Shown here: one piece after another, positions 1-64,000 of the stretch
How positions within the stretch are numbered: the stretch's first letter is position 1
Layout: every line of letters starts with the position of its first letter
Assembly: GCF_963921235.1 (NCBI RefSeq)
Contig: NC_086108.1
Location: 69,442,001 to 69,506,000 of the forward strand
Length of the DNA stretch: 64,000 bases
Origin: Mobula hypostoma
Taxonomy: Eukaryota
Direction of reading: 5' to 3'
Notes under the pieces: generated by a model
Database searches by the model: none
The model's input: only the letters and a program-made list of their open reading frames with translations
Told to the model about the DNA's origin: nothing
Translations under genes and position numbers: made by a program

Positions 1-1173
1 TGCCACAATCCACCAGGAACTGTAAGGCTGCCCAGACACTTGGTCACACCTGGATGACACTGTTGTAACCAGTAAGGATGACAAGAAACGTCTCAAAATC
101 TCAAGACAGTGTTAAAAAGATTACAATATTATGGGCTAGAGCACGATGCAACAAGTGTGAACTCTTTAAACCAAGCATCACTTACTGTGATCTCACCATT
201 GACGCACAAGAATTACACAAATGTGCTGAGGAAATTCAAGCAGGGGTGGATGCTCCAAGGTCAAGCAACATACCACAGTTGCAGTCTTTTTTTTTAAGAG
301 TTTCTCAATTCCTATAACAGGTTCCGGCCAAACCTGACTACCGTGCTCCACCCTTGAACTCATTACTACAGACTGGGAGGAAATAGCAATGGACAAAGTG
401 GTGTGAGGTGGCTTTCCAAAAGGTACAAGAAATGGTGGCAACACACACTCTACTCACACATTAAGATCCACAATGTCCAGTGAAGCTTCCCTGTGACATT
501 TCAGCTAATGGTATAGGTGCAGTTATGTCACATGTTATGAGTGATGGAAGTGAACGCCCCATAGTCTTTGCATCACTTTCCCCTACTGCTGCAGAGAAAA
601 ATTATGCACAGATTGACAGAGAGGCCTTGAGTCTGGTTTGGGCTGTAAAACTTTTCAATCAGTACTTGCATAGGAGAGAGTTTACCCTCATTATTGATCA
701 TCAACCACTGGTGTCCATGTTCAATCCACAGAAGGGTGTTCCACTAACAGAGGCAGCACAAGTGCAGAGATGGGCTCTGTTTCTTGGAGGACACAATTAC
801 AAGACTGAATTAAAGAGGAAAACTAATCATGGAATTGGTCCCAGTTATCCTTGCAAAAGGAAATACTAGAAAAATTAACAAAAAAAGACACTCCTTTTGA
901 CATACTCTCCCTAATGCAAATCAATGGCAGAAATAATCCAAAGGGAAACCAGAAAAGACCCTGCACTGTCTCAAGCCTGCAGGGTCGCTGAAAATTGCGT
1001 TGGAATGTGCAGCAGAAATTCCAGTTTCCCCATTTTTATTAGCGCTGGGATGAGTTTGCCCTTGACAGAGGTTGCCTTATGTGGGGATTGACAGTCGTTG
1101 TACCATCCAAGCTGAGAGCTAAATTGTTGGAGGAGCTACATGCTGGTCATCTATGTGTGGTCAGAATGAAAGC
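1..1173 (+). mobile_element. Degenerate Ty3/Gypsy pol fragment (RT end, RNase H, start of integrase zinc-binding region)
   Basis: ORF 480-869 has the Gypsy RNase H pattern (CDISANGIGAVMSH...ERPIVFAS...EKNYAQIDREAL...FTLIIDHQPL...QRWALFL). Downstream LLEELHAGHLCVVRMK resembles the integrase H-H region. Frameshifted; cut by a CR1 at ~1174. Confidence 0.85.
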
Positions 1174-2456
1174 AAGCCAGTTCTGTATCCACAAAGCAAG
1201 GTCCCCTTGGATCTCATGCCTCCTTACTCTCTCAATAAGCCTTGCATGGGGTACCTTATCAAATGCCTTGCTGAAATCTATATACATGTCATCTACTGCT
1301 CTGCCTCCATCAACATGTTTAGTCACATCCTCAAAAAATTCAATCAGGCTCGTAAGGCACGACCTGCCTTTGACAAAGCCATGCTGAATATTCTTAATCA
1401 TATTATGCCTCTCCAAATGTTCATAAATCCTGCCTCTCAGGATCTTTTCCATCAACTTACCAACCACTGAAGTAAGGCTCACTGGTCTATAATTTCCTGG
1501 GCTATCTCTACTCCCTTTCTCGAATAAGGGAATAACATCTGCAACCCTTCAATCCTCCGGAACCTCTCTCATCCCCATTGATGATGCAAAGATTATTGCC
1601 AGAGGCTCAGCAATCTCCTCCCTCACCTCCCACAGCAGCCTGGGGTACATCTTGTCCAGTCCCGGAGACTTATCCAACTTGATGCTTTCCAAAAGCTCCA
1701 GCACATCCTCTTTCTTAATGTCTACATGCTCAAGTTTTTCAGCCTGCTGTAAGTCATCCCTACAATCGTGAAGATCCTTTTCTGTAGTGAATACTGAAGC
1801 AAAGTTTTCATTAAATACCTCTGCTATCTCCTCCGGTTCCATACACATTTTTCCACTGTCACACTTAATTGGTCCTATTCTCTCACATCTTATCCTCTTG
1901 CTCTTCACACACTTGTAGAATGCCTTGGGGTTTTCCTTAATCCTGCTCGCCAAGGCCTTCTCAAGGCCCCTTCTGCTCATCTGTTTTGTTCATGATGTTT
2001 CTTGCATTAAAATAGACACATCTCAAACCATCTGTCTGAGTGTGTATCCCTTCTCTATCACCTGTCTATCTTCCCTCCTGCACTGTCTCCAAGCTTCCTC
2101 TATTTGTGAGCAAACCACCCCTTCCTCCGTCTCTTCAGTTTGGTTCCCACACCCCAGCAATTCTAGTTTAAACCCTCCCCAGCAGCCTTTGCAAACCTCC
2201 CTGCCAGGATATTGCTCCCCCTCGGATTCAAGTGCAACCCGTCCTTTTTGTACAGGTCACGCCTGCCCAAAAGAGTTCCCAATGATCCAGAAATCTGAAT
2301 CCCTGCCCCCTGCTCCAATCCCTCAGCCACACATTTATTCTCCACTTCACTCTATTCCCTTATTCACTGTCATGTGGCACAGGCAATAATCCCGAGATTA
2401 CTACCTTTGAGGTCCTGCTTCTCAACTTCCTTCCCAACTCCCTGTAGTCTGTTTTC
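1174..2456 (-). mobile_element. CR1 LINE fragment with internal deletion (ORF1 esterase end joined to ORF2 tether/RT)
   Basis: Minus ORFs show QHGFVKGRSCLTSL, DFSKAFDKVPH and KSPG. ORF 2163-2345 (DGLHLNPRGSNILAGRF...GLN*) matches the end of the CR1 ORF1 esterase. The endonuclease region is missing. Confidence 0.85.
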
Positions 2457-3162
2457 CTTAAGGTACACATATTCTCAGAAAGCTGGAAATGTTATGAGGG
2501 CATCAGCCAAAATCACTGATTAAAATGACAGAACATAAAAGGGAAAGATTTGGCTCAGTTCTGCATGACTGCAGATCATTCACTATGTTCTGAATGAAGT
2601 TAATTTTTTGCTTTGCAAAAGTAGAAAGATGAAACAGAAAACAGACTGTCAATTGAAAAAAATATTAGATAATATCTTTTCAAGAATACCGCAAACGCAA
2701 TTAGTGTCATTTATAATCTGTAGAACTTGGAAGCCTGTGCAGGTAACTATAGTTCTTTATACTGCTGTAAGCTTACAGCTAAGCCTCCCTTATAGATGGC
2801 TTTAAAATATTGAATGTTTGTTAAAATATTCACTATGAAGTAAATAGCAGATAAATAATCAACATACAAAGTATAAATTCAGAGTTTAGAGAGAAGTCAA
2901 AGTAAAGATTTTAAAAGTCTCCCTGTTCAAATTTTAATGTATTTATCCTGATTAAAAATTAAAAATTCCTGAAATCAAAACTGAACTTTCTGCTTTTCAT
3001 GAACCAGGGGTATGACCAGTTCTGGCACAGTAGCACAGTCTGGTTGAAATTCATTAAGCTCACCACAGAATGAGAATGAACCCTTGAGTCATGCAGCCTG
3101 CTTGATGTAGAGCTGCACTGCCTACTGATCCTTACACCAAAGTATATTTCATTATTACATGG

Positions 3163-3845
3163 ATTAGGGTTAGGTTCATCCATCGTCATCAGTGAAGACC
3201 TTGACACCATTAGTACCTTTTTTTAAAACGAGGTCAAGTTGCTAGCTCAACGCTCAACCCAGCACAGATGCAGCTGGTCGGATTCGAACTCGGGACCTCT
3301 CGCCCTGAAGTCCAGCGCTGATGCCACTACGCCACCAGCCGGCTGATGGTGTCGAGACTAGTGCTTGATTTGGATTTAAGTGAGGGAGAGTTGCGCAACG
3401 TCAACCTCACTCTCTCTTCCCAATTCCCATTTGGATCCAGTGGCAAGACAAAAGTCGAGACAGCTGGAGATGGGACTAGGCGCAGTGGATGACCAGGACA
3501 TCTTCTGTGTCTTGTCATGTTCTACGCGTTCCACGACGCTTGCAGAGATCGCCTTCTTGACCATTGGACCTTCCGCTAGTCTCGTCCGCTCAATCCGCCG
3601 GAGTCTGTCTTCACATGCTGGGATAGACAACCCCCTATCTCACCGAGGGTTTGAGACCCGTCAGCTACCCTCACCTGGTTTAGCCGGCTTGTCAAAGCCG
3701 TTGCCTGGGGTGTGGCCGCTGTCGCATGCAAACAGCTACGGGGAGCCACAGGTCAGAGCTGAGTGCCAGGTGGGGACCAAAGGTGCGCTAACCACCTTGA
3801 AAAGGACGCGACATGTTCCCCCACCAGAGGTGCTACCCCTCCCTG
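3163..3845 (-). mobile_element. Non-autonomous RTE-type element (5'UTR-derived) interrupted by a SINE
   Basis: GC/CpG-rich block in AT-rich flanks. It contains GGCAACGG...GCTAAACCAGGTGAGGGTAGC, which I recall from RTE 5' regions, and ends in a short CCTAA-type tail. No RT coding remains. Confidence 0.55.
3218..3343 (-). mobile_element. tRNA-derived SINE
   Basis: Minus strand reads GCCGGCTGG-TGGCGTAGTGG (A box)...GAGTTCGAATCC (B box), then a non-tRNA body and an A7 tail. Confidence 0.8.
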
Positions 3846-4829
3846 ATACAATGGAATACAAAAGTAAGGAACAAGGAAAACTGATTCATAAATGCAAATA
3901 TTAGTGATACTGTTTTTACTTTCACTAATCCTTGGTAATTTTCTGGAAACGTACAAGGAAGGCATGCTTGAAATATAACCACACCTCTACCATAAAGCCC
4001 CATCCTGGGAACAGTCCCTGTTAACATGGGTGACAAAGTAAAAGAGGTTTACACGCTGGAAAATATTCTGATTTTATTTTCTATCTGCATCATTGTTTTT
4101 TAAAATATTTAATTACTGTTCCTGTGCACCACATACAATTACTTGAAAAGTTGTAACAGTAATAGCAACATTTCCTCATGGGTAGGGCTGATTGACTATT
4201 ATTGGGCAAATAATCCAGTAGTTAATGGGTGGGTAATGTTTAACTGCATTACTGATTTTATTGTTTAGCTGAGGTATGCTAGCCCTCTAGGAGGTTTATA
4301 ACATGACATTTAATCAGATTCAGATGCCTCTGTAGTTAGGACAAAGGCTGGAATGTAACTGGATATGCCAGCAAATGGGAGGCTAACACACCCTTCAACA
4401 ACTGGGCATGTAGCAAAATGAATAGGCTGCACAGTTTAACAGGAACTACTGGGAATTAATAATATTTTCTCACAATGCAATGTACATATTCCAATAACTA
4501 CTTGTATATATTTTCCTTTCTACAGTTTGTTTTTGTTTTTAATAAGAGACTTATAACCGCACAATTCAGACAGCCAGACCTGTCCTATCACATTATCTCA
4601 TTTGGAATAAACAGGAAAAATTAAATCAGAAAGGACTTTCGAACAAACAGTAGAGTGTCGTTCATGTCATTATGACCAAAAGCTGAAATGATCACAGATT
4701 CACACAGTAATTTGGTTTTATGTCACTGCAAACCCCTCTGTCCTTCAGATAACATTGTCTCCTTTTTCCAGGAAGCAGGACAAAATATACATAACCATCA
4801 CCTCAAATCATGGAAGCCTGTAAAATCTG

Positions 4830-5045
4830 ACCTGTTTCTGTATAATGTTGGGGTACAGTAATGATGGACACATCTCTCTCAGTGTAACACTGGGGTGTAG
4901 ATCTGGCAGATACAGATATGCTTCTGTACAAGACTGGGTTATGAAATAGTTCAGTACATGTATAACACTGGTGTGCAGAACAAGCTTGCGTCAGTATAAC
5001 ACTGGGTGGTGCAGAGCTATCCAAGTATATCACTTGGGTAAAGTG
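4830..5045. repeat. Degenerate minisatellite-like array (~30-40 bp units)
   Basis: Recurrent motif: GTATAATGTTGGGGTACAG, GTGTAACACTGGGGTGTAG, GTATAACACTGGTGTGCAG, GTATAACACTGGGTGGTGCAG, GTATATCACTTGGGT. Confidence 0.55.
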
Positions 5046-5689
5046 CAATATTAGGAGTGGTGATGTGGTGCAGAAGTCTTGTCACTCCAAGGATCCATGC
5101 TTAATCCTGACTTCATGCACTGAGTGGGTTTACACATCTTCCCTAAGTCCATGCAGATTTCTTCTTCTTCGGCTGGTTTCAGCACGCATACAGAAGAAAT
5201 GTGCTGAGGCTATACAGCCTCTGAAAAATCCCCCTCCTCATGATGGGTGGCAGGAGAATTGGGGGAGTTGATGGACATGCCAGAGAAAACAGGTTACGGG
5301 GGAATAATGGGAAATAAGACTGATGGAATTGCCCTGAGAGACCTAAGTGTTGTATGAAATGTTACATTTTCTTGTAGTTCTCAAGTGTTAATCTAAGGTG
5401 ATCATCATCTGATTTCTGGAAAGAATATTACTGTCCTATTTGAAATTATAATTTATTCACAAATCTTACATATTATGTTCTATTTACTCAGCAACAGCCA
5501 ATGATTTCATGATATTGGAATTAGAATTTATTTGCCCAATCTGGTGACATTCCCTTCAAGGAAAAAAAATGAAATAACTCTATATAACGATGGCAATCTC
5601 CACCCTTCTGTGAGGTACTAAACATACAAAGGCTTGAATCTCAAGGCAAAGGTTAAGAATGCTGTGGTGCAACTTTTTCCACAGCTCCG

Positions 5690-6817
5690 TGTCAATGGAT
5701 ATTGTTTACTTGGATTATCAGAAGGCCTTTGACAAAGTGCTGCCCACGAGGCTGCTAAACAAGAAAAGGGCTCATGGTATATAGGAATGATACCAACATG
5801 GATGGAAGATTGGACGGACCAGCAGCAGGCAGAGAGTGGGAATAAAAGGGGCCTATTCCGGTGTTCCACAGGGGTCAGTGTTGAAACTGCTTCTTTTCAC
5901 TTATATGCCAACGATCTGGATGATGGAATTGTTGGCTTTGTGGGCCAAGTTTGTAGACGAATCAAAGACAGATGGAAGGGCAGGTGGTACTGAGGAAGCA
6001 GGGAGTCTACAGAAGGATTTCGACAGATCAGGACAATGGGCAAAAGCGTGCAGATAGAATACAGTGCAGGTAAGTGTACAGTCATGCACCTTGGCAGAAG
6101 GAATAAAGGCATAGACAATTTTCTAAGCAGGAAGAAAGTTTAGAAATCAGAGGTGCAAAGGGACTTGGGAGTCCTAATGCAGGATCCCTAAGGGTGAACT
6201 TGTAGATTGATTTGATATTAAGAAAGGAAAAAGGAATGTTGACATTCATTTCGAGAGGACTGGAGTATAAAAGCAAGGGTATAATGCTGAGGCTATCAGG
6301 TATTGGTCAGCCCACATTTAAGGTATTGCAAGCCGTTTTGGGCCCCTTATTGGACAGGGTCCAGAGTAGCTTCATAAGGATGATCCCAAAAATAAATGGT
6401 TGACATATGAGAAGTATTTGAAGGCCCTAGGCCTGTATTTACTGGAGAATAAGGGGGAGGGGATCCCATTGAACCCTATCAAATATTGACGATCTTGATA
6501 GAATGAACGTGAAGAGGATGCATCCTACATTGAGGAAGTCTAGCCTTAGAATAGAAGGATGCACCTTTAGAATAGAGGTGAGGGGGAATTTTATTGGCTA
6601 GAGGGTGGTGTATCTGTGGAATTAGTTGCCACAGACACCTGCAGCAGCCAAGACATTGGGTATATTTAAAGTGGAGGTAGATAGGTTCTTATTTAACAAG
6701 GGTGTCAAAGGTTAAGAGAATGGGGTTGAGAGGGATAATAAATCAGCCATGATGGAATGGCAGCGCAGACCTGATGGGCAGAATGGCCTAATTCTGCTCC
6801 TACACCTTATGGCCTTC
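5690..6817 (+). mobile_element. CR1 LINE 3' fragment (degenerate)
   Basis: GVPQGSVL and FVDESK RT remnants, ISRGLEYKS, and a CR1 3' end (GAATGGCCTAATTCTGCTCCT...CTTATGG). Confidence 0.85.
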
Positions 6818-7741
6818 ATTTGTTGGAAAAGTTTCTACATTGACAATTGCAGGTAAATGGTCTAAAGTCAAATTACTACCCTTTCATCTCCTTAGCCCAT
6901 GACAGAAAGTATTATTTTGTTTTAAGAGAATCTCATCCAATTTCAAGCTTATTGAGGACCATCTTAAACGCTACTTTAGACACAGGATGGTACCTGGAAA
7001 TTTCCACACAAAGAAGTTCAGATTTGATTTTTTTTTTAAAATCACAGAGACTTATCCAGGAAAGGCCAACTATCCATCCAATTAAACCCAGAAAGAGAAT
7101 AGTATTTTCTTAGTTTATTTTAATATTATGCTTTCACTTACAAATGAGGTGCATATATAGTGTTAGAGCACTCCATCAATTTCATTTGGTGAGAAATGGA
7201 AGGATCATCCCACATTCTAAACAAGGCTACATCATAGGCTGGACAGTTGGTAACACTTGAGGAAGAATCAGGCCACATACAAATCCCAGTTACGTACGAA
7301 TACCTAAGGTTAGGTGAACTTCACAACCACTAACCTATCGCAAGATTAACAACTACATGACTATTAGAACATCTTGACGCAAAATCTATTCAAAGGCTGA
7401 CTGAACCAAAATTAGTTCCTGAGGACAAGATCTTAGCCAGCAATTTGAGAGATTAATTATGTTCTAGGAATGGCAGCTGACCTGGTGAACTGGAGACAAA
7501 TCATCTGTGATTTAGCTGAAACTAGTCCCATCTCAGAATCAGTGGGTTGTGAAACTGTGCCATGTGTAAACTGGGTGCTAGGTTTCCTATATTAGCAACT
7601 CTACTTCAAAAGGTATTCTTTATTGCCTACAAATTACTTTGGGATAACATGTAGATGCGTACATTCCCACTGACCAGTTTAATATGCTTGTGATTTAAAC
7701 TCAGCAAAAGCCATTACCAAGTAAGGCTGTTAGGTTTCACT

Positions 7742-9456
7742 ACATGTGCCTGGAGGCGGAGGAGGTTAGGGAGGTCCTAAATGAATACTTTGCTTCAGTA
7801 TTCACAAGTGAAAAGGATCTTGATCAGGGTGAGATCGAAATAGAACAGGCCTGTGTGCTGAATGATGTGGAGATTAAGGACGAAGTGTTGGATCTTCTTA
7901 AAAACATCAAGATTGATAAATCCCCAGGGCCAGAAGTGATATACCCCAGGTTGCTGTGGGAAGTGACAGAAGTGATCGCTGGAGCAGTAGCTATGATCTT
8001 TGAATCCTCTTTGGCTGCAGGGGAGGTGTCCCTTGTTTAAAAAAGTTAATAGGGAGAATCCTGGGAAATATAGACCGGTGAGCCTTATGTCGGTGGTCTG
8101 CAAACTATTGGAAAGGATTCTTAAGGATAGAATATACGAGCATTTGGAGAAGTACAGTCTACTCAAGGATAGTCAACATGGCTTTGTGAAGGGAAGATCG
8201 TGCCTCATGAACCTAACTGAGTTTTTTGAAGAGGTAACAAAAGAAATTGATGTGGCTAGGGCAGTAGATGTGGTCTACATGGATTTTAGCAAGGCATTTG
8301 ACAAGGTCCCCCACAAGAGACTCATCTGGAAAGTCATGAGGCATGGGATCAGTGGAACCTTGGCTGTTTGGATAAAAAATTGGCTTACAGGAAGAAAGCA
8401 GAGGGTAGTAGTGGAAGGAAAGTATTCTGCCTGGAGGTCAGGGACTAGTGGAGTGCCGCAAGGATCTGTCCTGTGACCCCTGCTCTTAGTGATTTTTATA
8501 AACGAACTGGATGAAGAGGCGGAAGGATAGGTGAGTAAGTTTGCAGATGACACGAAGATCGGAGGAGTTGTGGATGGAGCTGTAGGTTGTCGAAGGTTAC
8601 AAGAGGATACAAAAGGTTACAGGATGCCGAGTGGCAGATGGAGTTCAATCCGGATAAGTGTGAGGTGATGCATTTTGGAAGGACAAACCAGAAGGCTGAG
8701 TACAGGGTTAATGGCCGGTTACTTAAGAGTGTGGATGAACAGAGGGACCTTGGGGTTTAAATCCATACATCCCTCAAGGTCACTGCACAGGTTGATAGGA
8801 TAGTTAAGAAGGCCTATGGGATGCTAGGCTTCATTAATAGGGGGACTGTGTTCAAGAGTAGAGAGGTCATGTTGCAACTCTACAAATCTCTGGTGAGACC
8901 ACACTTAAAGTATTGTGTTCAGTTCCGGTCACCTCATTATAGGAAGATATGGAAGCTATGGAGAGGGTACAGAGGAGATTTACCAGGATGTTTCCTGGAT
9001 TGGAAAACCAGTCTTATGAGACAAGGTTAGCAGAGCTGGGACTTTTCTCTTTGGAGCGTAGAAGGATGAGAGGGGACTTGATAGAGGTCTACCAGATTAT
9101 GAGAGGCATAGATAGGGTGGATAGCCAGTACCTCTTTCCCAGGGCATGAATAGCAAACACCAGAGGGCATGTGTACAAAGTTAAGGGAGGGAAGTTTAGA
9201 GGAGACATCAGGGGTAAGTTTTTTTACCCCTGTGAGGGTTGTGAGTGCCTGGAATGACTTGCCAGGGATGGTGGTGGAGGCTAAAACATTAGGGTATTTA
9301 AGAGCCTCTTGGACAGGCACATGGATGAAAGAAAAATAGAGGGTTACAGGGTAGTGTGGGTTTAGTACTTTTTTTTAAGGAATATATGGGTTGGCATAAC
9401 ATCGAGGGCTGAAGGGCCTGTACTTTGCTGTAGTATTCTAGTGTCTAGTGTCTAGT
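7742..9456 (+). mobile_element. CR1 LINE, 5'-truncated, RT to 3' tail
   Basis: ORFs with KSPGP, YRPVSL, QHGFVKGRSC, DFSKAFDKVPH and GVPQGSVL (stops and frameshifts present). Tail is TTCTAGTGTCTAGTGTCTAGT. Confidence 0.92.
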
Positions 9457-10264
9457 CTCTACTAGATGGAGGTCAGCAACTTAATCTCCAAAGCTGGAGT
9501 AAGGAAAGCGAAGGATGACAAGGAGGAGATTTTATCAAGATCTAAAGAACCAAGCACAAACTGTTATTCTGCCAAGCATATCACAGGGAAGCATAGTGTT
9601 TTCAATATTATCTGCAGATAAATAACATTGATTGAATGTGCTCTATTCTTCCAAATAACCTTAATAAGCTGCATCAGGCCACACATCAGCCATGTTTATT
9701 CAATCCATCCTGGTGGATATCGAAGTTTTGAACAAAAGTATCGTTCAGATCTTATGAAAGCAGCATTGTTACATCCACAGATCATAAAATCCTTCAAAAT
9801 GTTCAACTGTTTCAGGAGTTATAGGGTAATAAACATCACGATTCACATAAATAATCTATAATACCAATAGAAATTACTCTAAGCAGATGTTAAATTGCAA
9901 TCAGTACTGGTTTGCCTTCATAGGCAATTTTTTTAAGGTGGGCATGTTCCCCCCCATCAAACTTCTAACCTTCACTGCCCAGTCTAAATACCAATCAGAA
10001 CAGGGAATCATATCTAGATTTGCAACCTGAAATAACTTTGCTTCTGATCTAAATGAGCTTTCGTATATTTAGTTTTTCACTTGATTTTTTAAAAATCCTT
10101 TAATATGTAATTTATTGCTGATCTTCATAAATTTCTCAGCCACAGATGCTTCTTGGGCCTCCAAACAAACACCACACACATCAATGGCTCTCTGATCAGT
10201 GCCACCCCACCACCACCTCTTGACCACTCATCTGTCATGGACTTGTCCATCTCTTTATTTAACA

Positions 10265-10364
10265 TCAGCACCATGGTCTTGAAAAACATTGTCTCGTTTT
10301 TACTGTGTACTATACCAGCAGTTATGGTCAAAATGACAATAAAGTGTGACTTGACTTGACTTGA
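10265..10364 (+). mobile_element. LINE 3' terminus (Rex1-like) with (CTTGA)n tail
   Basis: ACAATAAA followed by GACTTGACTTGACTTGA. Confidence 0.55.
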
Positions 10365-11258
10365 CATGAAATACTGGTTGGGTGGAAAACTCCTCTAACT
10401 GAACACAGAAAAGGACAAAGCTGTTGTCTTCAATCTCCACTACAGATTTTCTCCTAGTCAGCATCTTTATCTTGCTCCCTGATCACTGTGTGAAGACAAA
10501 CCAGACTTGATGAAATCCTGGTGGTTCACTGAAATTAAACAGGGTTTAATGACTAAATAAATCTACAAATTTCCAGCTCCATAAAATGTACCTAAACCCT
10601 TTGTAAATGTAGATCATATCTTTTGCTTTATTAGTTGTTAACTTGAATACTCCTGCATCCTTCTGTTTACCCCCACATCTTTCACCCTCCATGAGCTTCA
10701 TTTCATCCAAAACTCCGACCCTGTGTTACAAGTGACACCAAATCATATTCATCCAAGTGCAGATCGATGTAAAGTAGCTTCCAATTATCAGGCCTCCATT
10801 TTCAATTTCTATCCTTCATTTCAAATTCTTTATACCTCCATAAATTAGCTTAACAGACTTGCAAATTGTTAATTATATCCTCACAGCTCATCAACTTTAA
10901 TGGCTCCACTGGTGATGGCTGAATCTTTAACTGCCTAGGCCTGGGCTCTGTGTTGTCCTCCAAGACCTACTGTGCATCTTTCTCACTTCTTATTTTCCAT
11001 TTGCTCCTTCACCCTAACTCATTAGTAAAGCACTTGATCATCTGATTTTTTATATTTTCCCTTGGTTTCAAGCATTGTGTTATAATATACCTTGTAGGAA
11101 GTGCCTTCAGGCACATTAATACCAGGTGTGTATGTGAAGACGTTATAATACAAATAAGGCAGTACACATCAAATGAAATATTAGGAGAGCATGGAATGTC
11201 CTCTCACAAAACAATTCAGCTAAGTAATACATTCAGATAAAGATTAAATGCTACTCAC

Positions 11259-11363
11259 TTTGAATGGAGCTTATCCAAAGCATCTTCAAATTTGTTGCTT
11301 AGAAACAAGTCCAGAGCCACCACACATTCATCCAGTGATGTTTTTAAGTCCAGTTTAGATGAC
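11259..11363 (-). CDS. TTC39A: Tetratricopeptide repeat protein 39A, coding exon 2 (105 nt)
   Basis: cag|G...AA|gtgagt splice sites. Translates SSKLDLKTSLDECVVALDLFLSNKFEDALDKLHS(K), which aligns by eye with the TTC39 N-terminus (human TTC39A ...[30 protein letters not shown]). Paralogue assigned by position downstream of EPS15 on the same strand. Confidence 0.88.
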
Positions 11364-11719
11364 CTGCCCCAAAGATTTTTAAAGATTAATTAAAATAACC
11401 AATAACCCAATTTGCATTGATAATAATATTTCTTTGAAAATCCTGTTTTGATTAAAATGTTGTTGTGAAACATATTTTGCATTTCTATTCTGAGGATTCC
11501 TATTAAATTATAGTTCATACCAATCATAGGTATCCAAGTGCCAATCATTATATGATGAAATATTTAAAACAAATTGCTCAACTCATTTGAGATCCTGAGA
11601 AACTGAGTTAGCATTTATGTTATTTATGGAACTGTAAAAGTAATGAAGACTACCTACTGGAGATCATTTACTGCAATATAAGTAATGCAAAATTTCCATG
11701 ACTTAAAAACTTATCACCC

Positions 11720-12100
11720 TCATCATTATGAGCCATGTCATATTATGTAGACAATCATGGTCTATCCATGACCATGTCTGTTCTTGGCAAATTTTTCTAC
11801 AGAAGTGGCTTGCCATTGCCTTCTTCCAGACAGTGCCTTTACAAGATGGGTGACTCCAACCATTGTCAATACTCTTTAGAGACTGTCTAACTGGCTAGTG
11901 TGTGGTCACATAACTAGGTCTTGTGATGTGCACCAGCTGCTCATATGACCACCAACTGTTCTCATGACTTCATGTGACCCTGAACAGGGCGGGGGCTAAG
12001 CAGGTGCTACACCTTGCTCAAGGGTGACCTGCAGGCTAGCGGAGGGAAGGAGAGCCTGACACCTCCTTTGGTAGAGACGCATCTCCACCCTACCACCCAA
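11720..12100 (-). mobile_element. RTE-related SINE-like element (partial second copy at ~36510-36615)
   Basis: GTTCTTGGCAAATTTTTCTAC...TTGCCATTG is shared with 36568-36606. GAAGTGG.TTGCCATTGCCTTC is typical of RTE-mobilised SINE 3' ends. Confidence 0.6.
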
Positions 12101-13079
12101 CTTGAAATACTACTTGAGTGTTCAAGGCAAGTATTTAATTTCCGTATAAGCAATACAAGGATGGACATTGCTGGAATGTTTTTTTAAAGCTTGTGCTTGG
12201 GACAGTAATAACACTGTCAGAACAGCTCAAAGTCAACCACACAACAGACATCTTATGTCAGTACAGGCTAGATAAAATGGATTCCCCTCTATGAAGATCA
12301 CAAGTGACTTTCTAAGAGACAGTAACTTTCACATTTACTCTACTGACTTGGAAAACGGCACCTATTGGCTGCTCAGAGGCAGGAAAATGTGATCAGTGTC
12401 GATGCCAGGAACGTTGGCAAGGAGAGGATGCTGGAGAATTGAATGGCCAGAGTATTTCAGTCTTTGACGTGCCTGCTGTCAGCTCTCTCCATATCAGAAA
12501 GATACGGAAGAATGGGGATTACTGCTGCTCAGCACATCGCGAGCTCAGTGATGGACTGGAGTTCTCGGTCTACAAACACTCTTCTACTCAGTCAGCTGGA
12601 ATCTATACCTGTACACTAGAGGTGCTGTGAATTTCATCAAATGTCTGTCTTAGCTCCTGAAGTGTGAAAAGTGATCCACATACTCCAGGATGCCATTTTG
12701 GGTCTTGATTGTCCATGTGTGGCAATATGCAATAATCACAGATTGGTTGATCCTCTGAAAGCTTTATGCACAGCCAATTCATGTATATGCCTCAGAATGC
12801 ATCCACGATAACTCTTATGGAAAACCCCAAAAGCCACTGTCCTCAATACATATAGAGATTCCACTCAAAATGCGAAGTCTCCCTTTGTCACCATAGACGC
12901 TTCTTGACACACAACGTTCCTCCAGTAGTAGCTTTTATTTGCTCTGAATGTATTACTGTCTCAAAAGTTTCTGAAAGTATAATCCAAACTTGCTTTGCAA
13001 ACAAGATATTAGTAACTTTCTGCCTGGAATTGCTTCAGAACCAACTTCTGTGAGGTGTGAAGTCATTTCCTCATTGCAA

Positions 13080-16065
13080 CAGTCCACCCAACAGTCCTTG
13101 GGATTTAGAGGAACAAATTTGTACAGAGGTTGCAGGAAGCACAAGGTTGCTAGAGTAAGTGATTTTAACTTTCCACATATTGACTGGGACTCCCATACTG
13201 TAAAAGAACTAGATAGGATAAAGGCTATTAAGTGTGTTCAGGAAAGTTTCCTTAATCAGTGCACAGAAGTCCCAACAAGAGTGTGATACCTGATCTGAAT
13301 GAGACAGGGCAGATGACAGGGGAATGCTTTGCATCTAGTGATCATAATGCCATTAGTTTCAAAGTAAATATGGAAAATGATAGGTCTGGTCTGGGGGTTG
13401 AGATTCTAAATTGGAGAAAGACTAATTTTGATTGTATGAGAAAGGATCTCGCAAATGTAGATTGGGACAGGCTGTTCTCAGGCAAAGGTGTACTTGGTAA
13501 GTGGGAGATCTTCAAAAGCGAAATTTTGAGAGTACAAAGCTTCTATGTGCCTGTCAGAATGAAAGGTCAAGATAACAGGTTTAGGGAACCTTGGTTTTCA
13601 AGAGATATTGACACCCTAGTTGAGAAAAAAAAGGAGGTGCATAGCAGGTATAGGCAAGTCGGAACAAATGAGGTACTTATGGAGTATAAGAAATGCAAGA
13701 AAACACTAAAAAAAAGAAATCAGGAGGGCTAAAGGGTGTCATTAGGTTGACCTAGCAGACAAGGTGAAGGAGAATCCTCAGGAATTCTACAGATATGTGA
13801 AGAGCAAAAGGATTGCAAGGGACAAAATTGGTCCTCCGGAAGATCAGAATGTTAATCCATGTATAGAGCTGAAAGAGATGGGGGGTATCTTAAATGGATT
13901 TTTTACATCTGTATTTACTTGGGAGACAAACACAGAATCTATTAGTGAGGAAAATCAGCAGTGAGGTCATGGACCCAATACAGATTACAGAGGAGGAGGT
14001 TTCTGCTGTCTTGAGGCAAACTAAGGTAGATAAATCCCCAGGGCCTGACAAGGTGTTTCCCTCAGACCCTGCAGGAGACAAGTGCAGAAATTCCAGGGGT
14101 ACTGGCAGAGATATTTAGTTGCAGTTGAGGTACAAGAGGATTGATAATCTTGTTCTGCTGTTTAAGGAAGGCTCCAAAAGTGAACCGGGGAATTATAGGC
14201 TGGTGAGCCTGACATCAGTAGTGGGAAAGTTATTGAAAGGTATTCTAAGGATGTGGCATATGTGTATTTGAATACACAGGGACTGATGAGGATAGTCAAC
14301 ATGGCTTTGTGCATGGTAGATTGTGTTTAACCAATCTATTAGAGTTTTTCAAGCAAGTTACCAGGGAAGTTGATGAAGGCAAGGCAGTGGATGTTGTCTA
14401 CATGGATTTAGCAAGGCCTTTGACAAGGTTCCACATTGGAGATTGATCAAGAAAGTTCAGTCGCTTGGCATTCGAGGAGGTAGTAAATTGGATTAGACAT
14501 TGGTTTTATGGTAGTAGGTGGTTGCCTCTCTGACTGGAGGCCTGTGACTAGTAGTGTGCGGCAGGGATCGGAGCTGGGTCAGTTGTTTGTTATCTGTATC
14601 AAAGATCTGGATGATAATGTGGTTAACTAAATTAGCAAATTTGCAGATGACACTCTGAATGGGGCTGTACAGCAAGAAGGACTACCAGGGCTTGCAGCGG
14701 GATCTGGAAAAGCTGTAAAAATGCGCTGAAATTGCCAGATGGAATTTAACACAGAAGTGCAAGGTGTTTCACTTCAGTAGGACCAACCAGGGTAGGTCTT
14801 ACACAGTGAACGGTGGGGCACAGAGGAGTGTGGTAGAACAAAGAGATCTGGGAATACAGGTCCATAATTTATTGAAAGCAACGGCACAGGTAGATAGAAT
14901 ACTTTTGGCACATTGGCCTTTCTAAATCAACAGAAAACAATGTACACAAAATGCTGGAGGAATTCAGCAGGCCAGGCAGTATCTATGGAAGTAAACAGTC
15001 AATGTTTCGGGCCAAGACCCTTCATCGGGGCTCTAGTAAAATAGATGAGGAGTCAGCGTAAGAAGATGGGGGGAGGGGAGGAAGAAACACAAGGTGATAG
15101 GTGAAATGAGAGGGGAGGGGAGAAGGGGGAATCTGACAGGAGAGGACAGAATACCATGGAAGAAAAGGGGTAGGAGCACCAGGAGGAGGTGATGGGCAGG
15201 TTAATAGACAAGGTAAGAGAGGGAAGTGGGACTGGGGAATGGTGAAGGGTCAGGGGCATTACCAGAGGTTCAAGAAATCGATGTTCATGCCATCTGATTG
15301 GAGGCTACTCAGACAGAATATAACATGCTGCTCCTGCGTGTGCCTTCATCGCAATAGTAGAGGAGGTCGTAGACTGATATGCCAAATGTGAATGGGAAGT
15401 GAAATTAAAATGGGTGGCCACTGGGAGATCCCACTTTTTCTCGTGGACCACTCAAGCACAGGTGCTCAGCAAAGCAGTCTACCAATCTACGTCAGGTCGA
15501 GCACAGCAGATGGTATATTAGATGGCCTAATATGGAGTATTGTTATGCAGTTTTGAACACCTGCCTACAGGGAAGATGTAAATAAGATCGAAAGAGTACA
15601 GAAAAAATTTACAAGGATGTTGCTGGGACTAGGGGACATGAGTTATAAGGAAAGATTGAATAGGTTATGACTTTATTCTTGGAATGTAGAATATTGAGGG
15701 GAGATTTGACTGAGAGATACACAAATTTATGTGGTATAAATAGGGTAAATGCAAGCAGGCTTTTTTACTAAGGTTGGTTGGGACTACTACTAGAGGTCAT
15801 GGGTTAAGGGTGAAAGATGAAATGTTTATGGGGAACATGAGGGGAAACTTCTTCACTCAAGAGGGTTGACAGAGTGTGGAGGGTTGCCAGTGCAAATGGT
15901 GCATGCAAGCTCGATTTCAATGTTTAAGAGAAATTTGGGGATAGGTACATGGATAGTAGTGGTATACAGTGCTATGGTTCCAGTACAGGTCAATAGGAGT
16001 AGGCAGTTAATGGCTCAGCATGGACTACATGGGCCTGTTTCTGTGCTGTATTTTTCTATGTATTT
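13080..16065 (+). mobile_element. Old CR1 LINE (EN to 3' end) interrupted by a PLE fragment
   Basis: SDFNFPHIDW, SSDHNAISF, KSPGPD and QHGF remnants. 3' end CCTGTTTCTGTGCTGTA.TTTTCTATG. A further short 3' end lies at ~16180-16227. Confidence 0.85.
14930..15525 (-). mobile_element. Penelope-like element 3' fragment inside a CR1
   Basis: CACAAAATGCTGGAGGAA.TCAGCAGGCCAGGCAG terminal motif, a purine tract, and AAATCGATGTTCATGCCATC (antisense of the GMNIDF C-terminus seen at 51680). Confidence 0.75.
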
Positions 16066-16269
16066 TTAAATAGGTGCATGGATGCAAGGAAGATGGACAA
16101 ACATGGACATAGTGTCGATAGGCAGGATTAACGTACGGGTGTTTTTGCTTTGTCTTTTAACTGGTTTGGAACAACCCGGTGCCAGAGAACCTGTTTCTGT
16201 GCTGTACTGTTCTATGTTCTATGACTCTGTAACATTAAATGTTGCACGTTCTAGAAATACATCTCTATT

Positions 16270-16510
16270 CTCCCATACACATAGTGCTGGAGGAACTCAG
16301 CAGATCAGGTAACATTTATGGAGAGAGAAAAAAAATAGCTTATGTTTCAAACCGAGATCCTTCATCTACCTTGATGAAGAGTCTCAGCCTGAAACATTGA
16401 CTATCCATTCTCCTCCATAGATGCAGCCTGACCTACTGGGTTCTTCCAGCATTTTGTGTCTGCATATGTGTGTGTGTTGATCCAAGTTCCCAGCATCTGC
16501 AGACTCTCAT
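16270..16510. repeat. Short PLE-derived fold-back element
   Basis: Left arm GCTGGAGGAACTCAGCAG...CCTTCATC and right arm GATGAAG...TTCTTCCAGCA are inverted complements. Confidence 0.7.
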
Positions 16511-16636
16511 GCCTACATCTCCAACTTCTCTACCAAAGATCGGAATGATTCACAGACCATGTTCTGCCTATGAAGCCTGCATGTGCTTCAACTGTTATTT
16601 TAAATAAAAACTGCACCATGGCCTCTTGTACATAAA

Positions 16637-19101
16637 TCGTTGGGGATTTTAACATGAAAATGGATTGGGAAAACCAGGTCAGTACTGGACCTCAAGAGAG
16701 AGAATTTGTAGAATGTCTAAGGGATGGCTTTTTAGAACAGCTTGTTGTTGAGCCCACTAGGGGATCGGCTGTGCTGGATTAGGTGTTGTGCAATGACCTG
16801 GAGGGGATAAAAGAGCTTAAGGTTAAGGAAGCATTAGGGAACAGTAATCACAATATGATCAAGTTCACATTGAAATTTGAGAGGGAAATAATAAAATCTA
16901 ATGTGTCGGTATTTCAGTGGAATAAAGGAAATTACAATGGCATGAGAGAGGAACTGGCCAAGGTTGACTGGAAAGGGACACCAGCAGGAAGGACAGCAGA
17001 GCAGCAATGGCTGGAGTTTCTGCGAAAAGTGAGGGAAGTGCAAGACAGATATATTCCAAATACTAAGAAATTTTCAAAGGGAAGAAGGACACTACAGTGG
17101 CTGACAAGTGAAGTCAAAGCCAAAGTAAAAGGAAAAGAGAGAGCATGCAAGGAGGCCAGAGCTAGTGGGAAGACAGAGGATTGGGAAGCTTTTAAAAACT
17201 TGCAGAAGGAAACTAAGAAGTTCATTCAGAAGGAAATGATGAATTATGAGAGCAAGCTGGAGACTAATATCAAACAAGATACTAAAAGCTTTTTTAAGTA
17301 TATAAAGCGTAAAAGAGAGTCGAGGGTAGATATGGGACCAATACAAAATGACGCTGGAGATATTGTAATGAGAGATGCAGAGATGGCAGAGGAACTGAAT
17401 TCATATTTTGCATCAGACTTCACAGTGGAAGACGTCTGCAGTATACTGGACAATCAACAGTGTCAGGAAAGTGAAGTTTTTGCAGTAAAACTTACGACTG
17501 AGAAGGTGCTCAGGAAGCTTAATGGTCTGAGGGTGGATAAATCTCCTGGACCTGATGGAATGCACCCTCAGGTTCTGAAGGAAGTAGCTGGAGAGATTGT
17601 GGAGGCATTAACAATGATCTTTCAAGAATCGATAGATTCTGGCATTGTGCCGGATGACTTGAAAATTTGCAAATGTTACTCCGCTATTTAAGAAGGGTGG
17701 GAGGCAGCAGAAAGGAAACTATAGACCTGTAGCCTGAGATCAGTGGTTGGGAAGTTGTTGGAATCGATTGTTAGGAATGAGATTACGGAGTACCTGGAGG
17801 CGCATGACAAGATAGGCCAAAGCTAGCATGGTTTCCTGAAAGGAAAACCCTGCCTGACTAACCTACTCCAAGTTTTTGAGGAAATTACAAGCAGAGGGAA
17901 CAAAGTAGATGTAGTGTACTTGGATTTTCAGAAGGCCTTTGACAAGGTGCCGTACATGAGGCTGCTTAGCAAGCTAAGAGCCCATGGAATTACAGGGAAG
18001 TTACTAGCATGAGTGGAGCATTGGCTGGTCAGCAGAAAACAGAGAGTGGGAATAAAGGGATCCTATTCTGGCTGGCTGCTGGTTACCAGTGGAGTTCCAC
18101 AGGGGTCGGTGTTAGGACTGCTGCTTTTTACGATGTATGTCAATGATTTGGACTATGGGATTAATGGATCTATGGCTAAATTTGCCGATGATACAAAGAT
18201 AAGTGAAGGAGCAGGTAGTGTTGAGGAAACGGAGAGCCTGCAGAGAGACTTAGATAGTTTAGGGGAATGGGCAAAGAAGTGGAAAATGAAACACAATGTT
18301 GTAAAGTGTATGGTCATGCACTTTGGTGGAAGAAATAAACAGGCAGACTATTACTTAGATGGGGAGAGAATTCAAAATGCAGAGATGCAAAGGGACTTGG
18401 GAGTCCTTGTGCAGGATACCCTAAAAGTTAACCTCCAAGTTGAGTCAGTTGTGAAGGCGGCAAATGCAATGCTGGCATTCATTTCGAGAGGTATAGAATA
18501 TAAGTGCAGGGATGTGATGTTGAGGCTCTATATGGCATTCATAAGACCACATTGAAGTATGGTGTGCAGTTCTGGGCTCCTTATTTTAGAAAGGATATAA
18601 TGACATTGGAGAGGGTTCGGAGAAGATTCACGACAATGATTCCAGGAATGAAAGGGTTACTGTATAAGGAACATCTGGCAGCTCTTGGGCTGTATTCCCT
18701 GGAGTTCAGGAGAATGAGGGGGGAATCTCATAGAAACATTCTAAATGTTAAAAGGCCTGAACAGATTAGATATGGCAAAGTTCCTTCCCATGGTAGAGAT
18801 TCTAGGACAAGAGGGCATGACTTCAGGATTCAGGATTACCTGAGATGCGGAACAATTAATTTAGCCAGAGGGTGGTAAATCTGTGGAATTTGTTGCTATG
18901 AGCGACTGTGGAGGCCAAGTAACTGGGTGTATTTAAGGCAGAGATAGATAGGTTCTTGATTAGCCAGGGCATCCAAGGGTACGGGGAGAAAGCAGGGCAG
19001 TGGGGATGACTGGAAGAACTAGATCAGTCAATGATCGAATTGAGGAGCAGACTCGACGGGCTGAATGGCCTACTTCTGCTCCGCTATCTTATGGTCTTAT
19101 A
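16637..19101 (+). mobile_element. CR1 LINE, most of ORF2 plus 3' end
   Basis: 302-aa and 180-aa ORF pieces (KSPGPDG, GVPQGSVLG, FADD). Tail is CTTATGGTCTTAT. Confidence 0.92.
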
Positions 19102-19152
19102 GTCTATGCATCCTGGGGCATTGCAGACTGATGCTACCCGTTTTGTTTCCAC

Positions 19153-20010
19153 AAGACCATAAAACCATAAGACACAGGAGCAGAATTAGGCCATCCAGCA
19201 CATCGATTCTGCTCCGCCATTTCATCATGGCTAATCCTGGAACCCACTCAACCCCATATAGCTGCCTTCTTGCTATAACCTTTGATGTCCTGACCAATCA
19301 GGAAACTATCAACTTCCACTTTAAATATACACATGGATTTGGCCTCCACCGCAGTCTGTGGCAGAGCATTCCACAGATTTACTACTCTCTGGCTAAAATA
19401 ATTCCTCCTTACCTCTGTTCTAAAAGGTCACCCCTCAATTCTGAGGCCATGCCCTCTAGTTCGAGACACCCCAGCATAGGAAACATCCTCTCCACATCCG
19501 CTCTATCTAGTCCTTTCAACATTTGGTAGGTTTCAATGAGATCCTGCTCCCCCCGAAACATTCTTCTAAATTCCAGTGAGTACAGGCCCAAAGCTGCCAA
19601 ATGCTCCTCATATGTTAACCCCTTCATTCCCGGAATCATCCTTATGAAACTCCTCTGGACTCTCTCCATTGACAACACATCCTTTCTGAGATTTGGGGCC
19701 AAAACCGTTGACAATACTCCAAGTGCAGCCTGACTAGTGTCTTATAAAGCCTCAGCATTATCTCCTTGCTTTTATATTCTGTTCTCTTTGAAATAAATAC
19801 CAACATTGCATTTGCCTTCTTTACCACAGTTTCAACCTGTAAATTCACCTTCTGGGAGTCTTGCATGAGAACTCCCTCTGCACCTCTGATGTTTGAATTT
19901 TCTCCCCATTTAGGTAATAGTCTACACTATTGCTCCTTTTATCAAAATGCATTATCATACATTTCCCAACACTATATTCCATCTGCCACTTTTTTGCCCA
20001 TTCTTCCAAT
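19153..20010 (-). mobile_element. CR1 LINE 3' fragment, tail-to-tail with the preceding copy
   Basis: Begins AAGACCATAAAACCATAAGA (tail complement). Minus ORFs give WAKKWQMEY, LRLYKTLVR and LGLYSLEFRR. Confidence 0.9.
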
Positions 20011-21659
20011 TCTTCAGTTGCTACATGAAAAATCTTTTGATGTAGATTTAAAAGTGGCCGGTGCTTTCGCAGCTCTCCGCCTCTCCCTCTGAGCCGATTG
20101 ACCATCATCACTGAGGGTGCACTTGGCAATTCAGGGCCATGGTTTCTGCTTTCACTTCACAATCACGGATTTGTTCTTCTGCATGCCACAGTGAGCACAG
20201 TCTATGAGCAATCCTTTGGAGGCACAATGATCGGAATCAGCATCCGGTTTAACTTCACAGGAATATGTCATGAAATTTGTGGTTTTGTGGCAGCAATACG
20301 TAATAAAAGTACACATACACTCAGAAATATGACGGTGGAGGGGAAGCAGCTTCCCCTAAAGTGTTGTGCGTGGAGCTGGCTGAGTTTGCAACGTTCTTCA
20401 GCTTTTTCCAACCCTGTGCAGTGGCCCCTCCAGACCAGATGGTCTTTCACCCACAACTTCACAGCAGCCCCTAACCCTACCAACCAGCTTCACTTTCCAC
20501 TCTGCTATGATAGGCTTCAATCACAAGAATATCTGCAGCATGTTAGGAGCTTCTAAACAAGGGTGTGTACTTTATTCTCGTCTAACAACGAAGCACAACA
20601 ATACGTGGCCTTCATACCTTATATACCGTAGGTTTTAGAATCATTTGTAATACTTGTGTTATCATAACTTTGCTTCTCCATCAAAATTCACAACTGGCTT
20701 ATTATCATATATAAAACCATGAAAAACTATTTCTTGCTTGCCAACTATAAAAATCTTTTCAAAACATAAACTTATTGAGGTAGTGCAAGAGGAAAACTAT
20801 GACTGAATGAAGAAGAGTTACAGAAAAAGTGAGGTGCAAATAGACTATGGGTAGGGAAGGGCCATGTCATAGCAGATTGCACTGTGAAAAATTGATGTTT
20901 ATCATTCAAGAGTTCCATTCAATGATCTTACTAATGTGGGATAGAAGCTTTTCTTGAGGCTGGTGGTGTGTGCTTTCAATGTTCTGTAACGTCTGCCCAA
21001 TGTACATGTTTCATCCACCGAGCGATCACTGAGAAGTGGACATCTTCCATTATGCTTCCCAGGTGCTGCTCACTCCACAGGCAGAGTTCATTGATCACGT
21101 GAATCGCCACAAATAAATATACCGGTTTTATAACCCCACTATACATTCTGGGCTTTGCTTCTTTGGTTTGAAGTTAACACCAGGTCAATTAGCTTTACAG
21201 ACACATTTTAGTACAAGTTGCCACAAGCATCAATGCTTCCAGTGACAGGTCTGTGGAGGAGTATCAGAACGTAGCATAGGCAGCAGGAGCTAAGCTGGTG
21301 TCTGTGCAATCCATGTTCCTACGTGTTAATATAATCATGGCTAATTTCAGCACCACCCAACAATGCAGCTTTTACAGCAACAATGTTTTATTCAGAACAC
21401 AGCTCAAACTTCTAATCGAGTTAACATGGAAATGTAAATATTTCATATCCTTGTCACTTACCACTCCAAAATAATTGCTACATTCTACTTGGCAATTCGA
21501 TACTTTGGTTAATTTTTTGATTTATCTGTTTTTTAATTAAGTAGATTAAAATTTTGCTCAGATTTACATTTACAGCCAAAGCCACTTTGTATAATAGTCC
21601 ATGTCATGTAAACAAAGAAACTTCAAGAACTGATTTTCACAAATCCTACTCAACTGGTG

Positions 21660-22190
21660 TAATTTTAAGAAGTCTTGAATACAAGAGCAGGGATGTGATG
21701 CTGAGGCTTTATAAGGCACTGGCGAGCCCTCACCTTGAGTATTGTGAACAGATTTGGGCTCCTCATCTAAGAAAAGATGTGCTGGCATTGGAGGGATTCC
21801 AGAGGCAGTGCACAAGGATGACTCCGGGAATGAAAGGGTTATCATATGAGGAGCGTTTGATGGCTCTGGATCTGTACTCGCTGGAATTTAGAAGGATGAA
21901 GTGGGGAGATCCGAATGTTGAAAGGCCGACATAAAGTAGATGTGGAAAGGATGTATCCCATGGGAGATGTCTAGGACAAGAGGGCACATCCTCAGGATAG
22001 AGGGGCGTCCATTTAAAACAGAGATGTGGAGGAATTTCTTTAGCTAGAGGATGGTGAACTTGTGGAATTTATTAGCACAGGCAGCTGTGGAGGTCAGGTC
22101 ATTGGGTGTATTTACGGCAGAGCTCACAAGGCTCTCGATGGGACATGGCATCAAAGGTTAAGGGGAGAAGGCCGGGGAATGGGATTGAAC
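21660..22190 (+). mobile_element. CR1 LINE 3' fragment
   Basis: LEYKSRDVMLRLYKALASPHLEYC...LYSLEFRRM. Confidence 0.85.
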
Positions 22191-22248
22191 TACACACTCT
22201 CTAACCTTATTGTTTTTTAATATCTTAATGAAATTGTCATGACTCACT

Positions 22249-25200
22249 AACATAGAACATAGAATAGTACAGCACAGTACAGGCCCTTCGGCCCACAATG
22301 TTGTGCCGACCCTCAAACCCTGCCTCCCATATAAGCCCCCACCTTAGATTCCTCCATATACCTGTCTAGTAGTCTCTTAAACTTCACCAGTGTATCTGCC
22401 TCCACCACTGACTCAGGCAGTGCGTTCCACGCACCAACCACTCTCTGAGTAAAAAACCTTCCTCTAATATCCCCCTTGAACTTCCCACCCCTTACCTTAA
22501 AGCCATGTTCTCTTGTATTGAGCAGTGGAGCCCTGGGGAAGAGGTGCCGGCTATCCATTCTATCTATTCCTCTTATTATCTTGTACACCTCTATCATGTC
22601 TCCTCTCATCCTCCTTCTCTCCAAAGAGTAAAGCCCTAGCTCCCTTAATCTCTGATCATAATGCATACTTCCTAAAGCAGGCAGCATCCTGGTAAATCTC
22701 CTCTGTACCCTTTCCAATGCTTCCACATCTTTCCTATAGTGAGGTGACCAGAACTGGGCACAATACTCCAAGTATGGCCTAACCAGAGTTTTATAGAGCT
22801 GCATCATTACATCGCGACTCTTAAACTCTATCCCTCGACTTGTGAAAGCTAACACCCCATAAGCTTTCTTAACTACCCTATCCACCTGTGAGGCAACTTT
22901 CAGAGATCTGTGGACATGTACCCCGAGATCCCTCTGCTCCTCCACACTACCAAGTATCCTGCCATTTACTTTGTACTCTGCCTTGGAGTTTGTCCTTCCA
23001 AAGTGTACCACCTCACACTTCTCTGGGTTGAACTCCATCTGCCACTTCTCAGCCCACTTCTGCATCCTATCAATGTCTCTCTGCAATCTTTGACAATCCT
23101 CTACACTATCTACAACACCACCAACTTTTGTGTCGTCTGCAAACTTGCCAACCCAGCCTTCTACCCCCACATCCAGGTCGTTAATAAAAATTACGAAAAG
23201 TAGAGGTCCCAGAACAGATCCTTGTGAGACACCACTAGTCACAATCCTCCAATCTGAATGTACTCCCTCCACCACCACCCTCTGCCTTCTGCAGGCAAGC
23301 CAATTCTGAATCCACCTGGCCAAACTTCCCTGGATCCCATGCCTTCTAACTTTCTGAATAAGCCTACCGTGTGGAACCTTGTCAAATGCCTTACTAAAAT
23401 CCATATAGATCACATCCACTGCACTACCCTCATCTATATGCCTGGTCACCTCCTCAAAGAACTCTATCAGGCTTGTTAGACACGATCTGCCCTTCACAAA
23501 GCCATGCTGACTGTCCCTGATCAGACCACGATTCTCTAAATGCCTATACACCCTATCTCTAAGAATCTTTTCCAACAGCTTTCCCACCACAGACGCAAGG
23601 CTCACTGGTCTATAATTACCCAGACTATCCCTACTACCTTTTTTGAACAACGGGACAACATTCGCCTCCCTCCAATCCTCCGGTACCATTCCCGTGGACA
23701 ACGAGGACATAAAGATCCTAGCCAGAGGCTCAGCAATCTCTTCTCTCGCCTCATGGAGCAGCCGGGGGAATATTCCATCAGGCCCCGGGGACTTATCTGT
23801 CCTAATGTATTTTAACCACTCCAACACCTCCTCTCCCTTAATATCAGCATGCTCCAGAACATCAACCTCACTCATATTGTCCTCACCATCATCAAGTACC
23901 CTCTCATTGGTGAATACTGAAGAGAAGTATTCATTGAGGACCTCGCTCACTTCCACAGCCTCCAGGCACATCTTCCCACCTTTATCTCTAATCGGTCCTA
24001 CCTTCACTCCTGTCATCCTTTTTTTCTTCACATAATTGAAGAATGCCTTGGGGTTTTCCTTTACCCTACTCATCAAGGCCTTCTCATGCCCCCTTCTTGC
24101 TCTTCTCAGCCCCTTCTTAAGATCCTTTCTTGTTTCCCTATATTCCTCCATAGACCCAGCTGATCCTCGCTTCCTAAACCTCATGTATGCTGCCTTCTTC
24201 CTCCTGACTAGATTTTCCACCTCACTTGTCACCCATGGTTCCTTCACCCTACCATTCTTTATCTTCCTAACCGGGACAAATTTATCCCTTACATCCCGCA
24301 AGAGATTTCTAAACATCAACCACATGTCCATAGTACATTTCCCTGAAAAACAATCATCCCAATTCACACCCACAAGTTCTAGCCTTATAGCCTCATAATT
24401 TGCCTTTCCCCAATTAAAAATTTTCCTGTCCTCTTTGATTCTATCCTTTTCCATGATAATTATAAAGGCCAGGGAGCAGTGGTCACTGTCCCCCAGATGC
24501 TCACCCGCTGAGAGATCTGTGACCTGACCCGGTTTATTACCTAGTACTAGATCTAGTATGGCATTCCCCCTGGTCGGCCTGTCCACATACTGTGACAGGA
24601 ATCCATCCTGGACACACTTAACAAATTCTGCCCCATCTAAGCCCTTGGAACTAATCAGGTGCCAATCAATATTAGGGAAGTTAAAGTCACCCATGATAAC
24701 AACCCTGTTATTTTTGCACCTTTCCAAAATCTGCCTCCCAATCTGCTCCTCTGTATCTCTGCTGCTACCAGGGGGCCCATAGAATACCCCCAGGAGAGTA
24801 ACTGCTCCCTTCCTGTTCCCGACTTCCACCCACATTGACTCAAAAGAGGATCCTGCTACATTACCCACCCTTTCTGTAGCTGTAATAGTATCCCTGACCA
24901 GTAATGCCACCCCTCCTCCCCTTTTTCCTCCCTCTCTATCCCTTTTAAAGCACTGAAATCCAGGAATATTGAGAATCCATTCCTGCCCTGGTGCCAGCCA
25001 AGTCTGTGTAATGGCCACTACATCATAATTCCATGTATGTATCCAAGCTCTCAGTTCATCACCTTTGTTCCTGATGCTTCTTGCATTGAGGTACACACAT
25101 TTCAGCCCTTCTACTTTACTGTCTTTACACTGTTTACTCTGCCTCTCTTTCCTCAAAGCCTCTCTGTATGTTAGATCTGGCTTTACTCCATGCACTTCTT

Positions 25201-25434
25201 TCACTGCTCTATCGCTCTGGGTCCCATCCCCCTCGCAAATTAGTTTAAACCCTCCCGAACCATGCTAGCAAACCTACCTGCAAGGATATTGCTCCTCCTC
25301 GAGTTCAGGTGCAACCCATCCAATCTGTACAGGTCCCACCTTCCCCAGAAGAGATCCCAATGATCTAAAAATCTAAAACCCTGCTCCCTGCACCAACTCC
25401 TCAGCCACGCATTTAACTGCCATCTCCTCCAATT
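22249..25434 (-). mobile_element. Young CR1 LINE, 5'-truncated within ORF1, in TTC39A intron 1
   Basis: (TTCTATG)n tail complement at the left end, complete ORF2, and ORF1 esterase C-terminus ending GLN* at ~25240. Candidate TSD CTAACAT at 22247-22253 and 25435-25441. Confidence 0.95.
22313..25204 (-). CDS. CR1 ORF2: APE endonuclease plus reverse transcriptase, 963 aa uninterrupted
   Basis: YLNARS, GDFNFP, LDLV and SDH (APE); KSPGPDG, NYRPVSL, QHGF, DFSKAFD, QGSVLGP and FADD (RT). True start uncertain. Confidence 0.95.
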   Translation of the reverse strand: MKEVHGVKPDLTYREALRKERQSKQCKDSKVEGLKCVYLNARSIRNKGDELRAWIHTWNYDVVAITQTWLAPGQEWILNIPGFQCFKRDREGGKRGGGVALLVRDTITATERVGNVAGSSFESMWVEVGNRKGAVTLLGVFYGPPGSSRDTEEQIGRQILERCKNNRVVIMGDFNFPNIDWHLISSKGLDGAEFVKCVQDGFLSQYVDRPTRGNAILDLVLGNKPGQVTDLSAGEHLGDSDHCSLAFIIIMEKDRIKEDRKIFNWGKANYEAIRLELVGVNWDDCFSGKCTMDMWLMFRNLLRDVRDKFVPVRKIKNGRVKEPWVTSEVENLVRRKKAAYMRFRKRGSAGSMEEYRETRKDLKKGLRRARRGHEKALMSRVKENPKAFFNYVKKKRMTGVKVGPIRDKGGKMCLEAVEVSEVLNEYFSSVFTNERVLDDGEDNMSEVDVLEHADIKGEEVLEWLKYIRTDKSPGPDGIFPRLLHEAREEIAEPLARIFMSSLSTGMVPEDWREANVVPLFKKGSRDSLGNYRPVSLASVVGKLLEKILRDRVYRHLENRGLIRDSQHGFVKGRSCLTSLIEFFEEVTRHIDEGSAVDVIYMDFSKAFDKVPHGRLIQKVRRHGIQGSLARWIQNWLACRRQRVVVEGVHSDWRIVTSGVSQGSVLGPLLFVIFINDLDVGVEGWVGKFADDTKVGGVVDSVEDCQRLQRDIDRMQKWAEKWQMEFNPEKCEVVHFGRTNSKAEYKVNGRILGSVEEQRDLGVHVHRSLKVASQVDRVVKKAYGVLAFTSRGIEFKSRDVMMQLYKTLVRPYLEYCAQFWSPHYRKDVEALERVQRRFTRMLPALGSMHYDQRLRELGLYSLERRRMRGDMIEVYKIIRGIDRMDSRHLFPRAPLLNTREHGFKVRGGKFKGDIRGRFFTQRVVGAWNALPESVVEADTLVKFKRLLDRYMEESKVGAYMGGRV

Positions 25435-26617
25435 CTAACATTGTTATCTTTCTCCTTCCCTCAGTTTAATTCAGTCTCTATCTTCAGTCTCTATCTGTAA
25501 CATCGTCTATCCATTTTATTTTTATTTTCTCTCCGTGTGCTCACCGATATTGCTGCCTGTCATCGCAGCATTTCATATTTCTATTTGGCTTTGCATGAAT
25601 TTAATTCTTTTTACCTTTGACATACTCTCCAGAACTATTTCTCCCATTTTATCATTGCAAACGTCCACTCTCCCCTTTTTTTGTTGATCACAACCACTCT
25701 AACAATACAAATATCAACTTCACTAAATGGTTGCATGAGACATTTTTAACTTATCAACCCATCTGTTAAGCCAATACTTTGTGTGGTAGGACGGTTTCTG
25801 CAACACCAAGTGGGATATGAGTGAAGATTGAGCAGAAAGAGAAATAAGTGGGGTTCCTTCATTAAGATGAATCAACCCAAGGACCCGTTATCATCACTGT
25901 GGATATACCTTGACCAGACAGACTTCAGCAGCTCAGGGTGGTGGCTTATCGTCATCGCATCAAGGACATTCAGGCAACAGTCATCAGTGAATGATTAAAC
26001 AATAAACTGATAGTCAGGAAACAGTAGGAGTGATTGAAAGTAAATGAAGCAACTGGAGACACAGTTAATAAAGATATGAATCAAACAAAGCAAAAAGGTC
26101 AAGGCAGAAAGTGTAGAGAAAGTTTTGGATAGTTAGCAATGTTGGGTTGTGGTGAAGGAAGGTAAAGTTATTAAAAAGGAGTCGGAAAACAAACAATTTC
26201 AGTGAGCAAGTGATAAGTTATGGAGAACTCTATGGATACAGTGCAAGCATGTGATATTAATTCAATAAAATAAAAAAGATGTATTTCTTTCAGGAAATGT
26301 GTATTTGGTATTTAAGTAATTTCTGATATGCAATACAGTGAGTGTACTTTACTGCAGAGCAAACATTGATTTTGTACCCTCGTTTCCCCTGGGTTTCAGC
26401 TCCTTATTTCCAAGCCTGTTGTTGATTAAATGATATTGATTTTCATTAGCGAAATGTTATTGTTGTACAATGCAATACTGAGAATTGAGAATGCTGGACA
26501 GTGTGAATCTGCGGACTTTATTTGAAAAAAAAGACCAAGTCTGTCAACAATTTTAGGTCCTGAATCCCACACCCTTAGTCAGAAATCCTTGCAAAATACA
26601 TAATGTTGAAACATGCA

Positions 26618-26775
26618 TGAAGAATAACAAACAAGGAAAAATCTGTAGATGCTGGAAATCCCAGCAACACACACAAAATGCTGCAGGAACTCAGCAGGCC
26701 AGGCAGCATCTATGGAAAAAAAGTACAGTCAACATTTCGGGCTGAAACCCTTCAGTAAGATACTGAAGAATAACA
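26618..26775 (-). mobile_element. Short PLE 3'-end insertion with 12-bp TSD
   Basis: TGAAGAATAACA at 26618-26629 and 26764-26775 flanks the PLE terminal sequence. Confidence 0.8.
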
Positions 26776-26806
26776 TATAGTTTACCCACAGCAACACACT
26801 TATCAA

Positions 26807-26888
26807 ATGGGAGGCAGGGTTTGAGGGTCGGCACAACATTGTGGGCTGAAGGGCCTGTACTGTGCTGTACTATTCTATGTTCTATGTT
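26807..26888 (+). mobile_element. 82-bp 3' stub of the same CR1 family as 22249-25434
   Basis: Reverse complement of ~22249-22330, with one mismatch seen by eye. Confidence 0.9.
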
Positions 26889-28059
26889 AAATTAAAGATA
26901 AATTCCAATATGTGCCTGAGATACACCTCCCTATTTTCACAGTGATCAATCAATGACTGGTAATGACTAAGTGCAATATCAATATCACAATTTTTAGCTC
27001 ATCTGATTGTGAATCAGACAGTAAAAGGCCATTGGACTAATCAATGACAACTGCCCAATAACCCAAACTTCCTTCAGCTTGGAGAATACTTTACAATAAT
27101 CTCCCAAAACAGTAGCCTGTAGCTTTAATAAGCAGCTAAATAATTAGAATATTATCACCAGAATGTGAAATCTGATGCTTCAGTCAGCTGAAACTTATTA
27201 GTTTTTAAATTTCTGTGTAACTAATTTAATTTATTGAAAATTAGCTCTGAATCAGATTCAAGAAAATGAAAAGGAACAGAAATTAAATAGAAGAACAGGG
27301 AAACTTCTGTGAAAGAGAAAGTCATGGTTGGCTTCAAAGCAAACACCAAAAAGAAGAACTGAACTAAAGATACTTCCGCCGTAGCGGCTTGAGTAACTCA
27401 CACAGGTAAAATAGGAAGACGACAGACTAAGCTACCGCAGAAACAATGGGATACTTTTCATTAGAAAATTGTTAGAATATAAAATAAAACAATTCCCAAA
27501 TTACGGAATGCAACAAAACAGGAAATTCTGGGATGAGTAAAACAACAGAAGTGTCGATAAGATTTTTTTAAAAATCTAGATGGAAAAGTAAAGAATAAAT
27601 CACGTCTAAAACACAAGAGGATTTTTGCCACAAGTCAATTTGCCGCTGTAAAACGACCCAGTGCGTCGGTGAGCTGAGATGATGGGAATGGGAGAAAATG
27701 TGGGAATTCGTGTGAACCCGCTGGGCCGAAAGGCCTGTTTTCTGCTGTGCATCTCTGCAAATCATGCTTTGCCGATAATGTAAAAGGAAATAATAAACAA
27801 TAAAACGTTTATAAGATAAGCGTAGTTAAAGTAAGGACAAGTTGGAGATGGGAAAGAAATTCTTAGGGAGTGCATTCAATTTCAGAGAAACTCCATGCTA
27901 GATATTAAAGAAGTAACTATTACTTTGCATCCTGGACGATCAATCAAGTTCAAAGGGAACCAAAAGTTTAAAAACTCGGTTTTACATTTCGCATCGGCTA
28001 ATCTGCATAAGTAAGTACAGAGAAGATGTTTAATCCAAGGACTTTAATAAAAATAGCAA

Positions 28060-28420
28060 ACGCAGTTTCAGGGCGCGCGGTCCCCAGGTGAAAAGAAACC
28101 CGGGGGCAAGTCACTGTCTGCGCTCACCTCAGTTCAGCCTTGCTCTTCTGCTTCCAGAGCGATGTGAGCTTCGCAGATGCTGACATGGATTTGGAAGGCC
28201 TGTCCTGCTCCTGAGAGCGAATCACGGGAATGAACTGGCGTTGTCCTAAAGTTTGCAATAATTTCTTCCGCCCCGTGACGCGAGAAACTCCCACTTCATT
28301 GCGTACATGCCACTCCCAGACGATGCCTGCACATCAGATTCCACAGCCCTTACCGATCATGGTGGTGGTTTCGTTCCTGGACCGAACATATCTTAAAGCA
28401 AAAATCTCACAGGTTCGGAA
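28060..28420 (-). promoter_or_regulatory. CpG-enriched putative TTC39A promoter/5'UTR
   Basis: Unique sequence with many CpGs (GGCGCGCGG, CCGCCCCGTGACGCG: GC box plus CRE half-site) against a CpG-depleted background. Confidence 0.55.
28128..28186 (-). CDS. TTC39A: Probable TTC39A first coding exon (MSASAKLTSLWKQKSKAEL-R)
   Basis: ATG at 28186 and donor AG|gtgagc. The exon ends in phase 2, matching the phase of exon 11363-11259 (AG|G = Arg). It lies in non-repeat CpG-enriched DNA. The peptide itself is not recognised by homology. Confidence 0.65.
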
Positions 28421-29315
28421 TAAATGCTTATATTTCAAATGATAAATTTTTTTTATGGAAAAATGGGCACCTTAATTGTGATTTTCATTCATATGATTAC
28501 TTGAATGAAAAACAGTTAAAAATGTACGTTTCCCCGAGACTGCTGCACCGTAGAAAGGCACTCACTTAGTAGAGATTTGGAACTCATCGTTGTCTTTGCT
28601 TCCTCCTAATACATAATCATGCAGGCATTCTGATATAGGGGTTCAGCCAGAGACGTGGACATTTCCTGCCCATCCACAGATGTTGCTGGATCCGCGGAAC
28701 TGCTCCGGCAGATTGCTCGTTCCTTCACATTCCGGCATCTGCAGACTCTTCCGTCTCTAGAGTTATTGTAGTTTGTTTTGGACTGATGGTACATTGGTTT
28801 CATTAAACACACACACACACGGACAGGGTGATTCTTTTATGAAAACGATCAACTTTCAGACAGGAATAGAAATGTTTCTCAAAAAGCTGGAAACCATTGT
28901 GGAAAGCAAACGAAGGGCCAGTAGTGTTCATCGTGAAATGCGCTGGTATTTACTTCAATTGTTGCACCCTGATAATATTTACCCACTATGCTTGAAGAGA
29001 ACAGGACACAATATGGAGACTAGACAGAAAAATGTAGATCAGCGCCCTAGTATTGGAGGTTGTGTTGCTCTGTCAGAGGAGATATTAACCCCCTGTGAAA
29101 TCTCTCGGAATTGGGGTATTACTGTCACGTGTACGGTGCTTAGATACAGTGAAACGATTGTCTTGCAGATTGTTCATACTTTATCCATCACTGTTATTGT
29201 TTGTCCTTGTTCTAACCCAATGCACTGTGCAATAATCAAGACAACGTGCAGTGCAGGTAAACAAGTACAAGGTCATAAAGAGGTAGATTGTGCTGTCAAA
29301 AGTCCATTTTATGGT

Positions 29316-30705
29316 ACATAGAAACATAGAAAATAGGTGCAGGAGTAGGCCATTCGGCCCTTTGAGCCTGCACCGCCATTCAGTATGATGATGGCTGATC
29401 ATCCAACTCAGAACCCTGTACCAGCCTTCCCTCCATACCCCCGATCCCTTTAGCCACAAGGGCCATATCTAACTCCCTCTTAAATATAGCCAATGAACTG
29501 GCCTCAACTGTTTCCTGTGGCAGAGAATTCCACAGATTCACCACTCTCTGTGTGAAGAAGTTTTTCCTCATCTCGGTCCTAAAAGGCTTCCCCTTTATCC
29601 TTAAACTGTGACCCCTTGTTCTGGACTTCCCCAACATCGGGAACAATCTTCCTGCATCTAGCCCGTCCAATCCCTTTAGAATTTTATATGTTTCAATAAG
29701 ATCCCCCCTCAATCTTCTAAATTCCAGCAAGTATAAGCCTAGTCGATCCAGTCTTTCATCATATGAAAGTCCTGCCATCCCAGGAATCAATCTGGTGAAC
29801 CTTCTTTGTACTCCCTCTATGGCAAGAATGTCTTTCCTCAGATTAAGGGACCAAAGCCGCACACAATACTCTAGGTGTGGTCTCACCAAGGCCTTGTACA
29901 ACTGCAGTAGAACCTCCCTGCTCCTGTACTCGAATCCTCTTGCTATGAATGCCAGCATAACATTCTCCTTTTTCACCGCCTGCTGTACCTGCATGCCCAC
30001 TTTCAATGACTGGTGTATAATGACACCCAGGTCTTGTTGCACCTCCCTTTTCCTAATTGGCCATCATTCAGATAATAATCTGTTTTCCTGTTTTTGCCAC
30101 CAAAGTGGATAACCTCACATTTATCCACCTTAATTTGCATCTGCCATGAATTTACCCACTCACCTAACCTATCCAAGTCACCCTGCATCCTCTTAGCATC
30201 CTCCTCACAGCTAACACTGCCACCCAACTTCGTGTCATCCGCAAACTTGGAGATGCTGCATTTAATTCCCTCATCCAAGTCATTAATATATATTGTAAAC
30301 AACTGGGGTCCCAGCACTGAGCCTTGTGGTACCCCACTAGTCACCGCCTGCCATTCTGAAAAGGTCCCGTTTATTCCCACTCTTTGCTTCCTGTCTGCTA
30401 ACCAATTCTCCACCCACACCAATACCTTACCCCCAATACCGTGTGCTTTAAGTTTGCACACTAATCTCCTGTGTGGGACCTTGTCAAAAGCCTTTTGAAA
30501 ATCCAAATATACCACATCCACTGGTTCTCCCCTATCCACTCTACTAGTTACATCCTCAAAAAATTCTATGAGATTCGTCAGACATGATTTTCCTTTCACA
30601 AATCCATGCTGACTTTGTCCGATGATTTCACCGCTTTCCAACTGTGCTGTTATCACATCTTTGATAACTAACTCTAGCATTTTCCCCACCACCGATGTCA
30701 GGCCG
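29316..30705 (-). mobile_element. CR1 LINE RT/3' half, inserted in an older repeat (~29100-29315 and 30706-30890)
   Basis: 239-aa and 220-aa ORFs separated by one frameshift (QHGF, DFQKAFD, GVPQGS, FADD). Tail complement ATAGAAACATAGAAA; GTAC occurs at both junctions. Confidence 0.93.
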
Positions 30706-31698
30706 ATGTACCAGAGGACCATTCTAATAGTCTTATGACAGTGGGATAGAAGCAGTCCTTGAACCTAGTAGTACATGCTTTCAGGCTTTTGTATCTTCTG
30801 CACGACGGAACAGGGGAAAAGAGAGAATGTCCGGGGCTGTTGGGTTTGATTATATGCTGGATGCTTCACTTAGGCAGCAAGAAGTATCGACAGAGTTTGT
30901 GGAGGGGGAGCTGGACCCTGTCATGTAAGTTTGCGTGATTCTTGATGGATGTAAAAAAATCTCAAGACATTATTTCAGAAAGAGCCAATCCGGCATCGTG
31001 GAAAATGTGTATTCTTCAAATGATTTTGACCATATGACCATTTTCACCCTGCCCTTTATGGGTGCTTGCCGTGCAAAAATTGACCACCACTTTTTATACA
31101 TTGCATCAGTAACCACACTGCATTGGCTGAAAAGTACTTTGGGATATCATGAAAGGTGCACGAAAGGTACCAATAATTGCAACATTTTACTTTCCCGCAG
31201 ATTGTCTTAAGTTCCTATTAGCTAAAGTGCTTTTGGGCACTTTAACATCTCTTTCTTTCCTTCAATAACTGATGCTCCTGGAAGACAGGTTACAATTGTG
31301 GTTATTTCGTCATAAGGCACGAAACTGCAGTTATCTCCACCTTTACCCGTTGCCTTGCAGATACTTGTTATTATTTCGACGTGTATCATGGCAGAACTAA
31401 TTTAATTCTAGCTTGTAGGCTAACTGGTTTTGTTAGTTTAAGAAGGCTATTGCACAAGGTAGAAAGGCTATTTATAGTTGATGAATTTTGATTGGGCAAT
31501 TCATTTGTCAATCAGCCTGGCAACCATATAGACATAAATGAGAGAATGGTGGTATTTTTCGGAGTTGAGGAGAATCCCTCTTGTTAATAGCAGAAGCTGT
31601 GTGGTTTCTGGCACATTTAGTTCCTCTGTTCTCTAAATACTTTGTTCTTCAAACTGTTTACTTGAGCCCACGCATACGCTCTGCAAATTAGTAACAAG

Positions 31699-32306
31699 AG
31701 TTTGTTACGCAAACACGAGGAAATCTATAGATGCTGGAATTTCAAGTAACACACATAAAAGTTGCTGGTGAACGCAGCAGGCCAGGCAGCATCTCTAGGA
31801 AGAGGTACAGTCGATGTTTCAGGCCGAGACCCTTCGTCAGGACTAACTGAAGGAAGAGCTAGTAAGAGATTTGAAAGTCGGCGGCGGGGCGGAAGAAGGG
31901 GAAGATCTGAAATGATAGGAGAAGACAGGAGGGGGAGGGATGGTGCCAAGAGCTGGACAGTTGATTGGCAAAAGGGATATGAGAGGATTATGGGACAGCC
32001 CCATAATCCTCTCATATCTCCCTGCTCCCTCTTTTCTTTCTCCCTAGGCCTCCTGTCCCATGATCCTCTCATATCCCTTTTGCCAATCAACTGTCCAGCT
32101 CTTGACTCCATCTCTCCCCCTCCTGTCTTCTCCTATCATTTTGGATTTCCCCCTCCCCCCCACTTTCAAATCTCTTACTAGCTCTTCTTTCAGTTAGTCC
32201 TGACAAAGGGTCTTGGCCCGAAACGTCAACTGTACCTCTTCCTATAGATGCTGTCTGGCCTGCTGCGTTCACCAGCAAATTTTATGTGTGTTACGAAAGT
32301 TTGTTA
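31699..32306. mobile_element. PLE-derived inverted repeat (~250-bp arms) with 9-bp TSD
   Basis: AGTTTGTTA at 31699-31707 and 32298-32306. Arms are inverted complements (mirror ORFs MLVNAAGQ on both strands). Confidence 0.88.
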
Positions 32307-32834
32307 ACTGGCCCAGAGCTAATTTTTTAAAAACTTGTCAAGTAGAAAGGGATGGCCACCATATTTATCTACGTATAACTATGTAATTTATGAAACATCA
32401 GTCTATAAATGAAACAGGCTTTCAGGAAATCCGACTGACACTGATCGCCTCAGTCACCTTATCCCGGTTAGCACGTGACTTTTGGGATGCCCTTAATTAA
32501 TTAACAAATTGTCGCTCGTTAGAATAATTTGTTACATTTTGTTGTTTGGATTATATAAATGTCACTAACTAAAGTGGATTCAACTTTTGGCCCCTGCTCC
32601 TTTTCAATTAACTCTTGCTAGGAGTCACACACTTGCTTATTTTTCCATCTTGACACAGCAAGAGTTAAAAAGTTACTAGTCGATGGCAGAGGTATGGTGC
32701 GATGTGGAACAATGGTTACAATATTAACGCTGCAGGTTAGTGCGCTGCCACTTTGTGGCTTTATACGTGAAATAAGTTTTAAAGGGCATTGTGGCGTTAG
32801 CTAGATGATGGCCCACACCAAAATCGTCATTACT

Positions 32835-33055
32835 TATAAGGGAAAGTCTGCAGATGCCGGAAATCCAAGCAAAACACACACAAAATGCTGGAGAAACTCG
32901 GCAGGCCAGGCAGCATCTATGAAAACAAGTACAGTCGACGTCTCAGGGGTCCTGCCGAAGAGTCTCGGCTCGAAACGTCAACTGTACACTTTTCCATAGA
33001 GGCTGCCTGGCCTGCTGAGCTCCTCCAGCATCTTGTGTGTGTTGCTCATCATTAC
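32835..33055. repeat. Short PLE-derived fold-back element
   Basis: Arms ACACACAAAATGCTGGAG...GTACAGTCGACG and CGTCAACTGTAC...CTCCAGCATCTTGTGTGTGT. TCATTAC occurs on both flanks. Confidence 0.8.
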
Positions 33056-33501
33056 AATCTTCTTACTGCACAGATTCTTCACCTTTACCACCAAAAAGAA
33101 AGATGACAGCTAATATTGTATCACATTGCAGTGACATTTTACCATCTGCAAAAGGATTTAACTCCTCTTGTTTGTACAAATCGTTTTATTTATATTCAGT
33201 TTTTAAATTAAATGGACTGAAATAGTTTTTTGATGCTATACACAGTGCTTTGATTGCCAATCACATTTTATTCACTTAAAATTGTGTTCAAACAAAATAA
33301 GCAATATCAGGAAAATAAATATATAACAGCAAAATAGTTCATTTACAGGCTTCAAGATTGATGAATGGTTTGTCTGGGAGGAAACAGCTGACTTGATCAA
33401 ATGCATTTGATTACATCAAATGTATTACGCAAGCAGGCGGATTCTGACTTTGCCACAATTGAGAGCAATGCCAAAATAAAACCAAACAAATCATTAGCCA
33501 A

Positions 33502-33887
33502 TCTACTGTATTTTGAATAAACTCTTGTTGGGCTTCCAGCCGGGTACAGGTATTGATTATAACCGATGTTTCAATGACAAACTCTGCTATCTTCATCAAG
33601 GATGATGCCTGGGCTTGGTGGTATTTATACCCCCAGAGTCTGTCCATTCTGATTGGTTAATCCTCATCCAATCAGGTTCCCCTCCCCCCCATGAGGACTA
33701 ACCAATCAGAATGGACAGACTCTGAGCGTATAAATACCACCCAACTAGACATGCCCTTGTGAAGGCGGCAAAGATTGTCATCAAAGCATCAGTGATAATC
33801 AATACCTGTATCCAGATGGAAGCCCAAGAAGACTTTATTCATCATGCATGCCGGAAAAGCATTAGATCCTTTTTCTACTGTATTTTG
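33502..33887. mobile_element. Fold-back element of a second (probably PLE) family with 14-bp TSD
   Basis: TCTACTGTATTTTG at 33502-33515 and 33874-33887. ~150-bp inverted arms (CAGAGTCTGTCCATTCTGATTGGTTA / TAACCAATCAGAATGGACAGACTCTG). Confidence 0.8.
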
Positions 33888-34994
33888 TTGTAACACATTA
33901 CTATAAAGTATAGGCTAAACAAAGAAATTAACCATAAAGAGGTACTACCATCTCCAGATCACACATCATTCCAGTGTGCAGATATTTCTTCAAAAGGTGG
34001 TTTCACCTTACATGACAGTACTGTGCTGGTATCTTCAAAACACAGAATTCAAATACAAATGGAAAATAAATGCTGCCCTCGTCTAACATACAAAAAAATA
34101 AGCAGTATACACATAGTTTCTGGAGTTCACAAAGAGTCCCACGTCCATAAAAAACAATCTGAGATATTTACCAGGAGCACTGCGTATGCAAGGCTCTTCG
34201 CGTTGTCAATGATCCCTCCCATCCATCCAACAAACTTTGACCAAACCCCCCCTGGCACCTAACATTAGGCAGTTGATACTGTCGCATTAGGACAAGGACT
34301 GTTAGGATTGAAAACAGCTTCTTTTCCCTCCCCCCATCCCCCAGGGCAAGAGACTACTAAACTCCCTGCCACCACCCAGTTCTCACCACGTATGAAGCAC
34401 CAGTAGCATTATACTGTTTACTTTTGAAACTTGCGTCATAATTGCAGCTTATTATCTGTGGTATTGCTGCTTTATGTATTCTGCGTGTACTGTATGTACT
34501 GTGTTGTTCACCTTGGTCTGGAGGAATGTTGTTTCATTTGTTGGTATACACGGATACACTGAAGGAAAATGAACTCGAACTTGACCAACTTCTATTTAAT
34601 ATCCAGAAAGTAAACAGTATGTGGTTCTTAATTTCCAATAACATAACCTTTGCCTAATAATTAACCTTAGCATTGTTGGACAGTTTGGAGAAGGCGGAAA
34701 TTGAGTTGATGCAAGTTGGAGTCAGATTTTGCTCGACCCCAGTGATATGGTAGGGAAGGCAGCAAGCCTTTCTGCAGTGTATCAAAGATATCATGTCCAC
34801 AAATTGCCTTGAAACTTGTGACAACCAACAAAGCCTCGCCCCTCAGAGTTGTAACAGTTGCAAAGGTAACAATAGTTTCTAAAATGTCACAGAAATTCAA
34901 AGACATTGATATTGGAATAAAGAATTGAAAAATGTTAAAAATAAACTACTAATGTAGTTATTTGCTCTTACTATAGTTTCCCACTTATTCAATC

Positions 34995-36364
34995 TAGTCA
35001 TAGTCATAGTCTTACTTTATTGATCCCGGGGGAGATTGGTTTTTGTCACAGTTGCACCATAAATAAAAAATAGTAATAGAACCATAAATAGTTAAATAGT
35101 AATATGTAAATTATGCCAGTAAATTATGAAATAAGTCCAGGACCAGCCTATCGGCACAGGTTGTCTGACCCTCCAAGGGAGGAGATGTAAAGTTTGATGG
35201 CCACAGGCAGGAATGACTTCCTATGACGCTCTGTGCTGCATCTCGGTGGAATGAGTCTCTGGCTGAATGTACTCCTGTGCCCACTCAGTACATTATGTAG
35301 TGGCTAGGAGACATTGACCAAGATGGCATGCAACTTAGACAGCATCCTCTTTTCAGACACCACCGTCAGAGAGTCCAGTTCCATCCCCACAACATCACTG
35401 GCCTCATGAATGAGCTTGTTGATTCTGTTGGTGTCTGCTACCCTCAGCCTGCTGCCCCAGCACACAACAGCAAACATGATCGCACTGGCCACCACAGACT
35501 CGTAGAACATCCTCAGCATCGTCCGACAGATGTTAAAGGACCTCAGTCTCCTCGGGAAATAGAGATAGCTCTGACCCTTCTTGTAGACAGCCTCAGTGTT
35601 CTTTGACCAGTCCAGTTTATTGTCAACTCATATCCCCAGGTATTTGTAATCCTCCACCATGTCCACACTGACCCCCTGGATGGAAACAGGGGTCACCGGT
35701 GCCTTAGCCCTCCTCAGGTCTACCGCCAGCTCCTTAGTCTTTTTCACATTAAGCTGCAGATAATTCTGCACACACCATGTGACAAAGTTTCCTACCGTAA
35801 CCCTGTACTCAGCCTCATCTCCCTTACTGATGCATCCAACTATGGCAGAGTCATCAGAAAACTTCTGAAGATGACAAGACTCTGTGCAGTAGTTGAAGTC
35901 CGAGGTGTAAATGGTGAAGAGAAAGGGAGACAAGACAGTTCCCTGTGGAGCCCCAGTGTTGCCACAGTGTTGCAAGCACACGTACTGTGGTCTGCCAGTC
36001 AGGTAATCAATAATCCATGACACCAGGGAAGCATCCACTTTCATCGCTGTCAGCTTCTCCCCCAGCAGAGCAGGGCAGATGGTGTTGAACGCACCGGAGA
36101 AATCAAAAAACATGACCCTCACAGTACTCGCTGGCTTGTCCAGGTGGGCGTAGACACGGTTCAGCAGGTAGACAATGGCATCCTCAACTCATAGTCAGGG
36201 CTGGTAGGCGAACTGGAGGGGATCCAAGTGTGGCCTGACCGTAGGCCGGAGCAGCTCCAGAACAAGTCTCTCCAGGGTCTTCATGATGTGGGAGGTCAAT
36301 GCCACCGGTCCGTAGTCATTGAGGCCGCTGGGGCGCGGCGTCTTCGGCACAGGGATGAGGCAGG
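34995..36364 (-). mobile_element. Rex1/Babar-type non-LTR retrotransposon, 5'-truncated
   Basis: FFDFSGAFNTI, TGAPQGTVLSPFLF, QKFSDDSAIVG and YKYLG motifs; (TGACTA)n tail. Confidence 0.9.
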
Positions 36365-36800
36365 CTCTGAACCAGATAAATAGAAATCTATTCCAAAGAT
36401 GAGAACAAGAGCCTGTCTTATGATAACTACACTAGTGACCAAGCAAATTCCTAAACAACTGCAATGAATGAACCTTGTGACCCTTGCTCGGGACTTTGAA
36501 CAAAGCTGCCATCATCATTAAGTGCCCTGTCATATGGCATGGACGATCAAGGTCTTTGACCATGATTGTTCTTGGCAAATTTTTCTACATACGTGATTTG
36601 CCATTGTCTTATTCTGTACCTCATCAAAAATAATGTACTGAATGCAGTGCCCAGCCTGAGACGCAGTATTGCTTTATTCAGTCTCCAAGGATATTCTTGA
36701 TTTGTCTATTGATTAATTCTCATTCCATTTTGATCATCTGCTTTTGGACTCTTTCCAATGATGTCCAATGTAAGCTGTAGCAAAGAATCTTATTTTCTAA

Positions 36801-37630
36801 TGTGACGAAAAACCAAGTTATCAGAAGATTGATGCTAATGAGAGAGAGATAAGGGAGACAATGGAGAAACGTTCAAAATGTTAATGAGAGAGGAGAGATT
36901 GATAACGAAAAGAGACACAATTCAGAATATTGACAGACCGGTTGCTTTGAACCTGAACTGTTTGAAGTTTGATGGACAGGCGATACCCCAGCAGGAGGAT
37001 AAAAAGAACAGGTTCGCTAAGGCACGACAGACTCCACGAGGTCACGAGATAACGAGACCCTGGAAGAGCGGTGTGCCCCCACAAGTTGGTAGGAGTTTGG
37101 AGGTCTGGTTCGCGGGAACCGACCATAGACGCACAGGGTGAAAAAGTACGATCGGTGGGAACCTGGTGTGTGTGTCCGCCCTTGCCTGGGTGCCAGGTTC
37201 ACCGCGGAATAACGGTCGTATCCGGAACGGAGGGGTCACAGTCGGTGACCACAGAAGACATAAAAGGGTCCACCCAAAAGCCAACTGCGAAGAACATTAA
37301 AGTTCTGCTTGAATCAAATTTGCATTCTCTCTCTCTCTACAACAGCACAACAGCGATTATTGCGAACTGTACTAAGCTGAACTGAACTCTGCATCACTTG
37401 AGACTGATCATTTTACCCCTAGACTGCGATAGAGCTTGGTTGATTCCTATTACCCTAGTTCTGTGTACACGTGTGTTTTATCTTTGCTAACCTGTTGCAT
37501 TTATATCCTTACGATTAGAGTACTGTGTTACTTATTTCTTTAATAAAACTTTATCAGTTTCTAGTAAACCAGACTCCAACGAGTGATCCATTTCTGCTGG
37601 TTTGGCAACCCAGTTACGGGGTACGTAACA
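36801..37630 (+). repeat. 5' LTR (830 bp)
   Basis: TGTGACG...CGTAACA; direct repeat of 40849-41681; AATAAA near the 3' end. Confidence 0.95.
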
Positions 37631-37634
37631 TAAG

Positions 37635-37652
37635 TGGGGGCTCGTCCGGGAT
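37635..37652 (+). promoter_or_regulatory. Primer-binding site, tRNA-Pro
   Basis: TGGGGGCTCGTCCGGGAT, the 18-nt complement of the tRNA-Pro 3' end, 4 nt after the LTR. Confidence 0.92.
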
Positions 37653-40600
37653 TTTGAACGCCAAATTTGGGACTGGGTAAATTGATTGGGTTAAAATTCC
37701 CGAAAGAAAGAAATGGCAAACAGCAGAAATGGAGATTGAGGAATTTCTAAAGGCGCCAACCTTGGAGGCATTAGAGGATGTCAGGAAATCAGAATTGGCA
37801 ACTGTTGCAAAACAGTTGAATCTTTTTAAGGGGAAGTCGACCATGAGGAGAGCGGAGATGCACAGAGCTATCACTGAGCGTTATGTATCTAAAGGTGTGT
37901 TTCCCCAAGGGGAGCTGGAGGTGGTATCTATGGGCAAACCTGGTGGAGAAGCAGTACAGCTGCAGATGGAAAAACTGAGACTCGAGCACGATTTCCGGGT
38001 AAGGCAGCTAGAACAAGAAGAGAAACAGTTAGAACGGCAAGAGAGAGAGAGGCAGTTAGAGTAACAAGAGAGAGAGAAGCAGAAGGAACAGGAATTTGTG
38101 CTGGAGAAGTAAAGGATGACGATAGCGCAGAGCCCCATGCCAAACCAAGGTGGTGGGTTCAGGGCGACCCAGGAGGTTAGGCTGGTTCCCCCTTTTGAGG
38201 AGGCCAATGTTGATTGGTACTTTCTACATTTTGAAAAAGTCGCTGCAAGTCAGGACTGGCCGAGGGATAAGTGGGCTGTTTTGCTTCAGAGCGTACTTAA
38301 GGGGAAGGCTCAGCAAGCTTACTCGGCATTGTCTGCAGAAGGTGCCCAGAGGTATGATGTGGTGAAAGAGGCGATACTCAGGATTTATGAGTTGGTCCCG
38401 GAGGCATACCGGCAGAGGTTCCGGAATGTAAGAAAGCAGTGGGGCCGCACATATTTAGAGGTTGCCCGTGAGATGCAGATGTATTGTGAGCGTTGGTGCG
38501 CCTCGAAAGGGGTCACTGGGGATTATGACAGACTGCTACAGCTAATACTAATTGAGCAGTTTAAAGGTTGTGTCCTGGAAGGTATGAGGTCCTACCTAGA
38601 TGAGAAAGAGGCAGAAACCTTAGCCGCACAAAGCGAAGTTTACCCCGCGTAAAATCTACCAGAAGGGTAGTCAAGCGGGCGGAGAGAGTCCGCCAGAAAA
38701 GCCAGAAATTAAGCCGGGGACTAGAGAGAAGGATAAGGAAGACCGGGAGCAGCTTGGTAGGAAGTCTCCTGGGGTCATATGCAATGATTGTGGGAAAGCT
38801 GGTCACTTTGCATCCAGGTGCTTTGCCCCAAAGAAGAAGACGGGGAAAGGAAAAACGACAATTCCGACTGCTGTATTGAGCTGGCAAACAAACCGCTAGG
38901 GGGGAAGAGGTCTGATAAAGTTCAGGAAGGGCGCGAGAAGTTTATTTCAGCCAGATTGGTGTCGGTGAAGGAGGGGTTAAACCCGGTTCCAGTACGGATC
39001 TGGAGAGACACTGGGGCTTGTCAGTCATTGATCTTAAAGAGTGTGTTAGACTTTAGTTCAGAGACCCGGACTGGGGAGGTCAGGGTGATAAAGGGCATTG
39101 GGAAAGGGACTGAAGCAGTACCTTTGCACCAGATATACCTAAAAAGCGACTTGGTCTCCGGACCTGTCACGATAGGAGTGAGGCCCGAATTACCAATGGA
39201 TGACGTGGAGGTCTTACTCGGTAATGACCTTGCAGGCGGAAATGTGTACCCAGCAGTAAAACTGACAAGCACTGAAGCCCCGCCCATGGACTCACAGGTT
39301 TATCCCGTTTGCGCAGTGACTCAGCGCATATCCAGAAAGGCTGCCGAAGTGAATATAGATTTAGCTGAGACGTTTTTACTAGCCTTGTACCAGGAGGGGT
39401 TAGAAAGTGAGAAGAAGGAGCATAGTGGAATGGAAGGAAGTGAGCGAGTTGAGGTAGACTTATCATTAGCAAGGAAGGAATTTATACAGGCACAGGAACG
39501 AGACGAGGAGCGAATGGTTTTGACGGAGACAGCTCTCTCTGAAGCAGAATTAAAAAGGGAGCCAGTGGGCTATTATGTGAAGGAGGGAGTACTAAGGAGG
39601 AAATGGAGACCAAATACCGTGCCCGCAGATGAGGAATGGAGGGTGGTGCACCAGGTGGTAGTGCCGAAAATTTATAGGGGCGAGATTTTTAACCTGGCCC
39701 ACAAGATACTCCTCGGTGGACATTTTGGGGTGAGGAAATCAGTCGATAGAATCATGAAAGAGTTTACTGGCGGCAAAGGAGGAAGGATGCTATTGACTAT
39801 TGTAGACGTGAGCAGACACAGTTACAGGCTATTGATATGCTAACAGCTTGCCACGATAAGCGAGCAGACCTAGTCGGTGTTATCACGAAAATTAACGAGG
39901 CTAGGGTGCCACCTGATAAGGGGAAAACCCATTTTGAAAAGATAAGTATGGTGCCGACCAGATGGGAGAACTCTATTGTTTTGGCCAGCTTTGCTGATAA
40001 GGTCTCTCCCTTAACCTCCTGAACAGAGCGAGCCGCTGAGAAAGCTAATTAACCAGCACGCAGACGTATGCCCGGATGTCCCAAGGCAATGCAAAGAGCC
40101 GGTACATGGTGTTGTCACATCAGGTCAGCCTAGTAAGCAACACCCCTACAGGATGACTAATTCAGTGATAAAAGGGCTAAAGAACGCAAAGCGTATATTG
40201 AGGATTTAGTGGTCTGGAGTGATACGTGGGAGGAACACATTGTGGAACTGTTTAAACGGCTGTTTGAAGCCAGCCTGACAGTGAACTTCGCAAAAAGTGA
40301 ATTCAGCCACGTGAAGATCACTTATCCGGGATTTGTGGTAGGACAGGGGCAGCTGGCACCGATGTAGGCTAAGGTGCGGGCTATCTCTGAAGTCCCCACC
40401 CCGACAGACAAGAGAGCCCTGAGAAGGTTCTTGGGGATGGTGGGGTACTATTGGAAGTTTTGCAAAAACTTTGTGGATATTACCCTCCCTCTTACTAAGC
40501 TCTTGCCAAAGAATGCGAAGTTTGTGTGGGACGACCTTTGTTATATTAGTCGGGAATGGAAACCACTGATAATTTACACTGATCACAACCCATTAGTGTT

Positions 40601-40848
40601 TTTGGCCACTATGAAGGATAAAAACAAAAGGTTACTAAGTTGGAGCCTGGTCTTAGAGGAACTTGATATTAAAATAAAACATATAAAAGGAACGGAAAAT
40701 GTGATTGTTGACTGTCTGTCAAGGTGTTGACAACTTAAAGTTCTTTGTATTAGCCGAATAGCTGATGACCCTGTATATTAGTGTGTATCTAATAATGTAT
40801 TTATGCCCATAATTTTTACCCCAGTAAAAATCCTTTGAAGGATAGGGG

Positions 40849-41681
40849 TGTGATGAAAAACCAAGTTATCAAAAGATTGATGCTAATGAGAGAGAGATAA
40901 GGGAGACAATGGAGAAATGTTCAAAATGTTAATGAGAGAGGAGAGAGAGATAACGAAAAGAGACACAATTCAGAATACTGACAGATTGGTTGCTTTGAAC
41001 CTGAACTTTTTGAAGTTTGATGGGCAGGCAATACCCCAGCAGGGGGATAAAAAGAACAGGTTCGCTAAGGCACGACAGACCCCACGAAATCATGAGATAA
41101 CGAGACCCTGGAAGAGCAGTGTGCCCCCACAAGTTGGTAGGAGTTTGGAGGTCTGGTTCACGGGAACCAACCATAGATGCACAGGGTGAAAAGGTATGAT
41201 CGGTGGGAACCTAGTGTGTGTGTCCGCCCTTGCCTGGGTGCCGGATTCACCGCGGAAGAATGGTCTTATCCGGAACGGAGGGGTCACAGTCGGTGACCAC
41301 AGAAGACATAAAAGGGTCCACCCAAAAGCCAACTGTGAAGAACATCAAAGGTCTGCTTGAATCAAACTTGCATTCTCTCTCTCTCTCTCCAACGGCACAA
41401 CAGCGATTACTGCGAACAGTACTAACCTGAACTGAACTCTGTGTCACTTGAAACTGATCATTTTACCCCTAGACTGCGATAGAGCTTGGTTGATTCCTAT
41501 TACCCTAGTTCTGTGTACATGTGTGTTTTATCATTGCTAACCTGTTGCATTTATATCCTTACAATTCAGAGTACTGTGTTACTTATTTCTTTAATAAAAC
41601 TTTATCAGTTTCTAGTAAACCAGACTCCAACGAGTGATCCATTTCTGCTGGTTTGGCAACCCAGTTACAGGGTATGTAACA
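40849..41681 (+). repeat. 3' LTR (833 bp)
   Basis: TGTGATG...TGTAACA, preceded by the PPT and followed by TSD CTAA. Confidence 0.95.
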
Positions 41682-42282
41682 CTAACTTGGCACAATATAA
41701 CCCTCAGTATCATACAACAAATTCAATAATTTCAGATAAACAGTCTTTCTAGTTTATATCAAAACTGGCTAATTTATAAAGAAAGATTGAGCAGATAGAG
41801 GAATAGAGACATACAGCATGGAAATTTGGGCTCAATTTGTCCATGCCAACTGTGTTGCCCAGTGAGCTGGTCCCATCTGCTTACACTTGGCCCACAGCCC
41901 TCTAAAACTCTCCTATCCATGTACTTAACTCGATGGCATTTAATGTTGCTAATGTTATATGCCATTTAGATAAATGCATTGATAGAAGAGCTTCACCTTA
42001 ACCATTATTTTTGGCTGCTCATTCCAAATAAGCAGCACTCTGTGTGTGAAGAGGTCACCCCTGATTTCCCTTTTAAATCTTCTGTCATTGATCTTAAACC
42101 TGTGCCTTTCTGTGGAAAACGACTGTGATTACACCCTGTCTATGCTCCTTATGATTTTGAATACCTCCACCAGTTCAATCCTCAATATTCTACCCTCCAG
42201 GGAAGAAAGTCCTAGTCCACGCAATCTCTCAGGCTCCAAGTCTAAGCAACATCCTGATAAATCTGTTCTTCGATGTTCTTTT

Positions 42283-44301
42283 TAGTCATAGTCATAGTAG
42301 TCATAGTCATTATGTATTGATCACGAGGGAAATTTGGTTTCATTACAGTTGCACCAACCATGAACAAAGTATAAATATAGCCATATAAAACCATAAATAA
42401 TTAAATAATAATATGTAAATTATGCCAGGAAGTAAGTCCAGGACCAGCCTATTGGCTCAGGGTGTCTGACCCTCCAAGGGAGGAGTTGTAAAGTTTGATG
42501 GCCACAGGCAGGAATGACTTCCTATAACGCTCTGTGCTGCATCTTGGAGGAATGAGTCTCTGGCTGAATGTACTCCTGTGCCCAACCAGTACATTATGTA
42601 GTGGATGGGAGACATTGATCAAGATGGCATGCAACTTGGACAGCATCCTCTTTTCAGACACCACTGTCAGAGAGTCCAGTTCCATCCCCACAACATCACT
42701 GGCCTTACGAATGAGTTTGTTGATTCTGTTGGTGTCTGCTACCCTCAGCCTGCTGCCCCAGCACACAACAGCAAACATGATAGCACTGGCCACCACAGAC
42801 TCATAGAACATCCTCAGCATCATCCGGCAGATGTTAAAGGACCTCAGTCTCCTCAGGAAATAGAGACAGCTCTGACCCTTCTTGTAGACAGCCTCAGTGT
42901 TCTTTGACCAGTCCACTTTATTGTCAATTCCTATCCCCAGGTATTTGTAATCCTCCACCATGTCCACACTGACCCCCTGGATGGAAACAGGGGTCACCGG
43001 TACCTTAGCCCTCCTCAGGTCCACCACCAGCTCCTTAGTCTTTTTCACATTAAGCTGCAGATAATTCTGCTCACACCATGTGACAAAGTTTCCTACCGTA
43101 GCCCTGTACTCAGCCTCATCTCCCTTGCTGATACATCCAACTATGGCAGAGTCATCAGAAAACTTCTGAAGATGACAAGACTCTGTGCAGTAGTTGAAGT
43201 CTGAGGTGTAAATGGTGAAGAGAAAGGGAGACAAGACAGTCCCCTGTGGAGCCCCAGTGCTGCTGATCACTCTGTCGGACGCACAGTGTTGCAAGCACAC
43301 GTACTGTGGTCTGCCAGTCAGGCAATCAAGAATCCATGACACCAGGGGAGCATCCACCTACATCACTGTCAGCTTCTCCCCCAGCACAGCAGGGCAAATG
43401 GTGTTGAACGCACTGGAGAAGTCAAAAAACATGACCCTCACAGTGCTCGCTGGCTTGTCCAGGTGGGCGTAGACACGGTTCAGCAGGTAGACGATGGCAT
43501 CCTCAACTCCTAGTCGGGGCTGGTAGGCGAACTGGAAGGGATCTAAGTGTGGCCTGACCATAGGCCGGAGCAGCTCCAAAACAAGTCTCTCCAGGGTCTT
43601 CATGGTGTGGGAGGTCAATGCCACCGGTCTGTAGTCATTGAGGCCGCTGGGGCGCGGCATCTTCAGCACAGGGACGAGGCAGGACGTCTTCCACAGTACA
43701 GGAACCCTCCGGAGCCTCAGGCTCAGGTTGAATACATCATGAAGTACTCCACATGGCTGAGGGGCAGAGGCTTTGAGCACCCTGGTACTGACACCATCCG
43801 GTCCTGCAGCCTTGCTTGGGTTGAGACATTTCAACTGTCTTCTCACCTGTTCAGCTGTGAAGCCCACCGTGGTGGTTTCGTGTGGGGGAGGGGTATAGTC
43901 ATGAGAGCAGGGTGGGGGACTGTGAGGAGGGGTAGGAGGGGAGAGTGGACTATGTGTTGGTTGGGGTCCGAATAACAGATGAATCACGTGGGGGATGGGC
44001 AGGGGTCACAATGTCAAATCTGCTAAAGAACAGGTTAAATTCGTTGGCCCTGTCCACACTGCCTTCAGCTCCTCTGTTGCTAGTTTGCCGGAACCCAGTG
44101 ATGGTCCTCATCCCACTCCAGACCTCTCTCATGTTGTTCTGCTGGAGTTTCCACTCAAGCTTCCTCCTGTACCTTTCTTTAGCCTCCCTGATCCTGGCTT
44201 TCAGGTCCCTCTGTATTGCCTTCAGCTCCTCCCTATTTCCATCTCTAAACACCCTCTTTTTAGTGTTCAGGATGTCCTTAATGTCCTTTGTTACCCATGG
44301 C
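42283..44301 (-). mobile_element. Rex1/Babar-type element, 5'-truncated, nearly open RT
   Basis: 209-aa and 302-aa ORFs separated by one stop (KAAGPDG, DYRPVALTS, QFAYQ, DFSSAFNTI, GAPQG, FSDD). (TGACTA)n tail; same family as 34995-36364. Confidence 0.93.
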
Positions 44302-44379
44302 TAGTGTAATAGGGATGGCAAAATCCCTAGTGTAATGTTTTAGTGTAATGTGTAGTGTTATAGTGTAATAAAGGATGGC

Positions 44380-45260
44380 AAAAACAGGTCTGGTAATACA
44401 GGACAATGCGTCTGACATTGCTGGTTGGGATTCTGAGGGACACAATTGAATTTTGGACAGACAGCACAGCTTTGTGCAGAGGAAGTTGTATCTGACAAAG
44501 TTCTTTCAGGAGGTAACCAAAAGGGTAGATGAAAGTGGGGCAGTAGATATTGTTTCTGTGGGCTTTAGCAAAGCCTTGACAAGGTCCCTCATAGCAGACT
44601 AGTCTGGAATCACATGAGATCCAGAGGCAAATCAGTGACTGGATTCATAATTGCCTCAGTGGTAGGAAGCAGAGGGCAGTAGTCTAGGGTCATTTCCAAA
44701 AACTAAACTACAGTATTCCAAATACGGCCTCACCATCATCTTAAACAACTGCAACACAACTTTCTAACTCCTGTACTCAGTGCCCTGACAGATGAAGATT
44801 ATTCACCACTCTATCCACCAGTGACACCATTTTCAGTGAACTGTGCTCTTGCACTGCACTCCTGGGTGCTTGAATTCCATAACGATTCCCATGACTCTAC
44901 CGTTCGGTGTATGTCCTACCCTGGTTTGAGCCCAAAATGCATTCATCTGGATTGAAAGCCATTTGCCGATCCTCAGCCCACATCCCTAGTTATCAAGATC
45001 CTTTGTAATTTTTCATGATCCATAACACTAATTATTTTAGTATCATCCAAAATCTTACCAATGATGTCTTGCACAGTCACATCCAAATTGTTTGTATAAA
45101 ATACAAACAACCAAGGTCCCAGCACCCCTGTGGCACACGATTAGACACATGCCTCCAGTTCAAGACACAGCCCTCGACCATCATCCTCTGCCTTCTATCA
45201 CTGAGCTAATTATGAATCCAGTTAGCTATCTCCCCTTGAATCCCAAGTGATGTACCCATC
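44380..45260. mobile_element. Old CR1 fragments, plus strand (~44380-44690) abutting minus strand (~44690-45260)
   Basis: CAGCACAGCTTTGTG and TTTAGCAAAGCCTTGACAAGGTCCC on the plus strand; antisense RT remnants afterwards. Confidence 0.6.
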
Positions 45261-45368
45261 CAAACAATAAACACAAGAAATTCTGCAGATGCTAGAAATC
45301 CAAAGTAACACACACAAAATGCTGGAGGAGCTCAACCGCCAGGCAGCATCTATGGAAATGAATAAACA

Positions 45369-46787
45369 TAGTGTAATTGTCATAGCAAAATGCAGCACAG
45401 AAACAGGCCCTTCAGCCCATCCAGACTATGCCAAACCATTTAAAGTGCCCACTCCCATTGACCTACAGCCAGATCATAGCCCTCAATACCCTATGCAAAT
45501 CTCTCCCAAACATTGACATTGAGCTTGCATGCAACACTTGCACAGGCAGCTTGTTCTACATTCTTATGACCCTCTGAGTGAAGAAGCTTCCCCCGCGTGT
45601 TCCCCTTGAACATTTCACATTTCGCCCTAAATCCATGACCTGTAGTTGTAGTCCCACCCAACCTCAGCGGAAAAAGCCCAAGTGCATTTACCCTATCTAT
45701 GCCCCTCATAATTTTGTATACCACTATCAAATCACCCCCCCCCCCAATCTTTTATGCTCCAAGGAATAAGGTCCTAACCTAGTCAATCTTTTCTTATATC
45801 TTAGGTCCTCCAGTCCCAGCAATACCCTTGTAAGTTCTCTCTGTACTCTTTCAGCCTTATTTACATCTTTCCCATAGGAAAGTGACCAAAACTACACAAA
45901 ATACTCCAAATTAGACTTCACCAATATCTTGTAAAACTTCAACATAACATCCTATTCTCTGTACTCAGTCCTTTAATTTATGAAAACCAAATGTACCAAA
46001 GGCTTTCTCTTTGACCCTACCCACCTGTGCTGCACATTTCAATGAATTATGGACCTGTACTCCCAGATCCCTATGTTCCACCACACTCCTCAGTGCCCTA
46101 CCGTTCACTGTGTAAGACCTATCCTAGTTTGTCCAACCGAAGTGCAACACCTCACACTTGTCTGCATTAAATTCAATCTGGCATTTTTCAGCCCATTTTC
46201 ACAGCTGGTCCAGATCCCACTGCAACCCCAATAGTCTTCCTCGCTGTCCACTACACCCCCAATCTTGGTATCATCTGCAAATTTGTTGATCCAGTTAACC
46301 ACGTTATCATTGAGATCGATGCTATAGGTGACAAACAACAACAGACCCAGCACTGATCCCTGCAGCATCCCACTAGTCACAGGCCTCCAGTCAGAGAGGC
46401 AGCTATCTACTACCACTCTCTGGCTTCTCCCACAAAGCCAACTTACTATCTCATCTTGAATGCTGAGTGACTGATTCTTCATCCTCCATGACTAGCCTCC
46501 CATGCAGGTACCTTCTCAAATGCCTTGCTGAAGTCCATGAAGACAAGACTGTCTTTCTGTCATCAACTTTCCCGGTAACTTACTCAAAAAAACTCTGAGA
46601 TTGGTTAGGCACGACCTACCAGGCACAAAGCCATGTTGACCATCCCTAATCAGTCCCTGTCTATCCAGGTACTTATATACATCATGTCCCTTAGAATACC
46701 TTTCAATAACTTTCCCACTTCTGATGTATGTATGGCTCACTGGCCTATAACTTCCTGATTATTTTTTAGAGCCTTTCTTAAGCAGCG
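45369..46787 (-). mobile_element. CR1 LINE RT/3' half nested in the PLE
   Basis: QHGFVPGRSCLTNL, QGSVLG and KFADDTKIGG on the minus strand; 3' end at left. Confidence 0.85.
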
Positions 46788-48088
46788 GAACAGTCAACAT
46801 TTTGGTCTGAGACCCTTCTTCAGGACTGGAAAGGAAGGGGGAAGACACCAGAATAAAAAGGTAAGAGGGGAGGGGAGGGGAAGAAAGAGAGTTAGAAGGT
46901 ATTAGGAGAAGCCTGGTGGGATGGAAAGGTAAGGGCTGGAGAGGAAAGAATCTGATAGGAGATGAGAGTGGACAAAGGGAAGGAGGAGGAGACCCAGGGA
47001 GAGGTGATAGGCAGGTGAAAAGAGTTAAGAAGTCAGAGAGGGTAATAGAAGAGTGGAGGGGGAGGGTATTGCTTTTTGCCATTAAGAGAAATTGATTTTC
47101 ATACGATCAGGCTGGAGGCTACCTGATGGAATATAAGGTGTTGCTCCTGCACCCTCAGAGTGGATTCATCATGGCACAAGAGGAGGCCACTGACTGACAC
47201 ATTGGAATGGGAACGGGATTCAGAATTAAGATGTTTGACCACTAGGAAGTTCCATTTTTGGCGATGAAACGGAGGTGCTTGATGAAGCAGTCACCAATGT
47301 GGAGGCTGCTGCATCAGGAGCACCAAACACAATAGACAGCCCCAGCAGATTCACAGGACAGGTGATGCCTCACCTGGGACTCCTTGGGGCCCTGAACGGA
47401 AATGAGGGAGGATTTGAATGGGTAAGTGTAGCACTTTGGTCACTTGCAGTTAAGTGCTGGGAGGAAAATTAGTGGAGAGAGACAAATGGACAAGGGAAGG
47501 ATGGAGGGAGCAATCCCTACAGAAAGCAGAGAGAGGGGGAGAAATAATGATATGTTTGGTGGTAGGAGATGGTGGAATTTGCAGAGAATAATGTGTTGGA
47601 TGTAGAGGCTCATGGGGTGGTAGGTAAAGACAAGAGGGCTTTGTCACTGTTAAGGCGGTGGGAAGATATTTGGGAAATGGAGGAGATACGGGCAAGGGCA
47701 GCATCTATGGTAGAGGAAGGGAAACCCTGTTCTTTGAAGGAGGACACCTCTGATGTCCTGAAAAGGAAGGCTGCATCCTGAGAACAGATGTGGCCAAGAC
47801 AAAGGATCTGAAAAGAAAGGAATAGTATTTTTAATTGAAACAGGATGGGATGAGATATAGTCAGGATAACTGTTGACAGTTTGTCTCCAGAGATGGAGAC
47901 AGAGAGATTGAGAAAGGAAAGAGAGGTGTCAGAAATGTGAATTTGAAGGCAGGGTGGAAGTTGGAGGCAAAGTTGATAAAATTGACGAGCTCAGCATGGG
48001 TGCATGAAGCAGCACCAAACAGTCATCAATCTAATGGAGAAAGAGTTGGGGGCATTATCTGGGTAAGCTTGAATGTGGCTCTACAGAA

Positions 48089-48864
48089 TGTTACATACCT
48101 CGTGGGTATCTTGTGACTGTCTTATGACCACGATGTAGTTGAGTATCTTGTGAGCATGATGTAATGGTCTTGTGATGGTGAGGTGATGTAATTTTCCTAC
48201 CAGTGTGAGGTCACATGATGACATGTTCTCAATAGGTATATAACGGGAAACCCGCTGTTACACAGTGAATTTGTTGTTTAATTCTTCAGTTACTCTGTTA
48301 TGCTGCGTATTCGTCTCATGACACTGTTTCATTTTAAAGTGGAGTTTTACTTTCTATTGTAAGTCTAGTATTGGAGATTGAGGACCTTACTAAAGTACGG
48401 GAACCTGAAGGATCAAGTAAAGTTGGTGTCATTCGGCAGTTTAATACAGGATCAACCTTATTGAATCTTCGTTCAGAAATAATGACCTACATCTGAGATA
48501 ACCCCTGTAAGATCAGAAATGTTTTTGCAGTGTTCACACTCCAGGAAAAGGTCAGTTCCTTTAAGCTGTTTTATTTCCTTCATCGTGAATCCTTCGGACA
48601 GAATCAGCAGTAATGTCACATCTTCAAAGAAATTCGTTTCCAGGGAAGTCTCTCCTTATTGAAACTGTGTAAATCACTTGGCCTTTCGAATTTACCACTT
48701 TAAGACTGTGTTCGAATTTGCCACTTTCAGAACTGTTCCAGGGTTGCCTTCTGGTTGAGTTAGTCCTTTGAATACTTTTCACTATTGTTGAGCAGTTTAA
48801 TAAATGTTTGTTTGTTTATAAAACTCGACCCAATTCTATATTCATTGTTGTTGATGATGTAACA
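48089..48864 (+). repeat. Solo LTR (776 bp)
   Basis: Perfect 8-bp terminal inverted repeats TGTTACAT...ATGTAACA. Flanks AGAA/AGAG (4-bp TSD with one mismatch). TATATAA at ~48237 and AATAAA at ~48799 give the orientation. Confidence 0.75.
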
Positions 48865-51039
48865 AGAGACCTCCCCCTCCCCTCTTCTATTCCCCACTCT
48901 AGTCTTCTACCTCTCCTCACCTACCTAGCAACCCCCCCCCCCCCGGGGCTCCTTCCTCTTTCCCATTCTCCTCTATCAGATCCCTTCCTTTCCAGCCCTT
49001 TACATTTCCTACCCACCAGGCTTCTCCTACTACCTCCTAACTAGCCGCCTTAACCCGCTTCCACCAAACTTTTTATTCTGGCATCTTCTCCCTTCCTCTC
49101 CAATCCTGAAGAAGGGTCTCAGCTCAAACATTGATTTGTTTATTCACTTCCATAGATTCTGCCTGACCTGCTGAGTTCCTCCAGCATTTTGGGTTTCTCA
49201 TGCACAAAATGCTCTCTTCTCACTGTTGACATCAGGTAGAAAGTATAAGGACTTGCACCACTAGATTCAAGAACAGTTATGAACCCTCAACCATCAGGCT
49301 CTTGAACAAAAGAAGATAACTACACTCATTCTACTTCTGGTGTTCCCACAACTGATGGTCTCACTTTAAGAACTCTTTACCTTGTTATTTCATGCTTTCA
49401 TTATTTATGGCTATCTATTTATATTTGCATTTGCACACTTTGTTGTCCATTGATCCCACTTACAGTTGCTGTTCTGTAGATTTGCTAAGTATGCCCACAG
49501 AAAAAGAATCTCAGGGCTGTATGAGGTGACGTATATGTACTCTGATAAGTTTTACTTTGAACAAAGCTGTGCTGACTGTCCTGAATCACATCTTGCCCCT
49601 CAGAATTCCCTCCAGCAATTTACTCACCACTAACGTCAGGCACACTGCCCCGTAGTTTCCTAGCTTGTTTTTTGCTCACCGCTTCAAACAATGGTGCAAA
49701 TTTGTTACTCTCTAATTTCTTTTCCAACTTTCCACAAGAAAAATGCACCAGGTCATGAATGAGGTATGGTCTTATTTAAGACACAAGATGCAAGACCATA
49801 AAATATGGTAACAAATTCAGGCCATTCAGCCTGTCAGGTCTGTTCTATATAAGATTCAGAGGGGAATCTACAGGATGAAAGCCGATACGTTTCCCTTAAT
49901 AGAGGTACAAGAGTAACTCAGAATTAGATGGAGATGAGGAGGAATTTCTTCTATCAGAGGGTCTTGGTTTCTAGGAATTTGCTACCCTTTCGAGCTGTGG
50001 AAGCGGAGTCATTGAGGTAGAAAGTAATGGTAATTTGAACCACCAAAGGCATCAAAGGGTATGCAAGTGGTGTTGAGGCCAAGTCTGCATCAGCCATGAC
50101 GTTATTGAATGGAGGAGCAGGTTCAAGGGCTTCACCAGACTATTCGTGCTCCTGTTTCTTACATTCTTAAGATGGAAGTAAACTCCAGTAATTTCCATTG
50201 ACTGCATTACTGTATTCACTGCACTTGTATCCTTTACATAAGATCATATGAAAATTAGATATTGATAAACAATTCTGCTCAGTCTGCAATGATAACTGAG
50301 ATTCTGGTGATGCTCTATTTCAATTCTCACTTCAGATCCATTCTGACCTTCCTTTCCAAGTACAACATTTGTGGCTTCAGCATTTTACAACTTTAACAAT
50401 TTTAAACATTATCCATTGGTTTTTCCTCAGACAGCTAATAACTGAGGACGACTTTACCAAAGCAAAAATGAATGGCTACCATGTGGTACGAGAATTCTCA
50501 AGTGTAGAAGGCACTTGGCCCAGCTGCATTATAATCACGGCTCTTATCTCAGTCTTTCTCTGACTCCTGGCTCCTGGTCACACACCAGACCATGTTGCAC
50601 ATCTAAAAGGCCATTTAATTTGAGGCAATGCCTGTTTTCATTACCCCACCAAATGAAACTGTTTCACTATAACTAAAAACGTTGATCATTTATAGATCTA
50701 CTTTAATATATTCATTATGATTTGTATTTAACCATTTATAATTCATTGATCTGTAGAGATCAATTTACCTAAAATAATTCAAGACAATTCAATTTTGAAG
50801 GCTGTAAAATGCCTAGAGGAAAGATGAGGTGCTGTTCATCAAGATTATTTTGGATCTTGTTTGAAGAATGCAGGCCACAGACAGATGGGGACAGGATGCC
50901 AATGTTCCATCAGTCTTTTTTCTCCTTCCCACCCCAGCATCCACAGATCGAAATAATCCCTTCAGCGGTGATTCACTTAGACCTACTGCAGACTAGCGAA
51001 CTCCATTTGGTACTCACAATGTACAACGCAGAAACCAAA

Positions 51040-52156
51040 TACAGATTGTGAGCAACATACATCAAAGTTGCTGGTGAACGCAGCAGGCCAAGCAGCATCT
51101 ATAGGAAGAGGTGCAGTCGACGTTTCAGGCCGAGACCCTTCGTCAGGACTAACTGAAGGAAGAGTGAGTAAGGGATTTGAAAGCTGGAGGGGGAGGGGGA
51201 GATGCAAAATGATAGGAGAAGACAGGAGGGGGAGGGATAGAGCCGAGAGCTGGACAGGTGATAGGCAAAAGGGGATACGAGAGGATCATGGGACAGGAGG
51301 TCCGGGAAGAAAGACAAGCGGGGGGGGGTGACCCAGAGGATGGGCAAGAGGTATATTCAGAGGGACAGAGGGAGAAAAAGGAGAGTGAGAGAAAGAATGT
51401 GTGCATAAAAATGAGTAACAGATGGGGTACGAGGGGGAGGTGGGGCCTAGCGGAAGTTAGAGAAGTCGATGTTCATGCCATCAGGTTGGAGGCTACCCAG
51501 ACGGAATATAAGGTGTTGTTCCTCCAACCTGAGTGTGGCTTCATCTTTACAGTAGAGGAGGCCACATCCCATTCCCATTCTGACATGTCTATCCACGGCC
51601 TCCTCTACTGTAAAGATGAAGCCACACTCAGGTTGGAGGAACAACACCTTATATTCCGTCTGGGTAGCCTCCAACCTGATGGCATGAACATCGACTTCTC
51701 TAACTTCCGCTAAGGCCCCACCTCCCCCTCGTACCCCATCTGTTACTCATTTTTATGCACACATTCTTTCTCTCACTCTCCTTTTTCTCCCTCTGTCCCT
51801 CTGAATATACCTCTTGCCCATCCTCTGGGTCACCCCCCCCACCTTGTCTTTCTTCCCGGACCTCCTGTCCCATGATCCTCTCGTATCCCCTTTTGCCTAT
51901 CACCTGTCCAGCTCTCGGCTCTATCCCTCCCCCTCCTGTCTTCTCCTATCATTTTGCATCTCCCCCTCCCCCTCCAGCTTTCAAATCCCTTACTCACTCT
52001 TCCTTCAGTTAGTCCTGACGAAGGGTCTCGGCCTGAAACGTCGACTGCACCTCTTCCTATAGATGCTGCTTGGCCTGCTGCGTTCACCAGCAACTTTGAT
52101 GTATGTTGCTTGAATTTCCAGCATCTGCAGAATTCCTGTTGTTTACAGATTGTGAG
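51040..52156. mobile_element. Young PLE insertion forming a ~1.06-kb palindrome, 13-bp TSD
   Basis: Arms 51051-51563 and 51597-52110. TACAGATTGTGAG at 51040-51052 and 52144-52156. Encodes the C-terminal peptide EATLRLEEQHLIFRLGSLQPDGMNIDFSNFR on both strands. Confidence 0.93.
52011..52046 (+). ncRNA. Minimal type I hammerhead ribozyme motif (mirror copy at 51115-51150, minus)
   Basis: AGUC-CUGACGA-AGG(GUCUCGG)CCU-GAAAC-GUC^GACU: complete core, stem I AGUC/GACU, stem II AGG/CCU, and a loopless palindromic stem III (ACGU). Confidence 0.75.
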
Positions 52157-54672
52157 ACTGCTTCCCGAAATTGAAAATAGAGACAGGGAGGGGGAAGACA
52201 TTTCCTATGAGAAGAGATTAAGCAAATTTGGCTAATGTTTAGAAAACAAGGAGTGATCATATTGAAAATACAGATTTCTTTTTAAGGTGGCACAGTGGAT
52301 GTGGTGATGTTGTTTCTTACTGCTTGGATGTTTGGAAACTAGGGGTGATAATGTCAAAATAAGGGAGTCAACTATTCAGAGATGGAAAAGAAATTTTTCC
52401 CTCCATAGCACAGAGAATCTTTGTAATCCCAGTAAGTTATTGAGTGTAATACCGATGGAGAGTATTTCTCTTTGAGGTATGATTGAAACAGAGGGAATAG
52501 AACAGTTAAGTTGCATAAAGGTAAAAGATCACCCATAATCTTACTGAATGGCTGAACAAAGCTGAGTGGCCTACTCCCACTTTAATTTCTTCTGCAAAAT
52601 CAGAAAATGTTGGCAATGCTCAGGAGGTCTGGCAGCTTCTATGGACGAAGAAACAAAACAAAAAGGAATGAGCTGGGAACACAAGTTAGTTTGCAGTTGC
52701 AGAAATGATGGGGGTGAGATGATCAGAACAAACACAATGTCTTTGGTGGGACCATATGGGATACCTAACATTTTGAGTGTTTCAAGCTTTTTCTGTTTTG
52801 TTTTCCATATTTCCAGCATCTGTGGATGTTGTTTTAAAATTTTCAGTGCTTTTGTTGATTTGATGGCTATAAAGTTCTAAGATAAAGTTGCAAGGTGCTC
52901 TCTATTATGCAGCATTAACCACCAAAAACAAGCAAACATCTAAAATAAATGGGGTGAACAAATAAAAATATGATCACAATGGCAAAATACTAATAAAATA
53001 CAGATGAATTTATAAGAGAGGGACCCAAATTAAGAGGAACAATTAGAAGCCAAAACCCAAGAAAGTAGTATTAAAAAAAAGTTGTCAAAGCAAATAAAAG
53101 AAAATGTTTGAAATGAAAAGATGCAATGAGAGAAAAATCGGCTGAAATACTGAATAGCTGTTTAATTGAGGTAGAAGGTATAAAAATTTGCAATGGGATA
53201 CTTACAAGATACTAGGTACAATAGGGTTATGATGTCAAAACTGTTAATCAATAAATTTGAAAGTATCATTAGATATCAAAACCCAGGACAACGGCTGTTG
53301 GTATTAAAACAGATGATCTCTCACTGAAGAAAATGAAAGGTCAAAAAGACAGCATTTATAAAAATAGGGAGTTAGTTGCCTGTTAAAGGAAGAACAATAA
53401 TTATTGATAAAAAGTTCTCAATAAAGAATGGGATAAGCATGATTTCAGAGGTTGTCCTCATGAAATTAATTTGAGACTAAAAAATACGAAGTAACTCTTT
53501 CAGGTGTATTTCTATTATATTGGAAATTATATTTGCGAGTTTAACAAAGAAGTGAACAGGTAGTAAACAACACTATGACATGAGAAAATGCCTTCATGTT
53601 CAGAATAATGATAAAAATGAAAATAAGCTGCACAAATATGGAAGAAGAAACATGTAGAGATCATAGAAAAGTGAGAGTGCAAAAAAGTGGCATAATATGC
53701 TATATTTAAAAAAAATGACACTGCAAAATAAACAGTTACAATCTTAACTAGTTGAACACCTTCAATGCAAAAAATATTTGCAAGTTAGCACAAGGGAATA
53801 TGTAATATGGGGAGATGTAAAATAAGCTGCGAAGTACAAGGAATAGGGCTGAAAAGTGCTTGAACAAAAGTTATTTCAAACAAAGACTTCTGTCAGATGG
53901 ACAAAAAAAAAGGGAAACCAAGTTGTGGATTTCTTGACTGACTGTGTGTTTGAGAACCTGCACCACTGAGACAGACAGCTGAATGGATTCATGATACCGT
54001 ATCGCAATGGATTCAGCAGAATAACTTCATATAAGCTTACAATTTAATTTTTTTATTTTTTCATCCAGTCAGCATGAACATAAAAGGAATGTCACTTAAA
54101 ATTTATAAATGGATAAGTTTAAAAAAATAAAGCCAGTAAAAAGTTCAGCAGTGCGTGTTTAACTTACAGCAGCGGTTTCAGCAGGTAACCTGAAACGTAT
54201 GCTCTATACAGTTATATATTGCCCGCAACTGGTGGTTACAGAAACAGTTAATGTGCTACACTCAAAGTTTATGATTATTTAACTCTACTTTGTAACTAAG
54301 TAGGTGTAATATATACAGCTGTTCAATGACATATTCTATTGAACAATATTATTTAAACAAGAAGCTGCTGAGATGAGAGGCTCCATTAACCAAAAAAGCA
54401 AAATAGTATTATTAGAATTAAATTGACTGCACTTAACAGATTTGCTTCAGTACTTAGTTTGTATTTTGCTTTTGTTTAATATACAGGATAAAGATTATTT
54501 AATAGTTCTGAATTAACAGGTTCATCACACTGATCTCTCATTAACAAACAATTTCATGTCAAGTCGTCAAGAGTCCTCAGTATTTTCAAATTTATTTTAG
54601 GTAGCTTTTATGGAAAACATTAGTAAGAACAGTATTGGTTAGGTGAGTTAAGATGACCAGTGAAGGAGCACG

Positions 54673-54819
54673 TCATGCTTCAGATATTTCAGATTTACTA
54701 AGTGCTATAGCCAGTTCCAAGTCCTCTTGTTCTTGTTGGTTTAATCTAGCTAGTCGCTCCTCCTCTGCTCGTTCACTTTCCCTTTTGGCCCATTCTATCT
54801 GGTCTTCTTCACTGGGATA
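54673..54819 (-). CDS. EPS15: Epidermal growth factor receptor substrate 15, last coding exon (tandem UIMs)
   Basis: ttcag|YPSEEDQIEWAKRESERAEEERLARLNQQEQEDLELAIALSKSEISEA*, nearly identical to the human EPS15 C-terminus. Confidence 0.97.
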   Translation of the reverse strand, partial: YPSEEDQIEWAKRESERAEEERLARLNQQEQEDLELAIALSKSEISEA

Positions 54820-55716
54820 CTGAAACATTAAGAACAGAGCTGAACAGGAAACTACACATTGTTCTTATAGAGAACAGAAAAAAAAAATTGCCAATATATT
54901 TTGTACTTACAACAGGAACAATATCAATATGTTAATAACATTCTTTGGTTGCCTTCAAGGAATCTGAGTATCAATTTAATTTACTTATGAAGAATAGATA
55001 TCATTTGCTGGTAACAAATACATTCTGCAGACAACATCTTGAGGCGAATATACAAGAAACAGTCACCTTTCTCTATTAGTTGATGGTTTTTTTAGGATTG
55101 AATGGCTACTGGAGTTTACACCTTTTCAAAATTACGAATTGAAATACTTCTGGTCGAATTACTTAGTGGTTAAATATTCAGCAACAGGGAACAAGACCTA
55201 ACTAGAGTCTCATCTCACCTCTTCCAAAGGTGTTAATATTTTCATTAGTATTTTCCTTAATAATAGGAAAATACCCAATGAAAAGTCCTCCCTTTAGAGC
55301 CACTAACATTTTTTTGCTAATTTCATTGGGAGTTACAATGAAATATACAACCTTCCTTGATTTTCCCAGCAGCCTACCCCAAAATTTCTCCATTACCCCA
55401 GAAGAGCCCTTTGAAAATATATTTCATGGGTTCAAAAAAAAGATTTTCAAATGTGGCCTGAGCTGATCAGCTCCAGTTTGCACTTTAATCTGTCCACCAG
55501 GCTTTTGAATAATTTCTGTTCTCTGGCAATACTGACAAGATAAATAATGTACACTTTGGCTGCTATGGATAATAATTCACACTGTGACACTACATCTAGT
55601 TTCAAAAACTATTGCAGAACTGCATGCTGCTATATATGCAAAACAAAATATTAACAATCCATATGTTTTTATTGTCCACATTAAGGAAATTAACAACTCA
55701 AACAAACCATACTTAC

Positions 55717-55892
55717 AGTGTTGAAGTTTGCAAAATTTGGATTGTCTCCAACAACTTTACTTGGAGAGGTAGGAGCAAATGGATCAAGCTGTTTCTCTTT
55801 ATGGAATGAATCACCTGAGTTAAATGGATGGAAAGGATCATTTGACTTGAAGGAGTCGGATGATTCTGACTTTACAAGGGAGAGTCTTTTAC
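55717..55892 (-). CDS. EPS15: EPS15 penultimate coding exon (176 nt)
   Basis: tag|GT...ACT|gtaagt. Translates (G)KRLSLVKSESSDSFKSNDPFHPF...LDPFAP...NFANFNT; phases fit both neighbouring exons. Confidence 0.95.
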
Positions 55893-56168
55893 CTACATTT
55901 AAAAACACAAATATCAAACATTTTTCCTATTAGAATTTTCAATATCTTAAGTTGAAATGGTTAACTTTCAAACAAGATAAAATTCAAACCTAAATTTGAA
56001 TTAAAACTTCCTTTGGTCATAATGAGATCCTTCTTCAATGTAAATTAAAGGAATTATCCCACAATGATGAAAGGAAGTCTGATTAACTCTTATGTTCATA
56101 ATGAAGGGAAGTAATAGTAGACCTTAAAACAAAACTGTACCACTTCTGAAACACTCCTATTCACATAC

Positions 56169-56331
56169 CAGGTGGTGGAGGAGGGGGTCTTGTTGGTGTA
56201 CCAATTTTCGGCGGTAATGCTGGAGGCAACTCTTCGTTTTTTGAGGGATCATCTGTGAATATATTTTTTCCAAAGGCTTCCTTTTCAGAATCTGCTCCCG
56301 GAGCGGAAATGAAGGGATCTGCATGATTGGA
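56169..56331 (-). CDS. EPS15: EPS15 proline-rich coding exon (163 nt)
   Basis: tttag|...G|gtatgt. Translates SNHADPFISAPG...ELPPALPPKIGTPTRPPPPPP, containing the EPS15 PALPPKIGTPTRP motif. Confidence 0.95.
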
Positions 56332-56764
56332 CTAAAGGCAGAAATACAAGTTGAAAATAGAAAGAAAAAAAAAGTTACCAGTGATGCAAAAATTATGTCT
56401 AAACAAGCTTTGGATGTAATGTACCAGAAACCTCAATGACCGAAGAATTTGATGATCACAACATACCTTCATGCTACCATGCAAAAAAAATGTTCATCTG
56501 TAATTGATGCTAACTACCTGAAGCAATACTTTTAAGTACTGGCCAGAGGCCGTGTTTGTCAGCCTTCCATTTACATCAACCTAACTCACTTATACTTTGC
56601 TTTTTTAATTGCCACAGACAGGAAAATGCATCTAATGAACCTTACATTCTTTGGAAAGCTTTGAAAGTTGTCACTTTCCTTCCCCTGGCTGAGTTTTTAA
56701 AATTCATTCTGTGATTATGGGTTTGTAGCATATCTGCAGCTTAGTTCTTATCTGTAATAGGGCA

Positions 56765-57900
56765 ATGTTACGATACTCATGGGGGTAGATTGGGAAATCA
56801 GGTTGGTGCTGGATCCCAAGAGGGAATTTGTAGAATGCCTACAAGATGGTTTTTTAAAAGCGGCTTGTGGTTGAGTTCACTAGGGGAAAGGCAATTCTGG
56901 ATTGGGGGTTGCATAATGAAACAGATTTGATTAAAGAAACCGTTGGGAGACAGTGATCATAATATGATAGAATTCACCCTGTAGTTTGAGAGGGATAAGA
57001 TTACATTAGATGTATCAGCCTTACAGTGGAGTAAAGGGAATTACAGAGGCATGAGAGAAGAGCTGGCCAAAATTGATTGGAAGGGAACATGACAGAACTG
57101 CAGTGGCTGGAGTTTCTGGGTCAATTCATGAGGTACAGGATAGATACACCCCAACGATGTAGTATTCTACAGGGAGGATGAGGCAACCATAGCTTGCAAA
57201 GTCAAAGACAGCATAAAAACAAGAGGGGGCATTAGGAGAGAAAAGATGAAATATGAAGGTAAGCTAGCCATAAATATCAGAGGATACCTTAAATTTTTTT
57301 CAGGTACATAGTGTACAAGAAGGTGAGAGTGCATATCGGACTGCTGGAAAATGACTCTGGAGAGGTAGTAATGGGGCACAAAGAAATGGCAGATGAACTG
57401 AAGTATTTTGCATCAGTCTTCACTGTGGAAGGCACCAACAGTATGCCAGAAATTCAAGAATGTCAGGGGGCAGAAGTGAGTGTAGTTGCTATTACTAAGG
57501 AGAAGGTGCTTGGGAAACTGAAAGGTCTGAAGGTAGATAAATCTAGACCAGATGGACTACACCCCAGGGTTCTGAAAGAGGTAGCTGAAGAGATTTTGGC
57601 AGCATTTGTAATGATCTTTCAAGAGTCTCTAGATTCTGGAATGGTTCGAAGGACTGGAAAATCACAAATGTCACTTCACTCTCCAAGAAGGGAGGGTGGC
57701 AGAAGAAAGGAAATAATAGGCCTGACTTAAGTGGTTCGGAAGATGGAGTCCATTATTAAGGATAAGGTTTCAGGGTACTTGAAGCCACATGATAAAAGTA
57801 GGGCAAAGTCAGCATTGTTTCCTTATGGGGAAATCACCTCAAATCCATTGGAATTCTTTGAGGAAATAACAGGCAGAATAGACAAAGGAAGAGTTGGTGA
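56765..57900 (+). mobile_element. Old CR1 fragment (EN to RT start)
   Basis: ELKYFASVFTVE...LKVDKSRPDGLHPRVLKE. Confidence 0.85.
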
Positions 57901-58901
57901 ATGTCATTTAAGTCCTTCTGCAGATTCCCTGCTTTCTCAACATCACCTACCCTTCCATGTCTTTGTATTGTCCGCAAACTTGGCTACAAAGCCATCAATT
58001 CCGTCATCCAAATCATTGATATGCAAAGAAGTGGTCCTCATATCAACCCCTCCGGAACACCATTTGTCACTGGCAGCTAACCAGAATAAGCCCTCTTTAT
58101 TCAACTCTTCGCTTCTTGCCAATCAGCAAATCTTCTATCCATGTTAGTACCTTTCCCGTAATACCATCGCCTCTCATCTTGTTAAGCAGTCTCATGTGCG
58201 GCACCTTATAAAAGGTCTTCTGAAAATCCAAGTAAATGATAATCACCAACTCTCCTTTGTCTATCCTGCTTGTTGTTTCTTCAAAGAATTCCAACAGATT
58301 TGTCAGGCAAGGTTTCCCCTTTACTTTAAACTTCCTAATCAAATATGATTAATTACACAACACCCAATCCCAAATCACCTTTCCCCTAGTGGCTCAACCA
58401 CAAGCTGCTTTAAAAACTATCTTGTGGGAAGTTTACAAATTCCCTCTCTTAGGATTCAGCACCAAACTGATCTCCCCAATCTACCAACATATTTAAATTC
58501 CCCATGGCGATTTCAACATTATCCTTATTATATGCTTTTTCTATTTCTCACTGAAATTTATATCCTGTCTGCTATTGGGAGGCCTGTATATAATTCCCAT
58601 CTGAATCTTTTTACCCTTCTAGTTTCTTAACTCTACCCACAAGGACTCTACATTTTCTAATCTTGTGTCACCTCTTTCTAAGGAATTAGTGTTTTTTTTT
58701 ACCAACTGAGCTACCTTACACCCAACGCCACCTGCCTTTCCTTTCAATACAAGGTTTTTCCTCAGATGTTAGGCTCCCAAATATCTTTTATCAGCCACAT
58801 CTCAGCCCACAATGTCTTACCTGTCGATCTTTAACTATGCTACAAGAACATCTACCTTATTCTGTATACTGCGTACATTCAAATATAACACCTTCAGTCC
58901 T

Positions 58902-61900
58902 TTCTTTTCTTTTTAAATCTTTTTATTGAGTAAGTATACAAAAAAGGTAAGCCATATAAACATTAATACAATGTTAAAGTATAATAAAATTCCAAAAGAT
59001 AACAATACCAAAAAGAAAATACTACAAACAATGTAATTTAAGCATAAGAAACCAAGATAACATAATAGTATACTAGATTTTATATATATCAATGGAAAGA
59101 AAGAAAAAAAAAACCCCAAAAAAAAACCCACCGTGCAACTAACTAAAAGCAAAGCAAAGCAATGGGCTAACTTGAAACCAAACAGAGTTAAACTTAAAAT
59201 CACGTCCTCAATCCCGACCTCCATTAAAACAGTGAAGAGAAAACAAGAAGGGTAAATATTACATTAAATGAAAATATCGAATAAAAGGTCCCCAAATCTG
59301 TTCAAATTTAAATGAAGAATCATAAAGGTTACTTCTAATTTTCTCCAGATTCAAACATAAAATCGTCTGAGAAAACCAAAAAAAGGTAGTTGGAGCATTA
59401 AGCTCTTTCCAATGTTGTAAAATACATCTTTTCGCCATTAAAGTAAGAAATGCAATCATTCTACGGGCTGAAGGGGAAAGATTACTAGAAATTTTAGGTA
59501 GTCCAAAGATAGCAGTAATAGGGTGAGGAGAGATATCTATATTTAATACCTTAGAAATAATATTGAAAATATCTCTCCAAAAAGTTTCCAAAGTAGGGCA
59601 AGACCAAAACATATGAGTTAAAGAGGCTATCTGCCCCGAACATCTATCACAGAAAGGATTAATATGCGAGTAAAAACGCGCTAACTTATCTTTAGACATA
59701 TGTGCTCTATGAACCACTTTAAATTGAATTAGGGAATGTTTAGCACAAATAGAGGAAGTATTAACTAATTGTAAAATCTGCCCCCAATCATCCACAGAAA
59801 TGGTAAGCCCCAATTCCTGTTCCCAATCTACCCTAATCTTATCAAATGGAGCTTTCCTAAGTTTCATAATAATATTATAAATCATAGCCGATGCACCTTT
59901 CTGACATGGATTAAGGTTAATTATCGAATCTAAAATATATATAGGAGGAAGCATTGGAAAGGAAGTAAGTATAGTACTTAGGAAATTTCTAACTTGTAAA
60001 TATCTAAAAAAATGTATTCTTGATAAGTTATATTTATTAGATAATTGTTCAAAAGACATAAGGGAACCATCTAAAAATAAATCCAAAAACCGTAAAATAC
60101 CCTTAGTCTTCCAAGTTTGAAAAGCGCGATCCGTAAAAGAGGGAGGAAAAAATATGTTACCTAAAATAGGAATCGCTAACCCGAATTGATTAAGATCAAA
60201 AAATTTTCTGAATTGAAACCAAATGCGCAAAGCATATTTAACTATCGGGTTAGAGACCTGCTTAAGACGTTTCGAATCAAAAGGAAGAGAGGAACCTAAA
60301 ATAGAACCAAGTGTATAACCCTGAACAGATTGTAATTCCAATGCTACCCATTTAGGAATAAATAGTATGTCCCGGTCAAGTAACCAAAATTTCATATGTC
60401 GAATATTAATAGCCCAATAATAAAATCTAAAGTTAGGTAATGCTAAACCTCCATCTCTCTTAGCTTTCTGTAAATGTATTTTACCCAGTCTCGGATTCTT
60501 GTTCTGCCAAATAAATGAAGAAATTTTAGAGTCAACTTTATCAAAAAAAGATTTAGGAACGAAAATTGGTAATGCCTGAAACACATATAAAAATTTTGGC
60601 AAAAAAAACATCTTAACTGCATTAATACGACCAATCAAAGTTAAATATAAGGGAAACCATTTAGATGAAAGTTGAGTAATATGGTCTATTAATGGTAAAA
60701 AGTTAGTCTTAAATAAATCTTTATGTTTACAAGTAATTTTAATCCCAAGATATGAAAAGTAATTATTAATCAATTTAAATGGAAATTTATAATATAAGGG
60801 AAGATGTTTATTAATCGGGAAAAGTTCACTCTTACTAAGATTTAATTTATAACCTGAGAAAAGACCAAATTGTGCTAATAACTCTAAAACAGCAGGAATG
60901 GATCTCTCAGGATTAGAAATATATAAAAGTAAATCATCAGCATAGAGTGATAATTTATGGGACTTTAATCCCCGAGTTATCCCAGTAATATTTAAAGATT
61001 CTCGAATAGCAATTGCAAGAGGTTCTAATGCAATATCAAATAATAGGGGACTAAGAGGACAGCCTTGTCGAGTACCACGAAAGAGAGGAAAAAAAGGTGA
61101 GTTTAAGGAGTTAGTACGAACCGAGGCTACAGGGGAGTGATATAACAGTTTAATCCAGGATATAAATTTCAAGCTAAAATTAAACATTTCAAGCACCTTA
61201 AATAAATAAGGCCATTCTACTCTATCAAAAGCTTTCTCGGCATCTAAAGAAATAACACACTCAGGAACATTTTGTGAGGGAGTATAAACGATATTTAACA
61301 ATGTGCGAATATTATAAAAAGAGTAACGACCTTTAATAAAACCCGTTTGGTCTTCCGAAATAATAGAAGGAAGTACTTTTTCTAGTCTATTTGCTAATAA
61401 CTTAGAAAAAACTTTAGAATCAACATTTAATAAAGATATTGGTCTATAAGATGCACATTGAGCAGGGTCTTTATCCTTCTTTAGTATTAAAGAAATTGAT
61501 GCTCTATTAAAAGATTCCGGAAGTTTACCAAGTTTCAAAGAAGCCTCAAAAACCTTATAGAGCCAAGGAATCAATAAAGAAGCAAAACATTTATAAAATT
61601 CAACGGTAAACCCATCAGGGCCAGGAGCTTTCCCCAGATTCATAGAAAAAATAACATTCTTAATCTCATCCATTGTAATGGAAGTATCTAATAAAGAAGA
61701 CATATCCTGTGAAATCAGAGGGAAGTCTAACTTATCTAAAAAATCATTCATATATTTAGAATCTCGAGGAGACTCTGATTGGTATAAAGAAGAATAAAAA
61801 TCACAAAAGGTTTGATTAATCCCCACATGATCCAATATCAATCGATCATTTTGGTTATAAATCTGATTGATTTGAGATTTAACATAATTAGATTTCAATT

Positions 61901-62659
61901 GATTAGCCAGCAGCTTGCCAATTTTATCACTGTGAACATAAAAATCACTTCTTGTTTTCTTTAATTGGTTTACAATCGAGGACGAGAGTAGTAAACTGTG
62001 TTCCATTTGAAGTTCAGTTCTTTGTTTGTATAGCTCCTCAGAAGGAGCCATAACATATTTCTTATCAATTTCTTTAATCTTGTCCACAATTACCATCTCC
62101 TCCTGCTTCTGTTTCTTCCTCAAAGCAACGGAATACGAAATAATCTGACCCCGAATATAGGCTTTAAAAGTGTCCCAAAGAGTGTTAACCGAAATATCTT
62201 CTGTATGGTTAATTGTAAAAAAAAGCTCAATCTGTTCATTCATAAAATTAACAAAGTCCGAGTCCTGAAGCAACAGCGAATTAAAACGCCATTGTCTATT
62301 GTTTGATATATTGGCCATAATTTTAATAGAAAGCTTAAGTGGAGCATGATCCGAAATGGTTATAGAATCATAATCACATTTAATCACTGAAGGAATGAGA
62401 CGAGAATCAATGAAAAAATAATCAATTCTTGAATAGGAATGATGAACATGTGAAAAGAAGGAAAAATCTTTTTCCTGAGGATGCAGAAAACGCCAAATGT
62501 CCGTCGACCCAGAATCAGAAAGGAAAAAATTAATCAAATTTGCAGATTTATTAGGTAAAGTCCGTAAAGGAGCCGAACGGTCCAAAGCTGGAGATAAACA
62601 GGTATTAAGATCTCCGCCCCAAATCAATGAAAACTCGTTCAAATTCGGAAACTGATCAA
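58902..62659 (-). mobile_element. L1-clade LINE, 5'-truncated, with 12-bp TSD, in an EPS15 intron
   Basis: TSD ACCTTCAGTCCT at 58890-58901 and 62660-62671. Minus-strand AATAAA at 58922-58927 and an A-rich tail. Confidence 0.95.
59259..62659 (-). CDS. L1 ORF2, open from the truncation point to the stop (half EN, RT, CCHC)
   Basis: GGDLN, SRIDY and SDH (EN C-half); KAPGPDG, YRPISLLN, DAEKAFD, RQGCPLSP and YADD (RT); CDRC-x8-H-x4-C knuckle. No stop in more than 1127 codons. Confidence 0.95.
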
Positions 62660-63129
62660 ACCTTCAGTCCTGTATTCATCACCTTTTTGATTTTGCCCCC
62701 ATGTTACACTTCAACTCATCCCACTAGCTGCAATTTTGCCCTATCACTCTGGTTCCCATTCCCCTGCCAAATGAGTTTAAACCCTCCCCAACAGCTCTGG
62801 CAAATCTGCCCACAAGGATTTTGGTCCTACTCAGGTTCAGGTTAACCTGTCCCCTTTGTACAGGTAATACCTTCTCCAGAAGAGATCCCAATGATACAGA
62901 AACCTGAAACCCTGCCCCTTTTTTGCACCACTTCCTCAACCACGCATTCATCAGTACCTTCATCTTATTCCTGCCTTGATTAGCACATGGCACTGGGAGT
63001 AATTCAGAGTCTATGACTTTGGAGCATCCAAGTTGAAGTGAATGGACACCATGGATGTCTAAAGTGACTTTCCCCATCTACTCAAATGCTTTAACATGTA
63101 CGGTATCAAGCCTATTGCATACAGAAAGG

Positions 63130-63790
63130 TTGATGTTTGTGTTCTTGGATTTTCAGAAGGCCTTTGACAAGGTGCCACACGAAGCTGCGAGCTACGAGCC
63201 CATGGTATTACAAGAAAGATTCTGGCATGGATAAAGCAGTGGCTGATTGGCAGGAGGTAAAGAGTGGGAATACAGGGAGCCTCTCCTGGCAAGTTGCTGA
63301 TGAATATTGGTGTTCCACAGGGGTCTGTGTTGGAACCGTTTCTTTTTATGTTATATGTCAATGATTTGGATGATAGAATTGATGGCTTTGTTGCAAAGTT
63401 TGCAGACGATATGAAGATAGATAGAGGGGTCACACCCTTTGGTAGAAGAAGTGAAAGGGTTGACAAGTTTTTAAACGGAGAGAAAATACAAAAAAACTGA
63501 GGTACAAAGGGAGTTGGGAGTCCTTGTGCAGAATTTCCCCAAAAGGTTAATTTGCAGGTTGAGTTTGTGGTGAGGAAGGCAAATGCAACGTTCACATTCA
63601 TTTCAAGAGGACTAGAATATAAAAGCAAGGCTGTAATATTGAGACTTTATAAAGCACTGGTGAAGCCTCACTTGGAGTATTGTGAGCAGGGTTTATCTTA
63701 GAAAAGATGTGCTGAAAGAGGCGAGGATTCAATGGAGGTTCACAAAAATGATTCCAGAATTGAATGGCTTGACATTTGAAGTGTGCTTGA
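63130..63790 (+). mobile_element. CR1 RT fragment
   Basis: GVPQGSVLEPFLF...KFADD. Confidence 0.85.
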
Positions 63791-64000
63791 TGGCTTTGGG
63801 TCTGTATTGACTATTGTAACATTGCCCTTTTGGCATGAATTTTCTATCTCCTATTGTAACTTGTAGGCCACATCCTTACTACTGTTTGGGGGGGGGGGGC
63901 GGTCTGCATGCAACTCCCATCAGGATGTTTTTACCCTTGCAATTCCTTGGCTCTATCCACAATGGTTCAATACCTTCCACCCCTATGTCACCTCTTTCTA

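Follow-up and report, generated by a model that had tools for sequence, protein, structure and literature searches.

The minus strand of the window (the whole analysed stretch of Mobula hypostoma DNA, 64,000 nt long) carries, at ~3849–3164, a 5′-truncated copy of a bipartite non-autonomous RTE element with a 133-nt insert inside it. We consider it probable that this region is the truncated, likely inactive head of an RTE element, and that a predicted HDV-like self-cleaving ribozyme with a hairpin in loop L3 stands at the start of its family. The strand architecture, a sharp boundary at the family's 5′ end, the occurrence of the same head on protein-coding RTEs, covariation in the peripheral helices and retention of the L3 hairpin were all directly observed. 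Taken by itself, the window copy is an ordinary repeat, probably dead, from a short RTE retroelement that codes for no protein. Its parts, from the 5′ end of the element, are as follows.

3847..3855, minus strand: possible degenerate target-site duplication, uncertain; partner at 3163–3156, with one indel
3164..3849, minus strand: RTE element copy, 5′-truncated; the family length is ~570 nt, to which the 133-nt insert is added
3757..3849, minus strand: remnant of the J1/2 domain; first GGGGUGU missing, second cut, P1a absent
3835..3839, minus strand: GGGGU, previously read as P1a; in the family a J1/2 strand pairing with CCCC at 3775–3772
3748..3756, minus strand: 5′ strand of P2; C>G at 3754 gives a G–G mismatch in the window copy
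3745..3747, minus strand: 5′ strand of P3, GGC
3717..3744, minus strand: L3, 28 nt, a UCCCCG core followed by the hairpin insert
3744, 3743–3742 and 3739, minus strand: L3 core residues U20, P1.1 CC and G25, respectively
3718..3736, minus strand: the L3 insert, a hairpin of 19 nt between A (3737) and G (3717)
3714–3716, minus strand: 3′ strand of P3, GCC
3707–3713, minus strand: 3′ strand of P1 (P1b), ACACCCC
3705..3706, minus strand: 3′ strand of P1.1, AG in the window copy and GG in most copies
3685..3700, minus strand: P4 hairpin, with compensatory changes between families
3680..3684, minus strand: J4/2, GCUAA, with the predicted catalytic C at 3683
3670..3679, minus strand: 3′ strand of P2, with one bulged C
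3345..3669, minus strand: rest of the RTE 5′ UTR, containing the RTE-11_PSi match
3212..3344, minus strand: insert containing motifs like an A-box and a B-box, joined at the same points in other copies
3164..3211, minus strand: RTE-type 3′ end with a short tail, resembling RTE-1_PSi 3726–3767

From the letters of this DNA alone, an RTE-type element had been proposed to carry an HDV-like fold at its 5′ end, and every strand named in that sequence-only reading is present on the minus strand at its assigned place. The family evidence supports the fold, cleavage being predicted. The window copy lacks the first 12–15 nt of the family: its alignment begins at family position 13, and the family's G1 projects to 3861. 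Since the copy aligns from position 13 only, it has no P1a, and 0 of 7 P1 pairs are present. The loss of P1a, together with the mutations in P1.1 and P2, predicts that the copy is dead; the earlier suspicion to that effect is thus probably right. The A in P1.1 had been tentatively attributed to CpG decay, and the 55 full-length copies agree: 45 of them have G at this place and 10 have A, and their divergence is CpG-driven (12.2% vs 2.2%).

The 133-nt insert (3344–3212, minus strand) lies within the loop of a hairpin at the element's 3′ end, and its second half is RTE-UTR-like. Because it recurs at the identical junction in three of 30 sampled copies, it defines a composite subfamily, seen in L006, L046, L054, L055 and L132. 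ARAGORN found no tRNA for the insert and its A/B-box-like motifs. The flanks of the element hold fragments at 465–869 (plus), 1147–1989 (minus) and 7699–9030 (plus), which we take to be an LTR-type RNase H-like region and CR1-type reverse transcriptases.

Exact matches to a 29-mer number 1,644 in the 3.48-Gb Mobula hypostoma genome (control, 0), which sets a lower bound of at least 1,644 copies for the family; the initial genome candidates for the region numbered 2,587. Family copies are ~570 nt long, have (CAA)n-like tails and are often flanked by target-site duplications of ~8–14 bp. The copies show target-site duplications, a microsatellite tail, 5′ truncations and inversions, all of them traits of bipartite non-autonomous RTEs, and their make-up is likewise bipartite: the two ends of an RTE LINE, 5′ and 3′, with no ORF and with a head common to ORF-bearing copies. 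The element is also present in eight organisms among the assembled contigs of sequencing runs. An inverted 5′ part ending at G1 was seen in L056, L131, L166 and L233; the inversion junction of L056 uses ACACCCC, which is common to P1b and to the reverse complement of the element start.

Four other diverged families in the Mobula hypostoma genome bear the same head, and two of these are protein-coding RTEs. The single match from a metagenome scan, L163 (WLWI01004976.1), is an intact RTE that combines the same head with a 5′ UTR and an open 1096-aa endonuclease and reverse-transcriptase frame. Its protein retrieved three RTE families from the Mobula hypostoma genome. This head opens two of the three, and pattern searches added two further, older families that carry it.

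The 5′ end of the family was located with 82 copies gathered by a 3′-end pattern, a sample which is therefore unbiased for the 5′ end. In 43 of these the start is exactly the first G of GGGGTGT, and in 55 it lies within 4 nt of that base; the remaining starts comprise four at positions 7–12 and 23 scattered further in. A ribozyme-anchored sample agrees, with 14 of 30 copies beginning at position 1. The GGGGUGU at this end pairs 7/7 with P1b ACACCCC. The sequence-only reading had instead set G1 at 3839, as the element boundary, and had drawn the GGGGU there as the P1a strand of a weak 5-bp P1. This part of it fails: none of the 82 3′-anchored copies starts at the equivalent position (position 23), the family start lies 22 nt upstream of it, and homology in the window copy itself continues beyond 3839 to ~3849. 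The GGGGU pairs inside J1/2, its counterpart AGAGU in L163 cannot pair with P1b, and the family P1 is a 7-bp helix formed by sequence that the window copy has lost.

An extra G at an element start is a signature of reverse transcription of a cap. Among the 43 copies that start at G1, the preceding base is T in 31 and G in only two, so the extra-G signature is not seen and the RNA end would fit an uncapped one. Four of these 43 full-length copies (L218, L234, L235 and L251) have extra sequence ending in GTAT upstream of G1, which at its longest exceeds one additional 9-nt unit and might reflect slippage or a template jump. A sharp 5′ end could also be produced by an internal promoter. The head would then be a conserved structured RNA or such a promoter, with the 5′ end set by the transcription start, no self-cleavage and an active site blocked by the L3 hairpin. 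We judge this to be unlikely, since the start is exactly the G at which a 7-bp helix with a strand 147 nt distant begins to pair, a G before G1 is rare, and the equivalents of C75, U20, G25 and P1.1 are kept while adjacent positions vary.

The conservation of these residues can be given in numbers. The predicted catalytic C of J4/2 is kept in 54 of 55 full-length copies, where CUAA fits the published CNRA pattern, and G25 is kept in 52; all of the core features together are intact in 19 of the 55. P3 is 3 bp long with U20 and G25 in L3, and these columns are invariant in a 23-row alignment in which they were partly fixed by the search pattern. P1 starting at G1 has 7/7 pairs in the family and 6 bp in family F5, where pair 7 is a C–A mismatch. 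Families F2–F4 have AA at L3 positions 4–5, as opposed to the C of the published descriptor, and two F4 rows carry P2 mismatches. All pairs of the nested double pseudoknot (P1/P2 and P1.1/P3) are possible, with 80–96% of cells paired.

The alignment comprised 23 hand-picked heads: four from the window family, six from F2, six from F3, two from F4, three from F5, L163 and the window copy. Over its 52 counted pairs, 89% of cells are paired compared with 37–49% in slid controls, a margin to be read with the caveat that related rows can beat a shuffle control without structure. Thirteen of the 52 pairs change on both sides (nine in J1/2, two in P4, one in the L3 hairpin and one in P1), the sole P1 change being confined to a single row and probably due to decay. 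No covariation was found in P2, P3 or P1.1 within the 23 rows; P1, P3 and P1.1 are conserved without it, a point in favour of the internal-promoter alternative. Core invariance is partly circular in 13 of the rows (F2 except L187, F3, F4 and L163) because the search patterns had fixed part of the core. Copies found through their protein are unbiased witnesses, as they were not selected for the motif, and they display the same core.

A covariance model run over 19 sources matched the window, L163 and L288. The last of these is a distant relative (E 1.8e-6) in which 11 of the 12 pairs of P2 are kept, two through compensatory change, along with the same bulge. Where P3, L3 and P1b would lie, it has the P4 region repeated in inverse orientation, perfect over 19 bp; L288 thus supports P2 and is uninformative on the core. 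L288 itself is an RTE on a contig filed in a bacterial MAG, adjoining a tandem array, and has two perfect fold-back repeats (229–252 and 279–325) in its 5′ head. The covariation check that accompanied the sequence-only reading thus gave a divided answer: covariation is present in J1/2, in P4, in one pair of the L3 hairpin and, in L288 only, in P2, and is missing from P1, P3 and P1.1.

Another explanation is that chance alone makes a GC-rich UTR read as HDV-like. At E ≤ 5 the window matched no Rfam ribozyme model, and four other, better-preserved loci matched none at E ≤ 10. Our own relaxed descriptor, which allowed an L3 of up to 35 nt and was run on both strands of the window, matched this one site, and shuffled windows yielded 0.16 sites each, or 0.08 with P1 of at least 5 bp (50 Markov shuffles). 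On its own, the motif thus exceeds chance only moderately, and the main support comes from the family. A strict descriptor requiring 7/7 P2 pairs gave no matches in 20 shuffles; it misses the window copy because of the P2 mismatch there. Against chance stand the position of the arrangement, which coincides with the end of the element in each of five families and in an unrelated contig, the covariation of P4 and J1/2 and the compensated P2 of L288. This explanation is largely refuted and very improbable.

The J1/2 domain accounts for the GGGGU that had been read as P1a. In the stem that contains it, 94.5% of cells are paired and two pairs are compensatory; in L163 both strands have changed together, to AGAG/CUCU. 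The window copy might still be active as originally drawn, using the GGGGU at 3839 as a 5-bp surrogate P1: five pairs with P1b can form (−7.5 kcal), freeing the strand would cost ~5.5 kcal in this copy, and the available part of one report describes a 4-nt P1 for one R2 ribozyme (PMC3774820). The strand is, however, predicted to be 59–100% paired within J1/2, the copy has an A–C mismatch in P1.1 besides the G–G mismatch in P2, and none of the 82 copies begins at the equivalent of 3839. Activity of this kind is therefore very improbable, and we retain the reading of a dead copy from a ribozyme-headed family.

A second GGGGUGU lies 9 nt downstream of the first and is predicted to be locked in the closing helix of J1/2. 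The predicted cost of freeing this strand is 8.0–11.6 kcal in three families and 0.3–5.2 kcal in F5. Starts at the second unit were found in seven of the 16 F5 copies compared and in four of 59 in the window family (Fisher p 0.001; six of 22 F5 copies, three at positions 5–6 and three at 60, were left out), a comparison confounded by the identity of the two 9-nt units, since a copy that has lost one of them looks like a second start. Both L181 (664–681) and F5 have the same U-to-C change at position 7 in both tandem units, which suggests that one unit may have been regenerated from the other.

The extra hairpin that had been seen in L3 is kept in all five families and in L163, and it follows UCCNNG-(U)A. 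It shows one compensatory pair, in two rows of one old family. Published descriptors, as far as the consulted text gives them, define L3 as TYYHCGN{0,1}Y (7–8 nt) and J4/2 as CNRA, and limit J1/2 to 51 nt (PMC4870747). At 28 nt the L3 of the element lies outside that length, which again favours a head that does not cleave; its first six bases fit the pattern in the window family. The hairpin comes directly behind G25/U26, at a point for which the published pattern permits a single optional base, and it probably points outward from the active site. Given a loop too long for the descriptor, we place the head as a variant predicted to work like the HDV-like family. Short-L3 matches number only 21 genome-wide and look like scattered deletions in known families, so no hairpin-less family has expanded, and the idea of one was rejected.

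A direct parent LINE with matching ends was not found in the Mobula hypostoma genome, and searches through variant 3′ or UTR motifs returned only copies of the short element (15/15 and 6/6). The best candidate mobiliser is the L199/L200 family, which has the most similar tail and a UTR block at 74–75%. It belongs to an RTE family with a GC-rich tandem-repeat head (L184:711–1050 and L188:712–1050 on the ORF strand, L189, L191, L192, L199 and L200), which shares the downstream 5′ UTR block, gives no match to the ribozyme model and is apparently younger. Such a different head on a related RTE family is a further point for the promoter alternative; on the ribozyme reading, it is an apparent swap of the ribozyme head for a promoter-like one. 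DUF6451-type RTE families were rejected as parents, as they have no similarity to the element and the model finds no such head on L111. L111 (3260–6313, minus strand) is an RTE of this type with an open 1018-aa frame, and at least four such families, with ends unrelated to the element, occur in the genome. Vingi was dropped as a partner once RTE matches had been found.

Further afield, viral contigs gave no match, and neither did prokaryote genome contigs searched with one protein. Prokaryote genome bins gave 11 RTE-like loci by alignment, of which 10 were searched with the model and only L288 matched; these loci are probably eukaryote contamination. The non-coding stretch 3505–3356 (minus strand) matches the printed turtle consensus RTE-11_PSi 370–519 at 136 of 150 positions, counted by eye, and this 91% identity hints that the RTE group may have been horizontally transferred. 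RTE-1_MD shares a UTR block with the element.

Taken together, these observations are consistent with the following course. The element would be co-transcribed from host promoters, and its head would fold into the nested double pseudoknot, in which the closing helix of J1/2 would hold the second GGGGUGU so that the first cut site is selected. C3683, the C75 equivalent, would then cut 5′ of G1 and release an uncapped unit-length RNA, which an RTE protein could copy in trans by target-primed reverse transcription. The closing helix may also speed folding, as P1.2 does in drz-Agam-2. Whether a group of animal RTEs (those of Mobula hypostoma, the turtle RTE-11_PSi and possibly RTE-1_MD) relies on an active subclass of HDV-like ribozymes not yet described, in which L3 holds a sixth helix and a decoy P1 strand chooses the cut site, is a more tentative proposal, to which we give slightly less than even chances. 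If it is true, the subclass would be invisible to published descriptors, and vertebrate HDV-like ribozymes would be undercounted by thousands of copies. An active head would mean that a helix can occur naturally in the loop from which the HDV active site is formed, and both the fold and the search descriptors would be widened; it would directly support Kojima's suggestion of a ribozyme head kept by bipartite RTEs; and it would predict that RTE 5′ UTRs akin to that of RTE-1_MD bear a self-cleaving head, RTE-1_MD being a gene-writing chassis for RNA-based gene insertion according to the text available (PMC13708176).

Ribozyme-headed RTEs are already known, and the L3-hairpin form is a variant of them. 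HDV-like ribozymes have been placed at the 5′ ends of R1, R2, R4, RTE and Ingi as well as LOA elements (Ruminski et al., 2011, as cited in the accessible parts of PMC5786205 and PMC6765202), and the core features of the fold are described in the portions consulted of several reports (10.1101/2022.09.22.508989; PMC3774820; PMC6765202; PMC10879173). As far as these sources extend, the element shares with the 5′-end ribozymes of non-LTR elements an exact 5′ end, the P1/P1.1/P2/P3/P4 order, the J4/2 C and a conserved downstream with a variable upstream sequence, and differs from them in its 28-nt L3 hairpin loop and tandem P1a strands. The literature searched contained no described ribozyme for this vertebrate RTE group and no HDV-like ribozyme with an L3 insert, a 28-nt L3 or a doubled P1a; Ruminski (2011) and Webb & Luptak (2011), which lay outside its coverage, may describe one. 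Bipartite non-autonomous RTEs (RTESINE2, WALLSI3, MAR4_MD and RTE-N2_Lch) have been described by Kojima (2018), and in the text available they likewise join the 5′ UTR to the last ~40 nt (PMC5786205). From the parts consulted, they and RTE-11_PSi, RTE-1_PSi and RTE-3_AMi have the same 3′ motif and (CAA)n tail as the element. The same text only predicts that bipartite RTEs may keep a ribozyme, and the head motifs are absent from the portion of its supplement covered. Retroelements with HDV-like heads in other clades, internally deleted ones among them, include, in the excerpts available, the R2 SIDEs (PMC3414825), R2 being site-specific, and the trypanosomatid L1Tc/ingi elements (PMC4035085). 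A structural parallel is with drz-Agam-2 of Anopheles: both have a large structured J1/2 closed by P1.2, which speeds folding in drz-Agam-2, and an extended P2. In the accessible text no L3 insert is mentioned for drz-Agam-2, whereas the P1.2 of the element is also predicted to hide a second copy of P1a (PMC4908430).

Follow-up and report, generated by a model that had tools for sequence, protein, structure and literature searches.

A 36-nt sequence with the core of a hammerhead ribozyme occurs on both strands of a palindrome in the genome of Mobula hypostoma. The locus raises two questions, whether the two-strand arrangement is a device in its own right and what the ribozyme has to do with the copying of the repeat that carries it. 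The window, the whole stretch of DNA that was analysed, comprised 64,000 nucleotides of contig NC_086108.1 (positions 69,442,001 to 69,506,000, assembly GCF_963921235.1), and its own numbering is used throughout.

The hammerhead motif and its host element

Direct sequence comparison confirmed that the 36-mer at 52011-52046 on the forward strand is the reverse complement of 51115-51150. The core was as originally predicted, with CUGACGA at 52015-52021, GAAA at 52035-52038 and C52042 as position 17, and the ACGU at 52038-52041 was indeed self-complementary and loopless. Positions within the 36-mer are numbered by the established hammerhead convention. This numbering also follows PMC4209133. The older copies previously named (31809, 32196, 32948 and 49102) were all present and all differed from the 36-mer. 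The claim that they carry core mutations did not hold for the copy at 31809-31844, which has no change in the catalytic boxes and only a G to A change in stem III. Further copies, absent from the original prediction, are given in Table 1. In the 3.48-Gb genome (200 contigs) 32,886 exact copies of the 36-mer were counted (16,386 forward, 16,500 reverse), compared to 0 matches for a reversed-pattern control, so the motif is not a chance occurrence and the suspicion of a very abundant ribozyme-like family was well founded. The covariance-model search put forward with that suspicion gave no support, as no Rfam hammerhead family was found in the window at E<=1, a result to be expected for a motif without a usable stem III. 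Rfam matches to miRNAs at 31921-32130 and nearby were below the gathering scores and were discarded as hairpin artefacts.

Judged by its sequence, the host element is a young and very abundant Penelope-like element (PLE) with an RT and a GIY-YIG domain. The 39 close copies of the tail-bearing arm were taken as 10-kb stretches, one of which (L052) contained a frame of 783 aa and another a frame of 669 aa with the same terminal peptide. The two frames gave weak matches to RVT_1 (E 1.6e-4) and GIY-YIG (E 1.7e-3), both short of the Pfam cut-offs, and the L052 translation shows a DKG motif and a CX4CxxC linker. A CX2-5CxxC linker between RT and EN marks the Neptune and Nematis PLEs (PMC8557442); the linker found here is that of the Neptune clade and is common to Nematis too. 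In five loci the frame stays open upstream through the tail for 260 more codons. The window copy, with only 49 codons, is likely a passenger, and a Pfam search of this 49-aa piece alone gave no match. The first ATG of the downstream frame, at 52103-52105 in the pseudo-LTR, was polymorphic (of 40 copies, 26 have A and 14 have G), and the start actually used is therefore likely an ATG further on. The same hammerhead combined with different 3' UTRs was noted in at least two further PLE families (L320, L323, L327, L332, L335 and L336).

Table 1. Coordinates of the palindromic insertion, its hammerhead motif and related motif copies in the window
Feature	Position	Strand	Remark
Target-site duplication (13 bp), left copy	51040..51052	+	
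Inverted, tail-less, 5'-truncated arm	51051..51563	-	511/514 identical to 51597-52110
Tail-bearing arm, 5'-truncated 3' end of PLE	51564..52146	+	98-99% identity to 39 other loci
Unpaired centre (33 nt), element-derived sense sequence	51564..51596	+	CC microhomology (2 nt) at head-to-head join
Last 49 codons and stop of RT/GIY-YIG frame	51564..51713	+	Translation matches L052 C-terminus
Pyrimidine-rich 3' UTR / pseudo-LTR body	51714..52010	+	Largely unalignable between families
Presumed initiator-like and splice-acceptor-like word over the ribozyme's first bases	52005..52012	+	5' ends of short copies pile up at 52011-52012
Minimal type-I hammerhead motif	52011..52046	+	Predicted cut after C52042
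Stem I	52011-52014/52043-52046	+	Part of hammerhead
Stem II	52023-52026/52031-52034	+	Closed by G10.1·U11.1; A52022 unpaired
Stem III, ACGU	52038-52041	+	Palindromic, loopless
Tail (~36 nt), one arm only	52111..52146	+	Arm ends at ~+65 and ~+101 from cut
Target-site duplication (13 bp), right copy	52144..52156	+	
Identical hammerhead copy in inverted arm	51115..51150	-	Sequence identity
Older motif copy	31809-31844	-	1 difference
Older motif copy	32196-32231	+	4 differences
Older motif copy	32948-32983	+	6 differences
Older motif copy	49102-49137	+	13 ungapped differences
Further motif copy	46792-46827	-	
Further motif copy	14997-15032	-	
Further motif copy	26727-26762	-	
Further motif copy	16367-16402	+	
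Further motif copy	16337-16372	-	

Stem II had been drawn as AGG/CCU, which proved to be one base out of register; in the correct register A52022 is left unpaired. In 31 distinct natural stem-II regions the A52022-unpaired register keeps 26, 26, 27, 31 and 21 of 31 pairs, and the register drawn earlier keeps 13, 27, 26, 1 and 30. Predicted pair probabilities in the 36-mer were 0.86-0.95 for the former versus 0.02 for the latter. The unpaired base between A9 and 10.1 was A in all 31 distinct regions. Position 11.1 was U in 69 of 79 arms (mean identity of 96.6% to the reference copy), giving G·U, and C in the other 10 (86.1% identity), giving G-C in older copies. The C11.1 form had 13,134 genomic matches, obtained with a looser pattern than the 32,886 exact U11.1 matches. 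The pairing of G10.1 with 11.1 is kept in the dominant subfamily but the base identity is not, the pair being a G·U wobble. G10.1-C11.1 is called highly conserved in PLE minimal hammerheads in PMC4209133, and the U11.1 of the dominant subfamily may mean a weakened activity.

The expected conservation of core and stems in the family was borne out, in that the core boxes were kept in three PLE families. Two sister families have a reading frame ~78% identical to that of the present element. The 3' UTR is unalignable among the three families for ~270-280 nt, and alignment is regained at the first base of the motif or 13 nt before it. Differences among the motifs of the three families are limited to loop II, position 11.1 and the final base, and the core boxes CUGANGA and GAAA with an NUH triplet were found in the window motif and in all three. 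Conservation of the motif across diverged families is, at the level of sequence, good evidence of selection. Covariation was thin, with mostly one-sided changes, some stem II mismatches and scarcely any true two-sided covariation.

As proposed earlier, stem III is unable to close as a monomer, its palindromic ACGU leaving no usable loop. The monomer was predicted to misfold its core, with GACG pairing with CGUC at a probability of 0.96-0.98, and its fold was no more stable than those of shuffled sequences (z -0.37). Such a misfold would agree with dependence on a partner or a protein (PMC11167929). Stems I and II reached a probability of 0.4-0.5 in an RNA starting at 52011, folded much less in an RNA starting at 52012 (0.12-0.21) and were at 0.00 with 51 nt of upstream sequence. 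By sequence and conservation the motif is a PLE-type minimal hammerhead, for which cleavage is predicted only in a dimer or with help from the protein of the element.

Anatomy of the palindromic insertion

The hallmarks of EN+ PLE insertions, namely partial tandem or inverted repeats, a tail and a target duplication, were all found at the locus, and the identity between the two arms was 99.4%. Inverted arms were common, being found in 21 of 40 close long copies and among 48 of 101 consecutive arms. They are described for PLE insertions in PMC3846280 and PMC8557442, and opposite-strand hammerhead pairs 100-700 bp apart are also known (PMC4209133). The two-strand arrangement is nothing special but the ordinary inverted arm of a PLE insertion. 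Centres and arm lengths varied by locus, and the longer arm can be either of the two; priming on two strands accounts for this better than the fold-back of one cDNA. The 3' ends of 101 arms were located at +95 or beyond in 50 cases, at +55 to +75 in 43 and elsewhere in 8; two priming start sites have been reported for the PAc element (PMC11167929).

The arms of 21 pairs had 29 shared private variants and agreed at 152 of 169 non-CpG sites, compared to a random expectation of 124.5, although only 16 of 25 non-CpG minor alleles were common to both arms of a pair. An origin of the two arms from two different RNAs held together by a ribozyme dimer was considered and is not supported by the shared private variants. 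Nor can one arm serve as the dimer partner of the other; the native partner is a direct tandem copy ~3.5 kb away, or a second RNA. In an RNA reading through the entire palindrome all 36 nt were predicted to pair with the antisense arm, so that fold-back would mask the ribozyme, but this is trivial, as it follows from any inverted repeat. The related claim, that a transcript from either strand holds the ribozyme and its antisense, applies to read-through RNA only; an RNA starting at the ribozyme, as considered below, would run outward and lack the antisense.

An older palindromic insertion of the same family was seen at 31711-32294, 86-88% identical and with a tail on one arm and a shorter centre. 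Short palindromes of related families, in which the arms join inside or beside the hammerhead, were located at 32844-33046 and ~16260-16451 and belong to the same short class as seen genome-wide.

Ends of copies at the cut site and at the first bases of the ribozyme

Priming begins 65-101 nt downstream of the cut, and copies made from a linear RNA that had been cut would therefore have G52043 as their first base. Of the arms that carry the downstream anchor, 36,642 run on to GAA and 1,042 fail a three-base gate at the cut. Ninety of the latter were examined, and 9 were direct deletions; 11 of the other 81 end at the cut, with 1-9 ends at each other position of a 16-position window. Genome-wide, 136 ends were counted at the cut versus 85 at +4 and 81 at -3, the control offsets. 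All three counts are inflated by microhomology classes, and by hand count 22 of the first 100 listed cut-site ends were stem-I microhomology joins. Cut RNA as the main template route, with a sharp footprint at G52043, was rejected, the excess being at most ~1.6-fold. About 15 listed loci were perfect palindromes centred on the self-complementary GTCGAC spanning the predicted cut, and about a dozen were centred 4-6 nt downstream of it; both palindrome classes look microhomology-driven.

A pile-up of 5' ends was observed further upstream. It was measured in 101 consecutive arms within the initial 8.3 Mb of a single contig, C1 (100 listed arms and one more in the same DNA), a sample in which the arms of one palindrome are not independent. 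Ends at 23-52 nt upstream of the predicted cut (-23 to -52) were found for 39 of the 93 arms at risk. This corresponds to 39 ends in 2,120 nt at risk (1.84% per nt) against 23 in 13,838 (0.166% per nt) at -53 to -400, a pile-up of ~11-fold over background. Solo arms alone also showed it (10 of 47, ratio 6.3, p=7e-5), and in inverted copies the ratio was 35. A gate upstream of -39 passed 12,439 arms, and 100 listed arms were tallied by hand; 14 were dropped (other families, ambiguous cases, indels), and three of those tallied proved to be members of other families. The remaining 86 ends were distributed with 19 at -31, 14 at -32, 8 at -33, 7 at -26 and fewer elsewhere. They spread from -21 to -60 around a mode at -31/-32, and the peak corresponds to the first two bases of the ribozyme, 52011-52012. 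Subfamilies with 89-98% identity to the reference copy have ends at the same position. A genome-wide total of 17,430 was not taken as a count, since it includes members of at least two other families.

A target duplication of 7-15 bp within 4 nt of the 5' join was present in 11 of 16 family solos ending at -31 to -33; part of the solo sample consists of 20 loci picked by eye as solo-looking. A common upstream leader was sought among the 16 solos and none was shared. The short solos are complete mini-insertions of ~97 or 133 bp with an uncut ribozyme, and rough scaling gives ~5,000 of them versus at most ~400 ends at the cut. For the short copies, the RNA templates likely had their start at the ribozyme and had not been cut. 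Because religation into a circle restores the cut site, the absence of cutting is proposed for the short class only. That 5' ends of copies accumulate at the first ribozyme bases is a new detail here; a description of a pile-up at the 5' edge of the ribozyme was not found in the open-access literature, which is weak evidence of absence. A near-full-length copy at L073:629-759 is preceded only by a tail and an inverted arm ending at -31. In run X2, contigs with unrelated sequence before 52010, 52011 and 52012 (5, 6 and 8 contigs) resembled the genomic pile-up; these contigs may be DNA or intronic reads. A cap-derived extra G at the join was dismissed as a signal, the cases being too few and confounded by target microhomology.

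Long copies behaved differently. A direct upstream 3'-end copy, spanning the motif and joined to the frame, was carried by 8 of 30 near-full-length loci, with a unit of ~3.5 kb. All eight of these upstream partners run 141-666 nt past the cut with no stop at -32 (Fisher p=0.017), and a start at the ribozyme can therefore not hold for every template. This hints that long copies come from RNA without that end, either multimers or circles. Circles were proposed in PMC4209133 and are reviewed in PMC6765202. Insertion into an existing copy could also be the origin of the direct tandems.

The locus very probably contains a conserved minimal hammerhead of the pseudo-LTR of a young, abundant PLE, which is present on two strands by way of an inverted arm, is predicted to depend on a dimer or a protein, and is likely positioned at the very start of the linear RNA. 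In the proposed mechanism the protein of the element would nick both DNA strands, reverse transcription would be primed at two internal sites, ~+65 and ~+101 from the cut, and the cDNAs would be joined head to head by microhomology to give the palindrome. The linear RNA would end at the first bases of the ribozyme. If priming took place on the tail copy near the 5' end of this RNA, the enzyme would run off after ~97 or 133 nt and leave short copies beginning at the ribozyme, which would be uncut at that moment.

The word at 52005-52012 is one that we take to be both initiator-like and splice-acceptor-like by comparison with consensus sequences, and the initiator-like word overlaps the site in three families. 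PLE promoters sit in the pseudo-LTR (PMC2377424). A transcription start at the first bases of the ribozyme is our preferred cause of the RNA end, a choice held tentatively and just short of an even call. It is favoured by this overlap, by the location of PLE promoters and by the prediction that the stems form only without upstream sequence.

A 5'-to-3' exonuclease stopping at the protein-bound ribozyme, or other processing of a longer read-through RNA, is a somewhat unlikely origin of the RNA end. The same end position recurs in subfamilies of 89-98% identity and coincides in three families with the presumed initiator-like word, and a 4-bp stem alone would probably block weakly. Processing would, on the other hand, suit the heterogeneous ends (-21 to -60 around the -31/-32 mode) and the long tandem copies, which need RNA reaching upstream of -32, and the protein of the element is reported to bind near the region and to assist the ribozyme (PMC11167929). 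The pile-up could also be made at the DNA level, with no RNA end involved, if the cDNA, once it includes a copy of stem I's 5' strand, folds back on its complementary sequence and either halts or primes itself. Such folding would agree with the ratio of 35 in inverted copies and with the stem-I joins (22 of the first 100 listed cut-site ends), but solo copies pile up too (ratio 6.3) and in long copies the upstream partners read through this sequence with no stop, and we find it unlikely. Use of the AG at 52011-52012 as a 3' splice acceptor, with the pile-up arising from splicing or intron-linked processing, is very unlikely despite a pyrimidine tract and then YAG preceding the motif in three families, and despite the 3' end of the D. 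virilis Penelope intron mapping to the 5' end of helix I (PMC4209133). The solo copies have a target duplication beside the join and no common upstream exon, only 5 of the 86 hand-tallied ends are at -30, and none of 15 direct-type junctions, pooled from loci chosen in different ways and used for junction types only, joins at -30 or -31.

Returning to the preferred start at the ribozyme, it may be asked whether the motif still cuts. It is doubtful that the dominant-subfamily motif has lost its ribozyme activity and has been retained as a promoter, a protein-binding or an RNA-pairing signal, as all catalytic-box positions are kept in three families with frames ~78% identical, and the 1.6-fold excess of cut-site ends may be real. 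A loss of activity would, however, explain the few ends at the cut site and agree with the predicted core misfold and with G10.1·U11.1 in the form counted 32,886 times, against 13,134 matches for the looser C11.1 pattern. In vitro, insertion was unimpaired with catalytic mutants (PMC11167929), and PMC8557442 raises the possibility that HHRs are dispensable. The original reading of the palindrome as a built unit, with fold-back masking a ribozyme on each strand, is hardly credible: full masking is predicted for read-through RNA and the arms are 99.4% identical, but neither arm length nor centre is constant across loci, and the anatomy is a described by-product of PLE insertion (PMC3846280, PMC8557442). 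A scheme with two kinds of template, in which uncut linear RNA would give the short mini-insertions and ribozyme-cut, religated circles or multimers the long, partial-tandem copies, is speculative and probably wrong in this form.

Comparison with known systems

The motif, the dimer logic and the two-strand occurrence are already known, and the present ribozyme is an unusually abundant member of its kind with a wobble closing pair. Minimal hammerheads with low, dimer-only activity were described in metazoan PLE pseudo-LTRs by Cervera and de la Pena 2014 (PMC4209133). These share with the present motif type I, the short stem I, the unpaired base between 9 and 10.1, the palindromic 15.2-16.2 without a loop and the location in a pseudo-LTR, as well as their occurrence mostly as single dispersed motifs with opposite-strand pairs 100-700 bp apart. 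The present motif differs from them in G10.1·U11.1 in the dominant subfamily, in a stem II of 4-5 bp, and in its 32,886 identical copies compared to ~4,000 and ~9,000 mostly variable motifs in coelacanth and Xenopus, respectively (PMC4209133). The element also fits the anatomy of EN+ PLEs of the Neptune/Nematis linker type (PMC3846280, PMC8557442), with RT, GIY-YIG at the C-terminus, the CX2-5CxxC linker, partial tandems, an inverted 5'-truncated arm, a 30-40 bp tail at one end, a target duplication and a frame running through the tail. The 5'-end pile-up at the first bases of the ribozyme sets it apart from the anatomy given in the accessible parts of these two sources.

PAc, a Poseidon element of Anolis (PMC11167929), is similar in that two internal priming sites define the tail, both strands are primed, a hammerhead lies just upstream and unprocessed RNA is the main template. 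It belongs to a different clade, its evidence is biochemical and in vitro whereas the present evidence is genomic, and its cut lies 26 nt into the reading frame, compared to ~60 nt before the first (polymorphic) ATG here. Pr77/L1TcRz of the trypanosome L1Tc (PMC3383444) likewise lies at the first nucleotides of a retrotransposon RNA, as seems to be the case here; it is, however, HDV-like, cuts upstream of itself and defines +1, whereas cleavage by the present hammerhead would fall 32 nt from the start of the RNA. The non-LTR retrozymes of animals (bioRxiv 10.64898/2026.07.22.740005) are also PLE-derived and hammerhead-bearing, being non-coding and found as dispersed monomers too, but they are defined as short head-to-tail tandem arrays, and at the present locus a coding element has inserted in truncated, inverted form. 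Its arms are inverted and contain coding sequence, which does not agree with a retrozyme, and only 2 same-strand motif pairs within 4 kb were seen among the first 100 exact matches listed.

The role of PLE hammerheads is called unclear in PMC8557442, and hammerhead cleavage was dispensable in vitro (PMC11167929). One identical PLE hammerhead in 32,886 copies is a fossil record of which RNAs were copied. The pile-up, the near absence of cut-site ends and the read-through of long copies provide coordinates for the mapping of caps, cyclic phosphates and circles, and such mapping could settle whether PLE ribozymes make the template for transposition. If the two-template scheme were true, the hammerhead would be a switch from messenger, giving dead-end copies, to circle, giving live ones, and the primed 5' tail copy of the linear RNA would yield thousands of ribozyme-bearing mini-insertions of 97-133 bp.

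Other elements were also seen in the window. The frame at 16783-17691 (302 aa) had no Pfam match. An integrase zinc-binding match (E 2.5e-4) at 38788-39843(+) and a partial RVT_1 with an ALKBH8_N match at 42449-43357(-) are likely fragments of an LTR element and a LINE. The long frames at 22313-25264(-), of 983 aa, and 59259-62663(-), of 1,134 aa, gave RVT_1 and AP-endonuclease-family matches and are young LINE copies.
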